From positions 1 through 62,007 of IMG/VR virus record IMGVR_UViG_3300024979_000006: a stretch of 62,007 nucleotides of DNA; one strand, given 5' to 3'. This document shows positions 1 through 62,007 of this stretch, in pieces. Each line of letters begins with the position of its first letter. Positions within the stretch are counted from its first letter, which is position 1. Source of the stretch: a virus (Duplodnaviria > Caudoviricetes). The notes under the pieces are model-generated. The model worked only from the letters and a program-made list of their open reading frames with translations. It did not search any database and had not been told where the DNA came from. The translations under genes were made by a program, and so were the position numbers.

Positions 1-1271
1 AACGCTCCGTCTAGCATAATAATAATAACCTTAGCTGTACTTATTGTACCGGCGAAACTCAACGCTCCGTCGATTAATCGGTTGGTTTGTTTGATCGTAG
101 CACCGGCGAAACTCAACGCTCCGTCGATTAATCGGTTGGTTTGTTTGATCGTAGCACCGGCGAAACTCAATGCTCCGTCGAGCAATCGATTCGTTTGTTT
201 GATCGTAGCACCAGCGAAACTCAATGCTCCGTCGAGCAATCGATTCGTTTGTTTGATCGTAGCACCGGCGAAACTCAATGCTCCGTCGATTAATCGATTC
301 GTTTGTTTGATCGTAGCACCGGCGAAACTCAATGCTCCGTCGATTAATCGATTCGTTTGTTTGATCGTAGCACCGGCGAAACTCAACGCTCCGTCGATTA
401 ATCGGTTGGTTTGTTTGATCGTAGCACCGGCGAAACTCAACGCACCGGCGAGCAATCGGTTTGTTTGTTTGATCGTAGCACCGGCGAAACTCAACGCACC
501 GGTAATTGCCACTGATGTCGATGCTGATGATCGTACAAATACTTTTTTACTAGGCTGTTTGAATAAGCTATAGGGATCGCTTGTTAATTTTTGTGCGGCA
601 CTTTTGGATAACTGTGATTTCCACATTCCAAAGAGTCCGACATGAATATTATCTGATTTATATGAGAAACTAGAAGCAAAACCATATCCTAATCTAAACC
701 CTAAGGTTGCGTTATTTCGACTAGGGTTAGCTGAATTACTGGCGACTAGTATCCCATTTCGCCAAATCTCCATCCCCCTAGCCCCGCTAGTAAATAACCA
801 AGTACTAGCTTTCGTAACATCAGTGAGCGTATAGGATAATCTCGAAGTGCCTTCGGTAAACCCTCCAAAGTCCCAATACACTTTTCCATCGCTATCTGGC
901 AGATGTGCGCTACAGCGATCAGCAGCCGTGTTTGCAGTTGGATCGTTTAAACCAAACAATACACTAGCTCTAAGAGTAGTATCTATTTTTTTACAAACAA
1001 CTAGGATAGAAATATTCTGTGTTGGGAGTAAAGTAGATGCGTTTGACGTTAGCTCTATGTATGATGTAGACGCATTTGAAAAATACTGACTCTTGCCTAA
1101 CTCATATGCGGATTTAACAGTTCCAACCGGAGTATATTTTTTTGAATCTACGAAGTTTATAGATGCAAGGCCAGGTATATACACACATGCAGGTTTTTTA
1201 AACTCTTTACTGGTCTGAAGTTTCTGCCCAGGTTGCAGATTATTAATCAGACTTCCTGAGTTTCCTACCAT
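1..1271 (-). CDS. Tail fibre/receptor-binding-like protein, 5' part (LamG/ConA-like beta domain followed by 18-aa repeats); runs off the left edge
   Basis: Not in the ORF track; translated by hand from ATG 1271 (MVGNSGSLINNLQPGQK...GKVYWDFGG...GMEIWRNGILVAS...KLTSDPYSLF) into GALSFAGATIKQTNRLID repeats, with no stop before position 1. Confidence 0.8.
   Translation of the reverse strand, partial: MVGNSGSLINNLQPGQKLQTSKEFKKPACVYIPGLASINFVDSKKYTPVGTVKSAYELGKSQYFSNASTSYIELTSNASTLLPTQNISILVVCKKIDTTLRASVLFGLNDPTANTAADRCSAHLPDSDGKVYWDFGGFTEGTSRLSYTLTDVTKASTWLFTSGARGMEIWRNGILVASNSANPSRNNATLGFRLGYGFASSFSYKSDNIHVGLFGMWKSQLSKSAAQKLTSDPYSLFKQPSKKVFVRSSASTSVAITGALSFAGATIKQTNRLLAGALSFAGATIKQTNRLIDGALSFAGATIKQTNRLIDGALSFAGATIKQTNRLIDGALSFAGATIKQTNRLLDGALSFAGATIKQTNRLLDGALSFAGATIKQTNRLIDGALSFAGATIKQTNRLIDGALSFAGTISTAKVIIIMLDGA
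47..503. repeat. 54-bp tandem repeat, ~8 near-identical units
   Basis: Unit aacgctccgtcgattaatcggttggtttgtttgatcgtagcaccggcgaaactc at 61, 115, 169 ... 439; encodes the 18-aa GALSFAGATIKQTNRLID on the minus strand. Confidence 0.97.
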
Positions 1272-1275
1272 GCTA

Positions 1276-1722
1276 TTACGCCGCCTTCCGACTAAAAGGA
1301 GTTACTTTTAGAGTCCAGCCTGCGTTTATAGTTTGTCCAGTAGCATTATTCAAAATATAGTAGGAAGCCTCCCAAGGCACATCATAGGCAACTAATTCAG
1401 AATATTGTACAGTAGATGAACCTACGTTATTAACTAGGAACGATCCTATCCAGTAGGGTATAAATGTAGCTTCGGGTACATCTGTGTCGTTAGTAGAATC
1501 TATATTTAATGGTCTAGCTACTAGAGTAATTTCAGCGTTTTCTGTAGGCGGAGTAGTATACGCGAACGCTAATACAAACTTAGCATCAGGAAAACTCGCA
1601 CCATCAGCAACTATACCATAACTTGCATCATCGGCAGCAGTTATGGCATTATTGGCTGTAGATGCACCATTAGCTTCCAATGTTTTTGGTGTTCCGACAA
1701 CAATAATAGTTTCACCAGCCAT
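1276..1722 (-). CDS. Putative virion/tail-associated beta-rich protein
   Basis: 148 aa, tightly packed in the structural operon. Confidence 0.7.
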   Translation of the reverse strand: MAGETIIVVGTPKTLEANGASTANNAITAADDASYGIVADGASFPDAKFVLAFAYTTPPTENAEITLVARPLNIDSTNDTDVPEATFIPYWIGSFLVNNVGSSTVQYSELVAYDVPWEASYYILNNATGQTINAGWTLKVTPFSRKAA

Positions 1723-1723
1723 G

Positions 1724-2254
1724 TTAGTTTCTCAATATGTCTGAAATATCGTTAGTAGTTATACTACCTTCAAACGTAAGCAAACCTGGACTTACGGTAG
1801 TACCTGTGCCAGTTGCCAAAGTTTTTTCGGCGTTAGTTACATTTCGTTTAGATAGAGTAAGTATTGCTGTTTGAACAGCTACTTTAGCAGCAGTTCCAGA
1901 CCATACATCTACTATACCGGCTCTAATATTACTTTTTGATGGATTGAAAGAACCGAATTTAAGTATGAAGTCTGACCACTCATCACGCTTACCGGCTGTT
2001 AAGCCATCCACAAGTGTAAAATCAAACCCCGTATCAGCATATACATCTGTTGCAGTTACATTTGTTTTCCAAACAATAAATGTACTATTCGCATTAAACC
2101 AATCAGCAATGCAAACATCATTTCCTCCAGTAATACAACTAGATATAGAAGGTTCCGCTAATGCAGCAGTTTTAAGTGATGTTTTTTGTTCAGTAGTAAA
2201 AGCTGATACTGAACAACTAACAGTAAATAGTAAAATCAATAATAATTTATTCAT
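1724..2254 (-). CDS. Hypothetical protein of the tail-fibre region with N-terminal signal-like segment
   Basis: 176 aa; starts MNKLLLILLFTVSCSVSA; in operon context. Confidence 0.7.
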   Translation of the reverse strand: MNKLLLILLFTVSCSVSAFTTEQKTSLKTAALAEPSISSCITGGNDVCIADWFNANSTFIVWKTNVTATDVYADTGFDFTLVDGLTAGKRDEWSDFILKFGSFNPSKSNIRAGIVDVWSGTAAKVAVQTAILTLSKRNVTNAEKTLATGTGTTVSPGLLTFEGSITTNDISDILRN

Positions 2255-2258
2255 GGTT

Positions 2259-2798
2259 TTATCTCTCTATAATAATTTGATATTTGTGTTTTACGTAACT
2301 AAAAATTTTATACTTCCATGTATCTATTGTACCGGCGAAACTCAACGCTCCATCGAGCAATCGGTTCGTTTGTTTAATCGTAGCACCGGCAAAACTCAAC
2401 GCTCCATCTAGCAATCGGTTGGTTTGTTTGATCGTAGCACCGGCAAAACTCAATGCTCCATCAATTAATCGATTCGTTTGTTTAATGGTTGAGCCGGCAA
2501 AACTTAACGAACCTGATAATGAAACAAAAATTGCCCTAATACCATCAAATGAACCAACAAAACTTAACGCCCCGTCGAGCAATCGGTTGGTTTGTTTTAT
2601 CGTTACACCAGCAAAACCCAACGCTCCATTGAGTAATCTGTTCGTTTGTTTGATTGTAGCACCGGCAAAACTTAATGCTCCGTTGAGCAATCGATTCGTT
2701 TGTTTGATCGTAGCACCGGCGAAACTTAACGCACCGGCTATATAAACATTACGACTACCATCAAAAGCACCTAATGTTCCAGAGCCTAATGTGTTCAT
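2259..2798 (-). CDS. 18-aa repeat tail-fibre-like protein (short paralog)
   Basis: 179 aa, mostly GALSFAGATIKQTNRLLD repeats; C-terminus YKIFSYVKHKYQIII resembles that of 61713-62007. Confidence 0.8.
   Translation of the reverse strand: MNTLGSGTLGAFDGSRNVYIAGALSFAGATIKQTNRLLNGALSFAGATIKQTNRLLNGALGFAGVTIKQTNRLLDGALSFVGSFDGIRAIFVSLSGSLSFAGSTIKQTNRLIDGALSFAGATIKQTNRLLDGALSFAGATIKQTNRLLDGALSFAGTIDTWKYKIFSYVKHKYQIIIER
2330..2740. repeat. Second array of the 54-bp repeat (~7 units, one degenerate)
   Basis: Same unit as 47-503 at nucleotide level. Confidence 0.93.
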
Positions 2799-3565
2799 TG
2801 CCTAATTTCAGTAATATGGATAAAACACTTACTTTTTCCATTGAATAACACTGATCCAGTCCCACTACCATTCGCATAAAAAATACCAGCATCACAACCG
2901 ATTCGTAATTTATAAGTTCTTGCTGATGTGTTACCTGATATTTCTTCATGCTCCAATTTAGGTGGTGGCGCTGAATACGTTGATGCGCGAGAATATGTAA
3001 CACTTAAAGCGTCTGCTGTAGAATCAACAAATAATGCAGCCACCGCAACATAGGAAGCTGAATTACCTATCCCGCTACTTCCACACTCTATGCGTATTAT
3101 GCTATCTGCGAATTTTGGCGTATATGCTAATGTTATAACCTCCGTTCCTTCTGTATTTTGTGGAGTCGTGTTATCTATTGGCACTAATGTTGAGCATGTT
3201 ACTAATGTTGATATGGATGTGTATGCAGTACCTACGATAATACCAGTCGTATCAGCACTTCCAGAAATTCCTACAATAGCCGCTGAAGTAAGCGAAATTG
3301 CTGACGGGGTCGTATTGTCAAATGTTCCTGCATCAATCGTGCGTATTGGCATAGTACGCGCAAGTGTCCAAGGCGTACCTGTTGTTAATGTGCCGTAACC
3401 TTCTTCACGATTATTCCCATCCTCAATCGCGTAATAAACTTTATCGCCGGTTGCAAAGTTATCTTGAAATCGACAATAGCCAGCAACCGCTCCACCAAGA
3501 GTAATAGTGCCGGTTCCCGGCGTACCGCTAACTGTTTCTTTAACCCAATCTGCTAATTTTGGCAT
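2795..3565 (-). CDS. Tail fibre/adaptor-like virion protein
   Basis: N-terminus LADWVKET..GTGTITLGGAVAGY..F..GDKVYYAIEDG..EEGYGT is a common podophage fibre N-terminal module. Confidence 0.7.
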   Translation of the reverse strand: MPKLADWVKETVSGTPGTGTITLGGAVAGYCRFQDNFATGDKVYYAIEDGNNREEGYGTLTTGTPWTLARTMPIRTIDAGTFDNTTPSAISLTSAAIVGISGSADTTGIIVGTAYTSISTLVTCSTLVPIDNTTPQNTEGTEVITLAYTPKFADSIIRIECGSSGIGNSASYVAVAALFVDSTADALSVTYSRASTYSAPPPKLEHEEISGNTSARTYKLRIGCDAGIFYANGSGTGSVLFNGKSKCFIHITEIRQ

Positions 3566-3660
3566 TTTCGCACCAGATCATTAAACATATCTTTAATAAT
3601 ATCGCGTAAGGATTCGCCAAATTGGTAATAGATGTAATATTTCAGCAGATACTCATTCAT
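3553..3660 (-). CDS. Small hypothetical protein (35 aa)
   Basis: MNEYLLKYYIYYQFGESLRDIIKDMFNDLVRKCQN; ATGA-coupled to the upstream frame and overlaps the next start. Confidence 0.45.
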   Translation of the reverse strand: MNEYLLKYYIYYQFGESLRDIIKDMFNDLVRKCQN

Positions 3661-3821
3661 AAATTTATACACTCGATACCAAAATAAATAAATTCACCAC
3701 GATCTGTAGTGTACACGCTTTGTTTGCATCGTAACGGATGCTTGACGGTCGTTATCGTATCAACGCATCCAGACAACAACAAGATTAATGCGAGCGCATA
3801 GCCGCATAATTTCGTATTAAT
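3657..3821 (-). CDS. Small lipoprotein-like frame lacking a canonical start
   Basis: Reads ...KLCGYALALILLLSGC-VDTITTVKHP...ECINL*; lipobox LSGC; stop overlaps the next ATG. Confidence 0.4.
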   Translation of the reverse strand: MNTKLCGYALALILLLSGCVDTITTVKHPLRCKQSVYTTDRGEFIYFGIECINL

Positions 3822-4042
3822 GTTTCACCACCAGCATCAATGCGAATGATTTTACCGTCAGTAACTTCGATCAGCATGGTTTTAGGTATTGGATCAGGCT
3901 TTTTACATTCAACGGTTTGCATCGGTTGTATATCCGGCACATTTATCGGTGTGTACGCGCAACCGCTACAAATTATTATCGTCGTCAAGAATATCTTGTA
4001 CACTTTTTTTAACCTGATTCGGTATTTCATATTTGACATCAC
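3785..4042 (-). CDS. Lipoprotein, possibly o-spanin-like
   Basis: KKVYKIFLTTIIICSGC lipobox followed by a Pro-rich segment; overlaps the holin-like gene; exact start uncertain. Confidence 0.55.
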   Translation of the reverse strand: MMSNMKYRIRLKKVYKIFLTTIIICSGCAYTPINVPDIQPMQTVECKKPDPIPKTMLIEVTDGKIIRIDAGGETLIRNYAAMRSH

Positions 4043-4289
4043 GATTCAACGTCGAGTCGAACATATAACCAGCCGTGTATGCTGCCACAATAGCCATTCC
4101 GGTCCCTGGCATGGATGCTGCAATGCTGATGCTGGACGCTAATATAGCCAATAGCGATTGCATCGAACTTACCCAATCGCCCATCATGTATTCTTTAAAA
4201 CTGCTTGTCGTCCTGGATTGTTTATATCGCGTCAGCCAATGCCCAAATAAACCCAGGAATCCAAACAGTATAGTTAAACCGTAAATCAT
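3966..4289 (-). CDS. Holin-like membrane protein
   Basis: 107 aa with 2-3 hydrophobic segments and a charged C-terminus. Confidence 0.55.
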   Translation of the reverse strand: MIYGLTILFGFLGLFGHWLTRYKQSRTTSSFKEYMMGDWVSSMQSLLAILASSISIAASMPGTGMAIVAAYTAGYMFDSTLNRDVKYEIPNQVKKSVQDILDDDNNL

Positions 4290-4951
4290 ATAAATGTACT
4301 CCTGGTGCGATGCGGTCGTGATTGATACTTATCTGCGTGATGTTCGGCCAGTGGTCGTGTGCCGAATATCTTTTCAAACTCAATCAGATTTTCAGCAGCT
4401 TTTGTGGGATTCGTAACATCTTCATCAGGTGACTGGTACATTCGATGCAGTACCCAATAATTTAACGCTCTGTGCAGATTCTCGCGGATCTCAGGTGATG
4501 ATTTATCGCCGGTCATCTTCTTACCCAAGCGATAAACTTCCAGTTTTAGCGTATATGCTGCGTCCGGTTCAGGTGTCACCTCAACAGTGTTACCATCGTG
4601 AATTAAATACGCAGGTGTATCTGGATCATAATCACGCCATCCTGGGCGTTCATAATCAAGTTCGGTTGTGGTCGTCAGTCTAAGTTTAGTGCGAATACTT
4701 GACTCGTCAAGTACGCTTGCGTAGACAATTCCATGAATACGTGGGCTAATTGCGTAAACACTTGTGCCGGCGATTATATCAATCGTGCAGATTGAACTGG
4801 ATTTATCTTTGATTAAATCGGCGCGAATACACGCCTCATCTTGAGCTTCGTTCAAATAATCAAGATAGGCTTCTGGCGACAGTGCGTGTAACTGCGGCAT
4901 GTCATCGGTAAACCGGGTTCTATAATTAGCTTCCAGCTCCGACACGTACAT
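4286..4951 (-). CDS. Head-tail adaptor / tail tubular protein
   Basis: YLNEAQDEACIRA...PEPDAAYTLKLEVYRL...LHRALNYW pattern; position after the capsid genes. Confidence 0.75.
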   Translation of the reverse strand: MYVSELEANYRTRFTDDMPQLHALSPEAYLDYLNEAQDEACIRADLIKDKSSSICTIDIIAGTSVYAISPRIHGIVYASVLDESSIRTKLRLTTTTELDYERPGWRDYDPDTPAYLIHDGNTVEVTPEPDAAYTLKLEVYRLGKKMTGDKSSPEIRENLHRALNYWVLHRMYQSPDEDVTNPTKAAENLIEFEKIFGTRPLAEHHADKYQSRPHRTRSTFI

Positions 4952-5316
4952 TAGACAGTTCCGAATTGATCAACCAGCGCGATAACTTCAGTTCTTAATG
5001 TTTGAATCGACTTCCGTTTGTCTAATTTCTGTCCGTAATCATTCGCGGCAATTGCGTTCAACGCCTCGTATGAGTCGAGATTATTAATTGAATCTCTTAA
5101 ATCTTGGGTTTCGTCTGCTTCGTTTTTCAACGGTACTGGTTCAAAAATACCGGCTGTTAAAATATCACCTTCGGCAAACACATCAGGATGTTTCAGCATC
5201 TTCGCATAAACATCATCAGGCACCAGGCGCGATTCACCTTTCAAAAAAATCATTCGTGTACCGTACAGATTATCAATATGGGATTCTCTGTGACCTATGT
5301 ATTTTATTGGTTTCAT
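4951..5316 (-). CDS. Hypothetical head-associated protein
   Basis: 121 aa; conserved-looking IKYIG...DNLYGT...KMLKHPDVF; in operon. Confidence 0.7.
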   Translation of the reverse strand: MKPIKYIGHRESHIDNLYGTRMIFLKGESRLVPDDVYAKMLKHPDVFAEGDILTAGIFEPVPLKNEADETQDLRDSINNLDSYEALNAIAANDYGQKLDKRKSIQTLRTEVIALVDQFGTV

Positions 5317-5343
5317 TAATCACCTATTCAAAAATAAAGCATA

Positions 5344-5366
5344 GTCCCATGTTAAAAACATGGGAC
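5344..5366 (-). terminator. Hairpin after the capsid/decoration genes (probable intrinsic terminator)
   Basis: gtcccatgtt-aaa-aacatgggac perfect stem; T-rich sequence downstream on the minus strand. Confidence 0.55.
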
Positions 5367-5398
5367 CACACTATACACCCCCAACCACGGAAGTTCTT

Positions 5399-5878
5399 TT
5401 ACGCTGGTGAACCTTTCCAAACACCGTCAACGATAATATCCAGAATACCAGCCGACGCATGTGCAGCGCCACCGATAGTCAAGATTAAATATGCGTCTTT
5501 TGGTAGTTTGACTGGAGCAGTAACAGCGGTTTTACGACTTATGCCGGTTGAATCAGTAGCCAATGCAGAAGCGAAATACGTCGCGCTTTGCGGTACGGTT
5601 GTACTATCAACACCATCAACATAAGCAAACCCGATGCTCGCGGTTGTACTCGCCGTAAATGCGTCGGAAATAATCGCAACAATATCATGCAACTCTAACC
5701 CGGCGGGCAATATCCCAATTCGGACAACATCGGCACTTTGTACCGCAGTTGCTAAATCCGAATCAAAAACACCCGCTGAACTGGTTGTGAAATTGTAAAC
5801 CTGCTTCCAACCGTTACCATAAGGTGCGGTAATGCCAGTAGCGGATTGTTTAATTTTTTTCTTTGTAACAGTAGTCAT
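5399..5878 (-). CDS. Capsid decoration/cement protein
   Basis: 159-aa beta-rich protein directly after the major capsid gene. Confidence 0.65.
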   Translation of the reverse strand: MTTVTKKKIKQSATGITAPYGNGWKQVYNFTTSSAGVFDSDLATAVQSADVVRIGILPAGLELHDIVAIISDAFTASTTASIGFAYVDGVDSTTVPQSATYFASALATDSTGISRKTAVTAPVKLPKDAYLILTIGGAAHASAGILDIIVDGVWKGSPA

Positions 5879-5881
5879 TTC

Positions 5882-7177
5882 TTATACTCCTGCGATACGA
5901 ACGGCGGTGTCGATTGCAATGACGCCATTATCAGTGTATTGCTCACCATCTGCACCAAAATCAACTTTAAATCTGATTTTAGACAAACCGTTGATCATGC
6001 CGATCAAAACTTCCAAACGGTTTCCGTGATCCAGTTCTTTTTCAGACCAGAAGAAAGGATTACCGGTTTTTGGATTTTTGCCCAACGCTGACGCCAATGC
6101 TTGACCGCCCAACAATAACGCACGATCCACCGCATAGGTTGTACCAAATGCAGCCGGTACTAAATCAGTAGTCGTTTCGGTCGTACTGGTCGTAGACGCG
6201 CACCAATGCAAAGAATTACCAGCGTAGAAACGAATCGGTTTTGGTTGTTTGATGATAAGAATACCATTCCAAAGCCCAGCCTCGCCCAAAAATAATGGGT
6301 TCGGTTTGCTGCCTTGTGACGATCTGGCGATAGCTTGTGATTGCAACTGCCTGAAATTAGTACCGGGCGATTGTACAAACGCGGTGTACTGTTCGCTTGA
6401 TAACATCAAAACACGTAACGGCGCATCATACGCCATCACATCACCGTCAAAAATAACGGGTGACGGAGGCAACGGTACAGAATCAACAATCGTTCTGATT
6501 GCATCAACAACGTCGGTATTCATAACGTCAGTCGTAGCAATGGAAATTTCATTACCAGATGCAGCGATTCGTTCAACACCTGAACCAGTACTCATGTAAT
6601 GACGGTTACGAGTTGGCGCACGAACCGTATTAACCATGATGTCAGCAAAATCAGCATCAGAGGCTAATGGCACCTTCCATTCAATATTATCGTGGAAACC
6701 ACGCGCGCCTGCCAAATGTACCAGTTGCGCTTGATCAACAAACGCATCCATATATTTTTGACCTAGTGTTTTGCACAGTGAACGCATTTGCCAACGGGTA
6801 CGTTGTTGCGTCATCACGCCACCAGCATCGATAGCTTTACGGGTTTGATTGATTCGTAGTTTGTCTTGCGAGAAACTTGGCGCTTCACCTAATCCTTCCG
6901 CATTCGCATCGCCCATAATAGGCTTGCCGTTTACATCGTTGATTAAATCAAACGTAACTTCGTCGCCTGGGCCTTTTTGTAGATCCTTACAAACGACAAT
7001 CGGGTAATTTGTTGAGCTTTGAACACGCATGGTATTCTCGGCATCAGCTTGTGTTGGCATCGGGCCGGTTAAACGATTCAGAGTTGTATTGCGCTGAGTA
7101 TTACTCGCAAACAAGCCCATTGAAATCAGCTTTACAGCCTGATCACTCCCATACGGGAGATTCATAGGGTTTGACAT
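5882..7177 (-). CDS. Major capsid protein (N4-gp56/DUF4043-like)
   Basis: DLQKGPGDEVTFDL...PIMGD..AEG, NPLFLGEAGLWNGILI, WSEKELDHGNRLE motifs; strong RBS AGAGGA. Confidence 0.9.
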   Translation of the reverse strand: MSNPMNLPYGSDQAVKLISMGLFASNTQRNTTLNRLTGPMPTQADAENTMRVQSSTNYPIVVCKDLQKGPGDEVTFDLINDVNGKPIMGDANAEGLGEAPSFSQDKLRINQTRKAIDAGGVMTQQRTRWQMRSLCKTLGQKYMDAFVDQAQLVHLAGARGFHDNIEWKVPLASDADFADIMVNTVRAPTRNRHYMSTGSGVERIAASGNEISIATTDVMNTDVVDAIRTIVDSVPLPPSPVIFDGDVMAYDAPLRVLMLSSEQYTAFVQSPGTNFRQLQSQAIARSSQGSKPNPLFLGEAGLWNGILIIKQPKPIRFYAGNSLHWCASTTSTTETTTDLVPAAFGTTYAVDRALLLGGQALASALGKNPKTGNPFFWSEKELDHGNRLEVLIGMINGLSKIRFKVDFGADGEQYTDNGVIAIDTAVRIAGV

Positions 7178-7190
7178 AATTTATCCTCTA

Positions 7191-7224
7191 CGGGTTAATA
7201 TCGTCATCACGACGAGTTGACCCG
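7191..7224 (-). promoter_or_regulatory. RNA hairpin (CGUC-GUGAU-GACG core) abutting the capsid RBS
   Basis: tcgtc-atcac-gacga at 7201-7215, with outer arms cgggttaa/ttgacccg; sister copy at 56636-56650. Confidence 0.55.
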
Positions 7225-7291
7225 GTTGTTACACCGGATCTCAATTCTTCATTTTTGCCTCACGGCATAGGTTCCACAGGGAACCACATTT

Positions 7292-8242
7292 TTACGCCAT
7301 CCGTGCGAATAATGCGTTACGTTGTGCCTCGTTCATGGTCAACATTGCCGTTTCCAGCTCTGTTGTGCTCATATTTAACATTCGCTCAACAACATCGCTT
7401 TCGGCGGTTACTGCGCCCGGTACATCTTGAAACGATACCGGCGTAGTTTGCCGAACACCTGCGGCCAGTTTTTCTTTTACCTGATCCAGCTTGCTAGGAC
7501 CAGACGCTATAACCGGCGCCGGTGTATTCGATTGTTTGAATTGTGCTAACACCTCATTAACTTCGTGAGGATTCGCATTGTCCAACGCACTTTGTAAATC
7601 AATTACAACATTGGGATTTTTTGTATCAATGAGCTTGGGATGATTCAACGCCCAATCGTTGAAAACATCACTATTTAAAACGTCGATTATATCAGGGTGC
7701 GCCGTAAACATGAGCGCTTTAGCCTCGGCCTCGGCCTGATGTTGATACGATTGTTCCAGTGGAATAACCTTATCGTTTATTTCTTTTAGCCCCGCTTGAA
7801 TACCGTCAGCAATCATCTTTTGGATTAACGGTTTCATATCTTCCGCAATATCAGGGAACATAAATTCATGTTCCTCGATTACTGCATCTTGCGCGGCAGT
7901 TCCCCCGGTTAAATCATCCGTTGCTTTCGCTTCTTGTAGCTGTCTGATCAATTCAGCTTGTTGTTCAGCTTGCGTTCTGTACTGCGCGGCTTCGGCTCTT
8001 GCTTCCTCAAGCGCACTGTACGGTATCGTATGCTGCCCACTTTTTCCAAGTATAACGGGTTCTTCATCTACAACAGCATCACTAGCATCGGGTGATTCGC
8101 TAGATTCATTTACACCCTGTAGGTCATCCGGCAATATGCCACCGTTTAAAACGGTGTCACGTTGTTCGTCTGACAATGCGTCGTATTCTATCGGGTTCTC
8201 AAAATAATAATTTGCGTCTCTTTCACTCATTGTTTTATCCAA
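7292..8242 (-). CDS. Scaffolding protein
   Basis: Acidic coiled coil, KSGQHTIPYSALEEAR motif, upstream of the capsid gene; start may be ATG 8230. Confidence 0.8.
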   Translation of the reverse strand: MDKTMSERDANYYFENPIEYDALSDEQRDTVLNGGILPDDLQGVNESSESPDASDAVVDEEPVILGKSGQHTIPYSALEEARAEAAQYRTQAEQQAELIRQLQEAKATDDLTGGTAAQDAVIEEHEFMFPDIAEDMKPLIQKMIADGIQAGLKEINDKVIPLEQSYQHQAEAEAKALMFTAHPDIIDVLNSDVFNDWALNHPKLIDTKNPNVVIDLQSALDNANPHEVNEVLAQFKQSNTPAPVIASGPSKLDQVKEKLAAGVRQTTPVSFQDVPGAVTAESDVVERMLNMSTTELETAMLTMNEAQRNALFARMA

Positions 8243-8326
8243 TTGTACGATTTCCGTAGAGGATTGCGTAACCCTGTAACACCGGGTAGGCGGTTAGGAT
8301 AGATTAATTATATACCACAATTTAAC

Positions 8327-9022
8327 TTAGTAGTCACCTAATTGTGTCCAAGTAACAGTAATTGTACCAGACCAAGCAATCGTAGCATCAGCATCCAGAT
8401 CACCATCGGTAACAACGGCCGCGTTCAAGAACAAATCTTTAGCCGTACCTGTACCATCGAATTGAGCTGATGATGCCAATGCAGATGTTACCGCTGTACC
8501 GGCAACGTTTATGGTCGTACTGGACGCCCAGGCGGTACTTGGTAACAAGTCTGCCATAGTCGAATCCAGTGTAGTGCTTGACGCTGTGGCTGTACCCAAC
8601 GATACCGCACCGGTTTTATTGCCATTCAACGTACCAAGAATTGCGCTGGTGGTTTTTTCCGCGAGTGACGCAGTTACGCCCTGAACTAATATGCGCCCTG
8701 CCGGGAAATCAAACAACTTGGTTCCGACATATTGACCGGTATTAGGTAGCGTTTGCGCAACATCAACCAAGGTAAATACGGTTTGATGATTAAAACCATC
8801 GACGCACGTATCAACTGCGGTTAATCCTGAGATAGCCACCAAACCGGAAGCAGACGCGCCGTTTTGCTGAACTACAGTAAATACATCAGTGTGATCCTGA
8901 TAATACTGAATCAACTGGTCGTCAACTTGATCAGTCATCCCGGCTGTCCAATTGTCGTGTTTTGGTTTTTCTCCGACACGCTTTGGATACGTGGCGGTTT
9001 TAGATGCTCTTACTGTGTACAT
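8327..9022 (-). CDS. Virion structural protein (paralog of 59885-60529)
   Basis: Thr/Ala-rich beta protein; shares KLF.FP.G, KTTSAI, TINVAG, DGT.TAK.L.LN and GD.D.DAT motifs with the paralog. Confidence 0.7.
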   Translation of the reverse strand: MYTVRASKTATYPKRVGEKPKHDNWTAGMTDQVDDQLIQYYQDHTDVFTVVQQNGASASGLVAISGLTAVDTCVDGFNHQTVFTLVDVAQTLPNTGQYVGTKLFDFPAGRILVQGVTASLAEKTTSAILGTLNGNKTGAVSLGTATASSTTLDSTMADLLPSTAWASSTTINVAGTAVTSALASSAQFDGTGTAKDLFLNAAVVTDGDLDADATIAWSGTITVTWTQLGDY

Positions 9023-9036
9023 TGTCGTGCTCCTGG

Positions 9037-9621
9037 TTAATATTCAATAATGTGCGCAAACGTGCCGCTGGTATGACTATTCACGACGACGCGCGATTTT
9101 TGCAATGGAGCGGTGTACGAATGTTCGAGATTCGCCGTTTTACTGGAATCGGCGGTGAATGGGTATAGATTAGAATCCGCTATAGATCCTGAATGTGAAT
9201 GTTGCAAATCGAAATTTATCGTACCACCAACAGCAACGGCAACGGTGACAGGGAATTTTAAAATATTAAACCACTGGCCTCGTGCGGCGGCGGTCCAGCC
9301 TATATCAAACGTATCAGCACCAATTGTAGCAGATGGTGTGACAGATGTGAGACTCTTGTAATACTTCGTTGACGTTACCGTTGCTGATGATCCAGGTGCC
9401 GTTAAGGTTTCGGTAACTGATTCACCATTAGCACCAACGCCAACCAACACCAATGTTTTTGCGCTGTGATCCGTAGCAGAATCATTACGTACCGTTATTT
9501 TATGTTCCAATCCGTCACCAGCCGTAGTTGCAGCAATGGTAAATGCTGCACCGGTCACGTTACTGGCATGTCCGGTAAGGCTGGCCGCTGCACACGTAAA
9601 ACTGCTTATATACTCAATCAT
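9037..9621 (-). CDS. Putative virion structural protein
   Basis: 194 aa, Thr/Ser/Ala-rich beta protein located between portal and scaffold. Confidence 0.65.
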   Translation of the reverse strand: MIEYISSFTCAAASLTGHASNVTGAAFTIAATTAGDGLEHKITVRNDSATDHSAKTLVLVGVGANGESVTETLTAPGSSATVTSTKYYKSLTSVTPSATIGADTFDIGWTAAARGQWFNILKFPVTVAVAVGGTINFDLQHSHSGSIADSNLYPFTADSSKTANLEHSYTAPLQKSRVVVNSHTSGTFAHIIEY

Positions 9622-9623
9622 CG

Positions 9624-9875
9624 TTATTTCTCAAATGTCATTGTTAATGTATGAACATTATCATTATGCGTAACCATTGATATTGAATCGGTTATATCAT
9701 TTGGATAATTGCTCATAATTCTCTCACATAATAGACGCATCACGTTTATTTTTCTATCGAATGTTATCTCATTGCGACCATCGCTACGTAAAAACTCGTC
9801 AACGTCCCCGGCATCCATAGTTGGACGCTTATTCGGCGTTAGATAAATACGTATCGTAAAATCACGATGGTTCAT
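9624..9875 (-). CDS. Hypothetical protein
   Basis: 83 aa, overlaps the portal stop. Confidence 0.55.
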   Translation of the reverse strand: MNHRDFTIRIYLTPNKRPTMDAGDVDEFLRSDGRNEITFDRKINVMRLLCERIMSNYPNDITDSISMVTHNDNVHTLTMTFEK

Positions 9876-12126
9876 TGTTATCGTCCGGGCGCATGGTTTC
9901 TATACCGTGTAACGGTTCGCCGTTCATGTCCGGCATTGGTGCGGGTTCTGGTGCGTTTGGACTCGGTACATTCACCTGTTGAGGCACTGGTGGTAATTGC
10001 GGTGATGTATTCTGTTGTACCGGCAACGCTTGTTCATAATTCGGATCAATACCAACCGGAGCCGGGTTTTGCATACCGGCATTCTGTACCACAACGTCAG
10101 CAATGCTCGATACTGTAGCCGCATTAGGCGTACTCGCCATGGCTAACCCGGCCTGGAACGCGGCATACTGCGCTTCAGTCATCGTTTTTACTCCTTGAGC
10201 CGACAACAATTTTACTTGTGCTGTTGTCACTTCCTGTTTCAATTCCAACTCCTTAACCTTGCGCTCTTGTTCTATTTGTTCGGGTGACGGTTGCGCGTCG
10301 TGCTCCTTCATCGCTTTGACAATCTCAGCCTTGTTCGGCATGTCCATTAAATTGATAATATGGGGCATCATTATTCGCTGGTAATCAGGCGATGTAGATT
10401 TAAACGCTTCAGAGAATGCAGATAATTGTTGCTTGCGGAAACTCGATGTACTTGGTACGTCGTCCAGATCGACCTTAAGCATTACACGCGATACGTCGTT
10501 ATTCACGTATTCGTTGCCCATTTCGTCATAGCACGATTCGTTGAGGGTAATGACTCGATCATCACGTAGTGCATTGCCCTCAATCGTGACTTTATGATCT
10601 TTTGTTTTCTTCAAATCACAGATAATTAATTCCATGAGTAACTCACCAACGTGAGACCGTGATTCTTTGAAATTATCATCGATATTAGCTAAACCCTGAT
10701 TGCTCTGTTCAACTACTGCATCAAATTGTGAAGCAGTATTAACTCCATTCGATTGCCCCATAAATTCGGGACTGGTGCCACCTAATTCTTTGAGTGTAGC
10801 TTTTGAGTCAAGATACATTTGATATTGCTGTTGACTCAATTCAAAGTCACGGCTGATTTCAAATTTTGCCCCAGGCATTGCCATGTGTTCACGATTCAGC
10901 ACGATGTCTGTATCTGGCCGAGCTACTTCGTTGCGCAACTGGTCGTTAGATCCTTTATAGGCACCGTCGGTGCGGATTACTCGCGTAGAGGATAGTCCCC
11001 ATCGTATTTTAGACAACGACGCATTGATATTGTCCTGCATGTACATCATTGCGCGTATGCGACCATACGGTACACCGGTGCGATCTTCTCTATGTCCCCA
11101 AAACGGAACATACGGAAAATGACGCGATTGATTTTCAGGTTCTTCGTCGGCCACTTTTAATGGACCGGCGAACCAGGCACGGCGGACGCGAGATAAAATT
11201 GCTTCACTTGGCATAACACCAGATAAAACCGCGTCTTGATGTTGCGGGTCGTCGATATGAAACTCTGTTGTTAATCCGTCGGGTAGCGCGATCACCATCG
11301 AACGATACCAGCGGCGATACCAGACCTCATACAACATGACTTTACGTCGATACGTATTGCGCCACTCTTGTTCCTCGATGGTCCAACCGCGTAACTGGTC
11401 CTGGCCGAAATATAGCCCGGTAGACAAACCACCATCGTTACCCAACACATCGATACCATGACGCATTGCCATCATCGACTCTAATAATTCGGCTTTATCG
11501 GGAAACAACAGTTTCGCTATATCCTTATCTACCCATTTACGACGCCCAACAAATCGCGCATCTAATCCCATAGGTGACTTTAGATAACCATCCCAGTCCC
11601 AAAACATCTCGTTACGATGCACATGATTCACACGATATGGATAATTCATAGGATTCATGTCGCGCGTAACTTCGACCCAACCGATACCCACTGAATACTG
11701 CGATTCATACGCATCGCTACATGCACGGTCAGCGCGGGATCTGCGTTCGGCGGTGTTTAGCTTCCAGTTTATCGCGTCGGCGATCTCTTGGCCTTGATCA
11801 TCTCCATCTGGGAGACAACGCCAATCGGTGCGACGCCGGGCTTCCGCGCCTAACGCCGATTCAATGGATAAACCAATCATGGGGGCAACCGCGGGAGGAA
11901 TACCCAGTTCTTTCATTTTTTCGAGAAAACTAGAATCCAATTGATTACCGTCCTTGTACTCCATTTCCTTATCGGCTTGCGCTTTAAATGGTGGCTGGTC
12001 CTTGACTTCGAGCAACAGCGTCGAAAATTCACCCGTACTCATTTCATCCTGTTCAGACTCAATTTTACCCAGTTCAAAACCATTTGGATTATCAATTTCC
12101 GGCGCATTCTTATCATACGAAATCAT
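9862..12126 (-). CDS. Portal protein (P22/F116-like)
   Basis: ADKEMEYKDGNQL, VGIGWVEV, FPYVPFWGHRED..GVPYG..R.M...QD..N motifs; directly follows TerL. Confidence 0.92.
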   Translation of the reverse strand: MISYDKNAPEIDNPNGFELGKIESEQDEMSTGEFSTLLLEVKDQPPFKAQADKEMEYKDGNQLDSSFLEKMKELGIPPAVAPMIGLSIESALGAEARRRTDWRCLPDGDDQGQEIADAINWKLNTAERRSRADRACSDAYESQYSVGIGWVEVTRDMNPMNYPYRVNHVHRNEMFWDWDGYLKSPMGLDARFVGRRKWVDKDIAKLLFPDKAELLESMMAMRHGIDVLGNDGGLSTGLYFGQDQLRGWTIEEQEWRNTYRRKVMLYEVWYRRWYRSMVIALPDGLTTEFHIDDPQHQDAVLSGVMPSEAILSRVRRAWFAGPLKVADEEPENQSRHFPYVPFWGHREDRTGVPYGRIRAMMYMQDNINASLSKIRWGLSSTRVIRTDGAYKGSNDQLRNEVARPDTDIVLNREHMAMPGAKFEISRDFELSQQQYQMYLDSKATLKELGGTSPEFMGQSNGVNTASQFDAVVEQSNQGLANIDDNFKESRSHVGELLMELIICDLKKTKDHKVTIEGNALRDDRVITLNESCYDEMGNEYVNNDVSRVMLKVDLDDVPSTSSFRKQQLSAFSEAFKSTSPDYQRIMMPHIINLMDMPNKAEIVKAMKEHDAQPSPEQIEQERKVKELELKQEVTTAQVKLLSAQGVKTMTEAQYAAFQAGLAMASTPNAATVSSIADVVVQNAGMQNPAPVGIDPNYEQALPVQQNTSPQLPPVPQQVNVPSPNAPEPAPMPDMNGEPLHGIETMRPDDNNEPS

Positions 12127-14055
12127 TTACATTCTCCAATCGGACGCACCGCGTGGCGTATCGATATATGTGTTTTGTTTCGGCCATTGTAACGCTAGCG
12201 TTATTTTCTTGTCACTAATTCCCATTTGCCGACCTTCGACTTCGGTGATACGCGCCAATGCATCTAGCATATCATCATGCAATGGAACTGGGAACGGTAT
12301 AAATTCCTGCTCGATAAAATCATGCACTAAATCGCGCGTTCTACCCTCATAATCTGTAACATTATGCGACATGGGCAGGTATAACTGTGCATTTTCACAT
12401 ATCGGCACCAGTCGCTTGATACGATCCTCTTTCGATGTCGGACCAGCGACTTCGATTATATCGAAGTGATACTGCTCACGGTCCATAACCGTTTGAATAT
12501 AGGCCTCATCTGACTGCATACCATATTGCTCATACCGCACTTCGACGGGTTTGTATTTACGATGTAACGATATAAGCCTGGCTATACGTTCGGTAAGATT
12601 GAGTCGGTCACGCACTTCTGGCACAGCATAATAATTACCATCAGAGCCAAGTCCAACAGCCCAGATAGAAGTATAGTCGCTACCTTTGCGCTTACTATTA
12701 GCTGCATCGACCAGTAAATACCAGTTGTTGCGTTCAATATCCAGCGTTCGGTAGTGGCGTAACCATTCTCTCTTGAAGCCTTGCAACGCATCGGCTATGG
12801 GATTTTGCAACATTTGACACGAAAAAACATAAACACCAAAATCACGACGCTTCTTGATCAACTGCTCATCAGTCAGAAACACTGGTTGTCCGGTAGATGA
12901 ACCGTCATCAGTAGCAGCATGAATCCGCGGTTCTGCGACACCTGTATCCATGATTGTTTTATATGTATCAGCGAAATGGTAGCGTGTACCAATGAACCGG
13001 CGACGACCACCATGGGCACCCAGATTAAACGATAACCGTAGAGCATCGGTCGTTTTTTCGATCATTTCAGGCGTAGATACAGATCCTAATGTAACGATGT
13101 CGTCATAAATCAGTAGCGAAAAATGCTTGCCTGTCGGCTGTCCGTCTACGACTCCATATGCTTCAACAGTTTGAGCATTGGGATTCGTGGTGCGTTTGAC
13201 ACATATACCATCGTCCTCGCTCCATTTGAGTGCTTCTTTTTTGGGATTTTTGTACAGAATATCGGGGAATGTGTCTTGCAACCGGGTATTTAACTCAAAT
13301 TCTGTTTTGATCTGGCGTAAAAAACCTTTAGCGATGGGTCGAATGTGGCTGAATATGCCAATAGTGATCTCAGGATCAATCAGAATATCTTGAATCGTTT
13401 TAGCGAATGTGATAATTGTACTATTATGCGTGGGTATCATCGATTTACCGACGCAATACATATCATTTTCGACCTGTATGCAACGTGTCGGCACACTAGC
13501 CACATAGTTAATGCGCGTTACAGTTATTTCATCGTCTATCCGCAAGTGTAACAACCTGGCGTAAAACATGCTTTTTGTAGTGCAAATAGATCCATCGCGT
13601 AATCGCCACAAATGCCCGGCACCAGCGATTATATATTCACCCGTATTAAACGTGAGCCTGTAACATTCTGAGTCGTGATATCGTGGTGTAACTGCTAATA
13701 CTGATACTACATCGCCATCTGGATTAAATACTGTATCGCCAACTAGCAATTCACCATGAGTAATCCAGCCTCGATTGCCAGAAAGAACCGGCGTAGTATC
13801 TGCTAAATCTTTATAATGTTCACGCGCCCAGAGATCCAGCCGGTCGTCTGGTTCGGCTTGCGCCTCGCGGCAACGTTCAAATAGCCACTGATTGTCCACG
13901 TCAGGACGATTAAGCATGTAACACAGCAGAAAAAACAAATCACCTCGGCACAATTTACGTATTGCTTCGATACGCATTTCTTCGGGGCACAGAGATAATT
14001 CAAATAGAATATCAGGGTAATCGTTTCGAGCTGGTAATAGATTATCAGGAATCAC
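12127..14055 (-). CDS. terL: Terminase large subunit with mini-intein
   Basis: Walker A AREHYK|ST split by the intein; TGKHFSLLIYDDI Walker B; IGTRYH; nuclease motifs VDAA..DYT and HDDMLDAL. Confidence 0.93.
   Translation of the reverse strand: MIPDNLLPARNDYPDILFELSLCPEEMRIEAIRKLCRGDLFFLLCYMLNRPDVDNQWLFERCREAQAEPDDRLDLWAREHYKDLADTTPVLSGNRGWITHGELLVGDTVFNPDGDVVSVLAVTPRYHDSECYRLTFNTGEYIIAGAGHLWRLRDGSICTTKSMFYARLLHLRIDDEITVTRINYVASVPTRCIQVENDMYCVGKSMIPTHNSTIITFAKTIQDILIDPEITIGIFSHIRPIAKGFLRQIKTEFELNTRLQDTFPDILYKNPKKEALKWSEDDGICVKRTTNPNAQTVEAYGVVDGQPTGKHFSLLIYDDIVTLGSVSTPEMIEKTTDALRLSFNLGAHGGRRRFIGTRYHFADTYKTIMDTGVAEPRIHAATDDGSSTGQPVFLTDEQLIKKRRDFGVYVFSCQMLQNPIADALQGFKREWLRHYRTLDIERNNWYLLVDAANSKRKGSDYTSIWAVGLGSDGNYYAVPEVRDRLNLTERIARLISLHRKYKPVEVRYEQYGMQSDEAYIQTVMDREQYHFDIIEVAGPTSKEDRIKRLVPICENAQLYLPMSHNVTDYEGRTRDLVHDFIEQEFIPFPVPLHDDMLDALARITEVEGRQMGISDKKITLALQWPKQNTYIDTPRGASDWRM
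13423..13809 (-). mobile_element. 129-aa mini-intein (class-3-like, Asp1) in the TerL P-loop
   Basis: DLADTTPVLSGNRGWITHGELLVGDTV...AGHLW...TRCIQVE...IPTHN|S; W-C-T triad present; no endonuclease. Confidence 0.88.
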
Positions 14056-14164
14056 GCCTATTCCTCATTTGCCTACGCGCATAATTTGAGTTTCGTACCA
14101 GCAAAAATAGCATATACGCATTAACCAACGGTAATATTTTGAAAAATAACTCAACCAGATTCAT
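14045..14164 (-). CDS. Small membrane protein (39 aa)
   Basis: MNLVELFFKILPLVNAYMLFLLVRNS...; bridges terS and terL with overlaps at both ends. Confidence 0.4.
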   Translation of the reverse strand: MNLVELFFKILPLVNAYMLFLLVRNSNYARRQMRNRRDS

Positions 14165-14714
14165 GTTTGGATCGCAATCGCTCCAACATCGCATTTACAA
14201 AATCGCCACCAGGTTCAATAGCAGCGGGTTTAGCTGGTGCGTCACCATCAGCATTGTCGGACATACCATAAACTAAGCGCTGCAATCCAATTACTGTTTT
14301 CTGCGATTCAATCAATTTTTTGAAACAATCTATTTTTACAGGTAATGGCGATTCATCTGGTAGGTTGACCAACTGTTTATGCAGCTCATCATATAGGTCC
14401 TGACTACGGTTTATCGACTCACGTTGCCGCATCGTTATATCTGCGTATGTTTGAGCGCAGGCCGCTATTATCTGGGCTTCAGTGGCTCTAGCTGCGGTAG
14501 AATGTGCTTCGTTGCGTACAATGTGACGTACTATAATATCCGCGCTCTTATCGCGTATGCGACCCGATAAATCCCGAACCCAACCAGCGCGCTTGACTTT
14601 ATCTCGAATCGCTTTTTCTGTGCAACCGAACTCTTTTGCTAATTGTCTCAATGACTTACAACTGGTTCTATAACCAATTTCAATCAATTCCCAATCATAT
14701 CTTTCGTGCGCCAT
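14151..14714 (-). CDS. terS: Terminase small subunit
   Basis: N-terminal HTH DWELIEIGYR...SLRQLAKEFG.TEKAIR....GW.RDL; upstream of TerL. Confidence 0.8.
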   Translation of the reverse strand: MAHERYDWELIEIGYRTSCKSLRQLAKEFGCTEKAIRDKVKRAGWVRDLSGRIRDKSADIIVRHIVRNEAHSTAARATEAQIIAACAQTYADITMRQRESINRSQDLYDELHKQLVNLPDESPLPVKIDCFKKLIESQKTVIGLQRLVYGMSDNADGDAPAKPAAIEPGGDFVNAMLERLRSKHESG

Positions 14715-14723
14715 AAATTTATA

Positions 14724-14752
14724 TTGACATTATCTATATATTGTGATTTAAT
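14724..14752 (+). promoter_or_regulatory. Sigma70-like promoter
   Basis: TTGACA-17 bp-TTTAAT with TG extension. Confidence 0.6.
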
Positions 14753-14790
14753 ATCATCGTAGTTTAATTTTACACCAACCAACCAAAAAA

Positions 14791-15474
14791 GTGAGAATTA
14801 TTATGGAAACTTTAAAAAGATCAACATACGGCGAAATTTTAAACCCTCCTGAATTTGTAAAAAAATTGCTCATGGATGCAGAAAAAGCTGGATGCTGGGA
14901 AACAGGAATCGCATCAGACAAAAAACATCGTGGTACTGCAATAAATACGGCCGTTTATGGCTATGATGAGTCACAAGAATTGGCCGTTGTTCAGGTTCGT
15001 GAAGCTCAATTTCGACCAGGGCGGTTTACTAAGGTTAGAAAGGATTATTACCTGATTGGTAGAGTTGAGAACGGCTCAATATTTGCACACGCTATAGATT
15101 CGCCCATTCGATCAAAATTAGCTCTTTCTGATGCTCAATATTGTATTGATTACTCTCTATCTAAAATATGGGCATGTAAAATTGATGATTTAAAAGACAT
15201 CATCAGACAGGGGGATGTGGCATTAATACCCATCGTGCATCTGCCAAAATCGGCAATATCGCTAAACGGCGAGGCGGAATTAATTAGAGATACTCACAAA
15301 TTGACCGGCGAGATTTGGCGTGACGCTGACGGTACATTATTTTGCAAACGTGGTGCAAAAATAGTTCATACCAAGCATGAGCACAAAACCATTCGTGCTA
15401 AATCTGGATACTACAGAGTCCAACCGGGCTACCGCGCCGAGGTTTGGGGATTTTCAGCACCAACCGCTGATTAA
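14791..15474 (+). CDS. Hypothetical early protein
   Basis: 227 aa (start may be ATG 14803); C-terminal RQGDV...H...H..HEH...GYY motif seen in phage proteins. Confidence 0.75.
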   Translation: MRIIMETLKRSTYGEILNPPEFVKKLLMDAEKAGCWETGIASDKKHRGTAINTAVYGYDESQELAVVQVREAQFRPGRFTKVRKDYYLIGRVENGSIFAHAIDSPIRSKLALSDAQYCIDYSLSKIWACKIDDLKDIIRQGDVALIPIVHLPKSAISLNGEAELIRDTHKLTGEIWRDADGTLFCKRGAKIVHTKHEHKTIRAKSGYYRVQPGYRAEVWGFSAPTAD

Positions 15475-15494
15475 TTTTAATCTGGAGAAACGCA

Positions 15495-15674
15495 ATGACA
15501 ATACGAAACTTCACTAATGAACAAACATTTACAACCGCAACAATCGTAGATAATTCGGATCTAGGTCACGATTTCATAGTACGAATCTATCTAAACGAAT
15601 GTTGGGATAGAGAGAACCATCTATTTAAAACACTTATAGATGCCGAATTATTTGCAATAGAGAGGATTGGGTAA
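15495..15674 (+). CDS. Hypothetical protein (59 aa)
   Basis: GGAG RBS; MTIRNFTNEQTFTTA...AIERIG. Confidence 0.6.
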   Translation: MTIRNFTNEQTFTTATIVDNSDLGHDFIVRIYLNECWDRENHLFKTLIDAELFAIERIG

Positions 15675-15747
15675 TGATAAATATATATAAACTTGCCGAG
15701 TTTTTGGCTTTTTTATTCGTAGCCGCTGTAATAGTAAGCTCGTTACT

Positions 15748-15960
15748 TTGGGTGCAGATATGAAACCGGAGGAGGTCGGGACATGGCGTTTTTGCCCGGC
15801 GTGTGGACGACCCATTAAAGCGGCGGAATTTGATTCAGAAGATCCTAACTCTGAAGCATTTGACTTTGAAAGTCCCGTCTGCTCCTGTTGTGACAGGGCA
15901 TGGATCGCTTGTCCATGTACACCGGCGGTAGATGGTGATTGTAAATCAATTGAGAAATAA
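15748..15960 (+). CDS. Small Cys-rich, probably Zn-binding protein
   Basis: CPAC...CSCC....ACPC...C. Confidence 0.6.
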   Translation: MGADMKPEEVGTWRFCPACGRPIKAAEFDSEDPNSEAFDFESPVCSCCDRAWIACPCTPAVDGDCKSIEK

Positions 15961-15962
15961 AT

Positions 15963-16109
15963 ATGAAATCAGAAAATAAAAAGATGGTAGCAATGTATCT
16001 TCCACCATGGATTATTGAAAAGCTAAAAGAAAACGCCAAAAACGGCGTTTCTCAGGCGGCACAGGTCGAGGCGGCACTAATCCACACATACGGCTGGAAA
16101 CGTCCGTAA
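15963..16109 (+). CDS. Ribbon-helix-helix-like DNA-binding protein (48 aa)
   Basis: KKMVAMYLPPWIIEKLKE....VSQAAQVEAAL...GW pattern. Confidence 0.6.
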   Translation: MKSENKKMVAMYLPPWIIEKLKENAKNGVSQAAQVEAALIHTYGWKRP

Positions 16110-16112
16110 ATC

Positions 16113-16141
16113 AAAAAAAAGGGGCAATTATGCCCCTTTTT
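16113..16141. terminator. Bidirectional intrinsic terminator
   Basis: A8-GGGGCA-atta-TGCCCC-T5 between convergent genes. Confidence 0.85.
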
Positions 16142-16158
16142 CGCATGTTTATGTATGT

Positions 16159-16428
16159 TTATTCGACTGGTGGTGCATCAGGCACAATAGCGTCCAATTC
16201 ATCAACTGCGGTTTGCACAGCTTGAACGGACGCTGCTTGTTCATCACTCAACGGCGCGTCTGCTAATTGTGCAGTTAAATCTTCAATCGCCGCTTGTAAA
16301 ACATCGATCTTTATAACTAGTTCAGTATCGATTTTAGACAGTTGACCGACTAACGACGTATTGATTGCGAGTAAATCTGATAATTTCATGAGTATTTTCT
16401 CCAAATATTTGATGATTAGGTATTTCAC
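16159..16428 (-). CDS. Coiled-coil hypothetical protein
   Basis: 89 aa, AGGAGG RBS, heptad pattern. Confidence 0.65.
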   Translation of the reverse strand: MKYLIIKYLEKILMKLSDLLAINTSLVGQLSKIDTELVIKIDVLQAAIEDLTAQLADAPLSDEQAASVQAVQTAVDELDAIVPDAPPVE

Positions 16429-16446
16429 ATGGCCTCCTAAACGGAA

Positions 16447-16944
16447 TTACAATAATATCACATCGTCACTGACTATCAACCATGATTTTCCATTTTCAGA
16501 TTCCAGCACTCGATCTACGCTAGCTTTAGGTCTGCCGCGCTGATATTGCAATATCGATTTTAAATTAGCCAGCGAACAACTTTTTTTGCTACTGGTAGAG
16601 AGCAGTTGCAACGCTTCTTTTTTCGTTAAGTCGTCTATTCCGGCAATTTTATCCAGTTTTACACGCTGTCTGGATTCTTCTTTTTTCAATTTTTCCTGTA
16701 ATCGGAATTCTCTTTTTTCAATACGTTCCGTTTTTTCATCAGCTTTAAATTCTGATAGTAGCGATATGGTGGCGGTTAATTCACTTTTAAAATTTGCCAT
16801 TTTAGATTTATGATTCTGTAACGCAATACTAGCATGGGTAAAATTAGTAACAAGCCGCGCTTGTTCATTATTCCCCTCTGTTAGTATTGCTCTAAGTTCA
16901 TTAAATCGGTTTGTTAGTTCATATCGGTTCATTGTATTCTCCAA
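16447..16944 (-). CDS. Coiled-coil hypothetical protein
   Basis: 165 aa; likely start ATG 16932 after GGAG. Confidence 0.65.
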   Translation of the reverse strand: MENTMNRYELTNRFNELRAILTEGNNEQARLVTNFTHASIALQNHKSKMANFKSELTATISLLSEFKADEKTERIEKREFRLQEKLKKEESRQRVKLDKIAGIDDLTKKEALQLLSTSSKKSCSLANLKSILQYQRGRPKASVDRVLESENGKSWLIVSDDVILL

Positions 16945-16984
16945 AAATTCGATACTATCACAAATTCAATTTTTTATAACGCAA

Positions 16985-17275
16985 ATTACAATACATAATA
17001 CACAAATAGAGTTGATACACAGTCTACAACCCTTTATTTTACTGGTTTGTGTATCAAGTGATGCATCTTCTCATGTTTTCTATACGGGGGTAATATTACA
17101 CGTATACGTATTATTACGCGTATACGCCCACCCCATATACGTATACGTGCGTTATTATTATTATTATTATTATACTATATATAAATAGATGATACACATA
17201 ATACACAATAGGCTACAACCAGCGTAATTGCTGGATTCAAGTGTGTATGTACTGTCTATGTATCGTGTATCGTCT
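16985..17275. other. Candidate replication origin
   Basis: Non-coding and AT-rich. Two units of ATACAC repeats-CTACAACC...CTGG-GTGTAT inverted repeats flank CGTATACG palindromes and a (TTA)7 tract. Confidence 0.55.
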
Positions 17276-17283
17276 ATTATAAT

Positions 17284-17312
17284 TTGACAATATTTAATAA
17301 ATATGATTCAAT
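17284..17312 (+). promoter_or_regulatory. Sigma70-like promoter for the paralog array
   Basis: TTGACA-17 bp-TTCAAT with TG extension; GAGGTG RBS downstream. Confidence 0.55.
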
Positions 17313-17347
17313 GTTACTCGATTTTAATAACTAGAGGTGTTTAAATT

Positions 17348-17797
17348 ATGATTACTAAACGAGACTGGCCCACTTGCCCGCGTGGTGATTGGATGCTTAT
17401 TTATTACGCTAAAACGCATCCAGAAAACAAGAGGGAGTTATCGCTGGCTAAAGGACTGTGCGCTAACACAGTCCGACATTTACTGACTGATCCACGTAGC
17501 CTGGCTGCTATAGATAACGCAATTGCGTATGGTCGAGGTGAGACCGAGTATGTTAATGAGACTGATGATATTAGTATCAGCTATCCCCCGCTTGCGTATG
17601 CTGTTATTAATAGTGGTGCGGCTATTACTATTATGATTGTTACTATTGCCGCGTATGTTATGGCGGCACCGGCGGTTTATGTTATGGCGGCTTCTTATGT
17701 TATGGCGGCTTTTTATATCGTTTATGCGACTATGGCTGTAATAAAAAAAAATCGACTCGATACCGCGAATATTTGCCGCGAGGTTTTGAAATTATGA
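17348..17797 (+). CDS. Paralog 1 of Ala-rich family (hydrophobic variable segment)
   Basis: RGDWML.YYAKTHPEN...CANTVRHL...AIAYGRGE...TANICREVLKL. Confidence 0.85.
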   Translation: MITKRDWPTCPRGDWMLIYYAKTHPENKRELSLAKGLCANTVRHLLTDPRSLAAIDNAIAYGRGETEYVNETDDISISYPPLAYAVINSGAAITIMIVTIAAYVMAAPAVYVMAASYVMAAFYIVYATMAVIKKNRLDTANICREVLKL

Positions 17798-18369
17798 AAG
17801 CAAAGAACAAATTAAAACGGTTAAACGCGTGTTCTGCCGCTATCGAATGGGTAGGTGAACGAACCATTGAAGAAGCCTGGGAACAATGCGAACGTGGTGA
17901 TTGGATGCTCTTGTATTACGCCAAAACGCATCCAGAAAACAAGAGGGAGTTATCGCTGGCTAAAGGACTGTGCGCTAACACAGTCCGACATTTAATGATT
18001 GATTCACGTAGTCTGGCTGCGGTGGATTACGCAATAATGTACGGGCGTGGTGAAGTTGAATACGATCCGTTATATGCCGCTTACGCCGCTGACGCCGCTT
18101 ACGCCGCCGCCGCCGCTTACGCCGCCGCCGCCGCTTACGCCGCCGCTTACGCCGCCGACGCCGCTGACGCCGCCGCTGACGCCGCCACTTACGCCGCCGC
18201 TTACGCCGCTTACGCCGCCGCTGACGCCGCCGCTGACGCCGCTTACGGCGCCGCTTACGCCGCTGACGCCGCTTACGCCGACGCCGCTGACGCCGCTTAC
18301 GCCGCTTACGCCAAAACAAAAAATAGACTCGATACCGCGAATATTTGCCGCGAGGTTTTGAAATTATGA
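17794..18369 (+). CDS. Paralog 2 with Ala/Tyr/Asp low-complexity repeat
   Basis: ATG 17794 coupled to the upstream TGA; LNACSAAIEW...WEQCERGDWML...(AAYAADAA)n. Confidence 0.85.
   Translation: MKAKNKLKRLNACSAAIEWVGERTIEEAWEQCERGDWMLLYYAKTHPENKRELSLAKGLCANTVRHLMIDSRSLAAVDYAIMYGRGEVEYDPLYAAYAADAAYAAAAAYAAAAAYAAAYAADAADAAADAATYAAAYAAYAAADAAADAAYGAAYAADAAYADAADAAYAAYAKTKNRLDTANICREVLKL
18076..18312. repeat. GCC/GCT/TAC/GAC low-complexity repeat
   Basis: gccgcttac / gccgctgac units. Confidence 0.95.
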
Positions 18370-18560
18370 AAAACAAAATTGTTCAAGTTGGGCTTGCGCC
18401 TGATGTTTATGCCTTGTTGCAACACAATGCTGACTTGCAACAGATTAGCGTGTCAAATTACGCGAGAATCATCTTGTCACAGACGTTAAAAACTGAATCC
18501 AGGGTAACACAAGGGTTCGGTCGAATAAGCCCACCAGCACAGGAGGACTCTCGATTATGA
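18366..18560 (+). CDS. RHH-like small DNA-binding protein
   Basis: MKNKIVQVGLAPDVYALLQHNADLQQISVSNYARIIL; ATGA-coupled at both ends. Confidence 0.6.
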   Translation: MKNKIVQVGLAPDVYALLQHNADLQQISVSNYARIILSQTLKTESRVTQGFGRISPPAQEDSRL

Positions 18561-18988
18561 AAGAATTTACTAAACGAGACTGGCCCACTTGCCCGCGTGG
18601 TGATTGGATGCTTATTTATTACGCTAAAACGCATCCAGAAAACAAGAGGGAGTTATCGCTGGCTAAAGGACTGTGCGCTAACACAGTCCGACATTTACTG
18701 ACTGATCCACGTAGCCTGGCTGCTATAGATAACGCAATTGCGTATGGTCGAGGTGAGACCGAGCATGTTGATGAGACTGCTGATATTAGTATCGGCTATC
18801 CCGCGCTTGCGAATGTTATTATCGTTACTGGTGCGGCTATTACTATTACGACCGTTACTATTGCCGCGTATGTTATGGCGGCCTCGTATATTATGGCGGC
18901 ATCGTATATCGTTTATGCGACTAGAGCTGTGATAAAAAAAAATCGACTCGAAACCGCCAATATTTGCCGCGAGGTGTTGAAATTATGA
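18557..18988 (+). CDS. Paralog 3 of Ala-rich family
   Basis: 18567-18763 is identical to 17352-17548; AGGAGG RBS. Confidence 0.85.
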   Translation: MKEFTKRDWPTCPRGDWMLIYYAKTHPENKRELSLAKGLCANTVRHLLTDPRSLAAIDNAIAYGRGETEHVDETADISIGYPALANVIIVTGAAITITTVTIAAYVMAASYIMAASYIVYATRAVIKKNRLETANICREVLKL

Positions 18989-19080
18989 AAGCAAAAGGTT
19001 TTACGCACGACAACGTGAATAATAAAAGCGTCGATGCGTTAAAACGAATGCAAAACAGGGGTCATTTGGTATTTTTATAA
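18985..19080 (+). pseudogene. 31-aa ORF, possible internally deleted phage adenine MTase remnant
   Basis: MKAKGFTHDNVNNKSVD + ALKRMQNRGHLVFL resemble, from memory, the N- and C-termini of phage Dam-like MTases. Confidence 0.35.
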
Positions 19081-19187
19081 TATCGCCGCCCCTCCTGTCC
19101 ATAAACCTGCGTTCTACGTTTTTTTTTACGTTCCTCAATGCGCCGGATATCCTCCGGCGTAAAATCACTCGGTTTTAGTGTTTTCAT
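19062..19187 (-). CDS. Small basic protein (41 aa)
   Basis: GGAG RBS; MKTLKPSDFTPEDIRRIEERKKKRR... Confidence 0.5.
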   Translation of the reverse strand: MKTLKPSDFTPEDIRRIEERKKKRRTQVYGQEGRRYYKNTK

Positions 19188-19231
19188 TCAGTATCTCCAG
19201 CCTACGCTGTAATGTGCGCCTGGGTCGTTAT

Positions 19232-19726
19232 TCATTTTCCATATACCTCAAATCTAATTTTATCGTTATTACATTGTTCAGTATGCCTGAGTGTAAAATC
19301 ATTACTAATGATCGGAAAAAATCTTACTACGGTTGATAATCCCGGACAATACTCATTATCAATACGAGTTAGCAAAATCATGTCAGCGTAGTACATGGCT
19401 TCACGATAAATGCTTTCCCCTCCGACGATGTAGACGTCACGATAAAAACTCTTAGCACATACCATTAACGCTTCCTCGTGACTATTGACGAATAATACAC
19501 CGTCACGATTACGACCAAATCTTTCATTACTGGCTATTACAACGTTTAATCGATTCGGCAATGGTTTACGCCCCAATGAATCAAACGTGCCACGTCCCAT
19601 GATGACCGCATGTCCGTCTGTAATTTCTTTGAATCGTTTTAAATCTTCTGGTATGTGCCACGGTATTTTACCGTCCATACCTATTAAATTATTTTTATCA
19701 CATGCTGCTATAATTGATATTCTCAT
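19232..19726 (-). CDS. folA: Dihydrofolate reductase
   Basis: IG.DGKIPWHIPEDLKRFKEIT.GHAVIMGR.TFDSLG.KPLPNRLNVV, YIVGGESIY. Confidence 0.95.
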   Translation of the reverse strand: MRISIIAACDKNNLIGMDGKIPWHIPEDLKRFKEITDGHAVIMGRGTFDSLGRKPLPNRLNVVIASNERFGRNRDGVLFVNSHEEALMVCAKSFYRDVYIVGGESIYREAMYYADMILLTRIDNEYCPGLSTVVRFFPIISNDFTLRHTEQCNNDKIRFEVYGK

Positions 19727-19727
19727 G

Positions 19728-21200
19728 TTAAACCGCCATAAATGCTTTAATAAATTGCGCTGCGACCTGTGGGACTATTGCATTACCGTACCCTTTCAAA
19801 CGCATCACACGGGCTTCTTGCGTGTTGTCTGGATCGCTGCTATGCACCACTCCATGGGGAACCCCATCAACCAGCGGCTTAATGCCGGGTTTAATTGGCC
19901 TGTACTTGTTGTCTCGGCAATAGAGCCAGTCTGGATTAATCCAAGTTTGCACCCCGGATGATTCGACGTTAAGGCTATCGCTTGGGTTTGTAGGTGAGTC
20001 GATTTCTCCATCGGACGGCCTGATGTTCTTGGTGTTGCCCATCCTGCCAATGTCGTCAACTGAGCCGTTATGTCCAGCCTGTCCGTAGATAGCTTCCCGT
20101 TCCGAATGCGACCTCCCGAGTAACCACCCTTGTGATCCGTTGCCGATGTTGTCGGCCACCCAGTACAATCGTTGTCTGATGTGCGGGGCACCCGCGCTGT
20201 GTGCTCCCAATACTGTAATCCCGAAGGTGTAGCCTTCTTCTTCCATTGCTGACTGTAAATCATCGGTCCAACTTGACTGGTTTGATGCTTCAAATTCTCG
20301 GCTAATTTGTCCGATAGCGTTTGAGATTTCTGTCTGCGCTGATTCATTATCCCAGTTGATACTTCCAGTATCTTCTGTTCCCCCCACGTATTCATCATTA
20401 CATTCAAGGCATAAATAACTACTCTCGTATTCGTTTTTAGATAACCAATCGTGTTGTCTATCCTGTCCAATGATGGTGCGTTCCAAGCCCTCGGCGTTTC
20501 CAAATCGAAAGGTATCGCTGTTACTTCGCATAATCCTTTGTTTATTATCTCTTGAACCCAATCCCCCGTTATATCCGATTCCATCCCGCGCTCTTTCGCC
20601 CGATTGATTGCCACATTCGCTAATGCTTTCCCCCTGTTTTTCAGCCGCCATGCCTTGTATTCTTCCGACGATATTTCTTTCCTGGCCTGTTTCTTTTCCC
20701 GATAAGACTTGTTGCAAGGATTGCATATTTTCGCCACATTCCCTTTCCCATAGCGAGAGTATTCTGAGATAGGCTTGTCTATTTTGCAGCGATTGCAAAT
20801 TTTCGATTTCAGTTCGTAACTTTGGCTGTCTAATTGCGGCGCCGACTTGCTCACCGAAGATAACGGGGAAATTGCACTGCTTAACAATCTCGATAAAGTG
20901 CGGCAACAAGTGTCGTTCGTCGTCTTTTCCCTTCCCGGCTCCGGCAACACTGAAAGGCTGACAGGGAAGGCTTGCTGTACAGACTGGTCTTGAATCATCC
21001 CACCCGGCGAGTCTGAGAGCGTAAGACCATCCCCCGATTCCCGCAAAGAAGTGATGTTGTCTAAATCCGGCGAGTTCTTCTGGTCTAACATCAGTAATTG
21101 ATCGTTCATCTACATACCCATTTGCTATTATTTTCATTTTTATTAATTCCCTAAGCCAAGCCGCCGCTTTGGGGTCAAATTCGTTATAATAAGCCCACAT
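19728..21200 (-). CDS. C5-cytosine DNA methyltransferase alpha chain with ~185-aa in-frame insertion
   Basis: FFAGIGG (I), PCQPFS (IV), FGEQV (VI), GAPHIRQRLY (VIII), RLKGYGNAIVPQVA (X); motif IX lies in the overlapping frame. Confidence 0.9.
   Translation of the reverse strand: MWAYYNEFDPKAAAWLRELIKMKIIANGYVDERSITDVRPEELAGFRQHHFFAGIGGWSYALRLAGWDDSRPVCTASLPCQPFSVAGAGKGKDDERHLLPHFIEIVKQCNFPVIFGEQVGAAIRQPKLRTEIENLQSLQNRQAYLRILSLWERECGENMQSLQQVLSGKETGQERNIVGRIQGMAAEKQGESISECGNQSGERARDGIGYNGGLGSRDNKQRIMRSNSDTFRFGNAEGLERTIIGQDRQHDWLSKNEYESSYLCLECNDEYVGGTEDTGSINWDNESAQTEISNAIGQISREFEASNQSSWTDDLQSAMEEEGYTFGITVLGAHSAGAPHIRQRLYWVADNIGNGSQGWLLGRSHSEREAIYGQAGHNGSVDDIGRMGNTKNIRPSDGEIDSPTNPSDSLNVESSGVQTWINPDWLYCRDNKYRPIKPGIKPLVDGVPHGVVHSSDPDNTQEARVMRLKGYGNAIVPQVAAQFIKAFMAV
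19805..21109 (-). CDS. Overlapping-frame ORF: HNH-like endonuclease fused to the MTase beta chain
   Basis: KICNRC..CNPC Zn ribbon and SLDRIDNTIGY..TNTRVV...LN nuclease motif, followed by GWPT...GQLNPALSRWLMGFPMEW (motif IX-like); true start uncertain. Confidence 0.8.
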   Translation of the reverse strand: MNDQLLMLDQKNSPDLDNITSLRESGDGLTLSDSPGGMIQDQSVQQAFPVSLSVLPEPGREKTTNDTCCRTLSRLLSSAISPLSSVSKSAPQLDSQSYELKSKICNRCKIDKPISEYSRYGKGNVAKICNPCNKSYREKKQARKEISSEEYKAWRLKNRGKALANVAINRAKERGMESDITGDWVQEIINKGLCEVTAIPFDLETPRAWNAPSLDRIDNTIGYLKTNTRVVIYALNVMMNTWGEQKILEVSTGIMNQRRQKSQTLSDKLAENLKHQTSQVGPMIYSQQWKKKATPSGLQYWEHTARVPRTSDNDCTGWPTTSATDHKGGYSGGRIRNGKLSTDRLDITAQLTTLAGWATPRTSGRPMEKSTHLQTQAIALTSNHPGCKLGLIQTGSIAETTSTGQLNPALSRWLMGFPMEWCIAAIQTTRKKPV

Positions 21201-21209
21201 AAAATCTCC

Positions 21210-23330
21210 TTAAAATATCGGTTGTAACGCTAACATAAAACCCTTCTTTTTCGCTGTGCGTTTTTCTTGAATACCTAATCGACGCAAAACTTTAGCCACA
21301 GCATTAACGTCCATTTTCGTTGTGTGACCCCATCCACATTCAGTCAATATATCCGTGCATGTATAGAGTTTGCCGTGATCGAGTATCGTATCCAAATCAA
21401 ATTTTGAACGCATGGCATCCTCGATATGATCAATTTGTGAGTGTTTTAAATGGTGATGATTTATCATTTCGTCCATTTCAGCATCCGGCCACCACTGATC
21501 ACCCGCTAAATACAAACCCCATATTTCCGCCCATAATTGTTGCATATCGACAGAATGAAACGGATTTGTACCTATTATTTGCAACGGAAAAAATCGCCGG
21601 TTCCCGGTATCATCCACCAAAAATCGTGACTCGTTGACACTAGCGAAAAACGATGTCCGGCGCCGAAACTTGCACGGTAAACGGTCGTAGGGCAAGCGGA
21701 TCTCATCGACACAGGAGGACAGAAAACCTTTTAACCGGGCAATATCTGATTTTTTAAATGTACCGTCCAGTTCGCCCAATTCGCATATCCAGGCTGATAC
21801 TGCCGCTTTACGTGAATCTTTATTCTCGGTGTCCAGCGTGATGTTATCTATCACATATTCATTGTATTCTGGCGGCACCAGTGAACGAATCCAGGTCGTT
21901 TTCATCCGACCCTGACCGGATTGAAAAATCAGCACCGCTTCAAATTTTGGGACTTTGTGTACTATCGGTGATGATTCCCCCGCATCCATGGCTGCTACGC
22001 ATTGCACCAGCCACATACGTAACAATCGATTGCGGTATTCGACGTTATTAATATCGACCAGCACGGTATTATAAAAATCGTTTAATCGGCTCACATTGTC
22101 CCATGGTTTACCAGTAATAAAATCCTTGATGGGATTTACAACCTTGTTCATTAACAACGCGGTTATGCGTTCGGCTGTTTCTATCGGCACCTCATTAATT
22201 GCCAGCAACGATTTAATTTCTTGTAATTTTCCGTTGTCGCTGATGTCATTGATTACATTTTGATTAGCCGGGAAATCGATGCAATGTTTTTTCAACAGTT
22301 CATCGTAATAATACGTAATGCCATAATGTTTCAGTATACATGTCAGATTTAATGTCGATGCTTGCGCTTTGCCTCGCTTACTTCGATCAGGAATATCTGT
22401 TTCAGACAGCCGCATATTAAACGGCATATATTCGCCTTCCACGGTGCCGAATATTTCAGCCGGGTTTACCTGTAGACCTTTCTTTGGATTAATCCAGCCG
22501 TTACGCTGTGCTTTGGCGAATACCGCGCGGTGATCAGTACGGTCCCCGGTAAATGTATTCCAACGCCACATATCGTCTGGGTTATATTTATCGGATTTTT
22601 TGGACCATGCGTCCCATAATGCAAAACCGGCATCGCCCAGGCAGGCTAGATCCTGCCCAACACTGATCCAGGTTACTCGGTCGTCTGCTGAGATATGGCA
22701 CAACGCTGATTCCAGTTCACTAAGTGTCTCGTCTGTAACCTCCGAGACAAGCATGTTTTGCTGTTTTGAGTGTTGCGACAGCTCCGGGTACATTGGTGTC
22801 AGGTTAGGGACTAGATCAACGTAATTACCTAGCGAATGCTGACATTCGTAGATTACACCACGGACCGAACCGAAATAATACGTTTGCGATAACGTAAATG
22901 ATTCATGTGCTAATATGCCACCAAACGCGCCATTTAAACGCGCCATTAACTCTCTCCGTTGAGATGGTACGGTTTCCGCTGACAATGGAGCCAGGACGCG
23001 CCAACGTGGTTTTTCGGTCGTGTGACTTGGCGATGTGTAAACCAACGCATAGATACCGGCCAGATTGAGACATTGCACCGCAGTATCAACGGATACCTCG
23101 CCGCCATCGTAATCCCCTTCAAGCCCAGATATAGACAGCACGTTTGCGTCGTGACGGTATGACCAAGCTTCGGTAATCTGATTACCGAATGTAGCTAGTT
23201 TAATTAACGGTAATTCAGATTTTTCGTTGAATACCGCAGGATTAGCACAGTGCTGGTATAGCTGCTCCCAGGTTACATCATATTTTTCTAATGTATTCGC
23301 TTTGACAGTTGGGAAGATGGTTACTTGCAT
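21210..23330 (-). CDS. Primase (AEP-like + PriCT-2) fused to VirE/VapE-type helicase
   Basis: GDYD and YTSPSH..KPRWRV; DDRVTWISVG...WDAWSKKSDKY; QSGQGRMKT Walker A, WICELGEL, FLVDDTGNRRF. Likely start ATG 23330 (track gives 23384). Confidence 0.9.
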   Translation of the reverse strand: MQVTIFPTVKANTLEKYDVTWEQLYQHCANPAVFNEKSELPLIKLATFGNQITEAWSYRHDANVLSISGLEGDYDGGEVSVDTAVQCLNLAGIYALVYTSPSHTTEKPRWRVLAPLSAETVPSQRRELMARLNGAFGGILAHESFTLSQTYYFGSVRGVIYECQHSLGNYVDLVPNLTPMYPELSQHSKQQNMLVSEVTDETLSELESALCHISADDRVTWISVGQDLACLGDAGFALWDAWSKKSDKYNPDDMWRWNTFTGDRTDHRAVFAKAQRNGWINPKKGLQVNPAEIFGTVEGEYMPFNMRLSETDIPDRSKRGKAQASTLNLTCILKHYGITYYYDELLKKHCIDFPANQNVINDISDNGKLQEIKSLLAINEVPIETAERITALLMNKVVNPIKDFITGKPWDNVSRLNDFYNTVLVDINNVEYRNRLLRMWLVQCVAAMDAGESSPIVHKVPKFEAVLIFQSGQGRMKTTWIRSLVPPEYNEYVIDNITLDTENKDSRKAAVSAWICELGELDGTFKKSDIARLKGFLSSCVDEIRLPYDRLPCKFRRRTSFFASVNESRFLVDDTGNRRFFPLQIIGTNPFHSVDMQQLWAEIWGLYLAGDQWWPDAEMDEMINHHHLKHSQIDHIEDAMRSKFDLDTILDHGKLYTCTDILTECGWGHTTKMDVNAVAKVLRRLGIQEKRTAKKKGFMLALQPIF

Positions 23331-24874
23331 ATCTGGTTCACCCGGTCGTTTATTAGAGTTATGTAATCGGGATTTAATTCGCACAGAATCGAAAATCTGT
23401 TATGTTTGGCGGCAACGCCGCCCACTGTACCGCTGCCTCCGAATGGATCAATAACGGTTCCGAATACCGGACATCCTGCAAGTATGCAAGGCTCGATTAA
23501 ATCAGGTGGGAAGGTGGCGAAATGTGCACCCTTGTAAGGTTTTGTGGTTACTGTCCATACGGATCGTTTGTTTCGTGTTTCAGCGGGTTCGGGTAAATCC
23601 GCTTCACTTAAGCCGGTAGTTGAATTTTTTAAGTTTTCTTTCGTTCTAAAGTTATTTTCTTTGGAATTGTAACCTAACTCTCTATTACGATTTACCCCAT
23701 TAGGTCTACGTTTTACCGCTTTCATATTACCGTTAGTTTTTCCAGGTACACGGCTACTACCCGTTTGATTCTCAATATTTTGAGACAATCGCGCAATACT
23801 TGCGTCTGCCAATGGTTCACCTATCGCATCCGAATCAAAATAATACTTAGGCTTCTTGCTTAACAGGAAAATATATTCGTGCGCCTTGGTGCAGCGGTCT
23901 TTAACGCTCTCTGGCATCGGGTTTGGTTTGTGCCAAATAATATCTTGTCTCAAATACCATCCGTCGGCACGTAACGCAAAGGCAAGTATCCACGGAATAC
24001 CTATCAGGTCTTTGTTTTTTACGGTTGGTATGGTACACTGTGGCTTAACATAGGAGTGATTAAACCATGAAGAGACAAGTAAACAATACCCGTAAGTGCA
24101 TCGAGTGCAGTTTAGAAGTTCCTCGCAAAGTAATGCGGTGTCCTGATTGCAATAAAAAGTTTCTGCAACTGCGCCCAACATACTCTCGTACCGAAGAGCA
24201 TAAGAGAAAAATGAGCGAAGTGACGAAAGGAAAGCCAAAACAGCATCGCTCGGCTTCTGAAAACCCTGAAGTGGCGGTAAAGATTCAGAATTGGTGGACA
24301 GAAGAACGCCGTGAAGCTGCTCGACAACGTGGATTGCGTTTTGCACTTGATCCAGAATGGCGGTTAAAGATAGCCCTTTCTGTTTCTGGGGCAAGCAATC
24401 CTCGGTGGGAAGATGGTCGATCAGGAAAAGCATATTCTCCTGGATTTGCCGACAAAGTTCGTGAGCTTGTTCGAGAACGCGACGGGAATCAGTGCACCCA
24501 ATGCGGTTCCACAAAACACCTTTGCGTACATCATAAAGACTTTGAGAAAGTGATCCATGACCTTGACAATCTTGTTCTCCTTTGTCGTAAGTGTCATACG
24601 ATTGAACACGTCGAGCACTCGAAGAGTAAGAGTCTGAAATATTCAACCACAACGTCCCATCATCCCGCAGTATTCGCTTAACCTCTGCAAATACCTTAAC
24701 CATGTTGGCGATATACAACTCTGGTGTTTCCTCAAGTCCAATTTGATCATCATGTCCATAATCACGCAGTCCATAATACGGCGGCGATGTAACACAGCAA
24801 TTAATACTTTTGTCTTGAATTTGCCGCATTGATTCTAGGCAATCTCCCGCTAATACTTTGACAAAATTATTCAT
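23321..24874 (-). CDS. N4/N6 DNA methyltransferase (beta class) with ~200-aa in-frame insertion
   Basis: VTSPPY, KDLIGIPW..AFAL.ADGWYLRQDIIWHKPNPMPESVKDR, HFATFP, DPFGGSGT. Confidence 0.92.
   Translation of the reverse strand: MNNFVKVLAGDCLESMRQIQDKSINCCVTSPPYYGLRDYGHDDQIGLEETPELYIANMVKVFAEVKRILRDDGTLWLNISDSYSSSARRVQSYDTYDKGEQDCQGHGSLSQSLYDVRKGVLWNRIGCTDSRRVLEQAHELCRQIQENMLFLIDHLPTEDCLPQKQKGLSLTAILDQVQNAIHVVEQLHGVLLSTNSESLPPLQGFQKPSDAVLAFLSSLRSFFSYALRYESMLGAVAETFYCNQDTALLCEELLNCTRCTYGYCLLVSSWFNHSYVKPQCTIPTVKNKDLIGIPWILAFALRADGWYLRQDIIWHKPNPMPESVKDRCTKAHEYIFLLSKKPKYYFDSDAIGEPLADASIARLSQNIENQTGSSRVPGKTNGNMKAVKRRPNGVNRNRELGYNSKENNFRTKENLKNSTTGLSEADLPEPAETRNKRSVWTVTTKPYKGAHFATFPPDLIEPCILAGCPVFGTVIDPFGGSGTVGGVAAKHNRFSILCELNPDYITLINDRVNQICK
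24012..24056 (+). promoter_or_regulatory. Candidate promoter and RBS for the antisense HNH gene
   Basis: TTGTTT-16 bp-TACACT with TG extension (24031-24039); AGGAG at 24052-24056, 10 nt before ATG 24067. Confidence 0.55.
24067..24681 (+). CDS. HNH endonuclease (Zn ribbon + NUMOD3-like + HNH), antisense within the MTase
   Basis: CIEC..CPDC; TEEHKRKMSE; G..NPRWEDG; RERDGNQCTQCGS...VHH.D......DNLVLLCRKCHTIEH. Confidence 0.92.
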   Translation: MKRQVNNTRKCIECSLEVPRKVMRCPDCNKKFLQLRPTYSRTEEHKRKMSEVTKGKPKQHRSASENPEVAVKIQNWWTEERREAARQRGLRFALDPEWRLKIALSVSGASNPRWEDGRSGKAYSPGFADKVRELVRERDGNQCTQCGSTKHLCVHHKDFEKVIHDLDNLVLLCRKCHTIEHVEHSKSKSLKYSTTTSHHPAVFA

Positions 24875-24875
24875 A

Positions 24876-25193
24876 TCACTTCACCGACATGAGCTTTTCA
24901 AGTGCTTTTTTCCTCAATTCGTCGCTTATTTTTTCGGCCCTGGGATCTTTGGCAACCAACCCTTGTGCTATTATTTCCAGATCACCTAACCGTAACGCTT
25001 CGCCCATTATCGCCCGACGTAAATTACTCACAGTACCAAAATACTTGGTTATCAACGTAGCACTGACGCCACTGTGATCACTAATCTGTTTGCGGGTAAT
25101 GTTTCGGTATCCGTGTTCCCTTGATACAATTAACGCATGTCCGAGTAGCTGGCGCTTACGGTCCACCGGATTCATTCTTTGCTGTTCGTTCAT
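24876..25193 (-). CDS. TetR-like HTH regulator
   Basis: RKRQLL..AL..SREHGY.NITRKQISDHSGVSATLITKYFGT. Confidence 0.75.
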   Translation of the reverse strand: MNEQQRMNPVDRKRQLLGHALIVSREHGYRNITRKQISDHSGVSATLITKYFGTVSNLRRAIMGEALRLGDLEIIAQGLVAKDPRAEKISDELRKKALEKLMSVK

Positions 25194-25664
25194 TTAAAAT
25201 TCCCCTGTTGTGAATGCTGCATAACCGCCAAGCGACGTAACAACATCGCTCCATTTTTTTTGCGCTTGAGTGTGTTTATCGTTTTCTGAATATTTCCAGC
25301 CGGCGCATTTAACTTCCAAGCTGACAAACTGGCCGATTACCATGCCCGAATGAAATGGTGTTATTGTTATCGGGCGTATACCGATTAAATCGTGTGATTT
25401 AATTTTCTGATTCATGGCGGCTGAATCATTAGCTAAACCGAACCTGACGAAATTGCCATTTTCCATCATGCCAGCACCGCGGTTATTACGCCATAAACGC
25501 CACCCACGTTTAGATGCTTCCAGCCTGATCTCCGTTTGAATACCCGACTCGCCGGTTTCGGCGCTACCGGAAATAATATCGCACTCGGCAATTAATAACC
25601 GGCGTAACTCGACCACCGCATCAGCGGAAATTCTGTATTTATGCGCCCATTGACTGATTAACAT
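25194..25664 (-). CDS. VRR-NUC-type nuclease
   Basis: ESGIQTEIR...LWRNNRGA...VRFGL...SHDLIG...FVSLEVK...AQKKW...LGG.A. Confidence 0.85.
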   Translation of the reverse strand: MLISQWAHKYRISADAVVELRRLLIAECDIISGSAETGESGIQTEIRLEASKRGWRLWRNNRGAGMMENGNFVRFGLANDSAAMNQKIKSHDLIGIRPITITPFHSGMVIGQFVSLEVKCAGWKYSENDKHTQAQKKWSDVVTSLGGYAAFTTGEF

Positions 25665-25900
25665 TTAGGCACCCGCTTGTTTTTGAACACATCTGATTTT
25701 TTAATAGTTTCCATAAAATCAGATAGTCGTTTATTTTTAAACTCGTCGGGTTCGGGTATAGTGCGTATTTTAAAAACGGTTGTTAATTCAGGCAATTTGA
25801 AAACATGATGGCCGTTTTCTACCGAGTAGTCTCCAGGTTGATTGCCCATCGCCAAGTGTATCTGGTTTGTCAGATATTTAAGCTGTTCTTTTTTGTTCAT
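25658..25900 (-). CDS. Hypothetical protein
   Basis: Likely start ATG 25900 (MNKKEQLKYL...), just after the upstream stop. Confidence 0.55.
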   Translation of the reverse strand: MNKKEQLKYLTNQIHLAMGNQPGDYSVENGHHVFKLPELTTVFKIRTIPEPDEFKNKRLSDFMETIKKSDVFKNKRVPKC

Positions 25901-25904
25901 AAAT

Positions 25905-26642
25905 TTATATCTCGCAAAATGTGCAACCTGACGTTGCGTTTCGTTCTTGTCCTGATTTTGATGTCCAAACGGACTTGCCAATTTGATTTTCTAATCGTAA
26001 AACAATTTCATATCGTTCAGCACCTACGGCATCTTGTTTGAAATCACGTTCTTTGTTTGCATCACCTGACGCCAGGCATGGGAAACAACCGACTCGATCT
26101 GAACCTTGTGAATATAGTGGATTGTATCGTCCGTTTAATTTTTCCAATACTTCTTCAGTTGTCCATTCAACAATCGGAAGTCTAAACATAACTCCACGTT
26201 TTTCTAAATATTTAGGAAACTCCGATTTCATAAAATCATGGGGTGCGATTAATTCTTCATTCAACCGCCCATAATATCGAGTTGCTCTTGCACTCGATTC
26301 TCCTGTTCTGACTCCAATCCAAACCTCAAAACCATGGCCTAGAATTAATGACAGATCAGCATAATAACGTTTAGCGGGTCTGATTTTTAAATCTCGTGTG
26401 CAAAATCGACTCCGCATGAGCGGAAATCGTTTGCGCTTCAAAACTTCTTCTTCAACCGATGACACGTTGGTGGTGACTATCGGCACGTTATAATGTTGTC
26501 GCATCCATTCGATGTGTTGGTATGTTAATGGATGTTCCCAACCTGTATCGTTAAATAAACAATGGACATCGCGATCTGTTTCTAAGGCAAGTTCCAAACA
26601 GCATTGCGAATCTTTACCGCCCGATAATGGTACTATTATCAT
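25905..26642 (-). CDS. PAPS reductase-like (adenine nucleotide alpha-hydrolase) protein
   Basis: SGGKDS PP-loop, DTGWEHP, RFCT..LK..P, GVR..ES..R, NPLY.QG.DRVGCFPC, C-terminal CxxC. Confidence 0.85.
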   Translation of the reverse strand: MIIVPLSGGKDSQCCLELALETDRDVHCLFNDTGWEHPLTYQHIEWMRQHYNVPIVTTNVSSVEEEVLKRKRFPLMRSRFCTRDLKIRPAKRYYADLSLILGHGFEVWIGVRTGESSARATRYYGRLNEELIAPHDFMKSEFPKYLEKRGVMFRLPIVEWTTEEVLEKLNGRYNPLYSQGSDRVGCFPCLASGDANKERDFKQDAVGAERYEIVLRLENQIGKSVWTSKSGQERNATSGCTFCEI

Positions 26643-29160
26643 TTATAATCCTTGCTATTAATTCATCTGCTTCTTTACGGGGTAACGCTTGCGCCGATAG
26701 CACATCTACGCCAAACGTTAGGTAAAATTGCCGCTGTGCTCGTGGTATGTCAGTCATCCCTGCCGCCCAGGTAGCTATTGCATCGCGTAGTTTATCCAGT
26801 GACGCAAGATGTTCTCTGTGCCGTTTGTCAATCGAGTTTACGATAACTTGTGTTGCGCCCCAGGGATACGTGGGTTCACCCCTAGTTTTATCGATATTGC
26901 CTTGCAGTTTGGCAATAAATTCGGGTGTCAGTAATTGCAGGTCCCCGTCTACATATTCAGGTGCTATACGACTAACAGGTGTTGCTGTATGACCGCAAAA
27001 CGGACACGTCATACCCTGAATACGCTCATAAACAGCGGTACATTCCGGGCAGGTTTTTACCTGAATTATGTCAGTGGGTGCAGAACGTCCCGATTTTTCG
27101 CGGGAGTCCAGCGTCCATTTAATTATTTTATCCGGTAAACCATGTCGCAACAGAATATTATTCACATGATCATTAATTATTCCACAGTTGTGAACGAGCA
27201 ATCCATTTGCAGTGTACCTTTGTAAAGTCCCTGCATTGATAATGTCCCATACTTCCCTTTTGGTTTGCAGGAAGGCGTATACCATCGCTGGATTATTTCC
27301 TCGTCTGTATAAATACGGATCAATCTGTTCAATGTCGAATCTGCGTAACGAATATGCGGATATTTTTCTCTGAAGTCGATAAAACGTTCTCGACACATCC
27401 CGTTTGATCTTCGAGTATTGTTTTGTTGTTTCGGTATAGTAACCCAATGAATATTCCCAGGTTCGTAATGACCGTTGTTGTTTATTCTGTCTAATTGAAT
27501 ATTTCGATTTTCTGGAATACCTAAATTTTTTGCTATCCAATGCGCGGCTTCGTTCGCAGACTCGAATTTGAATAATATCCCTCGTCCACCGTAATCCTTC
27601 CACCTGATGTTGTTTAAATTTTGACAACGATCTTGTTGCGCTTGACACCTTTGATATAGCCATTTTGGTACTGTTACAGGTTCTCGCTTGTTGCAATTTT
27701 GGCAAGCCTTTGTATTCGGACGTTTCCTCATATTGTGGTATAAGTGCATAAATTTGTGATTGCAGTTTTGACAACATACCTCTACTTTCAAACGATCCGA
27801 ACTTCCTTCTGTTTTGTTGGATATTATTATCAACGAACCGAATTGGAGTCCTACCAATTCCGGTATTAATAATCGAGAGCTGTCTAATAGCCGCTTCATA
27901 GAATGTTTTGAATCCTTCATTTGTCATAACCTCATGGTCTAATGTTGCAGTTAAACCAGAGTATGTAATTGTTGATTTTATACCCTGGCATATTGCACCT
28001 TGATGGCTTACGAATGATACGCCGTCCCAAACTTTATGGTCAAGTGTGATATTCTCAATATTTACTAAACCAACATCTGTTAATATTTTCGATCCTCTAG
28101 CAATACAGGTTTTACCATCCTTGCGACGCAACGCCCTGCCCATTTGTTGACGCGCCAATGCGAGGGAGAACGTGGGGCGTGTCATACTCACGACTTCGAT
28201 GGCCGGTAAATCGAATCCTTCACCGAACAGATCCACATTTGTGAGCTGTTTCAGATCACCTCGGCGCAACCTGGCGATACATGCCAACCGGTGCGCATCC
28301 GTGGATCGTGAACTAACCATTTCCGCAGGTATCCCCTTCTGCCTGAACGCGGCGGCTTGATCCTCGGCGCTTTCGATGTCTACGCAAAACGTAACGCCTA
28401 TCTTTCCGGCGGCGGTTTTTAAATATTGATCAACGGTATTGCCGTAAATCTTTTTACTCTTGTGCATGGCATCGCGCAAACCAGGTTGTGAATAATCACC
28501 ATCGGCGCCAAGTTTTACGGTACTTAAATCCATGTCGTCGGTTTGTGGCGCATAAATCATGTAATCCGACAGAAACCCACGACTAATTAAATCGCGCATC
28601 CCTGGCGCTTGTAGCATGACATCAAATAAACCGTCAGCATGACGCCCTAAGCCACGCCCGTCTGCCCGTTGCGGTGTAGCGGTAACGCCCAAGCCCTTGG
28701 CATTGGGAAACATATTAATAGCGCGGCCCCACTTATTTTTAACCAGAAGGTGATGGCACTCATCAAGAACCCACAAACCAACCTGTTTAAACCAACGATC
28801 AGCCGGATCCATCCGAATCAGCGTATCGACTCCAGCAACCGCGCATTGTGAATTAACATCGTAATAGGATCGTCCCGTTTCGGCCATGTGCAACTCGATA
28901 CATAAACCAATCACGTTTTTTGGTGCGATAACACGATGTCGGACACCATCGCGCGCCAACGCCAACGATATTTGTGAAACCAGTTCTTGCCGGTGAGCAA
29001 TCGCCACCGACGCACCTTGGAATTCGTGGATAATATGAGAAAAAATAACAGTTTTTCCAGATCCAGTCTCACTCACCGCACAAACGTTTTTATATCCTTC
29101 ATTCCAGGATTGATAAATTTCATCAACTAATTGTTGTTGAAAATCGAATAACTGAAACAT
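26614..29160 (-). CDS. SF2 (DEAH/RadD-like) helicase with intein
   Basis: TGSGKT, DECHH, TATP.RADG, LFGEGFDLP, QQMGRALR, C-terminal CPEC..CPFC. Confidence 0.93.
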   Translation of the reverse strand: MFQLFDFQQQLVDEIYQSWNEGYKNVCAVSETGSGKTVIFSHIIHEFQGASVAIAHRQELVSQISLALARDGVRHRVIAPKNVIGLCIELHMAETGRSYYDVNSQCAVAGVDTLIRMDPADRWFKQVGLWVLDECHHLLVKNKWGRAINMFPNAKGLGVTATPQRADGRGLGRHADGLFDVMLQAPGMRDLISRGFLSDYMIYAPQTDDMDLSTVKLGADGDYSQPGLRDAMHKSKKIYGNTVDQYLKTAAGKIGVTFCVDIESAEDQAAAFRQKGIPAEMVSSRSTDAHRLACIARLRRGDLKQLTNVDLFGEGFDLPAIEVVSMTRPTFSLALARQQMGRALRRKDGKTCIARGSKILTDVGLVNIENITLDHKVWDGVSFVSHQGAICQGIKSTITYSGLTATLDHEVMTNEGFKTFYEAAIRQLSIINTGIGRTPIRFVDNNIQQNRRKFGSFESRGMLSKLQSQIYALIPQYEETSEYKGLPKLQQARTCNSTKMAISKVSSATRSLSKFKQHQVEGLRWTRDIIQIRVCERSRALDSKKFRYSRKSKYSIRQNKQQRSLRTWEYSLGYYTETTKQYSKIKRDVSRTFYRLQRKISAYSLRRFDIEQIDPYLYRRGNNPAMVYAFLQTKREVWDIINAGTLQRYTANGLLVHNCGIINDHVNNILLRHGLPDKIIKWTLDSREKSGRSAPTDIIQVKTCPECTAVYERIQGMTCPFCGHTATPVSRIAPEYVDGDLQLLTPEFIAKLQGNIDKTRGEPTYPWGATQVIVNSIDKRHREHLASLDKLRDAIATWAAGMTDIPRAQRQFYLTFGVDVLSAQALPRKEADELIARIINDNSTIIGR
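27177..27920 (-). CDS. HNH homing endonuclease in an alternative frame inside the intein
   Basis: LVGLQFGSL.I, CCQNC..CQNC, RC.N.N...WKDYGGRGI, LDRINNNGHYEPGNIHW....QQNNTR; GAGGT RBS 8 nt before ATG 27920. Confidence 0.9.
   Translation of the reverse strand: MKDSKHSMKRLLDSSRLLIPELVGLQFGSLIIISNKTEGSSDRLKVEVCCQNCNHKFMHLYHNMRKRPNTKACQNCNKREPVTVPKWLYQRCQAQQDRCQNLNNIRWKDYGGRGILFKFESANEAAHWIAKNLGIPENRNIQLDRINNNGHYEPGNIHWVTIPKQQNNTRRSNGMCRERFIDFREKYPHIRYADSTLNRLIRIYTDEEIIQRWYTPSCKPKGKYGTLSMQGLYKGTLQMDCSFTTVE
27187..28107 (-). mobile_element. 307-aa intein in the helicase
   Basis: KT|CIARGSKILTDVGLVNIENI...LTATLDHEV...VWDIINAG...YTANGLLVHN|CGII; removal restores GKT-CGIINDHVNN. Confidence 0.93.
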
Positions 29161-29194
29161 TGTTAATTTACTCTCAAATAAATAGTGTGACGCA

Positions 29195-29260
29195 AGAATA
29201 CTGCATTAAAAAAATAATTGCAAATAATTATTGACTCTTGGGTAATTTATGAAATAAAAT
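29195..29260. promoter_or_regulatory. Back-to-back divergent sigma70 promoters
   Basis: Minus strand: TTGCAA (29218-23)-17-TATTCT (29195-200). Plus strand: TTGACT (29231-36)-18-TAAAAT (29255-60). Confidence 0.65.
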
Positions 29261-29299
29261 TTAGCCGTAGTTTAGATAAAATCAATAGGAGATAAAACA

Positions 29300-29902
29300 A
29301 TGTTACTGAAATTTGAAGTAGAAACAAATGAAGAATATGCAGTGAGAGATGCGCTAGATTTATTGCAGTATTTATGCAAAGAGTTTCCTAGATATGATGA
29401 CGAATACATCGTACTCAAACCAGAAAAACCCGCACCGGAACCTGAAGAAATTGCAATCCCAGGTCTCGATGTAGATTCTGAAGGTTTGCCATGGGACGCA
29501 CGGATTCATTCGTCGTCTAAAGCCAAGAACAAAGATGGCTCGTGGAAACGTATGCGTGGTGTTTCTGATGACGAGTTTTATAAAGTGGCGCAGGAGATAC
29601 GTGATACGCTATCAATATCTAATGATATAAACCCGATTTTTAGGGGTGAGTCTGGCGTATTGGATGAACCAAAACAATCTAACATCGACCCGTCAGAAAT
29701 ATTCAAACCGGCTGATGAACAACCAACACCAACCCCGACATATCTTGAACTCGTTTCGATTCTCGGCCAGGCAACTAAAGAAAACCGGATCGATAATACA
29801 AAAATTCAAGAAGCTGTTACTGGCGTCGGTTTGGCGGCGTTTACGCAATTGGCAGTTCGTATCGATTTAATTCCTGCGTTCATCACTAGATTAGGACTCT
29901 AG
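29300..29902 (+). CDS. Hypothetical replication-module protein
   Basis: AGGAG RBS; conserved-looking DSEGLPWDARIHSSSK..NKDGSWK..RGV. Confidence 0.8.
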   Translation: MLLKFEVETNEEYAVRDALDLLQYLCKEFPRYDDEYIVLKPEKPAPEPEEIAIPGLDVDSEGLPWDARIHSSSKAKNKDGSWKRMRGVSDDEFYKVAQEIRDTLSISNDINPIFRGESGVLDEPKQSNIDPSEIFKPADEQPTPTPTYLELVSILGQATKENRIDNTKIQEAVTGVGLAAFTQLAVRIDLIPAFITRLGL

Positions 29903-29904
29903 TC

Positions 29905-30996
29905 ATGGACACCAAAAAAGAATCGATAACCTATAGCAACCTGGCGCGTATGATGTCGTGCCTCGGTTCTGTAGATCTTATTCGAGAAAATACGATACCT
30001 GATACCGATAGAACAAATCGTGACGAGGGTATTGAAGCGCATCGTGTAGCTTTGCTGTTATATAACGAAACGCTTGAGAGTGCTAATGTTGAACAGGAAA
30101 TGATCGATGCTGCGCAAATTTATGTTGATGACATAAAACGTATCGAAAAACTTACAAACTGCCATGCGATTCTTGAAGGATTCCTAGCGGCGGCGACCTA
30201 TCATCCAGCACTTAAAGGCGTACCAGATGCGTGGTTGTTCGATAAGAAGAACAACACGATTTATATTTGGGATTTCAAATATGGGCATTCGTTTGTTAAT
30301 GAGTACCAAAACTGGCAATTAATTGGCGCGGCAATGGGCGCTTTGTCTAATTGCAATCATTCGACTAATCCAGCTATCGTACTAACCGTAGTACAACCAC
30401 GTTGTTATACAGGTAAGGGGCCTGTCAGACCATGGGTCACATCACAAAACGAACTGATTCCTTATTTTAGCAACGTGGTAAGCCGCATCAAAGCGTATTA
30501 TGAACCATTCTTAATACACGAATGTACAGTATCGCCGCTTTGTCGAAATTGCCCGGCTGGACACGTTTGTGATGCACTGTTGGACGCTTCTGCGTATGCC
30601 ATTCATCAGGCATACGATAACCTGCCCGTAGAACTGTCAGGCGATACATTGGGTCGTGAGTTGCAATCGTTAGAAGTTGCTGAATTGTTGCTCAAAGCTC
30701 GTATTGACGCATTGAAAAAAGACGCTGTTTATCGGTTAGAAAACGGCGAGCGAGTGCGTGGTTACGGTCTTGTAACTGACATGAGTCCGTTGCAATGGTC
30801 GTATGAGCAAGATACATTAATATCAATGGCCGAGTTACTTGGATTGGATGTTGTTAAGGTAGGTGTGAAAACGCCAACTCAGGTAAAAAACACAAAAGGG
30901 GTTGATCCCGCGTTAGTTGATTCATTAGCTGCGCGAGTACCAACCAAACCACAACTGAAACAGGATGGCGAAAAGTTATCGAGGATATTCAAATGA
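29905..30996 (+). CDS. Cas4-like PD-(D/E)xK exonuclease (DUF2800-like)
   Basis: C.GS, EG..AH, GVPDA, IWDFKYG, NWQL, VQPR, C.NCPA..C. Confidence 0.85.
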   Translation: MDTKKESITYSNLARMMSCLGSVDLIRENTIPDTDRTNRDEGIEAHRVALLLYNETLESANVEQEMIDAAQIYVDDIKRIEKLTNCHAILEGFLAAATYHPALKGVPDAWLFDKKNNTIYIWDFKYGHSFVNEYQNWQLIGAAMGALSNCNHSTNPAIVLTVVQPRCYTGKGPVRPWVTSQNELIPYFSNVVSRIKAYYEPFLIHECTVSPLCRNCPAGHVCDALLDASAYAIHQAYDNLPVELSGDTLGRELQSLEVAELLLKARIDALKKDAVYRLENGERVRGYGLVTDMSPLQWSYEQDTLISMAELLGLDVVKVGVKTPTQVKNTKGVDPALVDSLAARVPTKPQLKQDGEKLSRIFK

Positions 30997-31847
30997 GTAC
31001 GATTTTATTACCAATAAGTCGCATGATAGGCGGCGATTTATATACACCGCGCGTACAAACTGATGATCGTGGACAACCTGTTATCGGTAAGGATGGCAAA
31101 CCAAAAAGCTCATATCATGTCGGTATCGCAATTCCAAAAGGATCGGAACAACATTGGTCACAAACACCGTGGGGACAAATAATTTATCAAGAAGCGTTTG
31201 CCGCTTATGATCAGATGGCAAACTCTCCGCTGTTTTCATGGAAAATTACCGACGGGGATTCTGCGATACCCAACAAAAAAGGTAATGCGCCCAAAGATCA
31301 AACGGGCTATGCCGGCCACTGGGTACTGTGGTTTAACTCGTCGTTTGTAATAAAGATCGTGAACGCTGACGGTACACGCGACATTACCGATCAAGGTGCA
31401 TTGATACCGGGCTATTACTGTCAGGTATATATGGATGTTAAGCCAAACGGTTCTAAATCAAAACCGGCGCAAACACCTGGCGTTTATCTGAATCCATTAG
31501 TTGTGGCGTTATCTGGTTACGGTGAACCCATTGTAAATATAAGCGTAGACGCAAAATCGGTTGGTTTCGGCGGCGCTTTACCTCCTGGTGCGTCTGCTAC
31601 ACCCATTGCAGCTATGAGCTTCCCCGGACAACCGGCCCCTGCCCCTGGCGGCTTCTCCGGACAACCGGCCCCTGCCCCTGGCGGCTTCCCCGGACAACCG
31701 GCTCCTGCTCCAAATTACGCAATATTACAACCAGCGCCAATGAAAACGCTGACACCCGCGGCCAATGGCTGGACGTATGAACAGTTGATACAGGCTGGTT
31801 ACACTGATGAAACGTTAGTGCAACACGGCATGATGATTATTTCTTAA
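30993..31847 (+). CDS. Single-stranded DNA-binding protein (DUF2815-like)
   Basis: FSWKITDGDS, GYAGHWV, PGVYLN; Pro-rich tail. Confidence 0.75.
   Translation: MSTILLPISRMIGGDLYTPRVQTDDRGQPVIGKDGKPKSSYHVGIAIPKGSEQHWSQTPWGQIIYQEAFAAYDQMANSPLFSWKITDGDSAIPNKKGNAPKDQTGYAGHWVLWFNSSFVIKIVNADGTRDITDQGALIPGYYCQVYMDVKPNGSKSKPAQTPGVYLNPLVVALSGYGEPIVNISVDAKSVGFGGALPPGASATPIAAMSFPGQPAPAPGGFSGQPAPAPGGFPGQPAPAPNYAILQPAPMKTLTPAANGWTYEQLIQAGYTDETLVQHGMMIIS
31618..31711. repeat. 33-bp tandem repeat (FPGQPAPAPGG) x~2.8
   Basis: Seen directly in the SSB C-terminus. Confidence 0.9.
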
Positions 31848-31887
31848 ATATAGGGGAATATAGGGGATTAACGTCCCCTATATTTAA
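31844..31887. terminator. Hairpin with duplicated left arm after ssb
   Basis: ttaaatatagggga + atatagggga ... tcccctatatttaa. Confidence 0.6.
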
Positions 31888-31898
31888 TCGAGGATTTT

Positions 31899-32693
31899 AT
31901 GGGTAATGAGATATTAGTTTTATACCATGCAAATTGCATGGATGGTTTCGGCGCTGCATTTGCAGCCTGGTTAAATTTTGAAGATAAGGCCGACTATATA
32001 CAGGTTAAGTACGGCGATATGCCGCCTGATGTAACGAATAAGCAAGTTTACATACTTGATTTCAGTTATGACCGTGACACGTTACTTGCAATGCGCAATG
32101 TCGCGCATAGTGTGTTTATTATTGATCATCACAAAAGCGCTGAAAAAGAATTATCAGGATTACCTGATTGTATATTTAATATGAATAAATCAGGTGCCGT
32201 CCTTGCGTGGGAATATTTTAATTTTGAAGAAGCAGTGCCGTTGCTTCTGCGATATATCCAAGATCGTGATTTATGGCAATGGAATTTACCCAACAGCAAA
32301 GAGTTTTCAGCCGGTTTGCAAATCGAACCGCAAACGTTCTTAAATTTTGAATGGTTGCGTCATAGATCAGTAATAAAAGAAGTAATTAAAAATGGAGATG
32401 CGATTCTGCGTTACGAAAATATGCAAATCGACCGTATCTTGAACGATAACAGAGTTCATTTAATAAATATCGACGGCTGGATGGTTCCATCAATAAACAC
32501 AACCATGTATATCAGTGAAATAGGGCATCGTTTATGCGTCGGATTCCCGTTTGCTGTGATATATTTTTTCACGGATACGCATAAAATCGTATCGTTGCGA
32601 TCCGGTGATGACGGTATCGATGTTTCTGAAATCGCAAAAAAGTTCGGCGGCGGTGGGCATTATCACACGGCAGGTTATCGGGAATTACTGTGA
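31899..32693 (+). CDS. DHH/DHHA1 phosphoesterase (NrnB-like)
   Basis: YH.NCMDG, ILDFS, IDHHKSA, IQDRDLW, SLRS..DVSEIAKKFGGGGH..AG. Confidence 0.9.
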   Translation: MGNEILVLYHANCMDGFGAAFAAWLNFEDKADYIQVKYGDMPPDVTNKQVYILDFSYDRDTLLAMRNVAHSVFIIDHHKSAEKELSGLPDCIFNMNKSGAVLAWEYFNFEEAVPLLLRYIQDRDLWQWNLPNSKEFSAGLQIEPQTFLNFEWLRHRSVIKEVIKNGDAILRYENMQIDRILNDNRVHLINIDGWMVPSINTTMYISEIGHRLCVGFPFAVIYFFTDTHKIVSLRSGDDGIDVSEIAKKFGGGGHYHTAGYRELL

Positions 32694-32845
32694 TAAAACA
32701 AAGCATAATATGCTGGCTACACGGCTTTAAAACAAAAACCGGCGCTGAACCATGGCTTGTTAAACAACTTATCAAAGAGAATCGACGCTACCCGGTTGGT
32801 AGCCAGCGCAACCCTAGTTTTGACCAAATGAGGCATAACAAATGA
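32690..32845 (+). CDS. Small hypothetical protein (51 aa)
   Basis: GTGA and ATGA overlaps with both neighbours. Confidence 0.5.
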   Translation: MIKQSIICWLHGFKTKTGAEPWLVKQLIKENRRYPVGSQRNPSFDQMRHNK

Positions 32846-33273
32846 TAGAATTTAAATTACTAGCCGAGAATGCGCAAGCACCCCGTTACGCGACTCCTGG
32901 ATCCGCGGGTATTGATTTATTTGCAGCAATACCCGCACCAATTACAGTTTACCCTGGCGATAATGAATTGATTCTTACCGGCATTGCGGTCAGTATCAAC
33001 GACATTAATATCGTCGGTATTTTGTGCAGTCGGTCCGGTATGGGTTTGACACATAGAATGCGTCTCGGTAATGGCGTCGGTGTGATTGATTCTGATTATC
33101 AACAGGAAATTGGAGTAATACTTTACAACGACGGCGATTCTCCGTATTACGTAAACCCTGGCGCTAGAATCACGCAATTGTTATTCGTTCCAGTTATAAA
33201 AACGGATATTATGGTTGTGTCTGAATTTAGCGTGAACTCTGATCGCGGCGGATTTGGTAGCACAGGTGCCTAG
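32842..33273 (+). CDS. dut: dUTPase (trimeric)
   Basis: SAGIDL, SRSGMG, GVIDSDY, RITQL, RGGFGSTG. Confidence 0.95.
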   Translation: MIEFKLLAENAQAPRYATPGSAGIDLFAAIPAPITVYPGDNELILTGIAVSINDINIVGILCSRSGMGLTHRMRLGNGVGVIDSDYQQEIGVILYNDGDSPYYVNPGARITQLLFVPVIKTDIMVVSEFSVNSDRGGFGSTGA

Positions 33274-35359
33274 ATTAATTTGTGAATCGTGTGGCTATGG
33301 TTATCCGGTTTCGGATGATCGTTGCTATTGGTGCGGCACTGATTCAACGTTTGCGTACACGTTGAATCAGTCTGTCGTAGTTGATACAGAATGCTACGTT
33401 AATTACTGGCTGTGCCGGTTTAACAACGGCATCGAGTTTCAAATGTATCCAGGTTTGCCATTAGATATTGACGGATTACGATGCGAATTGAGTCGATACA
33501 CGATTATTACATTTAATGGTATCGGTTACGATTTGATTATAATCGAGGCGGCATTATCAGGTTATGATAACCGGCAGTTAAAGGAGTTATCCGACAAGAT
33601 TATCCTAACCAATGAACGGATTTATTCAAAAGATATGCGATGGGTTGATCATATCGACTTAATGAACGTGGCGCCCGGTAAAGGTTCATTGAAAGCGTAT
33701 GGCGGCAAAATGCACACGCGGCGTTTGCAGGATCTACCCATAGAACCCAATGCCAGTATTGAATGGCCTCAACGTGCGCAACTGCGCGAGTATTGCGCTA
33801 ACGATACGCAGGTTACACAAGAATTGTTTGACAGGTTCAAGTCTCAGATTCAACTGCGTGTCGATATAGGTGCCGAGTATGGCATCGATGTCAGAAGCAA
33901 AAGTGACCCACAAATAGCTGAAGCGGTAATGAAAAAAATATTGCCGTTTAAGGTTGAGATACCACAAAGCATACCGGGTACATTGTTTTATTATCGACCG
34001 CCCGAATGGTTATCATTTATGAATCTGGATCTCATTGAGCGTTTGAACCAATTGCCGTTTGTGATTAATGAATCCGGTAACGTATCGCCACATTACAACG
34101 CTGATTTTATCGATTGGGGTGATACGCAAACCCGCCTGAATATTACCGGGCAGTTTGTCAAACGTCCTAAAGACTGGGAACCTACGCGATTAGTGATCGG
34201 CAACACGGCCTACACCATAGGCATAGGCGGTTTGCATTCCAATGAATCAAGCGTGATGCACATAACTGACGAAAATTACGTATTACGAGATCACGATGTC
34301 GTATCATATTATCCAAGTTTAATTTTACGTACCGGCATTAGTCCTGTGCAGATTGGTTCAAAGTTTCTGGAAATTTATGCTGACTGGTATCATCGTCGTC
34401 TGGATGCTAAAGCCAAGAAAGATAAGAAAACCGCAGATAGCCTTAAAACGTTTTTAAACGGCACATTCGGAAAATTGATGTCGAAGTATTCTATTTTCTA
34501 CGCGCCGACTGAACTTTTGCAGGTAACAATAACCGGGCAGTTGGCAATTCTGATGCTGATCGAACAAATGGAATACAACGGCATCCCGGTAATATCCGCT
34601 AATACGGATGGTATTGTTTTAAAATGTCCACGACATTTAGAATGGCTGGCTGATAGTGTGCTTAAAAATTGGGAGGCTATTACAGAATTTGAAACCGAAC
34701 GCACCGATTACACGTTATTGGCATCGCGTGATGTGAACTCATACTGTGCAATCAAACCAGATGGCGAAGTAAAATTAAAAGGCGCATTGGCTCCGGCTGA
34801 ACCTGGCGCAAGTGGCTGGCCGAACCCTACCGGACAAATATGCGTTACTGCCGCCGTTGAGTACCTTAAAAATGGTGTTAGCGTCGAGAAAACCATAAAA
34901 GCATGTAATGATATTCGAGAGTTTATTTATGTCCGTGCTGTCGAAGGTGGTGGCGTGTTGAATACCGAACCCTATTTGCCGAACAAAACGACTCAGATTA
35001 AAATGGATGAATTATTGCGGTTGAATGGATGGGGTTGTATCGACATGGCTGATCGATTCAAGTCAAAATGGGTATATGCGAAAGATGGTGTTTTTCTGGA
35101 AATGGTAGACGCCTATAATCGACTTGTCGAGGAATCGAGATCCATATCTGAATATTTGGGTAAAATTGTGCGCTGGTATATGTGCTATGATAGCAAATCA
35201 TGGATTCAATATAAAAACTCAGGGAACCAAGTACCGCGAACTCAAGGATGCAAGCCTATTATGGATATACCTGATACGTTGCCGGTCGATATTGATTACG
35301 ATTGGTATATTAAAGAAACCTACGATTTATTAACCGATATTGGAGCAATAAAATTATGA
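33254..35359 (+). CDS. Family B DNA polymerase with 3'-5' exonuclease
   Basis: ExoI DTEC, ExoII FNG..YD, ExoIII YC.ND; DVVSYYPS, K..LNGTFGK, SANTDG; N-terminal CxxC..CxxC; start may be GTG 33266. Confidence 0.92.
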   Translation: MVAQVPRLICESCGYGYPVSDDRCYWCGTDSTFAYTLNQSVVVDTECYVNYWLCRFNNGIEFQMYPGLPLDIDGLRCELSRYTIITFNGIGYDLIIIEAALSGYDNRQLKELSDKIILTNERIYSKDMRWVDHIDLMNVAPGKGSLKAYGGKMHTRRLQDLPIEPNASIEWPQRAQLREYCANDTQVTQELFDRFKSQIQLRVDIGAEYGIDVRSKSDPQIAEAVMKKILPFKVEIPQSIPGTLFYYRPPEWLSFMNLDLIERLNQLPFVINESGNVSPHYNADFIDWGDTQTRLNITGQFVKRPKDWEPTRLVIGNTAYTIGIGGLHSNESSVMHITDENYVLRDHDVVSYYPSLILRTGISPVQIGSKFLEIYADWYHRRLDAKAKKDKKTADSLKTFLNGTFGKLMSKYSIFYAPTELLQVTITGQLAILMLIEQMEYNGIPVISANTDGIVLKCPRHLEWLADSVLKNWEAITEFETERTDYTLLASRDVNSYCAIKPDGEVKLKGALAPAEPGASGWPNPTGQICVTAAVEYLKNGVSVEKTIKACNDIREFIYVRAVEGGGVLNTEPYLPNKTTQIKMDELLRLNGWGCIDMADRFKSKWVYAKDGVFLEMVDAYNRLVEESRSISEYLGKIVRWYMCYDSKSWIQYKNSGNQVPRTQGCKPIMDIPDTLPVDIDYDWYIKETYDLLTDIGAIKL

Positions 35360-35574
35360 AAATGGCAAAAGGCATTCAGGCATATCATCGCGCACTTCAA
35401 ATGATCATGGAGGTTAGCGGTATCAGTATTGATCAGGCGCGTCATCATGTGATATATGTTGAACCATCAGGTAAGGGCAAAGGTGCAAGGCGGTCTGGTG
35501 CTATACATGCTCACATGAATAAAGTACGACGCGCCCGAAAAGTAGCGAACGTCAAAGCAAGATCCAAAAAATGA
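35356..35574 (+). CDS. Small basic hypothetical protein
   Basis: ATGA-coupled to the polymerase gene; GGAG RBS. Confidence 0.65.
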   Translation: MKMAKGIQAYHRALQMIMEVSGISIDQARHHVIYVEPSGKGKGARRSGAIHAHMNKVRRARKVANVKARSKK

Positions 35575-35687
35575 CCTGGTATCACATGATACTGGCGATA
35601 TTATTCACGATTGCGCTGAATGTGTTGATTGATAGCACAATCCCTTGTAATCGATTAAGTAGTGAATCGTGTGAGGCTGTACGATGA
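35571..35687 (+). CDS. Small membrane protein (38 aa)
   Basis: MTWYHMILAILFTIALNVLID...; ATGA overlaps. Confidence 0.5.
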   Translation: MTWYHMILAILFTIALNVLIDSTIPCNRLSSESCEAVR

Positions 35688-35842
35688 AACGTCAAACAAT
35701 CGGACTGTTGTTGATGCCATTAGCATACATGCTCGCGGGTGTTATTTTGATTGTTGGATTTTCTTATCTGGCAATTAAAACAGGCATCGGGTTAGTGACT
35801 GATGCAGCTATTGAATCATTGATAGATCGAGATTCGTTGTGA
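35684..35842 (+). CDS. Small membrane protein (52 aa)
   Basis: MKRQTIGLLLMPLAYMLAGVILIVGFSYLAI...; overlaps at both ends. Confidence 0.55.
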   Translation: MKRQTIGLLLMPLAYMLAGVILIVGFSYLAIKTGIGLVTDAAIESLIDRDSL

Positions 35843-36024
35843 TTAAAAAAATACGCTACTGGCTATTTCATAAAAAATGGGAATCCAGCAAGAAATATTG
35901 TCCCAAATGTGGCAATACTGCCCTGGGTGAAATGGCAACCTTGCATTTAAAATTCTGCACGAACCAGGACTGTAATCACTGGTTCCCCTGGCACTTGGAT
36001 AAAGGGCAAAAATCGAGATTATGA
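35839..36024 (+). CDS. Zn-ribbon protein
   Basis: CPKCG...CTNQDC. Confidence 0.65.
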   Translation: MIKKIRYWLFHKKWESSKKYCPKCGNTALGEMATLHLKFCTNQDCNHWFPWHLDKGQKSRL

Positions 36025-36787
36025 AAGATTGGCGTTATACACTAAAGCAGGGCGATTGTCTGGAGTTGATGAAGGAAATACCGGACGGTTCAGTTGATAT
36101 GATTTTGTGCGACTTGCCATACGGAATAACAGAGTGTAAATGGGATTCTGTTATTCCGTTTGAGCCATTATGGGCACATTACAAGCGGGTTATAAAACCG
36201 AATGGGGCGATAGTATTGTTCGGCTCGCAACCGTTTACAAGTGCGCTTGTGATGAGTAATTCTAAGTGGTTTAAATATTGTTGGATATGGCAGAAAGATA
36301 AAGCAACAAACCATTTAAATGCAAAGCGAATGCCAATGCGTTTAACTGAAGATATTGCGGTTTTTTATAAAAAACAGCCAACATACAATTATCAGTTATC
36401 AGATAAGCCAGTAAAAAATATTAGGCCACCAACTAGGATAAGAAAGAACACTGGTGTTTATGGATATATGGAAAAACCATCAGTAAGGCAAATACCACTA
36501 GATAAAAGTTACCCAAATGAGATTTTAAAATTTAGAGGGTGTTTCGGTGATAAAGGCAAAAGTTTCAGTGAAACACAAAAACCCGTAGCACTCCTTGAAT
36601 ACCTAATAAAGACATATACGAATGAATATGAATTAGTCTTGGATAACTGCTTTGGTTCGTGTTCAACCGGCATTGCGGCAATGAATACGAATCGAATGTT
36701 TTATGGAATCGAACTTGATGATGATTATTTTAAGATTGGATCGGAACGAATGGCACTTGGATAAAGGGCAAAAATCGAGATTATGAA
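35989..36787. repeat. 37-bp perfect direct repeat (35989-36025 and 36751-36787) bracketing the MTase gene
   Basis: TGGCACTTGGATAAAGGGCAAAAATCGAGATTATGAA occurs twice. Confidence 0.95.
36021..36764 (+). CDS. N4/N6 DNA methyltransferase (beta class)
   Basis: DMILCDLPYG, QPFTS.LVMSN, TQKPVALLEYLIKTYT, DNCFGSCSTG. Confidence 0.92.
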   Translation: MKDWRYTLKQGDCLELMKEIPDGSVDMILCDLPYGITECKWDSVIPFEPLWAHYKRVIKPNGAIVLFGSQPFTSALVMSNSKWFKYCWIWQKDKATNHLNAKRMPMRLTEDIAVFYKKQPTYNYQLSDKPVKNIRPPTRIRKNTGVYGYMEKPSVRQIPLDKSYPNEILKFRGCFGDKGKSFSETQKPVALLEYLIKTYTNEYELVLDNCFGSCSTGIAAMNTNRMFYGIELDDDYFKIGSERMALG

Positions 36788-36926
36788 TGAATTAATTTCA
36801 AATTACTTGAGAGGAAATTATGATAGACTAAACCTGCGTAACCGATACGCTTTTAAGAAACTGGCGAGTCGATACACCAAACCAAAAACCATAACCGTAC
36901 ATATAAGAGGATTTTTCGATGAGTGA
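36783..36926 (+). CDS. Small hypothetical protein (47 aa)
   Basis: Starts at the ATG of the second 37-bp repeat; MNELISNYLRG... Confidence 0.5.
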   Translation: MNELISNYLRGNYDRLNLRNRYAFKKLASRYTKPKTITVHIRGFFDE

Positions 36927-37233
36927 ATTATTATTAAATGAGGAAGAACGTAACATCCTGAATCGCATTACCGCTGCCAAAGTAGCGGCTGACCAGGCGA
37001 GTAAAAAAGCGCAACGTGATTTACAGGAAATTCTGCTGGATATTACGTTGAATGAACGCGCCTTGTGGCAAAGTATTGCAAAATCGCACAATCTTGATCT
37101 TACCAAAAAGAATTATACCGTTGTGTATGATTCGCCGGAAGTCGCGCGGTTGGAAGAACTACCCATGCCCGGTGTATCATCTGGGTTTGAAGAAGCAGAA
37201 CAAGAAAATGAAACAGATAGCGATACTGTTTAG
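36919..37233 (+). CDS. Hypothetical coiled-coil protein
   Basis: AGAGGA RBS; 104 aa. Confidence 0.7.
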   Translation: MSELLLNEEERNILNRITAAKVAADQASKKAQRDLQEILLDITLNERALWQSIAKSHNLDLTKKNYTVVYDSPEVARLEELPMPGVSSGFEEAEQENETDSDTV

Positions 37234-37489
37234 TCTGCTATTGTCATCTTGTGCTGTTGTTCATACTACCGATAAATATGCCGATGGCCGCAAGATCACG
37301 ACAACAGGTATTGAGATCGGTAGAACTGAAGCACTAACAAATTATCGTGATAATGCTACCAAAGACGGTCGTGAGATTTCAATCGGTTCCGCTTCTGCTG
37401 ATGTTAATGTCGATGCTATTAAAGCATCAGGCGCAACGCTTGGTGTATTAGTTGGAACGGCTGTTAAAACTTATACTGGAGTGCCGTAA
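37208..37489 (+). CDS. Lipoprotein
   Basis: Start ATG 37208: MKQIAILFSLLLSSC lipobox. Confidence 0.7.
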   Translation: MKQIAILFSLLLSSCAVVHTTDKYADGRKITTTGIEIGRTEALTNYRDNATKDGREISIGSASADVNVDAIKASGATLGVLVGTAVKTYTGVP

Positions 37490-37490
37490 A

Positions 37491-37745
37491 ATGAATGAAA
37501 ATACAGTTACACAAGAATTGATAGATTCTAAAATAGTTGAAGATTTATATTATCGATTCCCAGGAACAACTGTAACGGTTTGTTGTTTAACATTTGTCAA
37601 TGGCTTCAATGTAATAGGAGAATCCGCTTGTGCTGATCCGGTAAATTTCAATGAAGATATTGGAAAAAAAATAGCCAAAGAAAGCGCCAAATCTAAAATG
37701 TGGGCGCTTGAAGGCTATTTACTGAAAGAGAGGCTATCGCAATGA
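37491..37745 (+). CDS. N4 Gp49/Sf6 gp66-family protein
   Basis: TVTVCCL...NGF.V.GESACADP.NF...IG..IA......WALEGYLLK. Confidence 0.85.
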   Translation: MNENTVTQELIDSKIVEDLYYRFPGTTVTVCCLTFVNGFNVIGESACADPVNFNEDIGKKIAKESAKSKMWALEGYLLKERLSQ

Positions 37746-38026
37746 AAAAGCTACTACTCATAAGTCTACTGCTAGTTTCTACCGTTTCACTGGCCGATGG
37801 CGTAGACGATCCGAATTTTTACCGGGACTTTGACAAGCACCCATGCCGATATAATTTGGGTTTCAACGAGGATAAATGCGTCGAACCTAAACATAAAGGT
37901 TACGTTGACATCAATCAATTCAAACACAGCAAACCACCAACACAAGTGCCCGAACCATCTATGCTTGGTTTACTTGGTATAGGTTGTATTGTTGGCGGAA
38001 TATTCGCTCGTAATCGTAAGCCTTAG
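37742..38026 (+). CDS. Secreted PEP-CTERM protein
   Basis: Sec signal peptide; C-terminal VPEPSMLGLLGIGCIVGGIFARNRK. Confidence 0.85.
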   Translation: MKKLLLISLLLVSTVSLADGVDDPNFYRDFDKHPCRYNLGFNEDKCVEPKHKGYVDINQFKHSKPPTQVPEPSMLGLLGIGCIVGGIFARNRKP

Positions 38027-38474
38027 CGGCGATTTTTAATGCAGCGTCAGTGCCGTTTATACAACGCCTGGCGCTCATAAAATCAACCGATTCATCATTA
38101 ATATAATCGGTCAGTTTCTTACCTGTAAATGCGCCGGTTTTAAATCCATGCACTAGGATAAATACGGCTGTTGCTGGATCTAATGCTAAATCTGGATTAT
38201 CTACCAACGGTTTAGCCAGTAGCTTCTGGTACTTTAAATAGTTCCGTTTCCAGGTTAATTGTACGTAACCGCGCCCGTAATACGGGTAATAATCCGCATG
38301 GTGTGTACGTAAATAGGAATCTGGATCTTTCAACCAATATGCTTCTTTGACTGGCTTAAATGCCCCGTTTGTTTCATGGTCTGCTGTAGCAACAACATAC
38401 GCATGTTGTGCCAATAACGTTAAACCCTGTTTATTGCACTCGTTTCTAATTCGAGTAATAGTTTCGTTTTTCAT
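37959..38474 (-). CDS. Endolysin, glycoside hydrolase family 19-like
   Basis: AT..HET...VKE, YYGRGYVQLTWKRNY, ARR.INGTD. Confidence 0.88.
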   Translation of the reverse strand: MKNETITRIRNECNKQGLTLLAQHAYVVATADHETNGAFKPVKEAYWLKDPDSYLRTHHADYYPYYGRGYVQLTWKRNYLKYQKLLAKPLVDNPDLALDPATAVFILVHGFKTGAFTGKKLTDYINDESVDFMSARRCINGTDAALKIAAKAYDYERIFRQQYNLYQVNQA

Positions 38475-38743
38475 TTGAAAAAGATATGTTTAATTATGTA
38501 CGAGGATGCTAGCGTTAGCATTGCGGTTATTGACCATTGCATAATGGTTTTCTTAGCTTCCTCGTAAAATAGAGTCTTTGCGTTTTCTTTCTCAATAAAC
38601 TGTGCTAACCATTCGTGTTGCTCTTGATGTATTACTGACAATGCTAATTTCTCATCAAGCGCCCTATGTACTATTTCTGTTAAATCTTCCCGTGTAATAC
38701 CAGTCATAATATAGTGACTCATGTTTACTAACGTCCTTGCCAT
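38471..38743 (-). CDS. Holin/antiholin-like single-TM protein
   Basis: C-terminal hydrophobic helix; ATGA-coupled to the endolysin. Confidence 0.55.
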   Translation of the reverse strand: MARTLVNMSHYIMTGITREDLTEIVHRALDEKLALSVIHQEQHEWLAQFIEKENAKTLFYEEAKKTIMQWSITAMLTLASSYIIKHIFFK

Positions 38744-38769
38744 ATCGCCGGTACTTTACCGGATTAAAA

Positions 38770-41700
38770 TTAATTCAATTTGCGAGACAATCTGTCTTGC
38801 TGGTTTCGTAACTGCTCAATCCGTCTACGCTTTGCGTCTGGTGATTGATTACTACGTTCAACACTACGAATTATATCATTAAGTTTTGTAACAGCCTGTT
38901 TAACGTGTTCAACAGATTTATATTTTAGTATTGATTCTTTGTTCTCGCTTCTAAATTCTCGCGCTTCTGCTATTTTGCCTTGTTTCTTCAGGTTATTATA
39001 CGTACCGTAGGCTTGTTCAAGTTCTTTTGCTTGTTCGTACATTTGCGATACATACCGACTTCGTGCGCCTTTTAGACTAGACGCCATGTTACCCGTCAAC
39101 ACTTTTGTTAAATCTGATGCAGGTCTTGACGGTTCGTCCGATACACCACGCATTGCCATATCAACACCACCCATAACAAACGCGCCTAACCATGAAAAAT
39201 AAGCTCTGGTAAGGTGATCTATTTGCACAGGTGATAATGTTCCATTGCTTGCTTTACTCAGCTCACGCGCTACCAGTGTCGTATCGCCTCTGTATCGGTA
39301 TTGCGGCTCTAAACGCTCCATGCCCATAGTTTCTATTGGTCGCCCGGTAAAACTATCGTTGTTCGCGTACAGGTCAATAATCGGCTTGATCATTTGTGGT
39401 ATGGGATTCATAGCCAACTGATCGCCTAGCACCTTAGCAACACGCTCTTTAAACCGTTGTCCGGTCATCTCATCATCAAACATTAACTCGGCGGTACGTT
39501 CGGCCAGTGTAGCCAATGCGCCGATTTCAAACGGCTTTGGTATTCTATATGCGGTATCACCAAACTTAAACCACCAGTAGTTGTCTCGGTCCCAATCCTC
39601 ACGCTTCTTCCAATCGTCGTCGTCGTGGTATTGTGTCAATAGTGCCAATGATGCGAGTGTTACTGCCCCAACAACCGTAGCCATTCGCGCCTTGTCCTCG
39701 TTCGTCGCCTTTCCGAGTTTATACATACCCTGTAATCTGGCGTTCATAAACGGTACGATCTTGGTTAATATCCGTATCGATGAGAATGTACCCTGTAACG
39801 AAAAGTCCATCAAATCACGCGCCATTAACGCGGCCTGTCCTTCGCTGACTCCCTGTTGTCTGAGTTGATGATACAGTGACATCCGGTTAATTTCTTCACC
39901 ACGATTACCAAGTTCATTGTATGCGGCGAGAGCCGGCTCAAGCGTAGCATCGTAAAACGCGCGGATCTTGGATTCGTTATCCAAAATACTCGCTTCTTTA
40001 TTGCCGAGCTTGATTAACTGTTGTGTACGTGCTGATTCCGATCCTTCCAGCATGGTGCCGAACCGGATCAAACCACCTGCGGCCAGAGCACTAACGTATT
40101 CAGGATTCGTTTTATCGGTAAGTTGCCAACCTTCTTTCAGGTTCTTACCGATGTTATACGACATGCCTGATCCTGTAGCAATCGATTGAATGGAATCTCG
40201 TATCAGGTTTCGCACTTTGAAAAATGGTGATGCGGTAACGCCCATAGTTAGCATAGACTTAAACGCGCCTAATACACTCATGGCACCGCCCTTGATACCT
40301 GCATATTCCAGTGAACTTATTGCAGCCAATACATAGGGATCATCGACTACAAATTCTTTTTTTGCGCCGTTGTCCTTATACCAAACCGTTTTCTTTGTTC
40401 CTGGTGGTAACAACGTACCATTCGATGCAACGTACTCGCCCATATTCGACGCTACTTGTTTTGCTACACCATGATTAACCGCAGCTTCCAATGTGGCTTT
40501 AGCCGCCCGATTCTTGGCTGACGCATCAATCAAATGTGACCAGTTCATCAACGTGTTTTCAAGCAGGTCTGAATTTAATTTATCAGATCCACCCTTTAAA
40601 CGTTTGATTGCTTCTTGCCTGATCAATCCATTTTTAACATCACCACCACGGACACCGGCCTCGTCATCCATCGACCGATAGAACGGAACATAGAATTCGT
40701 TTTCCCAAAATTGCCGACCGGCACCGTCGATTAATCCTGATTGTTCAGCAATATCCAAAGCGTTCTTATTAAATTCGTTGAACTTAATCAGCGTGTCTTT
40801 GTATGCGTCCGTGCGGTTACGTGTTGTTTGCCCATTAGCCAGCTTGTAATCAAAATCAAGCGTACCATCGGATAATGTTTTCAATGCGTCTATCTTTGGC
40901 TGATCAAACAGGTTTTCACGATCCTCGGCTAGTAACTTCTCAGCACGATTAGCAGAAACCCACCAAAGAAAATCGTGTGTTTCTTTGCCTATCGGCGCGA
41001 AAACATTTTTAATGACACCGCCCGTAGTGTCGCTGTTGTATGAACCGTCTGCATTGATGCTTAATTTTCCGTAACGCATAAACGTTTCAAATGCACCGCT
41101 TGAGCCTTTTGATAACCGTGACAGCATGTAGCCGTTTTCAGATATTTCTTTAATCGGTGCAAACTGATCGAATACGCCCTGCACCCATTTTTTGGCGAAC
41201 GTCTTGCGCATATCTTGTAACTGAGATTTCAATGATTTCTCGGTTACAGTCCGGCCTGTTTTCTTGAATGCGTCCAGTTGCTCTTGCGTCCGTTGACGGT
41301 TCGTGTCGCCGGTCACAATCTCGCGGTCTTGCATGATAGAGAAACGAACATCATTGTTAGATGTGCTGAAATCGCCGTTATTCCCAATTGCCGATTTTAT
41401 TTGGCTGGGGGAGAAGGCGACATACACGTTATGTCTTCCAGCACTTGTGTAATATTCAAACGCACCGTAACCGCCGTCCTCGTAGTCCAGAATCACCACA
41501 CCATCCCGTCCATCAGCGCGCGCTTTTTCAAGCCACTCTGCTTGTTGCACATGGTTAAATGCGTCCCCTTTTGCGTTTATTTCCAAAGGGTTTTTTAATG
41601 CCACGTAGGTGGCTATAACATTCGCTCCTGTGGTGGGAGAATTTGGATTTACGCCTAGCTCTCCAGCGATACGATCAGTTACTTGCCCTGGGCCTTCTTC

Positions 41701-44700
41701 TGGATCATACATGTCATTTATTCGGTCTGCGTATGCTATGCGCCGCTCTGCGTCTGTGTACTCCCTGTCTTCATCGAGATTGTAGTCATATTCTATAAAA
41801 CTTACTCTCCTGAACTGGGAATCCATACGCGCAATAAAACGGGTAAAATACTCTTCCGGCAGCTTGTTTAACGCATCTAAAAAACCCTCCCTGTTAAAAG
41901 TATCCGATCCTCCGGCGTACACACCTCCAGCTATACTAGAACTGGAGGTGAAGAATACCCCATCATCCCAAGGCTGAACGCCTTTTTTGAATACCCCGTT
42001 TTCTATATCGGATTTGGTTCCATGATAAACAACTAATGGTCGTCCTTGCTCATCAACAACCTTACTATCCCCAAACCAGCGGTAAAAATTCCTAACCTCT
42101 TCCTCAGTCATTGCAATCGGCTTGCCATTTGAATTAAGCGTAGAGCGTTCCTTACCATCAATCATCAGCGTCTTATTCTTGATACCGAACAACGGCATCC
42201 CTTCGCCCAGTATCTTGGCTTTCATTTCTGGCGTGATGATTATTGCGGGTCGCCCGTTTACCGAATCCACTTCACCCCCCATCTTCTTAACGATTTCACG
42301 CGCGGCCTGTGTGATTAGTGCCGGCTTACCTTCTGCGTTCAAACCGTTCTCATTACCATACATCGCGTGCGTCCATGGCGAGTCGATTTTTAAATCAGAA
42401 CCGGATAATTCACGCAAACCTGTATTTTCGTTCGGTTTCGATTCCAATAATTTCTTCGCTGCATCTTTGCCAATGTAATCGGCAATCTTATCTTCTGGCA
42501 CATTGGGTATTACGTGCGTATCGTCGTTATTATCGACATACATTAATTCCTGATAATCGCCACCACGATACTCAACTTTTGAAATTGACTTACTCAAATC
42601 GTACAGATCAGCTTGTTGTGCGCCCGTAGACCACGCTACGGACGTTTTACCGTCATCGATAGCTTGTGATATAGCTTTCTTGAGTAGTAACGATATGTAA
42701 GCGTCAGAAGGTTTATTTTGCGCATTGGTTACGAATGGGGCGGGTGGGACGCCTTTACCAAACCCATCCTTCCTACCCGCTTGTAACCGTAGGCTCTGGA
42801 TCTCGTTGATCAACAAACCGTCGCCGCGGGTATCGAACCGCATCCAGGCAATTTGTTTCCCCTTTCCGGCATCACCAAAATGAGTCGTGTCGGATTCATC
42901 GAATTTTTCAACCGTGGGAATCGTAACAACCAGTTCCTTATAATTCGTGCCGCCTGGAATGGTGTAGTTGGAATCAGCGTATTTTGCATCATCATCCAAC
43001 ACCACATCTTCAACCCGCACCGCGTTATCGTTCAGATAATCCAGTACATCTTGTTTCGATACCTTACCCTTGCCGGCACTATCCAGGTAATCGTTTAATC
43101 CGGTCCAGTACACCTCATCCGCTTTGATTCCCATTTTGCTCATGTTACCGGCTAACCAGAGTTTCGTTTGTTGCGCATTACCCGTGAATGCTTTATCCGG
43201 TGCGCCCATGATTCCCTTGCGTAACGCTGAGTAGAATCGTGCAGTTGTGTTACTGGCTAAAAGATTTCCTGAATCTTTGAAATCAGGATCAAATGCGGCA
43301 TTGATGCTGCGGATTTGGTTTGGATTGAAAAGCGTTACTTCCGCATCCATTACATAATTCCCATTAGCTTTTTGTCTTTTTACTGAAACAGAGTCATAAC
43401 CGTTACTACTCAATATTTCTTTTACTCGATTACCACCAATCCCACCGTCACCTAAAAAGTCGCTAAATGATAGGGTTGTATTTTTTAAGACATCAGTCCT
43501 TACTATTGTTTTTCCTATCTCAATTAAATCCTTTCTCTGTTTAACTAATGACCTGTATTTTTTTTCGTCAGCTTGGTTATTAAAGTCCTCTGGAGGTGCA
43601 AACTTATACTTGTGGTCGAAATATTCTAGTTTTTTATTAATAGTCTTTATTTGTTTTTCTATCTGAGTGCCACTAACATCATGGAATTGCGCTAAAAATT
43701 CTGACTCTGTTTCATTCCATCCTGTTAGTTTTAATAATTTTTCAGCAAGTTCGGATTTGCTGTTCATTTCCCATGAATCGTTAATATTAAAAGTGTTACC
43801 TTTTTTAATATGCAACGGATAAATAACAGGATTTCCACCAATCCTATCCGCTGCGTTAAGTGCGTACGCATACGCATCATTGGTTATTTTTGTTACACTG
43901 ATTCCTGAGCCAAACCATCCATTATTAAAAGTAGACGCACCTTGTTTATCTAAATCAAATTCTTTTATGTCTTGGTTTGTACCATGATAATACGTCCTAT
44001 CAACATCAAACCCCATCGCCTTCGCACGTTCCATACGTGCCGCTTGTGACATATCAAGTCCCTTCGCCTTGGCACGTAACCATTCCTCTGCTTCCCCTGC
44101 ATCTGTGCCTTTATAACCTTGCGCTTTGGCTGATTTAAGTATCGTTTCGTTACCACTCGTAGTCTGACTATTCAACGTACTCGGTGCCGAACGTAACGCT
44201 GTTTGCGCCATATACACCAGGTCTTTGGTATTCAGACTAAACGCGAACTTATCACCGAATACTTTGCGTATCGCGGACCGGATGAACGCGATGATTCGTT
44301 GTGTTATGGATAACTTCGGATGATACTGAACCAGATATGCGGCTACTTCTTCATTGACAAACGCGGCGGGTGTATTCTCAGGAACACGGGCAAATGCGGC
44401 TTGTACATCCTTATCAGTCTCGCGTAATTTATTCAGATCATTGAGTATCGATTGAAACTCCTTGGAATCACGGTTCAACTGTAGAGCATGGACACCCAAC
44501 TCATGCAGCATCAATCCGCGCACGTTGTCGGTTGTGTCGATGTTTTCAGGGATGAAGTAGGTTACACCGTTCTTTGGATTAAAAAACGCTTGCGCCTTGC
44601 CGTTGTTGCTGTATTTGGCGATTCGACTTATATCATTCGCACCAATAAACTCGACCTTACCCGTTGCCAGTAATGAATCGACCCAGGATTTACTAAACTC

Positions 44701-47700
44701 CTGATCCATGGCGGCGCGTAGGGTTTGTTTGGTGTGTGGGGTTGCTGCGGTTGTTGATTTGCTGAATTTAGTATCGTCGGTCCAATATCCAAACTCATTT
44801 AACGAATCGCCGTTAGTGAATAATTGACTCGCTTTAACCTTTTTTGAAATTATTTTATAGTCGCCATTTAAATTACTATCACCATGTTCTTTAGCGTAAG
44901 TCTTGCTCAATGTCACCCAATCGCCATTATTAATGCCTGTTTTAACCGACGCTTCTTCTGGTAAATTACGTAATCTTTCGCGCTCACCATACGCCCAGTC
45001 GTACCATTTGGAACCATCTTTTATATGCGCGTCTTTAGGAAGCGTTCCTCGCTTTATATAAGCCGCCATATCCCCATTCAACTTATCAAGTTTATCTGAG
45101 TTGGTTAATATTTTTGGCACAGTTCGATAGACTGTGACAGTGGCGTTTGGTTTGTTTTTTACACTCTGTAATGCGTAATAGGATTCTCTATCGGCAGTGT
45201 CTTGACCTGTGCCGTAATATGACAGCCCTTTTTGACCATAAAAATCTTCTGGATAAATTCCGTTCGATGACACATTATGCGCCGGTGCGCCTTCTTCTGA
45301 GTTAGGCGGTCGGTGTTCGCCCCCGTATTGTTCGGTTTCTTCCGACTTACTAAACTTAACGTCGTTCGGTTTAGCTAACACCTCACGCATCTTAATAACG
45401 GCCTCCTTGACCGGCATAGACCGACCGCCATCGAGACTTATTGTTTTTTTACCAGGATGGTGCGTGGCAATCCGACCTGAAGCATTGTACTGTTCAACGA
45501 GCGTCGGTATGTCGAAGGCGGGTTTTGATTCTGCATCATAACCTTTGAACCAGTCTTTAGCGTTCTTGTGTTTTGCGTCAGTGTAATAAGATGGCAACTC
45601 TCGTTTTTCACCTTCCAATGCTGCCTTTTGCCCCGTCACATAATGCAATCCTTTACCACTTGATTCAAAATCAAGTTGATTCGACTTAGTCATTGTTGTG
45701 GCTTCAGTCGTAGGTGCATCTAAAACGGCACGGTATACGGGCTTTTGTAGCCCATTCCAATCAGCATAACCTTCTTGCTTTATAGCGAAATCTTTCCCTG
45801 TCGCCTGTTTAAACGCATTAGCCTCAACTCTTGCTAATTCAGCGCCATGTTCCCCACCAAATGACCGCTTACCTTGTTGATTGTCGTAGTCAAAATAATT
45901 TGATAGATAAACGTCGTTTTGATCTTTTAATCCACCTGGTTTTAAATCTTCTTTAGAATAGTTGACGCCTGTTGTTGACTCGGATTGATCGCTTTTAGCG
46001 ATAGGTTGTTTAATAGCCGATTGTCGATTTAAAGACTCAATACGCTGCCCAACAAAATCAGGGATTTTTGTTGATCGTCTTCCGTCAGTTAATTTATAAC
46101 TATATCCAATAGGTTCCCCCGTTATTTTTCCGACTTCATAAATAGGTTCTTTTCTTAATCTTACGTCTAAATTTTTAGGATCAACAACATTATTTACAAC
46201 GGTAGTCCATGTTTCACCTTTCCAAACTATAGGCGATTTTTTATCAAATCGTTTATCTTCCGTAAGCGGTGTAACCGACGCGTTCATCCGTAACTGCTCG
46301 GCCTGAGTATCCTTAAAAAACTTCCTGGCTTCAGTTGTCGATTTAAAATTTGCACCGGGAAATATCGGCTTACCGTCCGTAGTGGTATCAACCAACTCCA
46401 CATTGCCGGTTCTTTGGTTTACTCTGGCACTTTTGGGTTTAAGCGTTATTTTCGTGACATCAGGAATCGTCACGCCCTCTCTAGGCACGATGCTATTACC
46501 CTTAACCTCATACACAGATGGGATCAAATGCGGCGCTTCGGTCTTGCTCGATAGGACTCTGAACGCTTCGGATGGTGAGGCGTAAGTGTTAGCTGCTGGC
46601 GTTTCGTTTACTGGTAAATTTACCGCTGGCGTTTCGTTTACTGGTAAATTTACCGCTGGCGTTTCACTTACTGGTAAATTTACCGCTGGCGCGGCGGGAG
46701 CAACGGGCGGCTGTACTGCGGTCAACTTTTTCTTTGCGTCATCTACCGAATATCGATACCAAACAGAACTTCCGTCATCAAATGCGTCAACAAGGTTTAA
46801 TTTTTTACCTGTGCCGTGCATACGTTGATACGTATTGTTAGCAACTTGCATCCGGTCTTGTTCGGTGCTCATTGGCAAGCCTTGGTAATCTTCTCTTATT
46901 TCAATATGTCCGGTTTCAGGATCTTGATTAACTAGCAATCTATTATGTTTACCCTTGCCGGTTATATCACTGTCTATATCTTTTTTGTAGATATTAGCAT
47001 CTCTCATATTTTTTGAAATGCCGTTAGACGCAGCTCGTTGTTGTGCGTTATTTATCTTCTGACTTAACGTTAAGGTTTCCTGAACCGGCGCGGCGGCGGG
47101 CGGTTGTGCTGTGGTTTCTTGAACCGGCGCGGCGGCGGGCGGTTGTGCTGTGGTTTCTTGAACCGGCGCGGCTATGGGCGGCTGTACGGGCGTTTCGTTT
47201 ACTGGCGCGGCAACGGGCGGCTGTGCAATGGTTTCCTGAACCGGTACGGCGGTTTCTGGCTTTTTATTAATATTTTCTAACGGGTTCGTCATTCCAAAAA
47301 CATCATTGGTTTGACCTGCGCCCATGAAATCATCTACAACAGAATCGACATTAACATCTTCGCGTTTAGCTTCAACTTTTGGTTTGTTGACTATTTCATT
47401 ATTGGTATAACTATTTAATAACGATTCTTCCGCTTTCGCTGTCTCTAAATCAGAGTCGTAGTTTTCCCGTATCTGCCACCCGGCGGTTTGACGCGCCAAT
47501 GCGTCAGCGTCCGGGTTCTTGTCTGCCCAATCTTTAAGTGCTTTTTGCGTCCATAAATCCTTGGGCATTGTTAAGATTTCAGGATTAACGGTACGCTCAA
47601 TTTGGTTCTTGGTATTCGGCGCTTCGTCCGTACCCGTTTCGTTACGCACGGCAATGTCGGACAAGCCTTGCAGTATGCGTGTTTGTTTCGGCGTTACGGG

Positions 47701-49671
47701 TTTATTTTCGCTGTAGGCGGCTACCGCATCTTTTATTTCAGTAACGGACGCCTTGACACCAATCTCGCCATTCTGAAACCACTTTGGATTAGGCGATTGC
47801 GAACGTTTACCGTCAGGTGTGCGATCTTGTTGAGAACCGGCACGTAATTCTTCGGCCATAGGTTTAATCGACGGATGATATTCACCCGTCGTTAATTCTG
47901 TTTTTTCACCTAACTGATTCTTACGCTTAATCTCAAAAACGGTTCGAGCAATATCTTTGTCCTCAAACGTTTGACCAGGAATTAAATCATCTTGCGTTTT
48001 TGCGTGAACAACAGAGTACGAACCATCATCGTTGAGGCGAGTTGTCGCTTGGTTTGGGTTTATTTTCGTTAAGTCTGGTTTTTCTTTTGGTTGCTCCTGC
48101 GTAATCTCCGAGGCAGGTTTTTCCTGTGCTACATTTTCCAATGTGGGGACAGTGGTTGCAGTAGGGGGTTCTTGGGGTGTCCATATCGGTTCCTCAGTTT
48201 CATTAGTAACGTTTCCTTCTTCGGGCGGCATATTAACCGGATTACTTCCGGGTGCAAGCGTACCTGTTCTTTGTTCTTCTGGTTGTGCTCGTATATCTTC
48301 TGTAGGTTCATTTTTTGGCGGTAATAATGCGGCGTATTGATTCAACGCGCGTTCGGTTACGTTTCTTAAATTGTCGTCAATTTCAGGATCTTGTAATACT
48401 GAACTTAACTCAGTGATTCGATCATTGATTAACTTGTTACGTTTTGCTGCAATGTCTGGATTATTGACTCGGTTGTTCCCCAGGCTTGTTTCCACTGGCA
48501 AAACTCCACTTCGCCCACCACGTACACCGCTGCCGCTGACAGTTGTTGCAACAATATTTCCTCGTTCCGGCTGTCCGTCACCCTGGCTAATAGTTGACCG
48601 TTCAGCCGCTTCATTGCTAGCAACAGTCTCATTTGTTCTTGATCCATTGTTTACCCCTCCGGCGGCTGCCGCTTGTGTAATAGGTCCGGTTATTGGCCGT
48701 TCCACTGGTAGTGTTTCTACAACTGGTGGTGGTGGTTGTTTTTTATACGTGGCTGGATCTAGCATCGCGGCTGCACCACCCAAGCCCGCACCTGCCACCG
48801 CACCTTGCGCTGCTGCTGAACCAGTGCCTTCCAGTAGCGGTTTATCTAACGCATAATTTTGAGCAACTTGCTCTTGCCATGATTGTGGGGCTTCTTGCAA
48901 TAATCCTTCCGATAACATTGCGCCACCAATATTCCGTAATGCACTACCTGTACCCGGTATGGTACGTCCACCACCGATTATATTTTGTACATCAGTCCAG
49001 CCCATTTTACGGGCTAACCGACCAGATGCACCCGCAATACCGCCCGATAATACCGCACTACCCACTAATGGTAATGTCTGTTTGACTGGATCAAGAATAC
49101 CACCAGGAGTTTCTTGCCGTGTTTGCTCAACGTTTTGACCGGCTATCGCTCCAACCTCAGATAACACACCTTTCTGTAATTGGCTCAATTTTGGATTAAC
49201 AATACCCGCGGCTTTACCAATTACAGAACTGGACGCCATGGGTAAAATTTGCCCTAAAATATCATGTGCCGCAACTGATGGATATTCGGCATACGATTTT
49301 AAACTTGGAATAAAACCTTCTGTATTATGTACCGCCTGATTAGCTTCTTGCTGTGCAGGGGAGTACATCGTATCGAGTTTCGCCTTCACCTCTTTTGGCT
49401 TGAAGTTTAATTGTTCTTCGGCAAATTTACCAACGCGACCACTGGTAGGTATATCAGCTAAACCGATAAATTGCTCCGGTACTGATATACCTGATTTCCA
49501 TAGCGTAACACCGACGTCACCCAAACGTCGCAATAAACTTGTCGCGGGTTTGGGTTTTATTTGTGGTAAATCTAAGTGTGGTATGACTGTACGCGGTTCC
49601 GCTGATTCAGGTAATTGCAGATTATCGTCTGGTTGAAAATCAGCGTAACTAGGAATAGCCATGTTATCCAC
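38770..49671 (-). CDS. Large polyvalent (virion-ejected) protein: zincin-like motif, two ART-PolyVal-like domains, further modules, LPD38-like C-terminus
   Basis: HELGVH (44488-44505); YHGT...G...Y..NPNQIRS (43989) and YHGT..GVFFT...SPSQIKSA.GN.G.F (42027); EIQS module; RIPKPFEIG. Confidence 0.88.
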   Translation of the reverse strand: MDNMAIPSYADFQPDDNLQLPESAEPRTVIPHLDLPQIKPKPATSLLRRLGDVGVTLWKSGISVPEQFIGLADIPTSGRVGKFAEEQLNFKPKEVKAKLDTMYSPAQQEANQAVHNTEGFIPSLKSYAEYPSVAAHDILGQILPMASSSVIGKAAGIVNPKLSQLQKGVLSEVGAIAGQNVEQTRQETPGGILDPVKQTLPLVGSAVLSGGIAGASGRLARKMGWTDVQNIIGGGRTIPGTGSALRNIGGAMLSEGLLQEAPQSWQEQVAQNYALDKPLLEGTGSAAAQGAVAGAGLGGAAAMLDPATYKKQPPPPVVETLPVERPITGPITQAAAAGGVNNGSRTNETVASNEAAERSTISQGDGQPERGNIVATTVSGSGVRGGRSGVLPVETSLGNNRVNNPDIAAKRNKLINDRITELSSVLQDPEIDDNLRNVTERALNQYAALLPPKNEPTEDIRAQPEEQRTGTLAPGSNPVNMPPEEGNVTNETEEPIWTPQEPPTATTVPTLENVAQEKPASEITQEQPKEKPDLTKINPNQATTRLNDDGSYSVVHAKTQDDLIPGQTFEDKDIARTVFEIKRKNQLGEKTELTTGEYHPSIKPMAEELRAGSQQDRTPDGKRSQSPNPKWFQNGEIGVKASVTEIKDAVAAYSENKPVTPKQTRILQGLSDIAVRNETGTDEAPNTKNQIERTVNPEILTMPKDLWTQKALKDWADKNPDADALARQTAGWQIRENYDSDLETAKAEESLLNSYTNNEIVNKPKVEAKREDVNVDSVVDDFMGAGQTNDVFGMTNPLENINKKPETAVPVQETIAQPPVAAPVNETPVQPPIAAPVQETTAQPPAAAPVQETTAQPPAAAPVQETLTLSQKINNAQQRAASNGISKNMRDANIYKKDIDSDITGKGKHNRLLVNQDPETGHIEIREDYQGLPMSTEQDRMQVANNTYQRMHGTGKKLNLVDAFDDGSSVWYRYSVDDAKKKLTAVQPPVAPAAPAVNLPVSETPAVNLPVNETPAVNLPVNETPAANTYASPSEAFRVLSSKTEAPHLIPSVYEVKGNSIVPREGVTIPDVTKITLKPKSARVNQRTGNVELVDTTTDGKPIFPGANFKSTTEARKFFKDTQAEQLRMNASVTPLTEDKRFDKKSPIVWKGETWTTVVNNVVDPKNLDVRLRKEPIYEVGKITGEPIGYSYKLTDGRRSTKIPDFVGQRIESLNRQSAIKQPIAKSDQSESTTGVNYSKEDLKPGGLKDQNDVYLSNYFDYDNQQGKRSFGGEHGAELARVEANAFKQATGKDFAIKQEGYADWNGLQKPVYRAVLDAPTTEATTMTKSNQLDFESSGKGLHYVTGQKAALEGEKRELPSYYTDAKHKNAKDWFKGYDAESKPAFDIPTLVEQYNASGRIATHHPGKKTISLDGGRSMPVKEAVIKMREVLAKPNDVKFSKSEETEQYGGEHRPPNSEEGAPAHNVSSNGIYPEDFYGQKGLSYYGTGQDTADRESYYALQSVKNKPNATVTVYRTVPKILTNSDKLDKLNGDMAAYIKRGTLPKDAHIKDGSKWYDWAYGERERLRNLPEEASVKTGINNGDWVTLSKTYAKEHGDSNLNGDYKIISKKVKASQLFTNGDSLNEFGYWTDDTKFSKSTTAATPHTKQTLRAAMDQEFSKSWVDSLLATGKVEFIGANDISRIAKYSNNGKAQAFFNPKNGVTYFIPENIDTTDNVRGLMLHELGVHALQLNRDSKEFQSILNDLNKLRETDKDVQAAFARVPENTPAAFVNEEVAAYLVQYHPKLSITQRIIAFIRSAIRKVFGDKFAFSLNTKDLVYMAQTALRSAPSTLNSQTTSGNETILKSAKAQGYKGTDAGEAEEWLRAKAKGLDMSQAARMERAKAMGFDVDRTYYHGTNQDIKEFDLDKQGASTFNNGWFGSGISVTKITNDAYAYALNAADRIGGNPVIYPLHIKKGNTFNINDSWEMNSKSELAEKLLKLTGWNETESEFLAQFHDVSGTQIEKQIKTINKKLEYFDHKYKFAPPEDFNNQADEKKYRSLVKQRKDLIEIGKTIVRTDVLKNTTLSFSDFLGDGGIGGNRVKEILSSNGYDSVSVKRQKANGNYVMDAEVTLFNPNQIRSINAAFDPDFKDSGNLLASNTTARFYSALRKGIMGAPDKAFTGNAQQTKLWLAGNMSKMGIKADEVYWTGLNDYLDSAGKGKVSKQDVLDYLNDNAVRVEDVVLDDDAKYADSNYTIPGGTNYKELVVTIPTVEKFDESDTTHFGDAGKGKQIAWMRFDTRGDGLLINEIQSLRLQAGRKDGFGKGVPPAPFVTNAQNKPSDAYISLLLKKAISQAIDDGKTSVAWSTGAQQADLYDLSKSISKVEYRGGDYQELMYVDNNDDTHVIPNVPEDKIADYIGKDAAKKLLESKPNENTGLRELSGSDLKIDSPWTHAMYGNENGLNAEGKPALITQAAREIVKKMGGEVDSVNGRPAIIITPEMKAKILGEGMPLFGIKNKTLMIDGKERSTLNSNGKPIAMTEEEVRNFYRWFGDSKVVDEQGRPLVVYHGTKSDIENGVFKKGVQPWDDGVFFTSSSSIAGGVYAGGSDTFNREGFLDALNKLPEEYFTRFIARMDSQFRRVSFIEYDYNLDEDREYTDAERRIAYADRINDMYDPEEGPGQVTDRIAGELGVNPNSPTTGANVIATYVALKNPLEINAKGDAFNHVQQAEWLEKARADGRDGVVILDYEDGGYGAFEYYTSAGRHNVYVAFSPSQIKSAIGNNGDFSTSNNDVRFSIMQDREIVTGDTNRQRTQEQLDAFKKTGRTVTEKSLKSQLQDMRKTFAKKWVQGVFDQFAPIKEISENGYMLSRLSKGSSGAFETFMRYGKLSINADGSYNSDTTGGVIKNVFAPIGKETHDFLWWVSANRAEKLLAEDRENLFDQPKIDALKTLSDGTLDFDYKLANGQTTRNRTDAYKDTLIKFNEFNKNALDIAEQSGLIDGAGRQFWENEFYVPFYRSMDDEAGVRGGDVKNGLIRQEAIKRLKGGSDKLNSDLLENTLMNWSHLIDASAKNRAAKATLEAAVNHGVAKQVASNMGEYVASNGTLLPPGTKKTVWYKDNGAKKEFVVDDPYVLAAISSLEYAGIKGGAMSVLGAFKSMLTMGVTASPFFKVRNLIRDSIQSIATGSGMSYNIGKNLKEGWQLTDKTNPEYVSALAAGGLIRFGTMLEGSESARTQQLIKLGNKEASILDNESKIRAFYDATLEPALAAYNELGNRGEEINRMSLYHQLRQQGVSEGQAALMARDLMDFSLQGTFSSIRILTKIVPFMNARLQGMYKLGKATNEDKARMATVVGAVTLASLALLTQYHDDDDWKKREDWDRDNYWWFKFGDTAYRIPKPFEIGALATLAERTAELMFDDEMTGQRFKERVAKVLGDQLAMNPIPQMIKPIIDLYANNDSFTGRPIETMGMERLEPQYRYRGDTTLVARELSKASNGTLSPVQIDHLTRAYFSWLGAFVMGGVDMAMRGVSDEPSRPASDLTKVLTGNMASSLKGARSRYVSQMYEQAKELEQAYGTYNNLKKQGKIAEAREFRSENKESILKYKSVEHVKQAVTKLNDIIRSVERSNQSPDAKRRRIEQLRNQQDRLSRKLN
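46595..46691. repeat. 30-bp tandem repeat (PAVNLPVNET)
   Basis: ~3.2 units seen directly. Confidence 0.9.
47074..47244. repeat. 39-bp tandem repeat (QPPAAAPVQETTA)
   Basis: ~4.4 units seen directly. Confidence 0.9.
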
Positions 49672-51685
49672 CTTGCTCTAACGATTGTTTAAGGGTTGAG
49701 TTATATAATTCAGGAAACCATTTGTATAAAAACTGCCTTGATTTCATTTTAGCAGCCTGGTTCTCGCTATCGAAATTTGATAACGCGGCCCGCACATCTT
49801 CGACATTTTCAGGTGGTATATTATCACCTTTACCTGCATTATTACCGCTTAATTTTGCCGACAATGCCTTAGCTTTCAAGCCATAATCTCTATCAGAATT
49901 TTCCTGTTTTTGACGTAATGCGGCTACACCCAAATTATTAGATTCTGGTAACTGTGCCGTATATCCACCACGTTCAGTAGTTCTCGAATGCCCACCATTA
50001 GGACCTTCTTCATACGTGTCTCTGGTGGCCGGATCAGACAATTCTTTTTGCATACGCATTTGCGCCTCGGCTTCCAATGCGTTAGTCAATGCTGCATCTT
50101 TCTCCGTATCGCCTGAATTGGTGAAGCGATCATGTCCCCAGGGTAACGTTTGAATCACACCCTCGCTAGCATTACGTCTGCCTGACTCTTGCCAATTCGC
50201 AATATCAGCCGGCTTCGTCCAGCCTCCGGTATATGATGCGGGCGTTTCGCTTAGTGCCGGTTTTACTGTTGACGTTTCGTTTAGTGCCGGTTTTACTGTT
50301 GACGTTTCGTTTAGTGCCGGTTTTACTGTTGACGTTTCGTTTAGTGCCGGTTTCTGAGTAATATTAGGTGTTGCTATAAATTTTTTAAGATTAGCACTCG
50401 CGTCAGTAATAAGCGTTTGTTGTCCTGGTGATACAATAGGTCCGTCTGGTTTCAAACGTTTTAATAATGCTTGTTGACCACTGGATATAGCAGGTTCAAC
50501 AACAGGTTGTTTTTTAATAATAGGGTCTTGTTGTTGCAAACCTGATATTGGATCAGGTTGTTTTGCAACTATAACAGGCGTATTGTTTGGTGTTGGATTG
50601 ATCACTTCACTCGTTGTATTTTTTACAACAGGTTTATTCGCAATAACGCTTATATCAGGAATCGCTTTACCAAACTTTTTATCAGGATCGTCACCCCAAC
50701 CCTTAGCCGCATGAACTTCACCATTCTCTATTTCCGGTTGCGTACCATGTCCGGTTGCATCCATAACCAACTTTTCAAAAAACTCAGGACCGCCAAAAAA
50801 TTCGACTTCTTCCGGCGTAAACTCAAATTCACCATTTGATATTTTGGCAGGCACTTCTTCACGACCACCCTCCGCTTGTTCTTCCTGTGTATCCTCCACT
50901 TCTGCCGCGTCTTTCAATTCCATTAGTTTTTCGTAACCAATGGCTTTGGCCGCGTCTGCTGGAATGATAAACGTACCTTCCGGCAACTGTGCTGGAATGC
51001 TATCAGATGTTTCTGTACCAGGACCGATTACCGGGCCACCTTCACGTAAACATTGCACACCTTTACCATATCCAACAGAACCGCCTTTGCTAAAGTTAAA
51101 TGGTGTTTTTTCTTGAGCAATACCGGCTTTTTCCTTAGCAGTTGCAATACCATGATTGATCTGATCACGCACTATGGGCTGATCCAGCACTTGACTTGCT
51201 GCCTGTACGCCCATTGGTACGGCGCCTGATGTATTCGGTAACGACGTTGCAAGTTTACTTATACCGGCTTTTATTGGCGAAACTGTTTGCGCTGGTATGG
51301 GTTGTGATTTTTGCAACCGTGCTTTCATCATATCGGCCGGATTCGCCGGATTCGCGCGTCCAGGCGTAGGCACTGGATTCTGCGGTGCGTTTCTCCAGAA
51401 CTCACGCGCTTGCGCCCTGGCTTCGCCACCACCCGCTAATTTAACCGCGAGTTTTCGCGCACAACCACCTTTACTAAACACCTGCTCTTTTTCCTTATCT
51501 TCGGGTTTATAATCAGGATTAGGAATCGTTGTGTAATTAAAATTAACACCTTCGCCATTACCACCGCCACCACCTTGATCATTACCCGGATCAAATTCAT
51601 CAGGATTCGTTTTTGTAATCTTATTGACGACTGTTAAACCAACGCGCCGGCCTGGATTTAAAATGTCTCGGTTAATATCTCTCAT
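49664..51685 (-). CDS. Putative DNA-ejection/internal virion protein
   Basis: Low complexity; GPGTETSDSIPA.L.EG.FIIP and ISNGEF motifs typical of injected or tape-measure proteins; position before the polyvalent gene. Confidence 0.7.
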   Translation of the reverse strand: MRDINRDILNPGRRVGLTVVNKITKTNPDEFDPGNDQGGGGGNGEGVNFNYTTIPNPDYKPEDKEKEQVFSKGGCARKLAVKLAGGGEARAQAREFWRNAPQNPVPTPGRANPANPADMMKARLQKSQPIPAQTVSPIKAGISKLATSLPNTSGAVPMGVQAASQVLDQPIVRDQINHGIATAKEKAGIAQEKTPFNFSKGGSVGYGKGVQCLREGGPVIGPGTETSDSIPAQLPEGTFIIPADAAKAIGYEKLMELKDAAEVEDTQEEQAEGGREEVPAKISNGEFEFTPEEVEFFGGPEFFEKLVMDATGHGTQPEIENGEVHAAKGWGDDPDKKFGKAIPDISVIANKPVVKNTTSEVINPTPNNTPVIVAKQPDPISGLQQQDPIIKKQPVVEPAISSGQQALLKRLKPDGPIVSPGQQTLITDASANLKKFIATPNITQKPALNETSTVKPALNETSTVKPALNETSTVKPALSETPASYTGGWTKPADIANWQESGRRNASEGVIQTLPWGHDRFTNSGDTEKDAALTNALEAEAQMRMQKELSDPATRDTYEEGPNGGHSRTTERGGYTAQLPESNNLGVAALRQKQENSDRDYGLKAKALSAKLSGNNAGKGDNIPPENVEDVRAALSNFDSENQAAKMKSRQFLYKWFPELYNSTLKQSLEQGG
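50243..50353. repeat. 30-bp tandem repeat (KPALNETSTV)
   Basis: ~3.7 units seen directly. Confidence 0.9.
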
Positions 51686-51697
51686 TACGGCAATCCT

Positions 51698-54600
51698 CTA
51701 TAAACTGTGTGACCATGTTTCACTGACTGAATTGTTTGACGATGTAGACCAACTCAAACCTGTATTTAATCCTGCATGTACTGATGCGCCATAGGATACT
51801 GACGAACTAAACGCGGCTATTAATGATGACTCAACTCGCGCCATATCGCCCATTGTTTTTAACGCAAGTTCTTTATTAGCCAGCATAGATGTGACATTAG
51901 CTTTCATCGACTCCATTTGATACTCGCCTTCAGCAATAACGAGCTTTATATCACTCTCTCGTATAGCTGTTTGTGCTCCGATTCTAGCAGTTTCACCTCG
52001 CACTTGCTCACTGAATATTTGCCCGTCTGCATTATATACAGCAGTTAAACCTTCGACTTGAGAAATCATGGCTTGTACGGATGATTTATACAAATTAACT
52101 TGGGAATCGTTATAGTCAGTCAAACTTTTCAACCTCGATGCTTCGGCTTCAACGGCTATACGATATGCCTCACTGATGTTTTTATTGCTTTCATTGCTAC
52201 TTTTCAAACGTTCTGATTCGGCTTCTACGACATAACGATATATTTCTGATGCAACTTTATTAATCTCTGAAATAGAACTGAGTCTCATGGATTCGGCTTT
52301 AACTTCTTCAGAGAATAGCGTTATCGCATTGGTATTAACATCACCCAATGATTTTAAACGGGTTGCTTCTGCATTTACCTGCACTTCAAATGATTGCAGT
52401 TCTAATTTGCTTTGTTCGACCAATGCGCTAACTCTGGCGCTTTCGGCTTCCGTCGCTACTTTATAAATATCAATCAGATTTTTATTATTTTCTCCAATCG
52501 TGCGTAATCGTTCAGATTCCACCGAAACGTTTGTTTTTGTTAAATCCATATACAAACGGTTAATCTCATTAACCGCCCCTGTGCGGGACGCTTCGGCTTG
52601 TACCAATGCTTTCAAAACTTCCGTTTGTGTTTGGTTTGCATCGCCGATTGCTTTTAACCTGGCGGCTTCGTGTTCAGTTTCAACGCGACTTGCTTCCAGT
52701 GATACTTTATTTGTATCGTTTAGCGCATTAACTCGCGCGGTTTCAGCTTGCACCAATGCAGTAAACTGGTTGGTATAATTTTCATTGGCTGATATAGCCG
52801 CACGTAACCGTTCGGTTTCTGCCGTTATTCCAAGTTTCTCAAATTCTATGAGAACCTTATTCATTTCGTTAATAATGCTGGAACGCTGGCTCTCGCTATC
52901 GACCAAAACTTTATAGATGTTAGTGGTAGCAAGGTTGTAATCGTTTAACGCGCTTACACGCGCTTTTTCAGCGTCTACGGATAACCGTACTACTTCAATG
53001 TTATCCTTGTTTGAATTACCAACGGCTGACACACGCGCACTCTCGGCGTCAACTTGCTTTGCGTAGACATTAACAATTGAACTGTTCGTATCTGCCAACG
53101 CTCGTAAACGTGTTGCTTCGCCATCCACGCCTTTGGTGTAAAATTCCATTAACACACGATTCGAGTCTGAAATAGACTGCACCCTGGCAACTTCAGCATC
53201 GACTTGAATCTTGAAAATATTCGTAGCAGTTTGGTTCGTGTCGCTCAAGCTACGTAAACGCGCGACTTCGGAATCGACCGATAAACGCGCCACCTCTACG
53301 TTCAATTTATTGATATCGCCAATAGATGCAACACGCGCCGATTCGCCCTCGATTACTGCCTTATACAGATTAACAACACTATCGTTTGAACGTGATATTG
53401 AATCGAGTCTTGATGATTCAGCCTGTACACCTGCTTTCATAACTTCCAGGTTTAAACGATTTATTTCGTTATACGCGGCGGTTCGTGCGCTTTCTGCGTC
53501 TACCAATGCCCGGTGAATCGTTGTTAAACTGGTATTGGTATCGTTCAGTATTTTTAAACGATCCAACTCGGCTGTAATTTCAGCCTCATATTTTTTCAAC
53601 ACTAATTCACTAAGCGACGTTAATGTCGATAGTCTTGATTGTTCGCTATCAATACCGATGCGGTACAACTCGCTTATCACACGATTCGAGTCATTTAAAC
53701 TAGCTATTCGTTTTGATTCAGCGTCTATCTGTGCGTTATAAATCTGAATTTTTGCTGTGTTACTGGTGTTCAATGCTGCAATTCTTTGTGTTTCAACTTC
53801 TGTAGTTAATCTGGCAATATCCACATTTAGTCTATTCAACTCATTAATCGCACCAATTTGTTTTGAAATAGCGTCCGTTGTCGCACCATACGCTGTTATA
53901 TCGGCTTGATATAATTGTGTCTCTGAATCGAGTCTTGCTTTTTCAGCGTTTGTTAATTCTGCAAATATACGGGTAGTTGCGTCGTTGTATGAATTTAACG
54001 CATCTAAACGTGATGTTTCTGAACCTATCCTCGCCTTAAATATATCGACCTGTTTTGCTAAAACGTCAAGCGGGACATCAAACGCAACCTTAATATCTTG
54101 CTCACGTTTCTTTAATTCAAATTCCCCACCTGTTGACCAGGCATCTATTTGAGTTTTGAAATTGTTGGATACAGAATCATACGCCCTGAACTTCATTTCT
54201 TCGCCGGTCCATTGCGCCTTGTAGCCATCCCATTCGACTTGTTTTGCTGATAGCAACGCAGAGTAACGTGTTATGGAATCACGGAACTGTTCAAGCAACA
54301 ATGCGTCACTTTGAATTTGCGTTTTAACTTCTTCCAGTTCTGACTTATACAACTCGAATAACGATACCACCGTACCAACACGGGTTTTATATCGCTCTAG
54401 CAACTGTTCATTGAGTGTGCCAATTAACCGCTGTGCTTCTAATTCAATTCGGTATTTTTCAAGTTTATTGATCTCGGTCCGTGTCAGCGTTTCATAAACC
54501 TTGGCTTTTGTTTCATATAGCAATACTGCTGCATTTAGATACGAAACTTTCAGGTTATACAAACTGATTGCGGATTCAACTAAATATTTGGCCGCTTCTA

Positions 54601-56608
54601 ATGCTCGGTTTTGTTTGGCGTCATGTAACACCATCAACTCATGACTTAACGCTATCGCACTGGTAAATGCAAACTGTACATTTTGCTGCTCAAGATTGGC
54701 CTGGCCGATCATAATCGCGCGGTTATCTGCGATGTTCTGAACCATTTGCGCTTGTTGCGCTTGTAACGTAATACGCGCCTGTGCCGCTGATGATAATGCG
54801 TGTCCGGCTCGCGCCCACTGGCGACCAACAGCCGTAACATGCGCTGCTGTCTGTGCTGCGGTTTTCTCTCTACCTTCGTCCCATATCTGCGTTTTTACAG
54901 CGTCACTCAACGACGTTTTGGTGACATTCATAATCATGTCAAACAACCGTTGTTGCACACCATCGGTCAAAATATTCTGATATTCCTGATCTGTGAATGA
55001 AAATGCTACCGCTGGCGGCGCGTCAATTAAATCAGGCTCAACACCGGTGAACAAATGTTCAAGAATTGTCGGTGCGGTAGGTAATGTAATTGTGAAATAT
55101 TCGTCCTCAATAGGCATTTCCTTTGAGGGCTTATCGGGGAACACACGCGACTGTAACGATATATCAACCGGCAACACACCATCAAACGCACCTGGTGTAC
55201 TGACAACGGTTAATGTGGGTTCAGTCATAGATAATGTTGGCGCTGCCGGTATCACCAAATCTGCAATGCTACCCAATGAAACATCGCTCGGTGGTAATGC
55301 AAAATCTGGCGATACCGTTAATAATGCTGCTGATGCTGGAAAATTCGGAATTATCGACGGTTTGACGGGCGTGTCCGGGAACGTCGAATTTGCTGTAATC
55401 AAATCAGCGACTATCAAATAGTTTGGCGAAACATCAGCCATAATTGGCGCTAATGCAAAATTCGGTACGGGTGGATCAATCGTAGGTTTAGATTCAAACG
55501 CTGGCGTAACGTCAGGCATCCCGCCCATAGTTGGAAAATTAGCCTCAATGGGAAACAACTGCGCTGCTGTTGGAAAATTAGGGGCTGGATCTATTATCGA
55601 TACAGACGTTGCAAAATTTGGCGTGTTATCGAATAGTTCGGGTTGTGCCGGGTAATTCGCACCAGGATCAGTTATTTCAGCGGCAATATTAAAATTAGCA
55701 ACAACATCAGCTAAAACATTAGGCGAAGGAAACGACGCGCTGGAATCCGCTAACGCACTTTGTACAGGGAAATTAGCACTCAAATCCGACAACGTGCCTA
55801 CTGAGGTCGGGAAGTTCGGGTTTGAGTCTACGATTGTAACGCTGGTTGTAAAATTCGGATTAACCGGCTCAAGCGTAGGACTCGCTGGTAGTGTCGGTGC
55901 CGGGTCCACCATTACCGCATTAATCGTAAAATTTGGCACAATATCCAACGGATTAGATGGAGTCGGATATGCGGGAATTGGGCTTATAATCGCATTAACG
56001 GGCGAAAAATTAGCAATGGCTTCTTGTAATTCTTGAGCCGTTGGGAAATTAGGTACTGGATCAATGATCGTTGTGGTTGTATCGAAATTAGATACAGCCG
56101 CTTCCATTGTCGGTGCAGAACCATAACTCGGTGTGATCGTAGGTAACGTGCCAATCGATGGGAAACTTGGCGTGATCGTATTTGTGGACGGTACTGATGG
56201 GAAACTGGCAATCGCTGGCGTAGCTGTTGGCGCTAGTTCAAAATTAGGCGTAGGTGCAACAATAGCAGAGCCAGCAGGAAAATTCGGCACAACTAATTCA
56301 AATGACGGTTGTACCGGAACCGTTATTGTAATTGACGACAATCCGTCAAGTGCGGCTGGTCGTATGGGTGCATCAGGGGCTATGTAATCGTCAACAGTCG
56401 ATGTTACCGCACCCAACGTACCGGCAATGGTAGGTAACGCGGTTAGCGTGTCTATTGCTGCTGATATTTGCGTATTTAATTCAGCAAACGCGGTTCGTGC
56501 TTCAGTTGCGTACTCTTGCGAATCACGAATACCGCTAACGACAACGGTTTGTACGGGCGCCTCAACAAGAGGATCTCCCATAATATTGGGATCAAACGAA
56601 TTAGCCAT
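51698..56608 (-). CDS. 1636-aa virion protein with 13-aa Pro-rich repeats and 25-aa helical repeats
   Basis: ~26 x (P/A)NF-x10 at 55271-56287; 28 x 25-aa (..AE..R.......N......) at 51941-54040. Confidence 0.85.
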   Translation of the reverse strand: MANSFDPNIMGDPLVEAPVQTVVVSGIRDSQEYATEARTAFAELNTQISAAIDTLTALPTIAGTLGAVTSTVDDYIAPDAPIRPAALDGLSSITITVPVQPSFELVVPNFPAGSAIVAPTPNFELAPTATPAIASFPSVPSTNTITPSFPSIGTLPTITPSYGSAPTMEAAVSNFDTTTTIIDPVPNFPTAQELQEAIANFSPVNAIISPIPAYPTPSNPLDIVPNFTINAVMVDPAPTLPASPTLEPVNPNFTTSVTIVDSNPNFPTSVGTLSDLSANFPVQSALADSSASFPSPNVLADVVANFNIAAEITDPGANYPAQPELFDNTPNFATSVSIIDPAPNFPTAAQLFPIEANFPTMGGMPDVTPAFESKPTIDPPVPNFALAPIMADVSPNYLIVADLITANSTFPDTPVKPSIIPNFPASAALLTVSPDFALPPSDVSLGSIADLVIPAAPTLSMTEPTLTVVSTPGAFDGVLPVDISLQSRVFPDKPSKEMPIEDEYFTITLPTAPTILEHLFTGVEPDLIDAPPAVAFSFTDQEYQNILTDGVQQRLFDMIMNVTKTSLSDAVKTQIWDEGREKTAAQTAAHVTAVGRQWARAGHALSSAAQARITLQAQQAQMVQNIADNRAIMIGQANLEQQNVQFAFTSAIALSHELMVLHDAKQNRALEAAKYLVESAISLYNLKVSYLNAAVLLYETKAKVYETLTRTEINKLEKYRIELEAQRLIGTLNEQLLERYKTRVGTVVSLFELYKSELEEVKTQIQSDALLLEQFRDSITRYSALLSAKQVEWDGYKAQWTGEEMKFRAYDSVSNNFKTQIDAWSTGGEFELKKREQDIKVAFDVPLDVLAKQVDIFKARIGSETSRLDALNSYNDATTRIFAELTNAEKARLDSETQLYQADITAYGATTDAISKQIGAINELNRLNVDIARLTTEVETQRIAALNTSNTAKIQIYNAQIDAESKRIASLNDSNRVISELYRIGIDSEQSRLSTLTSLSELVLKKYEAEITAELDRLKILNDTNTSLTTIHRALVDAESARTAAYNEINRLNLEVMKAGVQAESSRLDSISRSNDSVVNLYKAVIEGESARVASIGDINKLNVEVARLSVDSEVARLRSLSDTNQTATNIFKIQVDAEVARVQSISDSNRVLMEFYTKGVDGEATRLRALADTNSSIVNVYAKQVDAESARVSAVGNSNKDNIEVVRLSVDAEKARVSALNDYNLATTNIYKVLVDSESQRSSIINEMNKVLIEFEKLGITAETERLRAAISANENYTNQFTALVQAETARVNALNDTNKVSLEASRVETEHEAARLKAIGDANQTQTEVLKALVQAEASRTGAVNEINRLYMDLTKTNVSVESERLRTIGENNKNLIDIYKVATEAESARVSALVEQSKLELQSFEVQVNAEATRLKSLGDVNTNAITLFSEEVKAESMRLSSISEINKVASEIYRYVVEAESERLKSSNESNKNISEAYRIAVEAEASRLKSLTDYNDSQVNLYKSSVQAMISQVEGLTAVYNADGQIFSEQVRGETARIGAQTAIRESDIKLVIAEGEYQMESMKANVTSMLANKELALKTMGDMARVESSLIAAFSSSVSYGASVHAGLNTGLSWSTSSNNSVSETWSHSL

Positions 56609-56635
56609 GAAAATAGCTCCGGTATTAGAAACGTA

Positions 56636-56650
56636 GCGTCCTCACGACGC
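56636..56650 (-). promoter_or_regulatory. GCGUC-GUGAG-GACGC hairpin upstream of the RBS
   Basis: Sister of 7201-7215; ~28 nt before ATG 56608. Confidence 0.5.
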
Positions 56651-56699
56651 GATTTACTATGATTATAATAGCATTCTTTTAGTTTCTGTAGATGCTAGA

Positions 56700-58181
56700 T
56701 TAGTCATTACTCGATATTGTTATAAAAGGATTAGGCATACCATCTACATACTCAAATTCCCTTCCTACATGGATGACGGCTTTATTTATGGACTTACCAT
56801 TAGCAACAATGTCGCTATACTTAAATGTTTGAAAAAGCTCTGTTCCGGCAAATAGCACATCTATATCAACATCATGCTCATCATTATCATAGTCGCATGT
56901 AATAGTTACTATATAATCACCGCCTTTTACTTCAGTTTTCATCTGCCAACTATCAATTTCATAGGTATTCACATAGTTATCTATTTTCGACCCTTCATAA
57001 TTGAGTCCGAAAACCGTTCCAGTTGGTATTCCATGTGTTACATATAGCCAATCTGGGCCTTCTGTTCCACCCCAAATCAAGCCACCACTGCCACCGACTA
57101 AATCTGGTACTGGTACTGTATGGGTTTGAGTATCATATATAGTGTAACTTTTAAGATCATCCTCAACTTTATATTTCTTAACCCCAGGCCAGCATACGGC
57201 AAACATATTAAAATCAGAATTAGCTTGAATTGCCTTTACAATTAAGAACTCGCCATCAATTCTGTAGTCTGAACAATAATAGCGCGATATAGGATCAACA
57301 GTATCTTGTGCAATTATGCAAGGTGCAAATCCATAAACAAAAACTTCATTATTTACATAATTTTGAGTTGCCGCATAGTTGTCGTTATGTGTGGCCGCAT
57401 CTTCGCTTCCAACCCAACTAGGATTAGCTGATGAAAAACATTCCTCCCAAGCATCCTTATACGCGTCTCTGGCAGCGAGTCCTACGCCTGGATAAGTGCC
57501 AATCCACGACTCAGTAAACCATGTAAAAGTGCTTGTTTTAGTTATATCGAACGTAACAGTTCCAGGGAATACCTCACTAACACCCGCCTTTATAACCGAA
57601 TATTGAGGCCCATATTCAGTCATTACATAACCAGCTTCACCCTCTAATGTTGGCGACACTATGCTATCGTCTGGCATGAAGTTATATGTCATTTCAAAAC
57701 CGTAAAACTCCGATATTTCATCAAATGTAGCAATATCATAAAATGCCCCACCCCACCAATCATTCCAGTCTGTAAAAAACTGATTATTAATTCCAGTTGT
57801 CAAGTCAGGTTCTTTTACATTCACCATCAAGTACGATTGTGTCGTAGTCGTTATTCTTACTATGAACCCGAGACATCTACATAGACCATCGCGTAGCGTT
57901 TTCCTTATCGGTACGTAAATCAACGCAACATCTGTGTCGTGATACCCGTCCGATCCAAGAACCGTCGAAACGACAATAGCTGACCCATCCTGACGTTCGA
58001 CTTTATGTGTGTATCGAGTATCGGTCGAGTTGTTGGTTTGTTGTTGAACGTGCTTTTTAAACTCACCCAATATGATTCGTGCTTGGGACTGTAAACGAAA
58101 CGCGGCTTGTTGATCACCGGCCAACACGAAACGCACCGGGCCTGTTTCTTTGCCGCCTATGTGTTCGTTGCCCCATTTCAT
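56700..58181 (-). CDS. Hypothetical tail-associated protein
   Basis: 493 aa, aromatic/acidic-rich, in the tail operon. Confidence 0.7.
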   Translation of the reverse strand: MKWGNEHIGGKETGPVRFVLAGDQQAAFRLQSQARIILGEFKKHVQQQTNNSTDTRYTHKVERQDGSAIVVSTVLGSDGYHDTDVALIYVPIRKTLRDGLCRCLGFIVRITTTTQSYLMVNVKEPDLTTGINNQFFTDWNDWWGGAFYDIATFDEISEFYGFEMTYNFMPDDSIVSPTLEGEAGYVMTEYGPQYSVIKAGVSEVFPGTVTFDITKTSTFTWFTESWIGTYPGVGLAARDAYKDAWEECFSSANPSWVGSEDAATHNDNYAATQNYVNNEVFVYGFAPCIIAQDTVDPISRYYCSDYRIDGEFLIVKAIQANSDFNMFAVCWPGVKKYKVEDDLKSYTIYDTQTHTVPVPDLVGGSGGLIWGGTEGPDWLYVTHGIPTGTVFGLNYEGSKIDNYVNTYEIDSWQMKTEVKGGDYIVTITCDYDNDEHDVDIDVLFAGTELFQTFKYSDIVANGKSINKAVIHVGREFEYVDGMPNPFITISSND

Positions 58182-59885
58182 TTATATCTGCCTGTGTATC
58201 GTTACGACTCTTGGTTTTAAATACGAAACACGCGCTTCAGATCCATTGATATTTTCAATCTCGAATTGCCATAGATCGCCTTTCGCGCCCCTGGCTAGAT
58301 CCAGCTTAACGGTTTTCATGTCAGTAGTTTTAGCGACCGCGTACACCAATCGTTTCGAGTTATCAGAACTGATACGTAACTTGCACTTGCCGCCTTTAAC
58401 TTTGACGTATAAATCAGGCACACGTTTTACGTACTGATTCTTGAAATTCATCTTGCCAGTTTTCACGTAGCCACTAATAGCCGCACCCGCGTCCGTTATC
58501 CCGGTTATCTCGTAAATACCCGAACTATTTGAACCATACTTACCGCTTATTCGATTAAATACCGATAATCTGAATTTTGATACAGGATACGTTTTTATCT
58601 GTCCTGAGTTTGTATCGGTTGTGGCTGATAAATTAATCGCCCAGGCTGAACTTTGCGTCGTAATACCATTCCATTCGACTGTGTTGTAATCCTCACTAGC
58701 AAGCGGGTTCTGAATACCTGAGAATCCTATGAATAGTAGATATTCCATACCGTCTTTATACAGGATCGTGGACGTGCCGCTTGTGTAATAGGGTATTGCA
58801 ACATGGTCGGCTGTTACATCGACGGCGCCTTCCGGCGTACAGGCAACTAGACCTTGCTTGCCCATGTAATACTGCACTTTACCATTCTCGTGGTAAACCT
58901 CAGATCCTTTAATCGATCCAACGTCGCGTATCTGTTCAAGCGTCGGCGGTCCTTCTCCATCAATATCACGTAATGAATATTGAGCAAACAACGTGCCTAT
59001 ATAAATAACACCGGGACAGTTGACGACTGTTTGAATTGAACTGTCCAACTGAATACTTGATAACGCTTCCTGCAACGAATAACGTGGACCAAATCCATCA
59101 ATATACGTCCAGTTCAAAAAAAATCCGTCAGTGTAATAAATACGCCCATAATGGTCGAGTATGCGCGATCCTGACGGGGGAGCAGGAGGAAATAGAAATT
59201 GTGTTTGTAATGGTGAATCAGAAATATTCTTGGTGATGTGTACTGAAGTAGTGGCTATCGGATATTCGTTGTAAAAATACAAGTCTGATCCATTGATAGA
59301 CGACACATAAACGGCAAATTTAGTGACATACGCGGGAGGACTGGTCGGGAATGCCGTAAGCATAATGCCGCCGTCTTCTGGCACATTTACCAATGTACTC
59401 GGTCCGGCAGCGCCTTCTTCATCGCCTATGTACGTGATGACGACGTGATACATGCCGGCGTACATGCCGCCGTATGTTACCGGAGCGCACGTGGGGTTTG
59501 TTGGAACGGCGATTCCCCATTCCCTGGCCGCAGTTTCGCCTTTTATGTATCGACCCGTAACTGTGCCATTACTGAAATAAATTGTGTCACCAATGGGCCG
59601 TGAATAGCTCATCGGATTGTTGCCGCATCCAGTTTTTAAAGATACCGGCGTGTCGGCCAGTAATTTTAAAACACCATCATCGACGTATAAGACGCCAACA
59701 CTTGATTCGTTTACTGAATGAGCATTAGCCGCTTCTACTAATTCGTAGCCATACCGGGGAAAAATAATATCCCCGGTATTGGAAAACATAACGTCAACCG
59801 CTTCAAATGCTTTACCTAACGGAACGGCGTCCAGGGCGAACCTGTTCGCCATTCCTGATAAAGTTAAAACAGGCGTGTCGGACAT
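58182..59885 (-). CDS. Tail hub/nozzle (stabilisation-protein-like)
   Basis: SGMANR...AVDV.F...G...PRYGY N-terminus, beta-propeller-like body, TG..NF....KRV...Y and RG.KG..WQF C-terminus. Confidence 0.7.
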   Translation of the reverse strand: MSDTPVLTLSGMANRFALDAVPLGKAFEAVDVMFSNTGDIIFPRYGYELVEAANAHSVNESSVGVLYVDDGVLKLLADTPVSLKTGCGNNPMSYSRPIGDTIYFSNGTVTGRYIKGETAAREWGIAVPTNPTCAPVTYGGMYAGMYHVVITYIGDEEGAAGPSTLVNVPEDGGIMLTAFPTSPPAYVTKFAVYVSSINGSDLYFYNEYPIATTSVHITKNISDSPLQTQFLFPPAPPSGSRILDHYGRIYYTDGFFLNWTYIDGFGPRYSLQEALSSIQLDSSIQTVVNCPGVIYIGTLFAQYSLRDIDGEGPPTLEQIRDVGSIKGSEVYHENGKVQYYMGKQGLVACTPEGAVDVTADHVAIPYYTSGTSTILYKDGMEYLLFIGFSGIQNPLASEDYNTVEWNGITTQSSAWAINLSATTDTNSGQIKTYPVSKFRLSVFNRISGKYGSNSSGIYEITGITDAGAAISGYVKTGKMNFKNQYVKRVPDLYVKVKGGKCKLRISSDNSKRLVYAVAKTTDMKTVKLDLARGAKGDLWQFEIENINGSEARVSYLKPRVVTIHRQI

Positions 59886-60529
59886 TAGCCGTTAAACGCA
59901 GACATCGGCCAGCTTAACAGATCCCACCATACTTCAATGGTGCCTGTCCAGGTTTGAGTCGCATCACCGTCAACATCGCCCGTTGTTGCATAGGCTGAGT
60001 TTAGATATAACTCTTTAGCAGTTGTTGTGCCGTCAAGGACAAAGAAATCGCCGACAACACCCGTACCCAAAATGGCTGATGTCAACGCACCGGCAACGTT
60101 AATCGTTGCTGATGATGTGAACGCAGTTGTTGGGATAAGATTTTGCGTAGTCGTTGCTAGCGTAGTAGATACTGCCGCGCTCGTACCAATACCTACCGCA
60201 CCCGTCGTTGAATTTAACGTAGTCGCAATAGCACTGGTTGTTTTCTGTTTCAGAGCAATCTCGGCGGCTCTAAATTGAATCACGCCTTTTGGGAACGTGA
60301 ATAGCTTGGAACTTTGATACTCAACACCATTAACAACCGTTTGCGGTAAATCAGTCAACGTAAATGTCGATTTTACTGACGTACCAACTTGCTTGTGTAC
60401 AACAGATAATTGAGCTGCCGTAAACGTACCGCTTAATGGGTTCGCTGTGGTCGTATTTAATTGTCCAATGGAACCATTGGATTTTACCGCTAATTGACCT
60501 AGCGGTTGATCATCAAAAATGTCTGACAT
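59885..60529 (-). CDS. Virion structural protein (paralog of 8327-9022)
   Basis: Shares the motifs listed for 8327-9022. Confidence 0.7.
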   Translation of the reverse strand: MSDIFDDQPLGQLAVKSNGSIGQLNTTTANPLSGTFTAAQLSVVHKQVGTSVKSTFTLTDLPQTVVNGVEYQSSKLFTFPKGVIQFRAAEIALKQKTTSAIATTLNSTTGAVGIGTSAAVSTTLATTTQNLIPTTAFTSSATINVAGALTSAILGTGVVGDFFVLDGTTTAKELYLNSAYATTGDVDGDATQTWTGTIEVWWDLLSWPMSAFNG

Positions 60530-60572
60530 TGCAATATACCTTCAATGAGAAAAGATTAAAAAATTAATCAAC

Positions 60573-61160
60573 CTACCCGCCATCACTGATAGTGAGCGTA
60601 TAGGTAAATTGAATCGAATCGCCACTTTTAGCGTCAATGGAAGCAAACACAGTTCTGTCCCACAAAACGCCCGTTGATGCTGCGTTAAATAGACCATGCT
60701 CCGTTATCGCGGCATCCGCGTCAAATGTCAGTGTTGCTACTGTACTGTAAGTTTTTGCGACACTATTAACTTGAGTACCCACGCTACGTGTCGAATCAGG
60801 ATTCAATGCTGTGGTGCATTCAGTCACAAGTGCAGTATCACCAACTGCTTCGGCTGTCGTTCCGGTTCCGCAAGCATGGTATTTAAACGTGGAAATATCA
60901 GCACTACCGGCGCCAGCGGCAAAATCATCACGTAGATAATTCACACCAGCGGTCGTAACAACACGTTTACCAATGCACCCAAGATCCAGCGTGGTGCCGT
61001 CATTACGTATGATAACAGCATCTACCGCGCCATACATCAACACCCTATCAGCATTACCCAACCAATGCGCAAACGTACCCTCAATCGCAACATATGACCC
61101 TAAATAGAAAGCGCGCCAATGCGCCTTCCAGTTCTTTATTTGATAAATAAGTTTTTGCAT
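60573..61160 (-). CDS. Tail collar/fibre-attachment-like protein
   Basis: VVTTAG...GTGTTA...DTAL..E...ITE.GLF.A...G.L..R.VF......GDSIQFTYTL. Confidence 0.65.
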   Translation of the reverse strand: MQKLIYQIKNWKAHWRAFYLGSYVAIEGTFAHWLGNADRVLMYGAVDAVIIRNDGTTLDLGCIGKRVVTTAGVNYLRDDFAAGAGSADISTFKYHACGTGTTAEAVGDTALVTECTTALNPDSTRSVGTQVNSVAKTYSTVATLTFDADAAITEHGLFNAASTGVLWDRTVFASIDAKSGDSIQFTYTLTISDGG

Positions 61161-61172
61161 GACTAATCCTCT

Positions 61173-61709
61173 TTAATGTTCTACTAAATTAAATTTCAAC
61201 GTAACGTCGAATCGTTTGCTTGCGCTTGGTGATACTCTCGCCAATACTGTGAAAAATCCGTTTGTTCTTGCTGTTGAATCGGCGGGTATAACAGGCGGTG
61301 TAATTGTTGCCGACTTATCATCAAACGATTCTGCAAAAGCAACCAATTCATCTGAAAATATAAATTCGACATCGCCAACCACTTCAGTAGGATGCAATAA
61401 GTTATACGGTTTTGCAATCCAAACCAAACCATCTGTCTCGCCATCTTCAAAGTCGTTTGTTTCTTCGTTATCACGCTTTGCCCATTCCGGTTCTGTCGTC
61501 GCATTTGATATGCCGGAATTTGAAACAGCATGATAGAAACCTTTAAACGTAGTCGGCAATACCACATCATATTCAGTAGCATTTACACGAATATAAACGC
61601 GGCCAGCTTCCCACGTTTCAGGGATAAACAACAAACCATACGATGTGAGTGAATCTGGATCGTGGTATGGAATCTCAAATGGCGCTTCCTGGCTTGCTAC
61701 ATATAACAT
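61173..61709 (-). CDS. Putative virion protein
   Basis: HDPD...YG...W; SGIS.ATTEPEW...DGLVW insert; in operon context. Confidence 0.65.
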   Translation of the reverse strand: MLYVASQEAPFEIPYHDPDSLTSYGLLFIPETWEAGRVYIRVNATEYDVVLPTTFKGFYHAVSNSGISNATTEPEWAKRDNEETNDFEDGETDGLVWIAKPYNLLHPTEVVGDVEFIFSDELVAFAESFDDKSATITPPVIPADSTARTNGFFTVLARVSPSASKRFDVTLKFNLVEH

Positions 61710-61712
61710 GAT

Positions 61713-62007
61713 TTATTTCTCAGGTGTAATTATAGTAGTGTCTTTTTTTGTAACTATTATAGACTTATCTGGCTGTTGAACAATTATCCATTTATAACAG
61801 CTCTTTAAATAATTAACAAATTTATATCGTATGCTGGTTAAACCGCCAGTAAAATTTAACGAGCCTGTCAAATAAACAAGAATCGTACCAATGGACGGAT
61901 AAGAAATTGCACCGGCGAAACTCAATGCTCCGTCGATTAATCGATTCGTTTGTTTGATCGTAGCACCGGCGAAACTCAACGCTCCGTCGATTAATCGGTT
62001 GGTTTGT
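61713..62007 (-). CDS. 3' end of the 18-aa repeat tail-fibre-like gene (probable continuation of 1-1271)
   Basis: Frame open from the right edge: QTNRLIDGALSFAGATIKQTNRLIDGALSFAGAISYP...TPEK*. Confidence 0.8.
   Translation of the reverse strand, partial: QTNRLIDGALSFAGATIKQTNRLIDGALSFAGAISYPSIGTILVYLTGSLNFTGGLTSIRYKFVNYLKSCYKWIIVQQPDKSIIVTKKDTTIITPEK

Follow-up and report, generated by a model that had tools for sequence, protein, structure and literature searches.

A probable hidden homing element of the HNH family in a dual-coding phage C5 methyltransferase gene

The gene for the large chain (alpha) of a phage C5 DNA methyltransferase carries an insert of about 185 codons that is open in two frames at once, being read both as part of alpha and as a nuclease domain within a second subunit (beta) nested in the same gene. 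The gene lies in a stretch of 62,007 nucleotides from a virus of the Caudoviricetes (IMG/VR record IMGVR_UViG_3300024979_000006), referred to here as the window. The insert is probably a selfish homing element of the HNH family, of the hidden, out-of-frame kind exemplified by the ShiLan domain, a reading favoured by its scattered distribution, its fixed and conserved insertion site and the ShiLan precedent itself (PMC11855218). From this arrangement we infer homing, the activity and target of the nuclease, and continued activity of the methylase. In the mechanism proposed, the element would have inserted immediately behind motif VI, at a site that is fixed and highly conserved, and would undergo no splicing, the alpha frame being translated through it as a loop of some 185 residues, hydrophilic, stop-free and for the most part disordered. 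The real gene of the element would lie in the beta frame and encode a zinc ribbon and a beta-beta-alpha-metal nuclease domain, seated directly N-terminal to the helix by which beta would bind alpha. At its 3' end the element would supply a substitute for the beta codons displaced by the insertion, and the 5' copy of the target would keep the catalytic GEQV of alpha. The methylase would stay functional as a pairing of alpha, with its loop, and the nuclease-beta fusion, and the nuclease would cut the empty alleles of co-infecting relatives, whose repair would then copy the element in.

The dual-coding methylase locus and its insert

Alpha is recognised as a methylase by Pfam (DNA_methylase, 8.7e-14) and by phrog_363 of the PHROG collection, its residues 1-489 aligning to positions 9-314 of a 327-position profile, and beta is matched by phrog_31772 and phrog_1008. 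The blocks FFAGIGG, LPCQPFS, GEQV, HIRQRLYW and GYGNAIVP are visible in alpha; read from the sequence against the consensus of the C5-methyltransferase motifs, motifs I-VIII and X fall on alpha and motif IX on beta. The features of the locus and of the insert are as follows.

19728..21200, minus strand: alpha ORF, large chain of the C5 DNA methyltransferase, reading through the insert (490 aa; ORF list, Pfam, PHROG)
19805..21109, minus strand: beta-frame ORF, +1 relative to alpha (434 aa; ORF list, PHROG, AF2)
21206..21211, minus strand: Shine-Dalgarno sequence AAGGAG, separated by 5 nt from the start codon (ATG) of alpha
19770..19793, minus strand: alpha motif X, GYGNAIVP (near-invariant alignment columns)
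19856..19900, minus strand: motif IX-like stretch of beta, GQLNPALSRWLMGFP (phrog_31772; residues 404-431 of the complex-model interface)
20829..20855, minus strand: alpha motif VI, GEQVGAAIR, intact, forming the 5' flank of the insert (alignment)
20274..20828, minus strand: inserted element, 555 nt, alpha codons 125-309 (alignment to empty alleles, stop counts)
20264..20347, minus strand: 3' end of the element and junction, candidate beta helix, residues about 255-282, ...LSDKLAENLKHQTSQVG (alignments, complex model)

Dual coding is general across the alpha methylase family. The beta ORF begins near alpha codon 30 family-wide. Between alpha codons 41 and 120, 75 of 80 loci have no stop in the beta frame and 4 of 80 have none in the third; in the distal part, which begins at codon 121 and ends 35 codons short of the alpha stop, the corresponding figures are 65 of 69 and 0 of 69, the third frame of the family loci accumulating 684 stops there. 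Both ORFs are annotated in phage K1H. The alpha and beta products are presumably both translated, with 21109, 21091 and 20998, or a non-canonical start near 20800-20812, as candidate starts of beta; no Shine-Dalgarno sequence precedes any beta-frame start in the window. A programmed frameshift from alpha into beta was set aside; its product would lack motifs VIII and X.

The insertion of about 185 residues claimed in the original prediction was borne out by alignment with empty relatives, in which the alpha insert, 185-186 residues long, falls between GEQVGAAIR and SSWTDDLQ. The insertion point lies directly after motif VI and is flanked by the invariant blocks GEQ..AI and GW.DDL. In the beta frame the same DNA encodes CNRC...CNPC and SLDRIDNTIGYLKTNTRVVIYALN, and the frame stays open from there into GWPT...GQLNPALSRWLMGFP. 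Within the insert of the window, the alpha and beta frames hold no stops and the third frame 19, the antisense frames holding 10, 3 and 8. The claim that the element keeps two host frames open likewise stood up in all ten alleles for which DNA was available (the window and L004, L006-L010, L012, L016 and L017; L005, from the same contig as L004, and L011, identical in sequence to L010, were left out), where the nuclease region, placed by tblastn coordinates in the diverged alleles, has no alpha-frame stop, no beta-frame stop and 98 third-frame stops. The second open frame could in principle have arisen through an assembly error, a frameshift error or chance, or mark a pseudogene; no point in support of this was found, and the recurrence of the two open frames in ten independent, diverged alleles and in 80 family loci, together with the third-frame stop counts in both the nuclease region and the distal part, refutes it, leaving it a negligible probability.

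The nuclease lacks start and stop codons of its own, forming one continuous frame with the nested subunit. No stop separates it from the beta core in any of the ten alleles, a methionine just before the CxxC is found in only four of them, and in the window no ATG lies just before the CxxC and no ATG, GTG or TTG with a Shine-Dalgarno sequence occurs near it; lacking start and stop, the nuclease would be made as part of beta. The nuclease-beta fusion of the original prediction thus holds in that the nuclease lies in the beta frame with no stop before the motif-IX part, and it needs amending as to position: the domain begins about 95 codons into the beta-frame ORF and not at its N-terminus. Since beta is a long nested ORF from about alpha codon 30, the nuclease is an internal insertion in it, the order being 95 disordered N-terminal residues, the nuclease domain and then the core with motif IX. 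At the 5' flank the beta frame reads SVSKSAPQ, a degenerate copy of the beta helix of empty alleles, and at the 3' junction a candidate replacement helix stands in for the beta stretch found upstream of the insertion point in empty alleles. The putative replacement is seen as likeness at the protein level; at the DNA level no target duplication was found between the window and its closest empty alleles (L013, L015 and L035).

A conserved site in a conserved gene and a scattered distribution are also what group I introns and inteins display, and a spliced element would be absent from the finished alpha and beta. Such an element is very improbable here. A search of Rfam over 18500-30000 gave no match at E<=1, and Pfam searches of the two frames turned up nothing of the intein or Hint type, alpha yielding DNA_methylase only. 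There is moreover no room for a ribozyme core, since the nuclease takes up 510 of the 555 nt (20315-20824) and beta coding fills the rest, and an intron would have no need of the open alpha frame that all ten alleles keep. The alpha-frame insert is also predicted to be disordered: in the AF2 model of alpha, block means of pLDDT are 58-74 over residues 125-190 and 25-45 over residues 190-280 of the insert, against more than 90 in the core.

The nuclease domain and the predicted complex

The identity of the nuclease as an HNH-like enzyme is supported by profiles, sequence relatives and predicted structure, its features being these.

20315..20824, minus strand: HNH-like nuclease domain, beta residues 96-265 (PHROG, relatives, AF2, fold searches)
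20714..20797, minus strand: putative zinc ribbon CNRC...CNPC, beta residues 105-132 (pLDDT >90; Hpy99I, Z 5.0 over residues 100-138)
20402..20473, minus strand: conserved core SLDRIDNTIGYLKTNTRVVIYALN (alignment of relatives)

The original prediction had made its nuclease depend on an HMM or structural match; both kinds were obtained, so that it is not refuted on this ground. The PHROG profiles matched include phrog_3322 (endonuclease, 2.9e-26), phrog_1035 (endonuclease VII, 6e-17) and phrog_3118 (HNH endonuclease, 1.3e-11), and the domain has 8547 sequence relatives. Pfam gave no nuclease family for the beta frame or for the insert, HNH families being absent up to an E of 1, and a PDB sequence search with the nuclease domain returned a single chance-level row (E 0.83). 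AF2 models beta with pLDDT above 90 at residues 100-310, and with this model Foldseek retrieved PacI (3ldy, E 6e-3, probability 1.00), while VIA-align placed PacI first (3m7k, Z 7.3, rmsd 4.3, 95 aligned), then Gme HNH (Z 5.7), Hpy99I and McrA (both Z 5.0) and the Cas9 HNH domain (Z about 4); Z values of 5-7.3 lie in the middling range of the tool, and it is the HNH family that keeps recurring among the matches. By HMM and predicted fold the nuclease part thus resembles HNH nucleases, its activity and target being presumed. The best fold matches, to PacI and other beta-beta-alpha-metal nucleases (3ldy/3m7k, 4h9d, 3fc3 and 6ghc), extend to zinc-bound CxxC pairs and the want of a canonical histidine, whereas identity is just 10-16% at Z 5-7 and the catalytic residues are putative.

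Across 138 aligned sequences D215 is invariant and Y223, N227 and N236 are near-invariant, as are C129 and C132, another CxxC standing at 105-108. In the same alignment no conserved histidine occurs anywhere in the nuclease domain, and the usual D-H pair is here D-R or D-Q (consensus SLD[RQ]I); nuclease activity is not assured, because the canonical catalytic histidine is absent. This absence and the missing Pfam HNH match are what might be expected of a decayed passenger, an inactive enzyme that has lost its catalytic histidine and is kept either because clean removal from two frames is hard or as a DNA-binding module. That explanation is improbable. PacI, the best fold match, uses a tyrosine in place of histidine, the AF2 model is confident, and D215, Y223, N227 and N236 remain invariant or nearly so; the scattered distribution of the insert also speaks against it, as do the strong conservation and third-position bias of the nuclease frame. 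Between the window and L004, with the insert counted as 558 nt in both, nucleotide differences number 52, 38 and 89 at the first, second and third codon positions of the nuclease frame, and identity is 114/185 in the nuclease frame, 73/186 in the alpha frame and 78/185 in the third. Comparison of these two sequences indicates that the nuclease part is under purifying selection and that the nuclease frame is the selected one.

Structure modelling was applied to the alpha/beta complex of the original prediction. Alpha and beta are predicted to associate, the model scoring 0.87 against 0.00 for the best of three controls and so passing a mark that 58 of 80 solved complexes attained, as did 2 of 110 mismatched pairs; resemblance to single-chain C5 methyltransferases of solved structure may account for the pass. 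The model runs share at least 72% of their contacts, with a partner pLDDT of at least 65. The predicted interface takes in the beta helix just after the nuclease and beta residues 404-431, together with alpha residues 123-124 and 308-310, which border the insert. Beta had been proposed as the specificity chain of the methylase, for which no support emerged; in the heterodimeric methylase M.EcoHK31I the target-recognition domain is placed on alpha, according to PMC2836561.

Distribution of the insert and its bearing on homing

Among the 120 alpha homologues listed, at least 10 (40-63% identical, 482-588 aa) carry the insert at the same column, and empty alleles were present at 69 of 80 loci. 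In a tree built from the N-terminal part of alpha (98 rows), the 18 insert-bearing rows require 13 state changes, of which at least three are forced by well-supported branches; with no more than 122 columns behind the tree, and 55 of 93 inner branches unresolved, its support for scatter is moderate. Identity in the nuclease part correlates only weakly with identity in the beta core across 112 fusion proteins (Spearman 0.32), and discordant pairs occur, such as one with 85% identity in the nuclease part and 49% in the beta core; mean identity is 47% for the nuclease part and 39% for the beta core. Free-standing relatives of the nuclease occur in cultured phages, and in Klebsiella phage SBP one lies directly downstream of a homologous methylase. 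The scattered insert-bearing alleles and the free-standing relatives together point to a homing element. No near-identical pair of an occupied and an empty allele was found, so that recent homing was not directly seen.

The fusion itself is widespread. The 150 best cluster representatives (clusters at 50% identity) include 128 of at least 300 aa, and 112 span both the nuclease and the beta core, which makes the arrangement, with at least 112 clusters, common in metagenomic phages. As none of the 40 cultured-phage matches listed stands under a methylase annotation, it is largely unannotated. Rhodobacter phage RcCWillis was considered as a cultured insert-bearing allele and rejected, being empty with about 18 extra residues at the site. 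Megablast of a phage collection with the region gave no match, a search of viral contigs with the single alpha protein gave no relatives, and metagenome contigs scanned with an alignment of the insert as read in the alpha frame gave 104 pattern matches, none of them confirmed.

A nuclease that all alleles have joined to beta without an intervening stop, adjoining the predicted alpha-binding helix and with the edges of the alpha insert in the predicted interface, could also have been domesticated, the more so as the fusion is so widespread and its nuclease part better conserved than the beta core. The alpha-docked fusion would then serve the phage in a restriction-modification-like or competitor-excluding role, its cutting directed or gated by the recognition or the methylation of the methylase, with mobility past or secondary and homing still compatible. 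We consider this unlikely, if the least implausible of the alternatives. The fusion is no evidence of benefit, because the anatomy forces it, any stop truncating beta; the insert is scattered among close empty alleles, its site between invariant blocks is typical of homing sites, and its relatives are free-standing endonuclease genes. The same phage, furthermore, has two more nested HNH ORFs, one of them antisense, in genes whose own frames both stay open; these unrelated nested genes cannot be fusions, yet the host frame is open in them too. The nascent restriction-modification complex offered in the original prediction received no direct support, the scatter, the fixed site and the ShiLan precedent favouring selfish homing. 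A bolder version, in which alpha and nuclease-beta form one particle, a self-mobilising minimal restriction-modification-like unit made from two frames whose cutting of empty alleles or competitor DNA is gated by its own methylation, is a speculation to which we give little credence; if true, the family of at least 112 clusters would be an unrecognised class of phage nuclease-methylase weapons, beyond mere parasites.

Relation to known systems and other nested HNH genes

In T-even phages, intronless homing is carried out by free-standing HNH endonucleases encoded beside the target gene, and genes split by them are known. The probable homing element of the window shares with these the tie of an intron- and intein-free HNH nuclease to one conserved host gene and differs in that the nuclease gene lies inside its target, which is neither split nor interrupted. 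With the endonucleases of inteins and group I introns it has conserved sites and sporadic spread in common, and an overlapping frame in the case of a cyanobacterial dnaX intein with an out-of-frame endonuclease, as reported (bioRxiv 10.64898/2026.09.14.751524); unlike those elements it has no detected splicing element, and the host protein retains the insert.

The closest counterpart is the ShiLan domain, an out-of-frame HNH in an actinophage DNA methylase whose host frame stays open (Arsenault, Gosselin and Gogarten 2025, PMC11855218; an earlier paper of the same line is PMC9957025), and this line of papers was the only literature found on the particular arrangement. By the description given there, the two cases share a conserved methylase site, a stop-free host frame with the HNH in another frame, the lack of an intron or intein signature, an in-frame product predicted to be disordered or looping, and a disjunct distribution. 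Each also has a free-standing relative beside the methylase elsewhere (Pacc40 against Tiff81/Sashimi for ShiLan, the window against Klebsiella phage SBP here). The likeness drawn here is one of arrangement. The ShiLan HNH is described as having its own GTG start and TAA stop, its authors leaving the route of translation open (PMC11855218), whereas the nuclease of the window has neither and shares the frame of another host ORF nested in the gene, so that two host frames must stay open instead of one. The host gene of the window is a C5 alpha/beta methylase of metagenome phages, the cultured relatives of which have Gram-negative hosts; the text of PMC11855218 contains none of the terms cytosine, reverse, opposite strand and Escherichia.

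For the dual-coding host gene itself the nearest parallel is M.EcoHK31I, a heterodimeric C5 methyltransferase (Lee, Kam and Shaw 1995, via PMC2836561) in which, as described, beta is likewise nested in alpha in another frame and the motifs are divided between the chains in the same way. The N-terminal part of its beta is reported to be required for association with alpha (PMC2836561); in the window, the helix right after the nuclease falls in the predicted interface. Judged by the same description, the methylase of the window departs from M.EcoHK31I in that its beta frame is open over nearly all of alpha, from about codon 30, and bears a nuclease domain.

The principle, an HNH lying out of frame within a phage methylase whose own frame stays open, has already been published (PMC11855218). 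What is new here is the dual-coding host gene, the in-frame fusion of a nuclease without start or stop of its own to the nested subunit, and the two further nested HNH genes. To the translation puzzle of the ShiLan paper the anatomy of this family provides an answer, the nuclease apparently borrowing the translation of a nested host ORF. One stretch of DNA would here satisfy three coding constraints, those of a folded nuclease, of a stop-free and harmless loop, and of a substitute for the displaced piece of a second protein, which makes the locus a natural test bed for the evolution of overlapping genes and for the tolerance of methyltransferases to insertions. With three nested HNH genes present in a single phage, homing genes that are translated through would seem to be a general strategy missed by annotation pipelines.

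A C5 methyltransferase gene read in two frames

The locus consists of two overlapping reading frames:

19728–21200, minus strand: alpha ORF, C5 DNA methyltransferase, 490 aa
19805–21109, minus strand: beta ORF, +1 frame, overlapping alpha, 434 aa

The original prediction described a nuclease inserted into a dual-coding methylase; the sequence strings it quoted were all found in the ORFs of the window, and the overlapping open frames are real and far from chance. Alpha matches the Pfam family DNA_methylase (8.7e-14), and its residues 1–489 match positions 9–314 of the 327-position phrog_363 profile, a shorter span that leaves ~175 residues of alpha as extra. In a PHROG search, beta residues 84–276 match endonuclease families, the matches including phrog_3322 (2.9e-26), phrog_1035 'endonuclease VII' (6e-17) and phrog_3118 'HNH endonuclease' (1.3e-11), with methyltransferase families downstream (phrog_1008 over 256–371, phrog_31772 over 390–423). 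A DHFR gene at 19232–19726 (Pfam DHFR_1, 8e-44) has a start ATG that shares one base with the alpha stop (ATGTTAA, 19726–19728), an overlap that suggests translational coupling of methylase and DHFR.

Dual coding extends across the methylase family. Searches by tblastn against 50,697 phage records matched 251 records with alpha and 215 with beta, every one below 80% identity, at identical places in different frames; in phage K1H both ORFs are annotated, ORF29 as 'C-specific methylase' and ORF28, starting 88 nt after ORF29, as 'Mte8-like'. The sample examined comprised 80 loci in which the N-terminal part of alpha is intact: the window, two named phage records (L001 and L002) and 77 of the 80 loci retrieved from IMG/VR, with an IMG/VR duplicate (L005), a near-copy (L011) and a truncated locus (L035) left out. 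Over alpha codons 41–120, the beta frame is stop-free in 75 of these 80 loci and the third frame in 4, with 11 versus 256 stops; in the stretch that begins at codon 121 and ends 35 codons short of the alpha stop, the corresponding figures are 65 versus 0 of 69 loci and 20 versus 684 stops. Most loci have a beta frame that becomes open around alpha codon 19–38, frequently with M-[NST]-D-Q-L, which is alpha VDERSI read one base later and includes the window's beta ATG at 21109; in five loci it opens only at about codon 85–92, with MNDT as a second recurrent start. By its description, the heterodimeric C5 methyltransferase M.EcoHK31I, with beta encoded inside alpha in another frame, follows the same principle. 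The AF2 models of the window's chains are complementary—alpha confident over residues 1–124, 310–355 and 475–490 and poor over 356–472, beta poor over 1–95 and confident over 100–310 and again at ~410–430—so that a folded protein in one frame faces a low-confidence linker in the other. Disorder is predicted for alpha 356–472, precisely the part in which beta encodes its conserved core, and for beta 1–95, where alpha encodes motifs I–VI.

The insert and selection on its frames

Alignment with empty alleles, the relatives without the element, places the insert at alpha codons 125–309 (window 20274–20828), between GEQVGAAIR and SSWTDDL. A nuclease homologue with 35–67% identity to that of the window stands in the +1 frame right after alpha residue ~124 in L004/L005 (one contig), L006–L012, L016 and L017; the remaining examined loci are empty at this site. 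Among 120 alpha homologues listed, at least 10 carry an insert at the same column, being 482–588 aa long and aligned over the whole query. In ten occupied alleles (the window plus nine, L005 and L011 being dropped as repeats), the nuclease region has no stop in the alpha or beta frame, 98 in the third (5–17 per allele) and 1–11 in each antisense frame. The insert is 558 nt long in both the window and L004, and the two share 114/185 residues in the nuclease frame, 73/186 in the alpha frame and 78/185 in the third, with 52, 38 and 89 nucleotide differences at nuclease-frame codon positions 1, 2 and 3; selection thus acts on the sequence that the nuclease frame encodes. In its alpha frame, the insert is selected only to stay open, and perhaps for hydrophilicity too, its hydrophobic residues amounting to 30% versus 41% in the rest of alpha; AF2 block means here are 58–74 over residues 125–190 and 25–45 over 190–280. 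At the nuclease insertion site, the empty allele of Rhodobacter phage RcCWillis (L087, locus 1353–2522) is longer by ~18 alpha residues (EIFGKVAKPSRRNAATPPQ), which may be the trace of an element since lost or simply a variable loop.

In empty alleles, the insertion point falls inside a beta stretch, ...LQSSLESRLRA..VGSTLY..., that overlaps alpha FGEQV..AIKHGWLDDL. All ten occupied alleles keep alpha GEQV on the 5' side with a degenerate beta reading (PLSSVSKSAPQ in the window), and in all ten the element finishes, on its 3' side, with codons for a new beta helix (LSDKLAENLKHQTSQVG in the window, SASLQAALEARLKERL in L007), of which the alpha reading is meaningless (ISREFEASNQS in the window). 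DNA homology of the window to the closest empty alleles breaks off after ...GCAATTAGACA and picks up again at GTTGG.CCGATGAT; as no target duplication is detectable at the DNA level in this comparison, it is at the protein level that the element appears to replace the beta segment it displaces.

A probable nuclease–beta chain

The proposed fusion of nuclease and beta holds, though in a modified form. Between the nuclease domain and the 3' helix there is no conserved methionine in the ten alleles, and no beta-frame start in the window is preceded by a Shine-Dalgarno sequence, so the product is likely to be a chain in which the beta core comes after the nuclease; an ATG directly before CxxC is present in four of the ten alleles and absent in the window, and alpha is preceded by the Shine-Dalgarno sequence AAGGAG. 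A complex of alpha with beta residues 244–434, modelled beside three controls, reached a predicted score of 0.87 versus 0.00 for the best control, a mark that 58 of the 80 solved complexes, and 2 of the 110 mismatched pairs, attained; it may only reflect likeness to solved structures, since single-chain C5 methyltransferases have already been solved. The runs share at least 72% of contacts, with partner pLDDT of at least 65. The predicted interface involves beta residues 255–305 (the post-nuclease helix and next hairpin) and 404–431 (motif IX), and on the alpha side takes in both insert edges (residues 123–124 and 308–310), in agreement with M.EcoHK31I, for which PMC2836561 describes the N-terminal 40–50 residues of beta as required for association. 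The further suggestion of a restriction-modification-like complex is possible but unsupported.

The beta model has pLDDT >90 over residues 100–310, and Foldseek returned PacI as its top match (3ldy, E 6e-3, probability 1.00), followed by Gme HNH and Hpy99I. VIA-align gave Z 7.3 for PacI (3m7k, rmsd 4.3, 95 aligned), 5.7 for Gme HNH, 5.0 for Hpy99I and McrA and ~4 for the HNH domains of Cas9 and ZRANB3, values of a size that it rates as middling, with unrelated helical rows of Z 5.7–6.4 interspersed among the HNH matches. The nuclease consensus is PSLD[RQ]ID..GY...N.R.V...LN, D215 being invariant and Y223, N227 and N236 nearly so; the canonical histidine is absent, and the aligned nuclease relatives have no conserved histidine. 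PacI is reported to have a tyrosine in place of the canonical histidine.

Searched by itself against 1.84 billion representatives, the nuclease matches 8547 proteins at E<=1e-3, including 75 at E<=1e-30. Among the best 150 of the 8547, 128 are at least 300 aa long, with the domain typically starting 40–130 residues in (62 of these 128 match a motif-IX pattern), 112 cover both nuclease and beta core (alignment A3), and 12 shorter than 215 aa look free-standing or fragmentary; fusions of this kind are thus frequent in metagenomes. The relatives include the beta-frame ORFs of L008 (P0139) and L010 (P0181). Another from the nuclease search, P0162 (494 aa), has an alpha-like N-terminus (..AFYNEIDGHAAQW..) and then the nuclease, the result either of a frameshift or fusion or of an error in sequencing. 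Cultured-phage relatives number 92 records (26–46% identity); the 40 matches listed are annotated 'endonuclease', 'HNH endonuclease' or 'hypothetical', one combining 'DNA polymerase I' with 'endonuclease', and none is under a methylase annotation. Klebsiella phage SBP (L001, locus 1132–2455) has a relative (31%) as a gene of its own, immediately downstream of the homologous methylase. The SBP nuclease gene shares 11 nt with the end of the alpha/beta methylase and lies in beta's frame, with stops in between.

Mobility, known systems and other nested HNH genes

A quick-search tree of the N-terminal part of alpha, built on a short alignment (98 rows and 122 columns) and with 55 of 93 inner branches unresolved, requires 13 state changes for the 18 occupied rows, at least three of them forced by well-supported branches; 2 of 500 label shuffles were as low. 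The rows nearest to the window by path are the empty alleles P0013, P0011, P0019, P0023 and P0021. Across 6216 fusion-protein pairs, nuclease-part and beta-core identities correlate weakly (Spearman 0.32), and some pairs are discordant, with 85% versus 49% or 72% versus 32%; unequal rates and poorer core alignment could play a part in this. No intron or intein signal was found. A translated-through homing element riding on the nested beta ORF is, on balance, the probable mechanism.

The principle is already published. Arsenault, Gosselin and Gogarten (2025, PMC11855218) describe the ShiLan domain, 202 aa inserted into a mycobacteriophage methylase, as free of host-frame stops and of intron or intein features and as disjunct in its distribution; the HNH endonuclease that it encodes in another frame has its own GTG start and TAA stop. 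Pacc40 gp60, a second case, has free-standing relatives that adjoin the methylase in other phages. How the hidden HNH is translated is a question these authors raise, suggesting leaderless initiation; PMC9957025, PMC12613952 and a dnaX-intein preprint appear to belong to the same line of work, the only one that a literature search returned, with no hidden HNH found in a C5 alpha/beta host. Compared with ShiLan as there described, what is new in the window's element is the dual-coding host, the in-frame fusion into a nested subunit, a nuclease without its own start or stop and, at the protein level, the apparent replacement of the displaced beta segment.

Two further host genes in the window contain HNH ORFs:

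23321–24874, minus strand: N6/N4 DNA methylase, ~173 extra residues (95–284) versus Pseudomonas phage phiAH14a
24067–24681, plus strand: HNH ORF inside the N6/N4 methylase insert, opposite strand to its host, 204 aa
26614–29160, minus strand: helicase (ResIII/Helicase_C), ~284 extra residues (346–659) versus Shewanella phage SppYZU01
27177–27920, minus strand: HNH ORF in the helicase +1 frame, 247 aa, phrog_374 and phrog_3377

Both host frames run through their extra residues with 0 stops. The ORF at 24067–24681 matches Pfam HNH (6.8e-5, above its cut-off) and several PHROG HNH families, and its locus would represent the hidden-HNH arrangement in antisense form; the host methylase matches 94 Mycobacterium phage records and may therefore belong to the ShiLan gp65 family. 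Stop-free runs of 150 codons or more that overlap by at least 400 nt form seven pairs in the window, three of them being the C5 methyltransferase locus and the two HNH loci just described. Three small paralogous ORFs on the plus strand (17348–17797, 17773–18369 and 18557–18988) have an N-terminal part in common (..RGDWMLIYYAKTHPENKRELSLAKGLCANTVRHL..); the latter two have no PHROG match, and in the middle one a long AAYAADAA-type repeat keeps several frames open on both strands. At 1–1301, where PHROG matches are weak and of unknown function only, three overlapping stop-free runs of 171–433 codons lie on two strands.

Follow-up and report, generated by a model that had tools for sequence, protein, structure and literature searches.

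Homing endonuclease genes are, to our knowledge, thought to persist inside other genes only by splicing out, as in introns and inteins, or by splitting the gene that they enter into parts that still function. Can such a gene also reside within an intact host gene? The DNA analysed here (the window, 62,007 bp, which is an entire virus record with an estimated completeness of 96%) raises this question, since it contains an HNH endonuclease gene antisense to a DNA methyltransferase (methylase) ORF that it does not interrupt. We consider it very probable that this is an HNH homing-endonuclease gene without intron or intein that lies, in antisense orientation, within a variable loop at the surface of a phage beta-class methyltransferase and is read through. 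The best DNA matches to the window (X1-X3) stem from freshwater sediment and freshwater metagenomes and may represent the sample from which it derives. Among the cultured phages of INPHARED no near DNA relative and no isolate with such a layout was found, only four weak HNH matches.

The methylase ORF and its antisense HNH gene

The host is an uninterrupted ORF for a beta-class N4/N6 DNA methyltransferase of 517 amino acids (23321..24874, minus strand). The Pfam family N6_N4_Mtase (PF01555) matches it with an E of 4.7e-44 in two stretches parted by approximately 200 residues. Alignment and AlphaFold model delimit an N-terminal core of residues 1-83, reaching from the SPPY motif to LNISDSY (24626..24874, minus strand); Pfam and alignment place the C-terminal core, from KNKDLIGIPW to the end and including the FxGxG AdoMet motif, at residues 284-517 (23324..24025, minus strand). 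The read-through insert between them comprises residues 84-283 (200 aa; 24026..24625, minus strand) and corresponds to the HNH gene with its promoter, read from the opposite strand. Motif IV (SPPY) precedes motif I (FxGxG), as the beta class requires. Forty methylases were aligned, 30 insert-bearing and 10 empty; S30, P31 and P32 are invariant and D476, P477, F478, G480, G482 and T483 at least 90% conserved, i.e., the SPPY and DPFxGSGT motifs are invariant or at least 90% conserved across both kinds. Relatives with a solved structure are CcrM, M.MboIIA, M.RsrI and M.PvuII. Methylase homologues are mostly 306-390 amino acids long and have no insert; a few (P0002, P0003, P0004, P0008, P0010 and P0011) are long at the insert position.

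The HNH ORF (24067..24681, plus strand) encodes 204 amino acids, starts at methylase residue 270 and stops at residue 65. It lies wholly inside the stop-free 517-aa ORF, which bears out the central claim of the preliminary description of this DNA, an antisense HNH gene within an uninterrupted methylase ORF. Its assignment is based on PF01844, on PHROGs and on the variation at its codon positions described below. PF01844 matches residues 143-182, the HNH catalytic domain (24493..24612, plus strand), with an E of 6.8e-5 and 23.4 bits, above the curated cut-off of 21.4. Nineteen PHROGs families match at E <= 0.01 (best E 4.8e-13); 15 of these are named HNH endonuclease, two homing endonuclease, one terminase small subunit and one unknown function, in agreement with the HNH identity proposed earlier. 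Invariant in 17 HNH homologues are C143, C146, H155, H156, N168, C173, C176, H177 and H181, which we take to be the His-His, the Asn and the two CxxC pairs of a beta-beta-alpha metal finger. The N-terminal zinc ribbon that had been described is likewise present, with a CxxC...CxxC pattern (CIEC...CPDC) read from the sequence at residues 11-28 (24097..24150, plus strand). The "NUMOD3-like" part of that description did not hold: at E <= 0.01, Pfam gave no NUMOD3 (PF07460) match for the window's HNH protein, and the domain is present only in the distant homologue P0138. The protein has 16 called homologues with identities of 48-71%. Its structure model reaches a pLDDT of 92-93 at residues 11-30 and 91-96 at residues 131-160; a Foldseek search with this model against the PDB gave weak, domain-level HNH matches, every one with an E above 0.03.

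The element is very compact: its promoter box borders directly on the conserved codons for KPKDLIG, its HNH stop on GDSY. Comparison with homologues showed that the 3' tail of the HNH ORF, its final 56 nt (24626..24681, plus strand), is antisense to the conserved methylase block ...LWLNISDSY, as had been noted for its last 18 or so codons. HNH relatives terminate approximately 15 codons before the window's HNH stop.

Putative expression signals of the HNH gene

An extended -10 box, TGGTACACT (24031..24039, plus strand), starts 36 nt before the ATG at 24067, and its -10 hexamer ends 27 nt before this ATG. A Shine-Dalgarno sequence, AGGAG (24052..24056, plus strand), follows 10 nt before the ATG. 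The same order, an extended -10 box 36 nt before the ATG and then a Shine-Dalgarno sequence, is found in eight of 56 loci, comprising the window and a close subgroup. TGGTAYAYT is present at this offset in L003, L006, L033-L036, L040 and L044, and Shine-Dalgarno-like motifs are similarly placed in the subgroup. In the wider set, TGNTANNNT occurs within -80..+30 of the HNH start in 39 of the 56 in-methylase loci, with 0.1 expected per such interval (background of the promoter motif 3.3e-5 per nt). The strict motif is missing in 20/56 loci, several of which have near matches. In 28 of the 56 the arrangement is TGNTANNNT-N6-ATG in the HNH frame, with the box 6 nt before the ATG. This spacing is the one expected of a leaderless mRNA that begins at the ATG, and in the TGGTATAAT-N6-ATG loci the plus-strand transcript would start at the A of the ATG. 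Plus-strand transcription would start approximately 7 nt past the -10 box. The resulting transcript may, as had been suggested, act as antisense RNA against the methylase-primase operon.

The conservation of the extended -10 box before the HNH start in relatives supports its reading as a promoter. Thus, of the promoter and ribosome binding site that had been ascribed to the HNH gene, TGGTACACT and AGGAG are both in place and the position of the box is conserved; a generic scan for sigma-70 promoters and terminators, which gave no more hits than shuffled sequences, left the proposed promoter unflagged.

The methylase frame is kept free of stop codons

Between 24000 and 24700 the methylase frame has no stop codon and the HNH frame has four, none of them within its ORF; 7-18 stops occur in each of the remaining four frames. 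The variable loop of about 200 amino acids had been reported to contain neither a stop nor an intein motif, and we find zero stops and no Pfam domain inside it. For comparison with relatives, 114 loci were fetched via the alignment of HNH homologues (31 viral, 80 metagenomic and three genomic). Stops in the methylase frame of related genomes had been named as evidence against the proposed arrangement. Every one of the 61 loci in which the HNH relative has both methylase halves beside it on the opposite strand keeps these in a common frame without an intervening stop; the in-methylase loci with stops in this phase, L067 and L072, are described below. Removal of duplicates (identical HNH DNA) leaves an open shared frame in 48/48 two-flank loci, and in each of these the HNH gene is located at the same insertion point, between methylase residues 83 and 284.

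Loci that are cut by a contig end were included in a set of 61 non-duplicate in-methylase loci, of which 59 are stop-free in one identical antisense phase. In this phase, HNH codon positions 2 and 3 together with position 1 of the following codon are reverse-complementary to one methylase codon. The remaining two antisense phases contain 1-17 stops in the in-methylase loci. Not one of 31 free-standing HNH relatives is stop-free in the methylase phase (1-14 stops each), and the 30 of them that were tested have 5.4 stops per 100 codons there. The two exceptions among the in-methylase loci, L067 and L072, form a single high-GC lineage with stops in the methylase phase, and their methylase is split or dead; the open frame is thus not obligatory.

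This lineage would fit an explanation in which HNH gene composition incidentally yields the open frame and the methylase is generally split or dead, and long antisense ORFs can indeed arise by chance in GC-rich DNA. We consider this extremely unlikely, since composition does not account for the open frame in permutations that shuffle synonymous codons within each gene and thereby preserve both the protein and the codon usage. Fifty in-methylase genes including the window's were permuted; ten others and L005 were omitted because their tblastn match overran a stop codon. All 50 genes have zero antisense stops versus a mean expectation of 3.96, and in the median gene a share of 0.003 of the permutations is free of stops. 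For the window's HNH gene, none of 2000 permutations was stop-free and the mean was 6.9 antisense stops. Co-framing of the two halves, found in every two-flank locus, has a chance of one in three. The loci were recovered by HNH similarity and represent one insertion lineage by descent, not independent samples; the embedded loci span HNH identities down to 36%, so that despite the shared ancestry each substitution was a chance for a new stop.

The state of the methylase itself likewise speaks against a dead gene. Insert-bearing cores differ by 0.22-0.27 at non-synonymous and by 0.60-0.84 at synonymous sites, with a dN/dS of 0.09-0.26 where dS is computable, although some of this divergence may predate the insertions. 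The low dN/dS and the conserved catalytic motifs support the view that the insert-bearing methylase is under selection, as do the inteins further along some of these ORFs (see below).

Both frames are constrained, but differently

Pairwise comparison of 47 embedded HNH genes gave differences of 0.33, 0.33 and 0.59 at HNH codon positions 1, 2 and 3. With its third position the most variable, the HNH frame behaves as an ordinary protein gene. HNH position 3 is position 2 of the methylase frame, which makes the second position the most variable one in that frame. Identity of the methylase frame within the insert is merely 0.18-0.45 where HNH identity is 0.38-0.74. A homologue search with the methylase-frame insert alone returned just the window's own protein and P0002. 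The open frame leaves a trace in the HNH protein as well: the dipeptides F-[IMTNK], which cannot be encoded without an antisense stop, are absent from 8658 embedded residues (22 +/- 4 expected) and occur 48 times in the 30 free-standing relatives. Both frames are thus held by selection. The amino-acid constraint lies in the HNH frame; the methylase frame in the insert is constrained solely to remain open, and this feeds back on the sequence of the HNH protein.

The AlphaFold2 model of the methylase, which was built on the alignment of 40 methylases, has a confident core (136 residues with pLDDT >=90; 73-98 per 10-residue block in the N-terminal core, residues 1-80). The insert is poorly defined, with a pLDDT below 50 at residues 88-167 and 266-283 and long helices with values of 55-77 between these stretches. 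The composition of the loop was compared with a Markov-chain test conditioned on zero stops and on the codon make-up of each gene. This test showed no clear shift in hydropathy; tryptophan is lower in 44/47 loci and leucine higher in 42/47. Clear extra selection on the composition or chemistry of the loop was not found once codon make-up was conditioned on. Relative to the methylase core, T is increased at third positions in 45 of 47 loci and C decreased in 43, a bias that is ambiguous between foreign codon usage and selection for a hydrophilic loop.

Search for splicing of the insert

The insert might alternatively be removed, either by RNA splicing, if it were an intron that contains an endonuclease gene in antisense, or by protein splicing, if it were an intein that escaped recognition. 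Antisense endonuclease genes are known in nuclear group I introns according to the available part of PMC9548176, and the methylases studied here do host inteins at other sites: L035 and L063 have Intein_splicing and LAGLIDADG matches further along the same methylase ORFs, and L051 has a LAGLIDADG match only, also further along. Downstream inserts of the intein type would be of consequence only with translation of the long ORF. We regard removal of the insert as very unlikely. Nothing would require the host frame to stay open and in register across an intron, yet it does so in all 61 two-flank loci. A search of 19500-29500 against Rfam (E <= 1) detected no intron family, the insert has no match to an intein domain of Pfam, and the junction residues are variable instead of being conserved nucleophiles. 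The model of the insert consists of helices and disorder, with no Hint-like fold. Contigs of two metatranscriptome runs (Logan), which carry neither strand nor transcript ends and in which DNA carry-over is possible, cover 23699-23941 and 24159-24544 (X7) as well as 24658-25011 (X12); a joint that skips the insert was not seen in them, which is evidence neither of expression nor against splicing.

Distribution of the insert among methylases

Comparison with homologous phage methylases had been proposed, with a much shorter loop expected in these, and this is what we found. Loop length is bimodal: insert-bearing alleles have 178-229 aa, the 113 empty alleles in the tree set 25-59 aa; taking the tree set and a methylase-first sample together, the loop of empty alleles is variable and measures 0-59 aa. 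The methylase-first sample comprised 80 viral loci, 79 of them with both halves, and 75 of these 79 have the short loop.

A tree of the methylase core was calculated from 143 rows (30 insert-bearing, 113 empty) and 274 columns, the insert columns being excluded. Insert-bearing rows are scattered among empty ones and require at least six gains or losses, five of which are forced by well-supported branches; these counts are lower bounds, since only empty alleles close to the window's methylase were included. The window and P0002 are nested in a clade of empty alleles with a support of 97. Truncated HNH remnants were found in L019, which has a loop of 118 aa, and in L089, both with a methylase frame that is still open; L017 is decayed further. 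Patchy presence together with decayed copies is the pattern of invasion, decay and loss that is expected of homing elements. The earlier proposal of a non-splicing mobile element lodged in a tolerant loop is therefore supported: no intein or intron signature was found, the loop of empty alleles is short and variable, the methylase frame is open through the element in all two-flank loci, presence is scattered, and decayed HNH remnants exist.

The same data bear on the possibility that nuclease and methylase form a restriction-modification-like or addiction pair, in which the nuclease cuts unmodified DNA and the nesting enforces co-inheritance. HNH-type restriction enzymes exist, the nuclease is always found with one methylase family, and there is selection on both genes. 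Such a pair is nevertheless improbable, given that the nuclease is missing from 113 of the 143 tree rows and from the short-loop majority of the methylase-first loci, and that decayed nuclease remnants lie within intact methylases. In addition, inteins, which are other homing vehicles, occupy other conserved sites of the same methylases, and the HNH protein is modular, with a zinc ribbon and a helical DNA-binding region, as free-standing homing enzymes are.

The same design at other sites and in other genes

A homing gene that is read through by its host is also suggested by further loci. At another site of the N4/N6 methylase family, between SVWTV..KPY.G and HFATFP, a further HNH family is located antisense (PF01844, E 1.8e-7 and 1.9e-10). 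Antisense phase 1 is stop-free in six of six non-duplicate loci of this HNH family and the methylase ORFs are open, with 578-942 codons where whole and 294 codons in the end-cut L202. L120 carries both antisense elements in a single ORF of 942 codons. In P0002 the first insert is 100% identical to that of the window, and there is an extra insert at the second site as well as a differing stretch just before it.

Within the window, two more endonuclease genes are nested in another frame on the same strand as their host. An HNH gene (27177..27920; phrog_374, E 7.8e-20) lies in an intein-like insert of the helicase ORF 26614..29160, and the C5 methylase ORF 19728..21200 contains an endonuclease gene (phrog_3322, E 2.9e-26). 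Eighteen relatives of these nested sense-strand genes were examined, four duplicates and the eight weakest having been dropped from 30 loci. Of the relatives of the helicase element, 9/14 are without stops in the host (+2) frame, which spans 599-994 codons in them; of those of the C5 methylase element, 2/4 are. Those without an open host frame are distant, partial matches.

A proposed read-through mode of residence and its relation to known systems

In the arrangement that we propose, stop codons of the methylase frame are excluded from the whole element, which would allow the ribosome to read through and produce full-length methylase. The methylase would then carry a poorly structured passenger loop of approximately 200 residues, and the host would tolerate the element since translation proceeds through it and turns it into a loop at the protein surface. 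The long methylase would be active. The HNH enzyme would introduce a cut or nick close to the loop in methylase alleles that lack the insert, and repair would copy the gene in (homing).

We lean towards the view that this represents a third general route for homing endonuclease genes besides introns and inteins, in which the gene uses another frame, antisense or sense, keeps the host frame stop-free and is carried as a passenger loop. If this is true, a phage of 62 kb bears three such elements, in an N4/N6 methylase, a C5 methylase and a helicase (the intein-like insert), and at least two antisense HNH lineages have settled in the N4/N6 methylase family, at two sites. The locus is a natural, long-lived antisense gene overlap of approximately 190 codons with reciprocal constraints that can be measured, and selection has preserved its read-through arrangement among HNH proteins that have diverged to identities of about 36%. 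Gene callers overlook nested endonuclease genes of this type because the longer host ORF is retained, and long "variable loops" of phage enzymes may conceal mobile genes. Loop sites of beta-class methylases that tolerate insertions of 200 residues are thereby marked.

The T-even mob genes and the split nrdA of Aeh1, the latter reportedly a "genes in pieces" insertion that divides a host gene, are the known phage systems with which the element invites comparison. The mobile elements of T4 are covered by a review (PMC2988022). Like free-standing phage HNH genes, the element combines an HNH domain with an N-terminal DNA-binding module and has a fixed site, a patchy distribution and decayed copies. 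Unlike free-standing and "genes in pieces" HNH genes, it neither flanks nor splits its host but lies antisense inside an open, in-frame host ORF. With intein-borne endonucleases, such as those in the L035 and L063 ORFs, it shares the in-frame insertion into a conserved gene whose ORF stays open. It differs from inteins in having no Hint domain or junction nucleophiles; the enzyme is encoded on the other strand and the host-frame peptide is probably not excised.

In the literature searched, which covers subscription journals to a small extent, antisense endonuclease genes were found only inside group I introns (PMC9548176; available in part), and there was no account of an endonuclease gene that lies antisense in an open host ORF or overlaps one otherwise. 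The endonuclease genes of nuclear rDNA group I introns resemble the element in their antisense orientation and in having their own expression signals, as far as the available part of PMC9548176 describes them. Unlike in group I introns, no ribozyme was found here, and the host frame is open across the element, for which an intron has no need. Antisense overprinted gene pairs of viruses and bacteria are similar in having long ORFs on opposite strands and reciprocal sequence constraints. In contrast to these pairs, one partner is mobile here, and the other frame is a passenger loop of an older enzyme that is constrained only against stops. The homing-type HNH gene is thus of a known kind; its manner of living inside the host gene is new.

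Several kinds of mobile element in the N4/N6 methylase family

Mobile elements of several kinds occur in the N4/N6 methylase family, which is a hotspot for them. In addition to the antisense HNH gene carried by the window methylase, a second family of antisense HNH genes occupies a different site, between SVWTV..KPY.G and HFATFP. It is represented by six loci (L116/L196, L198, L199, L120/L200, L202 and L203), all of which are free of stops in the same antisense phase. One of them, L120, has a single ORF of 942 codons that contains both antisense HNH genes. The second-site insert is present in P0002, a near-identical relative of the window methylase, and is absent from the window itself.

In five loci (L035, L063, L051, L042 and L034) these methylase ORFs are 816–927 amino acids long, because they contain additional in-frame inserts. 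Pfam matched a LAGLIDADG domain in three of the loci, L035, L063 and L051, and the first two also match Intein_splicing. Between FALQ and GFYLRQDIIW, L119 (2941–4551, + strand) has an insert of about 200 amino acids that is in frame and in the sense orientation. This insert includes the sequence LAAMLDAEGSI, which we take to be a LAGLIDADG-like motif; splicing blocks are not evident in it.

Four loci (L033, L061, L088 and L043) carry an additional HNH gene on the same strand as the methylase, at a site marked by GLRDYG that lies close to methylase residue 40. Here the N-terminal piece of the methylase is out of frame with the downstream ORF, and the restart of the downstream methylase ORF reads M-N-[IF]-Y-R-K-S... 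(L033, L070, L075 and L081). This arrangement resembles an insertion of the split-gene or intron type.

Composition of the embedded HNH genes and exceptions to the antisense pattern

For the 47 HNH genes that are related to the window HNH gene and embedded in a methylase, the methylase core of each locus served as the reference for third codon positions. Relative to this core, T is higher at the third position of the HNH gene in 45 of the 47 loci and C is lower in 43. The read-through peptide is depleted in tryptophan in 44 of the 47 loci.

One high-GC lineage (L067 and L072/L073) departs from the usual pattern: the HNH gene lies antisense between methylase pieces that are separate ORFs, and two to three stops are found in the methylase phase. 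The open phase is instead the direct antisense one, which may be an effect of GC content. A distant HNH relative with 36% identity (L090, 281–1036, − strand) is not located within any methylase and overlaps an open frame of 251 codons, again in the direct antisense phase; a recognised domain was not found in this frame.

Nested endonuclease genes in other ORFs of the window

The C5 DNA methyltransferase ORF of the window (19728–21200, − strand, 490 amino acids; PF00145, phrog_363) bears an insert of about 190 amino acids, and the 327-position phrog_363 profile matches residues 1–489. The C5 methyltransferase ORF is overlapped by a second ORF (19805–21109, − strand); read in another frame of the same strand, the insert encodes an endonuclease (phrog_3322, E 2.9e-26) that also matches endonuclease VII and HNH PHROGs. 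The host frame is likewise open in two of four examined relatives of this element.

Elsewhere in the window, a lone ORF of 3633 amino acids (38770–49671, − strand) matches phrog_18222 (function unknown) with its C-terminal 850 residues (E 9.6e-214) and shows patchy matches to ParB C-terminal and endolysin PHROGs.

The helicase ORF (26614–29160, − strand, 848 amino acids) has an insert, CIARGS...LLVHNC, which by its motifs is presumably intein-like and gave no Pfam match. Within it lies a gene for an HNH endonuclease of 247 amino acids (27177–27920, − strand; phrog_374, E 7.8e-20), on the same strand in a different frame, and the helicase frame is uninterrupted across it. Among 14 examined relatives of this element, the host (+2) frame is without stops in nine, with a span of 599–994 codons.

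Follow-up and report, generated by a model that had tools for sequence, protein, structure and literature searches.

By the usual definition, an intein is a single polypeptide that carries its homing nuclease as an in-frame domain. The locus considered here, which lies in a window of 62,007 nucleotides (the whole stretch of DNA that was analysed), raises the question of whether an intein and its nuclease can be encoded by the same DNA in two different reading frames, and whether such a pair is a mobile element, a relic or an artefact. A sequence-only reading of the window had described a 307-residue intein that begins with Cys, carries TLDH and ends in VHN before another Cys, together with an ORF in a shifted frame that is preceded at a distance of 8 nt by GAGGT and runs 10 nt into the C-extein. 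All of these coordinates and frames were recovered in our analysis, and the features are as follows.

26614..29160, minus strand: SF2 helicase gene, host of the intein (848 codons, one ORF)
28108..29160, minus strand: N-extein (residues 1-351), ending in helicase motif VI, QQMGRALRRKDGKT, as aligned with intein-less homologues
27187..28107, minus strand: intein (307 codons, residues 352-658), an exact insertion with 0 stops in the helicase frame
27838..28107, minus strand: N-terminal splicing part of the intein (codons 1-90), with C1 and block B (TLDH)
27253..27837, minus strand: intein-frame spacer (codons 91-285), stop-free and translated with the helicase, its protein sequence not conserved
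27187..27252, minus strand: C-terminal splicing part of the intein (codons 286-307), VWDIINAGTLQRYTANGLLVHN
26614..27186, minus strand: C-extein, opening with the +1 Cys (27186-27184), CGIINDHVNN...
27177..27920, minus strand: nuclease ORF in the +1 frame (247 codons and TAA), its last 10 nt in the C-extein
27929..27933, minus strand: GAGGT, a putative Shine-Dalgarno (SD)-like sequence formed by the His-Glu-Val codons of block B

A phage helicase gene is interrupted at motif VI

The host ORF matched the Pfam families ResIII (1.5e-18) and Helicase_C (4e-11) and the PHROG family phrog_16, DNA helicase (3e-76). The insert separates motif VI (...DGKT) from CGIINDH, and intein-less helicases align straight through this point. 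Indeed, the 80 nearest helicase homologues read GRALR..DGK..A/IIIDHVGNV without interruption; when the insert was sought in these 80 closest helicases, it was present in 0/80, and 77/77 complete ones were without it. A megablast search of the helicase gene against phage records returned no match.

The source of the window is an uncultured freshwater phage whose portal protein is P22-like. The idea of an N4-like phage, suggested by an ORF of 3,633 residues, was dropped, as that ORF encodes a polyvalent protein (ART-PolyVal, LPD38). Two methylase genes of the same phage appear to contain stop-free 'stealth' nuclease inserts with no splicing element. Contigs from RNA libraries cover the helicase gene, an observation that is not proof of transcription.

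The insert has the features of an intein

The translated insert starts with Cys at residue 352 (CIARGSK...), carries TLDH and ends in LLVHN, followed by Cys. C1, T55 and H58 do not vary among 75 relatives (C1 in 75/75 aligned N-terminal parts), and V286, D288, G293, T299, L304 and N307 are invariant in the intein alignment (A2). Intein ends were readable in 78/80 relatives. All 78 have a terminal Asn, with Cys in 72 and Ser in 6 as the next residue, and the position before this Asn is mostly occupied by His or Ser (one relative has Ala there and one has Phe). Profiles of the intein family matched the solved structures of Npu DnaE (1.7e-4) and PI-MtuI (1.3e-3), all 10 solved-structure matches at E<=0.01 were inteins, and block B aligned in these profile matches with block B of the Npu DnaE and Mtu RecA inteins. 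Single-sequence PDB searches returned nothing relevant, a Pfam search of the window's insert gave no intein match (at E<=1 there was only an unrelated DUF), and just 4/75 relatives reached the Pfam family Hint_2 at E<=0.01. It is the motifs, the exact insertion and the profile matches to solved inteins that identify the insert in helicase motif VI as a probable intein. Because the splicing residues are conserved and the helicase is otherwise intact, the insert would be expected to undergo protein splicing.

Two other kinds of element were considered and rejected. A group I or group II intron with a nuclease ORF does not agree with a host frame that is open and flanked by intein blocks, and no Rfam family reached its gathering score within positions 19000-30000. 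A fractured gene with a split intein was set aside as the host is a single ORF of 848 codons that contains 0 stops inside the intein.

A probable nuclease gene occupies the +1 frame of the insert

The +1 frame of the insert contains the 247-codon ORF, and the +2 frame has 25 stops. The predicted product has an N-terminal CxxC...CxxC zinc ribbon and a core that reads YGGRGI...LDRINNNGHYEPGN, and the motifs found in it are YGGRGI, LDRINNNGHYEPGNIHW and QQNN. It matched three PHROG families that carry the annotation HNH endonuclease (phrog_374, 7.8e-20; phrog_3377, 4e-18; phrog_2081, 2.7e-10), and 347 nuclease homologues were identified among 442 candidates. The label 'classical HNH' given in the sequence-only reading needs to be qualified, since matches beyond PHROGs were absent. 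Pfam HNH models matched 0/64 aligned members at E<=0.1, and the window copy likewise had no match; an NCBIfam search of the ORF gave nothing, a PDB sequence search matched no solved nuclease, and hhalign found no signal between the nuclease profile and the Pfam-positive HNH protein encoded elsewhere in the window. Our use of the name HNH-like follows from the PHROG matches and the motif.

Residues conserved among the 64 aligned nucleases include D144 and R145 (64/64 each), H151 (61/64), N156 (64/64), N165 (58/64) and position 168 (Asn in 57, His in 7). Where the first His of an HNH_3-like motif would be expected, 64/64 members have Arg, a point against the HNH label. The window copy matches the family consensus in 47/48 nuclease columns conserved at >=90%. 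At position 165 it has Gln in place of the nearly invariant Asn, and the copy could therefore be weakened.

This substitution bears on the possibility that the layout is functional in the family but that the window copy has passed its mobile phase, such that the intein still splices, as the helicase requires, and the nuclease is inactive or decaying. The loss of the usual TAG stop, which lets the ORF overrun into the extein, would fit with decay, as would the occurrence of truncated nucleases and mini-inteins in the family and the distance of the closest intein relatives, which are only 44-46% identical. However, the ORF is of full length and departs little from consensus, Gln165 is also found in 5/64 members, the start and the SD-like sequence are intact, and the nuclease stop lies beyond the end of the intein in 7/77 relatives as well. 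We consider a window copy past its mobile phase unlikely, if not negligibly so.

Putative start and stop signals overlap intein codons

The GAGGT sequence is located 8 nt before the nuclease ATG (27920-27918), and intein codons 62-90 double as the start region of the nuclease. The equivalent site in relatives reads GAGGT, AGGGT or AAGGT. Across 77 relatives, the first nuclease ATG clusters at intein codon 48.3 (21/77) or 62.3 (13/77), and it is preceded by a strict SD sequence in 33/77. The nuclease stop is TAG in 58/77 relatives; in the window this TAG, which normally lies within the LVHN codons, has been lost, so that the ORF continues for 10 nt into the extein.

The nuclease could instead arise by ribosomal frameshifting, as a fusion of N-extein, N-terminal intein part and nuclease. 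One called protein, P0271, has exactly such a fused layout and is the sole long protein in which the nuclease is in frame with the N-terminal part of an intein, and a strict SD is missing ahead of the first ATG in 44/77 relatives. P0271 ends at the nuclease stop, has no C-extein and never returns to the helicase frame, and for these reasons we regard it as a broken copy. Against frameshifting, stops in the +1 frame of the window reach up to one codon ahead of the nuclease ATG, and in 30/77 relatives an upstream +1 stop is found 0-2 codons ahead of the first ATG. Relatives share two start positions that are accompanied by purine runs resembling an SD sequence, and the RNA fold around the nuclease start is unremarkable against shuffles (z -0.73). 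Frameshifting is very improbable in the light of these features, and internal initiation is the reading that we adopt.

The nested arrangement recurs across a large, mobile family

The nuclease was in the +1 frame in 13/13 loci of a first set, in 80/80 loci of IMG/VR relatives and in 33/38 loci of relatives in bacterial genomes. A nuclease in frame with the intein was sought in the same two larger sets and was found in 0/80 and 0/38 loci (0/118). A regular expression for the off-frame footprint detected the signature in only 63/150 top protein matches, an undercount given that the DNA-based test gave 80/80. When free-standing relatives of the nuclease were compared with nested ones, the equivalent frame contained 9-21 stops in the former and 0 in 10/10 of the latter. 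A FastTree phylogeny placed the nested nucleases in a single clade with weak support (0.42).

The family comprises 336 IMG/VR relatives and 1,989 cluster representatives at E<=1e-3, and it extends to prophages in many bacterial phyla and to sequenced phages of Streptococcus and Gardnerella, the records of which annotate neither the intein nor the nuclease. Its hosts are helicase and family A DNA polymerase genes of phages, and it occupies at least three types of site, helicase motifs VI and V and PolA motif B, as judged from a regular expression that sorted only 47/106 loci. Mini-inteins, truncated nucleases and nuclease remnants also occur. In Vibrio lentus phages, a helicase intein contains a DUF559 nuclease in the +1 frame.

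We compared the nucleotide identity of the intein with that of its 600-nt flanks in pairs of loci, and found 99.2% versus 71/63%, 90.7% versus 70/62%, and 99.8% versus 89/93%. Inteins that are 99% identical in helicases that are 63-71% identical indicate recent transfer. Together with the sporadic distribution of the insert among helicases and its several insertion sites, this pattern indicates that the intein is passed from one host allele to another jointly with its nuclease.

The two frames are under different constraints

To ask whether the intein frame is open by chance, we made 20,000 synonymous reshuffles of the nuclease ORF under each of two schemes; 0 left the intein frame stop-free, and 18-22 stops were expected in it after reshuffling, which excludes chance. 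The codon usage that keeps the frame open is a simple one: codons ending in T make up 0/73 of the nuclease codons that stand before codons starting with AA, AG or GA, versus 62/174 elsewhere.

Sequence conservation changes frame along the insert, near codons 76-90 and again at codon 286. Over intein codons 1-75 frame 0 is more conserved than +1, over codons 76-90 the two are equal, and in the spacer pairwise identity averages 0.12-0.31 for frame 0 and 0.23-0.58 for +1. The order is reversed in the C-terminal splicing part, with 0.71 in frame 0 and 0.43 in +1. For the middle of the insert, dN/dS had a median of 0.08 when computed for the nuclease frame and of 2.07 for the intein frame, and in 17/17 pairs it was the nuclease frame that gave the lower value; these pairs are relatives, as the window intein is without a close relative for comparison (the best identity of any being the 44-46% given above). 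These values indicate that the nuclease frame is under strong purifying selection and that the middle of the intein frame is open without constraint at the protein level, in keeping with the suggestion made earlier that the intein-frame translation is junk.

That two compensating sequencing or assembly frameshifts have displaced what is truly an in-frame domain, an explanation for which one might cite the metagenomic origin of the window and the in-frame nuclease of P0271, can be dismissed with near certainty, since contig pieces from two other samples (covering 27124-27473, 27718-28198 and 27525-28092) reproduce every frame junction with 0 differences and 0 gaps, the off-frame of a true coding region would not remain open for 247 codons, the frame relation recurs at independent loci that include finished phage and bacterial genomes, and P0271 is a broken copy rather than an in-frame intein. 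Among the contigs aligned, none of which joins sequence across the intein, no intein-less allele of this phage was present. In every point open to sequence analysis, the data agree with the model of the sequence-only reading, and neither relatives nor contigs show the in-frame nuclease that it had named as grounds for rejection.

Relation to known systems

Inteins with out-of-frame nucleases have already been described, by Gorbalenya in 1998 and in two preprints of 2025-26, and the novelty that the sequence-only reading saw in the arrangement was thus overrated. The window intein does, though, belong to a large and so far undescribed family with the nuclease out of frame, and in the literature we found neither an intein with an HNH-type nuclease out of frame nor a family of such size in print.

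The 'non-canonical' inteins of actinobacteriophages use reading frame 3 for a nuclease that resembles endonuclease VII, and a free-standing nuclease gene is proposed to have invaded the intein, with signs of continued transfer (Gosselin, Arsenault & Gogarten, bioRxiv 10.1101/2025.01.02.630785). In that preprint, 63 of 784 surveyed inteins are non-canonical and are termed rare, and HNH nucleases are listed in-frame only (bioRxiv 10.1101/2025.01.02.630785). The layout is the same as ours: the splicing blocks enclose a nuclease ORF that has the same strand but another frame, and the intein frame is kept open. The nuclease differs, being EndoVII-like there and HNH-like with YGGRGI/DRINNNGHY here, and so do the hosts, which in that survey are actinophage genes for polymerase, capsid, terminase and thymidylate synthase; moreover, the arrangement here characterizes a whole family (80/80) in phages of many phyla. 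A study of 1997 to which the actinophage authors refer reportedly describes an intein with an HNH-type homing nuclease as a domain of the intein polypeptide. Both that case and ours pair an intein with an HNH-type nuclease, but here the nuclease is never in frame (0/118).

Gorbalenya is said to have been the first, in 1998, to propose an out-of-frame nuclease, in the cyanobacterial dnaX intein. The nuclease of this intein is of the LAGLIDADG type and lies out of frame (Phillips, DeSimone & Gogarten, bioRxiv 10.64898/2026.09.14.751524). The dnaX intein resembles our family in its overlapping frames, in a low dN/dS for the nuclease frame alongside a raised one for the intein frame, and in having mini-intein relatives, with secondary invasion proposed. 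However, the LAGLIDADG nuclease of dnaX uses the +2 frame, and its host is a cellular gene within one phylum, whereas here an HNH-like nuclease lies in +1, in phage replication genes and at several insertion sites.

The ShiLan domain, which is inserted without stops into a DNA methylase of a mycobacteriophage, conceals an HNH gene in another frame (Arsenault et al., Genes 2025, PMC11855218). It likewise keeps the host frame open around a nuclease gene and behaves as a homing element. Because ShiLan is described as having no splicing domain, its insert remains in the protein, whereas the insert here is flanked by intein splicing blocks; no ribosome-binding site was found for ShiLan, in contrast to the SD-like sequence here. 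In fractured genes, the two halves of a split intein are separated by a free-standing gene for a GIY-YIG or Vsr-like nuclease (Dassa et al. 2009, PMC2677866). The likeness extends to the 3' end of the nuclease gene, which overlaps the coding sequence of the downstream intein half. There, however, the host consists of two separate genes whose products require trans-splicing; the host frame here runs on without interruption, with 0 stops, and the intein is therefore contiguous.

A model for the nested nuclease

We consider it likely that the insert is a mobile intein of class-1 type in helicase motif VI with its homing nuclease encoded as a separate, nested +1 gene. Ribosomes in the helicase frame would make a precursor in which the two splicing halves (approximately codons 1-90 and 286-307) are joined by an unconserved, stop-free spacer of ~195 residues, and protein splicing would excise the whole insert and restore the helicase. 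Other ribosomes would initiate at the internal ATG at 27920, behind the GAGGT provided by block B codons, and produce a free HNH-like nuclease of 247 residues with an N-terminal zinc ribbon. During co-infection, this nuclease would cut intein-less alleles, and repair would copy intein and nuclease as one unit, a homing step that we infer from the pattern of transfer. The nuclease gene, through a choice of synonymous codons that avoids a final T ahead of AA, AG or GA codons, would hold the helicase frame open. The same nested arrangement is the rule for a large intein family whose hosts are family A DNA polymerases and helicases of phages.

More tentatively, and with slightly less than even confidence, we propose that the two-frame layout is a stable, co-adapted architecture of a large and old family and not a short-lived accident. 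A mini-intein and an HNH-like gene of the free-standing type would share the same DNA, with the ribosome-binding site and start taken from codons of the block A/B region and the stop from the Leu-Val codons of block G, and the dosage of the nuclease would be independent of that of an essential host protein. Out-of-frame nucleases would then be common outside actinophages, and they would have gone unnoticed because neither partner is picked up by gene callers or by Pfam.

Recent work regards out-of-frame nucleases as rarities (for example bioRxiv 10.1101/2025.01.02.630785), but in this family of hundreds of members the out-of-frame state is the rule. In annotation, host genes of this kind appear as oversized proteins with junk middles that conceal a nuclease gene. 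The family provides a clean example of long-term dual coding under a simple codon rule, and it may also offer compact Hint domains that tolerate a probably unstructured insert of ~200 residues. Finally, its full, truncated, remnant and mini forms supply many natural intermediates for the model in which the splicing element comes first and the nuclease invades later.

A nuclease frame nested within an intein-type insert

The phage record (an entire IMG/VR virus entry of 62,007 bases, estimated completeness ~96%) encodes a terminase, a P22-like portal, a replication module and a 3,633-aa polyvalent protein. Its SF2 helicase gene is interrupted by an intein-type insert that overlaps a second reading frame.

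Features of the helicase locus
26614-29160, minus strand: SF2 helicase, 848 aa (Pfam ResIII and Helicase_C; phrog_16)
28107..27187, minus strand: intein-type insert of 307 residues (helicase residues 352-658), frame 0 open
27920..27177, minus strand: nuclease ORF of 247 codons in the +1 frame (PHROG HNH endonuclease families)

The insert starts with Cys (CIARGSK...), contains an internal TLDH, ends in ...VWDIINAGTLQRYTANGLLVHN and is followed by Cys. The sequence-only reading had described such an insert and, within it, a shifted-frame ORF with GAGGT 8 nt 5' of its ATG and a 3' end 10 nt into the C-extein, and each element was confirmed at the coordinates given. Across the insert there are no stops in the helicase frame and 25 in the +2 frame. 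At its 3' end the helicase gene overlaps the start of a downstream PAPS-reductase-like ORF (25905-26642) by 29 nt (26614-26642).

A Pfam search of the helicase-frame insert gave no intein match. When a profile of 15 insert relatives was used, solved inteins ranked first (Npu DnaE N-intein, E 1.7e-4), and a profile of 75 N-terminal parts retrieved inteins alone at E<=0.01 (Mtu RecA mini-intein, 1.3e-3); Pfam Hint_2 matches 4 of these 75 aligned members. Among the aligned relatives, C1, T55, H58 and the terminal Asn do not vary. The insertion point lies just 3' of helicase motif VI, and intein-less helicases align across it uninterrupted.

The +1 ORF had been called a classical HNH nuclease, a label that its sequence does not secure: it matches PHROG HNH endonuclease families (phrog_374, E 7.8e-20; phrog_3377, 4e-18), but Pfam HNH models match none of 64 aligned members, an NCBIfam search of the ORF was empty, and a sequence search against solved structures returned no nuclease. 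There are 347 homologues among 442 candidates (identity up to 61%, length ~240 aa), and their alignment contains an invariant CxxC...CxxC zinc ribbon, YGGRGI and DRI(D/N)NxGHYEPGN. All 64 members have Arg at what is presumably the position of the first His in HNH_3-type motifs. The window nuclease follows the consensus at 47 of the 48 highly conserved columns and departs from it at position 165, which is Gln here and Asn in 58 of 64 members.

The helicase frame is kept open through codon choice

Two schemes were used to reshuffle synonymous codons of the +1 ORF, with 20,000 rounds each, and in neither did a single reshuffle leave the helicase frame stop-free (0/20,000 per scheme; 18-22 stops expected). 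Codons ending in T precede codons starting with AA, AG or GA in 0 of 73 cases, as opposed to 62 of 174 elsewhere in the ORF, which shows that the helicase frame is kept open by avoiding them. The equivalent frame contains 9-21 stops in free-standing nuclease relatives and none in 10 of 10 nested ones. Contig pieces from two other-sample runs, X4 and X5, match the window with 0 differences and 0 gaps across both intein junctions and both ends of the nuclease ORF. Compensating assembly frameshifts, which might have split an in-frame nuclease from its intein, are excluded by the reshuffling result and these gap-free pieces. Pieces of the gene are also present in an RNA-library run, a presence that does not prove transcription.

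Selection acts on different frames along the intein

Among 67 unique members, frame 0 is the conserved frame at intein codons 1-75 and 286-307, and +1 at codons 91-285; at codons 76-90 the beginning of the nuclease coincides with the last stretch of the N-terminal splicing part, and the two frames are conserved to about the same degree. In the middle region, median dN/dS (Nei-Gojobori) for the nuclease frame is 0.08, against 2.07 for the intein frame, and the nuclease frame has the lower value in 17 of 17 pairs. An earlier pair set agrees, and in its close pairs the intein ends have dN/dS of 0.07-0.2 in the helicase frame. The conserved spacer 'QQ(R/W)SLRTW' is an off-frame reading of DRINNNGHYEPGN.

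The nested arrangement is the rule across the family

The sequence-only reading had proposed a tBLASTn search for other dual-coded inteins. With the nuclease as query, the same arrangement was found in finished phage genomes: the DNA polymerase I genes of three Streptococcus phages and a Gardnerella phage contain a +1 nuclease match inside an intein whose N-terminus resembles that of the window intein. Neither element is annotated in the four records.

Relatives of the window intein
L002, L027, L029 (Javan255, Javan113, PhiSdyV1524) and L028 (vB_Gva_AB1), DNA polymerase I genes: same-family intein, 309 aa, with a +1 HNH-like ORF
L134, L140, L142, L144, L135, L141, bacterial contigs: mini-intein relatives, 121-171 aa, four without a nuclease and two with a +1 remnant

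HMMER with the 307-aa insert against 1.84 billion representatives gave 1,989 matches at E<=1e-3 and 143 at E<=1e-30, and 136 of the 150 matches listed align over insert residues 1-307. In IMG/VR, 336 stretches encode an intein relative; among the best 80 of these, 72 of them additional to the loci found before, the host frame is stop-free in 80/80 and the sole nuclease-HMM match is in the +1 frame in 80/80 (E 6e-37 to 2e-110). A survey of bacterial assemblies, one genome per species, yielded 38 loci, 33 of them with the nested +1 nuclease, in hosts that include Methylobacterium, Acidobacteriota, Planctomycetes, Lentisphaeria, Megasphaera, Gardnerella, Aggregatibacter, Brevibacillus and Lachnospiraceae. 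The other five are four mini-inteins (121-139 aa) and one broken copy, and in two of the 33, both short inteins, just a nuclease remnant is left in +1. The mini-intein relatives may have arisen by decay or may represent the ancestral state. Placement of the nuclease in +1 is thus the rule across this intein family.

Longer fused nuclease forms were limited to two proteins in 448 candidates, one of which has no relation to inteins. The other, the metagenome protein P0271 (640 aa), is a helicase with the same intein site; after the N-part of the intein its sequence continues directly in the nuclease frame as far as the nuclease stop. This layout marks it as a broken copy, either a natural frameshifted dead copy or the product of an assembly indel. 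At another locus, L026, a more distant nuclease relative (3704-4330) lies out of frame within a 431-codon open frame (3124-4419) that has no intein blocks, and the nuclease family may also be hidden in such non-intein hosts.

Evidence for mobility

Several intein pairs resemble each other far more closely than their host genes do; in three of them, intein identity compared with that of the 600-nt flanks is 99.2% vs 71/63%, 90.7% vs 70/62% and 99.8% vs 89/93%. Family members are inserted at helicase motif VI, helicase motif V, family A polymerase motif B and other sites, as assigned by a regular expression that placed only 47 of 106 loci. The nuclease was found in none of the 80 helicases closest to that of the window (53-63% identity), and all 77 complete ones among them are intein-less (526-581 aa). 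Nucleases are truncated at L029, where 197 codons are left, and at L003, and with the remnants and mini-inteins added, we read these sequences as rounding out a homing cycle. The 28 nested nucleases sampled for a quick tree fall into a single group separate from 11 free-standing relatives, with support of only 0.42.

Other nested nucleases in the window and its relatives

Overlapping features at other loci
Vibrio phage 1.194.O (MG592563, L001), 1876-2943: motif II intein (Pfam PT-HINT, 1e-15), frame 0 stop-free
L001, 2150-2920: +1-frame ORF, 256 aa, within the motif II intein (DUF559/Vsr-like, 7.5e-12)
Window, 23321-24874, minus strand: N6/N4 DNA methylase, 517 aa, with a stop-free ~210-aa insert between Pfam profile positions 60 and 61
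Window, 24067-24681, plus strand: HNH endonuclease, 204 aa, antisense to the methylase insert (Pfam HNH, 6.8e-5), preceded by TAGGAG
Window, 19728-21200, minus strand: C5 cytosine methylase with a ~177-aa insert, junk-like in frame 0
Window, 19805-21109, minus strand: +1 ORF in the C5 methylase, open for 434 codons

In 24 Vibrio lentus phage records among the matches listed, the homologous helicase harbours a different intein, placed at motif II (DE|C...HN|CHH); the only annotation on the gene is 'coil containing protein'.

The N6 methylase frame remained open in 0 of 5,000 synonymous reshuffles, and neither intein motifs nor an Rfam intron was found in the insert. This insert resembles the published ShiLan domain, although in the window the HNH is on the opposite strand. 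A second N6 methylase (36021-36764) is uninterrupted.

The C5 methylase insert encodes an EndoVII/HNH-like nuclease in +1 (phrog_3322, 3e-26), and this frame is, unexpectedly, also open and conserved beyond it, across the C-terminal half of the methylase, where the +1 product (WPTP-type repeats; motif IX-like NP..SRWLMGFP.EW) shows higher conservation than frame 0. The +1 frame is likewise open and conserved in N15 gene 58 and in Klebsiella phages Seifer, S9a, Soft and LASTA, all without the nuclease insert. Between Seifer and Soft, selection passes from frame 0 to +1 and back, and dN/dS in the middle region is 6.4 for frame 0 and 0.04 for +1. The open +1 frame may represent a nested ORF that is conserved, or an isoform made by frameshifting.

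Relationship to published arrangements

Out-of-frame intein nucleases have been described before. Gosselin et al. (bioRxiv 10.1101/2025.01.02.630785) report actinophage inteins that carry LAGLIDADG or VSR-like nucleases on the antisense strand or EndoVII-like nucleases in frame 3 and, in the portion consulted, give HNH as in-frame only and term these architectures rare; the window nuclease, in contrast, is HNH-type by PHROG and in +1. Phillips et al. (bioRxiv 10.64898/2026.09.14.751524) describe a cyanobacterial dnaX intein with an out-of-frame LAGLIDADG nuclease, crediting Gorbalenya 1998, and split inteins with free-standing nuclease genes are also known (Dassa et al. 2009, PMC2677866). The ShiLan domain is a stop-free methylase insert that hides an out-of-frame HNH and has no intein (Arsenault et al. 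2025, PMC11855218). Within the consulted portions of these accounts, we found neither an out-of-frame HNH-type nuclease within an intein nor an intein family in which an out-of-frame nuclease is the rule.

Translation signals and proposed mechanism

The window carries +1-frame stops to within one codon of the nuclease ATG on its 5' side, and the SD-like GAGGT is formed by the His-Glu-Val codons of intein block B. Among 77 relatives the first ATG forms two clusters, one at intein codon 48.3 in 21 of them, mostly after AGGAGG or AAGAGG from Lys-Glu-Val codons, and one at codon 62.3 in 13, after GAGGT, AGGGT or AAGGT; a strict SD precedes the first ATG in 33 of the 77. At 60 of 77 loci the nuclease stop ends 8 nt short of the intein end, usually as a TAG made up of a Leu codon and the G of Val in LVHN. 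The window has CTC at this position, so its nuclease ORF reads on to the extein TAA.

Splicing domains tolerate linkers in place of a nuclease domain, as in engineered mini-inteins. Given the anatomy, selection pattern, family-wide frame rule and transfer pattern that we observe, the mechanism first proposed from the sequence alone, a spliced-out intein with a separately initiated nuclease, is the best reading. The helicase frame would yield a precursor whose intein carries a long, stop-free and probably unstructured spacer, and protein splicing would remove the intein together with this spacer. Internal initiation would produce a free, presumably active nuclease, which would drive homing of the whole intein-nuclease unit into its predicted target site.

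Follow-up and report, generated by a model that had tools for sequence, protein, structure and literature searches.

How could a single phage protein come to hold two long tandem arrays of different character, one of 26 Pro-rich units and the other of 28 helical units? The question is raised by a gene in a 62,007-nucleotide stretch of viral DNA (Caudoviricetes; IMG/VR record IMGVR_UViG_3300024979_000006), hereafter the window, which represents an F116-like podophage genome where this gene is located ahead of those of two presumed ejection proteins (Table 1). The arrays had been described in an earlier, sequence-only reading, and their coordinates coincide exactly with a minus-strand ORF encoding 26 13-mers, one of which is a 14-mer, and 28 indel-free 25-mers.

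Table 1. Coordinates in the window of the repeat-bearing gene, its segments and the two genes that accompany it
Feature	Residues	Position	Strand	Basis
Whole gene, P0001 (putatively a giant subunit of a two-layer tail tube)	1-1636	51698..56608	-	One ORF, 1636 aa; phrog_10969 match
N-terminal segment	1-107	56288..56608	-	Analogy with basal homolog P0006
26 Pro-rich 13-aa units	108-446	55271..56287	-	Proposed outer thread of tube wall
Conserved central region	447-856	54041..55270	-	Central HMM matches 448-841; phrog_10969
Dock-like helical region (approximate), with QIWDEGRE motif	~540-650	54659..54991	-	Profile matches to A1002 gp37
28 helical 25-aa units	857-1556	51941..54040	-	Proposed inner channel helix, ~105 nm at 1.5 Å per residue
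C-terminal segment, plus stop	1557-1636	51698..51940	-	Ser-rich end, as in homologs (alignments A1, A2 consensus)
673-aa gene, second ejection protein position (T7 gp15)		49664..51685	-	Residues 205-298 36% identical to phiC725A gp53 N terminus
3633-aa polyvalent protein (T7 gp16 / IVP-D position; presumably ejected as cargo)		38770..49671	-	Pfam LPD38 2.7e-40, ART-PolyVal 5.2e-24

The 13-mer array is anchored on a [PAS][NSA][FY] motif, its one extra residue follows unit 13, and Pro accounts for 17% of its residues. The 25-mer array keeps a single register with zero indels across the 28 units and contains 0 Pro in 700 residues; the best conserved positions are E8 and R11 (26/28 units each) and N19 (23/28), with a core spacing of 4-3-4-3-4-3-4. 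By BLOSUM autocorrelation, the 13-mers gave z scores of 11.3 at lag 13 and 12.4 at lag 26, and the 25-mers 22.6 at lag 25 and 25.3 at lag 50, the observed value being reached by 0/2000 shuffles for each lag. Double units (26 and 50 aa) thus outscore single units in both arrays. Tandem Repeats Finder detected no DNA-level repeats in the gene, and the arrays are therefore old.

Searches with the P0001 sequence by itself yielded no Pfam family at E ≤ 0.01 and no tube protein in the PDB, where the sole match was a GCN4 fusion (E 0.71). The protein matched phrog_10969 with an E value of 1.7e-66, residues 454-839 aligning with positions 107-488 of the 632-position profile. A profile built from 54 basal homologs (alignment A1) matched a 318-aa chain in the PDB (26la_X/44nx; E 4.7e-17), with profile positions 196-306 aligned to chain residues 94-205, and a profile of 22 sequences including P0001 (alignment A2) matched residues 98-204 of the same chain (E 6.9e-8). 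This chain is gp37, the tail tube protein of the Pseudomonas podophage A1002 (PDB 44NX / 26LA; PMC13730344, 2026). Twelve copies of gp37 form a tube of 240 Å, to which each contributes residues 4-105 as an extended domain of the outer wall, residues 106-186 as the nozzle-dock domain and residues 187-305 as the helical domain of the inner channel, so that the N-terminal part builds the outer wall and the C-terminal helices the channel (PMC13730344). Based on these profile matches, residues ~540-650 of P0001 are homologous to the nozzle-dock domain. The homology spans ~110 residues only, corresponding to the dock region, and the C-terminal helices of gp37 gave no significant match to either profile (i-Evalue 100-160). 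Because the family profile matches a tail tube protein, we read P0001 as a giant tail tube subunit. Both phages belong to a T=9-type podophage lineage, the portal protein of the window being 42-44% identical to F116-like portals. The two proteins differ greatly in size, however, as gp37 has 318 residues, builds a 24-nm tube and is described in the available text without repeat arrays, whereas P0001 has 1636 residues, its outer and inner parts being enlarged by 26 and 28 tandem units, respectively. In addition, the outer part includes three short helices in gp37 and is a Pro-rich coil in P0001.

AlphaFold2 predicted, with modest confidence, an unbroken helix across the first eight 25-mers of P0001 and a coil for the 13-mers, the pLDDT of which was low (36-58). 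In the central region, a non-repeat Pro-rich stretch precedes helices and then a long helix, with predicted helices at residues 546-560, 569-601, 607-746 and from 753 onward (fragment numbering +342, the long ones being 265-404 and 411-710 in the fragment). The predicted order of coil, short helices and very long helices is that of gp37, in which an extended N-terminal part is followed by docking helices and long C-terminal helices. The model of a basal homolog, P0006, has helices at 18-53, 260-452 and 461-606 and an N-terminal part in coil with pLDDT values of ~70-80; its N-terminal helix appears to pack against the last helix, at the C-terminal end of the latter. By analogy, residues 1-107 of P0001 would include an N-terminal helix sited at the far tip of the tube. 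A Foldseek search of the basal model against a PDB library up to 8 April 2026, without the A1002 entries, returned nothing at E ≤ 0.001. A wide VIA-align search gave a top Z score of 9.0, all matches being generic helical ones within the grey zone of the tool, and in its rows ~90 residues within model positions 15-614 aligned to antiparallel two-helix coiled coils. Placing the 25-mer column table on a 25/7 helical wheel revealed two stripes of hydrophobic or small residues ~145 degrees apart, which would fit packing between two side neighbours better than a three-stranded rope.

The sequence-only reading had also held that the two arrays must expand together, and a copy-number correlation across homologs aligned on the central region bore this out. 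A word-based search found 3 matches; an exhaustive search was used instead, from which the best 150 of 1540 family members were listed, and IMG/VR loci were collected with alignment A2. Across 228 full-length homologs, the length of the flank on the N-terminal side of the conserved centre correlates with that on the C-terminal side (r 0.98), with ~1.8 C-terminal residues per N-terminal residue. The correlation was found both in 144 of 153 database homologs (r 0.966, slope 1.81) and in 84 of 89 ORFs from the IMG/VR loci (r 0.984, slope 1.73); the homologs reach up to 2143 aa. It was also found in 220 phylogenetic contrasts (r 0.977, slope 1.78), with agreement in sign for 29 of the 30 largest N-terminal and 28 of the 30 largest C-terminal contrasts, and the expanded forms are distributed over 15 separate clades. 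The rule fails in some homologs, namely P0074 (N +68, C +16), L076 (81/275) and L060 (127/132).

The relationship extends to the units themselves. Independent expansions have N/C period pairs of 13/25, 19/35, 23/42, 30/57, 55/103 and 61/116, with ratios of 1.83-1.92. Automatic unit counts were wrong for weak arrays (P0005, P0124, P0095, P0039, P0007, L025 and L051), and autocorrelation tables were used in their place. The N/C counts in clean arrays were close to 1:1, at 25.7/25.5, 18.2/18.3, 15.5/15.6, 11.6/11.6, 5.8/5.4 and 3.8/4.1, to be compared with 26/28 in P0001. A fixed 1:1 unit rule over six unit sizes represents a rare and clean case of lockstep evolution of two arrays in one protein. 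We found no prior description of co-expanding arrays or of a self-measuring tube in the literature covered.

Recent duplications inform on the relative orientation of the arrays. In the homolog L032, the youngest duplicates are found at the centre-proximal ends of both arrays, with nucleotide identities of 80-85% and 81-83%, and L023 has ~7 young N-terminal and ~6-7 young C-terminal super-units of similar age. For L032, the unit-similarity matrices of the two arrays show a correlation when ordered as mirror images (r 0.34-0.41, for a null sd of 0.077 and a null maximum of 0.28) and none near zero offset when ordered in parallel. The same (Mantel) test was high in both orientations for L023, and for P0001, L056, L003 and L017 the comparison of mirrored with parallel order was not significant or not discriminating. 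The mirrored recent duplications argue for a local register between the arrays. At seven loci with two tandem paralogs, the latter have equal C-terminal flanks (226-227) and differing N-terminal flanks. Equal C-terminal flanks are expected if the helices within one tube must match. Most likely, the arrays grow in step because one is the outer thread and the other the inner helix within a single, very long tail tube.

We therefore consider it likely that P0001 belongs to the gp37 family as a giant subunit of the tail tube in an F116-like podophage, one that measures itself. Around twelve copies would assemble side by side, as in gp37, with their central helices docked in the nozzle. The C-terminal helix of each copy would run distally from the head, as one of the staves of the helical barrel serving as the DNA channel, and the N-terminal Pro-rich chain would return outside the barrel as a nearly fully extended thread, which would bring both termini together at the distal tip. 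A single thread unit of 13 residues, at ~2.9 Å per residue, would span a single helix unit of 25 residues (1.5 Å per residue, ~37 Å). The tube could lengthen only when both arrays gain units, and tail length would thus be written in the tube protein itself, making a tape measure unnecessary. By this calculation the repeat part would be ~105 nm long and the whole helical stretch (~residues 607-1600), and with it the entire tube, roughly 130-150 nm. A rod or tube formed by folding back of the chain and acting as a two-stranded ruler had been put forward from the sequence alone. The layered architecture and the ruler gain support from the co-variation, the near 1:1 units and the solved two-layer homolog gp37, but the unit-to-unit contact is a part of the scheme that we infer. 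A complex prediction that combined the extended part (fragment 1-203) with the helices (265-714), using alignment A2 for both, gave scores of 0.10 and 0.07, the mark being 0.32, and carries no weight in either direction.

With tape measure proteins, tail length scales directly with that of a largely helical protein, at ~1.5 Å per residue, and each is a separate protein within a tube of many small subunits. Here, in contrast, the tube subunit would measure itself, with a second array keeping step. If this is true, tail length in this lineage is set by the repeat number of the tube subunit without a tape measure and can be read from sequence. We regard as evenly balanced the broader proposal that a podophage lineage builds siphovirus-length tails, of ~50 to perhaps 200 nm, from around twelve copies of a self-ruler polypeptide, the arrays of which were co-duplicated on many independent occasions, always unit for unit and in mirrored order, at a fixed rate of ~1.85 helical residues per extended residue; such a tube may be a permanently deployed descendant of a gp14-type channel.

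The genome setting bears on where the protein would act. The succession of the tube-like gene, the 673-aa gene and the 3633-aa polyvalent protein gene mirrors that of T7 gp14, gp15 and gp16 (PMC8954989, PMC4819975). P0001 might thus be stored in the capsid like these three proteins and expelled to form an envelope channel that extends the nozzle, the two arrays pairing only after ejection; a trans-envelope ejection conduit was also one of the functions suggested by the sequence-only reading. After ejection, T7 gp14 (IVP-B) is a hexameric helical channel that extends the nozzle (PMC8954989), and in VIA-align the dock region of the basal model aligned to post-ejection gp14 (7ey7_A; Z 8.1, rmsd 4.6 Å, 102/102 residues) and to another gp14 chain (8e4g_a; Z 7.8), both within the grey zone. 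In the available text of Hardies et al., the F116 group is without an IVP-B candidate, its giant protein has IVP-D homology, and N4 gp52, at that position, combines an unstructured N-terminal part with a helical IVP-B-like part (PMC4819975). We nevertheless find an ejected channel unlikely. The model of the sole solved homolog, A1002 gp37, is of a tube on the outside of mature virions before ejection (PMC13730344), and thin tails of 66-72 nm are present before infection in phages with homologs (PMC5217972, PMC10846135). A helix of 105-150 nm would be far longer than a Gram-negative envelope. Moreover, Z scores of ~8 are in the noise range for helical models according to the tool's own note, and no sequence similarity to gp14 chains was found with P0001 against Pfam and the PDB or with profile A1 against the PDB. 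T7 gp14, with 196 aa, is also much shorter; it is kept inside the capsid until its ejection into the outer membrane (PMC8954989), and it has neither thread layer nor repeats. The structure would most likely be a permanent tail tube of the virion rather than the tail spike that had been suggested as the other function, and on present evidence it would not be an ejected conduit.

Other genes of the window were scanned for tail components. Among 36 ORFs, tail tube, sheath and tape-measure families were absent, save for weak, local tape-measure matches of the 673-aa protein in PHROGs. Six smaller neighbouring ORFs had no Pfam family at E ≤ 0.01, and only the 3633-aa protein matched among those scanned. 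By BLASTP against three reference phages, matches were obtained only for the 567-aa, 673-aa and 3633-aa proteins of the window. Giant genes occupy the equivalent position in phiC725A, Y11 and MW202615, and the sizes of upstream genes showed no clear trend with tube length over eight loci.

The helices might form the tube while the Pro-rich array, as a free tether or fibre-docking rope, reaches the same end without packing on them, since co-variation alone demonstrates equal span only. The low pLDDT of the 13-mers is consistent with such a chain, and A1002 offers a precedent, as its gp39 is a separate, rope-like chain of ~300 Å along the tail that bears 11 fibre dimers, and the term fibre-dock domain is used for the outer wall of its gp37 (PMC13730344). 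A free tether has no need of 1:1 units, however, and it is the unit periods, beyond the total lengths, that hold a fixed ratio in the six unit-size classes. The local register indicated by the mirrored duplications and the pLDDT of the basal coil, unusual for a free chain, also make an arrangement without contact quite improbable. Finally, the long Pro-free helix, its core spacing and the GCN4 fusion match would suit a trimeric fibre of coiled coils or, within a conventional tail, a ruler resembling a tape measure, but both readings were rejected as scarcely credible given that P0001 matches neither a tape-measure nor a fibre family, that the scanned ORFs include no major tail protein gene, that the protein is homologous to a tube protein, and that the two stripes would favour two-neighbour packing.

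If P0001 and its relatives are tail tube subunits of graded length, isolates with homologs should differ in tail length. Phage phiC725A, with a 630-aa homolog, has a head of 78 nm and a thin, rigid tail of 66 nm, which was interpreted as packed fibres (PMC5217972). Shewanella phage Y11, the homolog of which has 901 aa, flanks of 190/310 and periods of 23/42, has a head of 57.8 nm and a long, non-contractile tail of 72.2 nm; the term “tape measure” has 0 occurrences in the available text of that paper (PMC10846135). Raw tail lengths scale poorly, with 66 nm at 630 aa versus 72 nm at 901 aa, and fit only once normalised to head size, a crude correction that we made here. A tube of this type would account for the description of some phages of podovirus genome type (F116-like phages, Y11, USP_18/25) as thin-tailed or siphovirus-like, and even as myovirus-like.

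Helix-built tubes that lengthen a podophage tail are also found in N4-like phages (N4, DEV), where they are dodecameric (PMC13730344). These tubes are single-layered, in contrast with the one proposed here, and gave no sequence match in our PDB searches. The lockstep arrays would supply a geometric constant that can be measured, a ready-made ladder of natural tube lengths for assembly studies and, potentially, a designable nanotube with a length programmed by repeat count.

In F116-like phages (Hollowayvirus), the phrog_10969 proteins, among them phiC725A gp52 (630 aa), share the central domain of P0001 with 24-27% identity (tblastn), as well as the gene order, in which a mid-sized gene and a giant one come next. 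They differ from P0001 in being basal forms without clear arrays, the flanks measuring ~95 and ~145 residues. No tail tube assignment of these proteins was found in the available text of the cited literature; they are annotated as hypothetical, “structural protein” or “LigA.”

Translation confirmed exactly the limits that the sequence-only reading had drawn for two repeat arrays, which are both contained in a single minus-strand ORF of 1636 aa. Residues 108-446, the N array, comprise 26 units of 13 aa, each opening with a [PAS][NSA][FY] anchor, with one additional residue after unit 13. Residues 857-1556, the C array, comprise 28 units of 25 aa in one register throughout, with E8, R11 and N19 conserved in 26, 26 and 23 of the 28 units, respectively. 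None of 2000 shuffles scored as high as observed at lags 13/26 (z 11-12) or 25/50 (z 22-25), and double units (26 and 50 aa) outscored single units in both arrays. Proline makes up 17% of the N array and is absent from the 700 residues of the C array. No DNA-level repeat is left in this gene. In contrast, the downstream gene for a 673-aa protein harbors a young, DNA-visible tandem repeat (3.7 copies of 30 bp, 98% matching) that encodes a repeated ten-residue motif.

The region between the arrays (residues 454-839) matches phrog_10969 (E 1.7e-66). An exhaustive search with residues 440-860 detected 1540 cluster representatives at E <= 0.001; among the best 150, which were those returned, most homologs are 600-680 aa long and a minority are longer. 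The largest relative found is L032, from an IMG/VR locus (2143 aa). A mid-size gene and then a giant gene come directly after the homolog in phiC725A, Y11 and a metagenomic podovirus.

Among solved structures, a profile of 54 basal members matched one 318-aa chain, 26la_X/44nx (titled 'Structural protein'), with an E value of 4.7e-17 over profile positions 196-306; a second profile, which contained the window's protein, gave 6.9e-8. This chain is the tail tube protein gp37 of phage A1002 (PMC13730344, PLoS Biol 2026). Twelve copies of gp37 form a two-layer, 240-A tube, with an irregular extended outer wall (residues 4-105), a nozzle-docking part (106-186) and helices that line a 12-fold left-handed inner channel (187-305); six chain-like fibres wrap the tube (PMC13730344). 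The order of the parts is identical in our protein. The AlphaFold2 model of the basal homolog P0006 (mean pLDDT 73) has a helix at 18-53, coil at 54-198 (pLDDT mostly ~70-80, but 41-47 around residues 111-130), short helices at 199-253, and helices at 260-452 and 461-606. In many VIA-align rows, ~90 residues within model positions 15-614 align to antiparallel two-helix coiled coils; thus, judging from ranges only, the N-terminal helix may pack on the last helix at its C-terminal end. For residues 343-1056 of the giant protein (mean 61.7), the 13-mers were modeled as coil (pLDDT 36-58), and a 300-residue helix runs without a break through the first eight 25-mers.

The protein might possibly be an ejected channel, because its gene occupies the position of T7 gp14, preceding gp15- and gp16-like genes, and because the dock region of P0006 (197-313, equivalent to residues ~540-650 of the window's protein) aligns with post-ejection gp14 7ey7_A over all 102 residues of that chain (Z 8.1, rmsd 4.6 A, grey zone). 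A second post-ejection T7 gp14 chain, 8e4g_a, gave Z ~8, also in the grey zone; 7ey7_A was taken to be gp14 from its residue range and PMC8954989. On the same grounds, the tube family may be descended from, or related to, a gp14-type ejection channel. Arguing against ejection, gp37 is external in mature virions and relatives have visible tails.

The virus record in which the gene lies has 62,007 bases and is an estimated 96% complete. Genes for terminase, portal, major head protein and replication are present, and the portal shares 42-44% identity with its counterparts in F116-like Pseudomonas phages, 8P, USP_18/25, Y11 and a Bacillus podophage. Tail tube, sheath and tape-measure families were absent from the 36 ORFs scanned, with the exception of the 673-aa protein, which gave short local hits. 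The next gene shares its first 8 bases with the end of the 673-aa gene and probably encodes, as its 3633-aa product, the giant protein that phages of this group eject. Because the record is linear and falls short of completeness (96%), the structural gene at the start of the window may be cut. The methyltransferase-like and PAPS-reductase-like genes may have a role in DNA modification or anti-restriction, and the two phrog_11997 ORFs look like paralogs, in the head and tail modules.

Features of the window and of two related loci (minus-strand genes from the Hc3-like protein to the endolysin in gene order)
Feature	Position	Strand	Product or content
Hc3-like structural protein		-	567 aa
ORF		-	493 aa
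Putative tube gene	51698-56608	-	1636 aa
N array	55271-56287	-	13-mers
C array	51941-54040	-	25-mers
673-aa gene	49664-51685	-	673 aa
30-bp repeat	50243-50353	-	within 673-aa gene
Polyvalent protein	38770-49671	-	3633 aa; ART-PolyVal and LPD38 domains
Endolysin		-	
Tail-module ORF	3-1271	-	at least 423 aa; continues past window start
phrog_11997 ORF	59885-60529		214 aa; function not known
phrog_11997 ORF	8327-9022		231 aa; function not known
Replication module	19728-21200, 23321-24874, 36021-36764, 25905-26642		three DNA methyltransferase-like genes and one PAPS-reductase-like gene
L032 homolog	8462-14893		C array, then Ser/Asn-rich tail
L003 homolog	8660-13477		C array, then Ser/Asn-rich tail

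If the two arrays form the layers of a tube, their lengths should be tied, and the sequence-only reading had proposed that the chain folds back and that the arrays co-expand as a molecular ruler. Measured on either side of the central-domain HMM match, the N and C flanks of homologs do co-vary (pooled r = 0.979, slope = 1.76, n = 228). The correlation was 0.966 in 144 database proteins (1.81 C residues per N residue), which remained of 153 after removal of nine truncated ones (P0125, P0094, P0116, P0020, P0046, P0093, P0077, P0026 and P0021). It was 0.984 (slope 1.73) in 84 IMG/VR ORFs; the scan of 80 loci, with two GenBank loci, had yielded 89 domain-bearing ORFs, from which we removed the two GenBank ORFs, two that ran off their contigs and one that matched only in part. 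Independent contrasts (220, from a tree built on 221 non-identical central domains) gave r 0.977 and slope 1.78; of the 30 largest N contrasts, 29 agreed in sign, and of the 30 largest C contrasts, 28 did. Expanded forms (42/221) are spread over 15 separate clades; among short forms only (125 proteins, <=720 aa) the relation is weak (r 0.25).

Some proteins depart from the rule. In seven loci with two tandem paralogs (L046, L052, L055, L057, L059, L061 and L065), the C flanks are equal (226-227), with N flanks of 151-164 versus 90-125; this arrangement accounts for the outliers P0110 and P0143, but not for P0074, L076 and L060. The equal C flanks suggest that helices within one tube must match each other, and the pairs suggest a tube in which two subunits alternate, which would recall the two gp37 conformers of A1002.

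Unit sizes differ among the expansions of separate clades, with a constant C/N period ratio of 1.83-1.92, and N and C unit counts match in clean arrays; the automatic counter is unreliable for weak ones. P0095, from the clade of L029, also shows lags 55 and 103, but weakly.

Periods (aa) and unit counts in expanded proteins (P, database homologs; L, IMG/VR loci)
Protein	N period	C period	N units	C units
This protein	13	25	26	28
P0002, P0005	13	25		
L032	19	35	25.7	25.5
L003	19	35	15.5	15.6
L017	19	35	11.6	11.6
L023, L025, L051	19	35		
L056	23	42	18.2	18.3
P0004	23	42	3.8	4.1
Y11 homolog	23	42		
P0112	30	57		
L029	55	103	5.8	5.4
P0003	61	116	4.0	5.0

Recent duplications are matched as well. In L023, young blocks of ~7 N super-units (76-90% nucleotide identity) and ~6-7 C super-units (78-89%) are of like age. 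In L032, young duplicates lie at the centre-proximal end of the N array (80%, 85%) and at the centre-proximal start of the C array (81-83%), and its unit-similarity matrices correlate in mirrored pairing (r 0.34-0.41; null sd 0.077, null maximum 0.28) but not in parallel pairing near zero offset (r 0.02-0.06). This pattern is the prediction of a hairpin with matched, compensating duplications. The mirrored/parallel comparison gave no information for the window's protein and three others. Arrays that cover the same span without contact would agree with the flank totals but conflict with the fixed period ratio and the mirrored duplications. Family support is entirely lacking for a tape measure or a fibre.

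To span the ~37-A rise of each 25-residue helical unit in a two-layer tube, a 13-residue unit would be extended at ~2.9 A per residue; the slope across the family (1.76-1.81) would be equivalent to ~2.7 A. With seven helical turns per 25-residue period and a core spacing of 4-3-4-3-4-3-4, the helix would twist slightly in a left-handed sense, as in the published gp37 spiral. The helical wheel has two stripes of hydrophobic or small residues ~145 degrees apart, which would fit a helix held by two neighbours. Such a tube could grow only by unit gain in both arrays. The repeat part alone would measure ~105 nm, and the helical stretch from ~residue 607 to 1600 roughly 130-150 nm, tilt allowed for.

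Published tails of relatives vary in length. A1002 has a ~70-nm head and a ~40-nm tail (PMC13730344). phiC725A (homolog of 630 aa, flanks 93/142) has a 78-nm head and a thin rigid 66-nm 'tail', at that time interpreted as packed fibres (PMC5217972). Shewanella phage Y11 (901 aa, flanks 190/310) has a 57.8-nm head and a long non-contractile 72.2-nm tail, and a tape measure goes unmentioned in the accessible text (PMC10846135). The raw tails of the latter two are 6 nm apart, with ~25 nm predicted from 168 extra helical residues; at common head size, by our own crude correction, they are ~27 nm apart. USP_18/25 were classed as myoviruses by micrograph, with lengths not stated in the accessible text (PMC7573221).

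The two-layer tube is known, published in November 2026 for the 318-aa protein (PMC13730344). The accessible text of that paper does not describe the size of the gp37 family, its assignment to F116-like phages, giant members with repeats or the unit-for-unit lockstep of two arrays, and a targeted literature search on these four points found nothing; they are apparently new. The long low-complexity tails that follow the helical arrays of L032 and L003 are of SNSSSN type, whereas the Ser-rich end of the window's protein is short.
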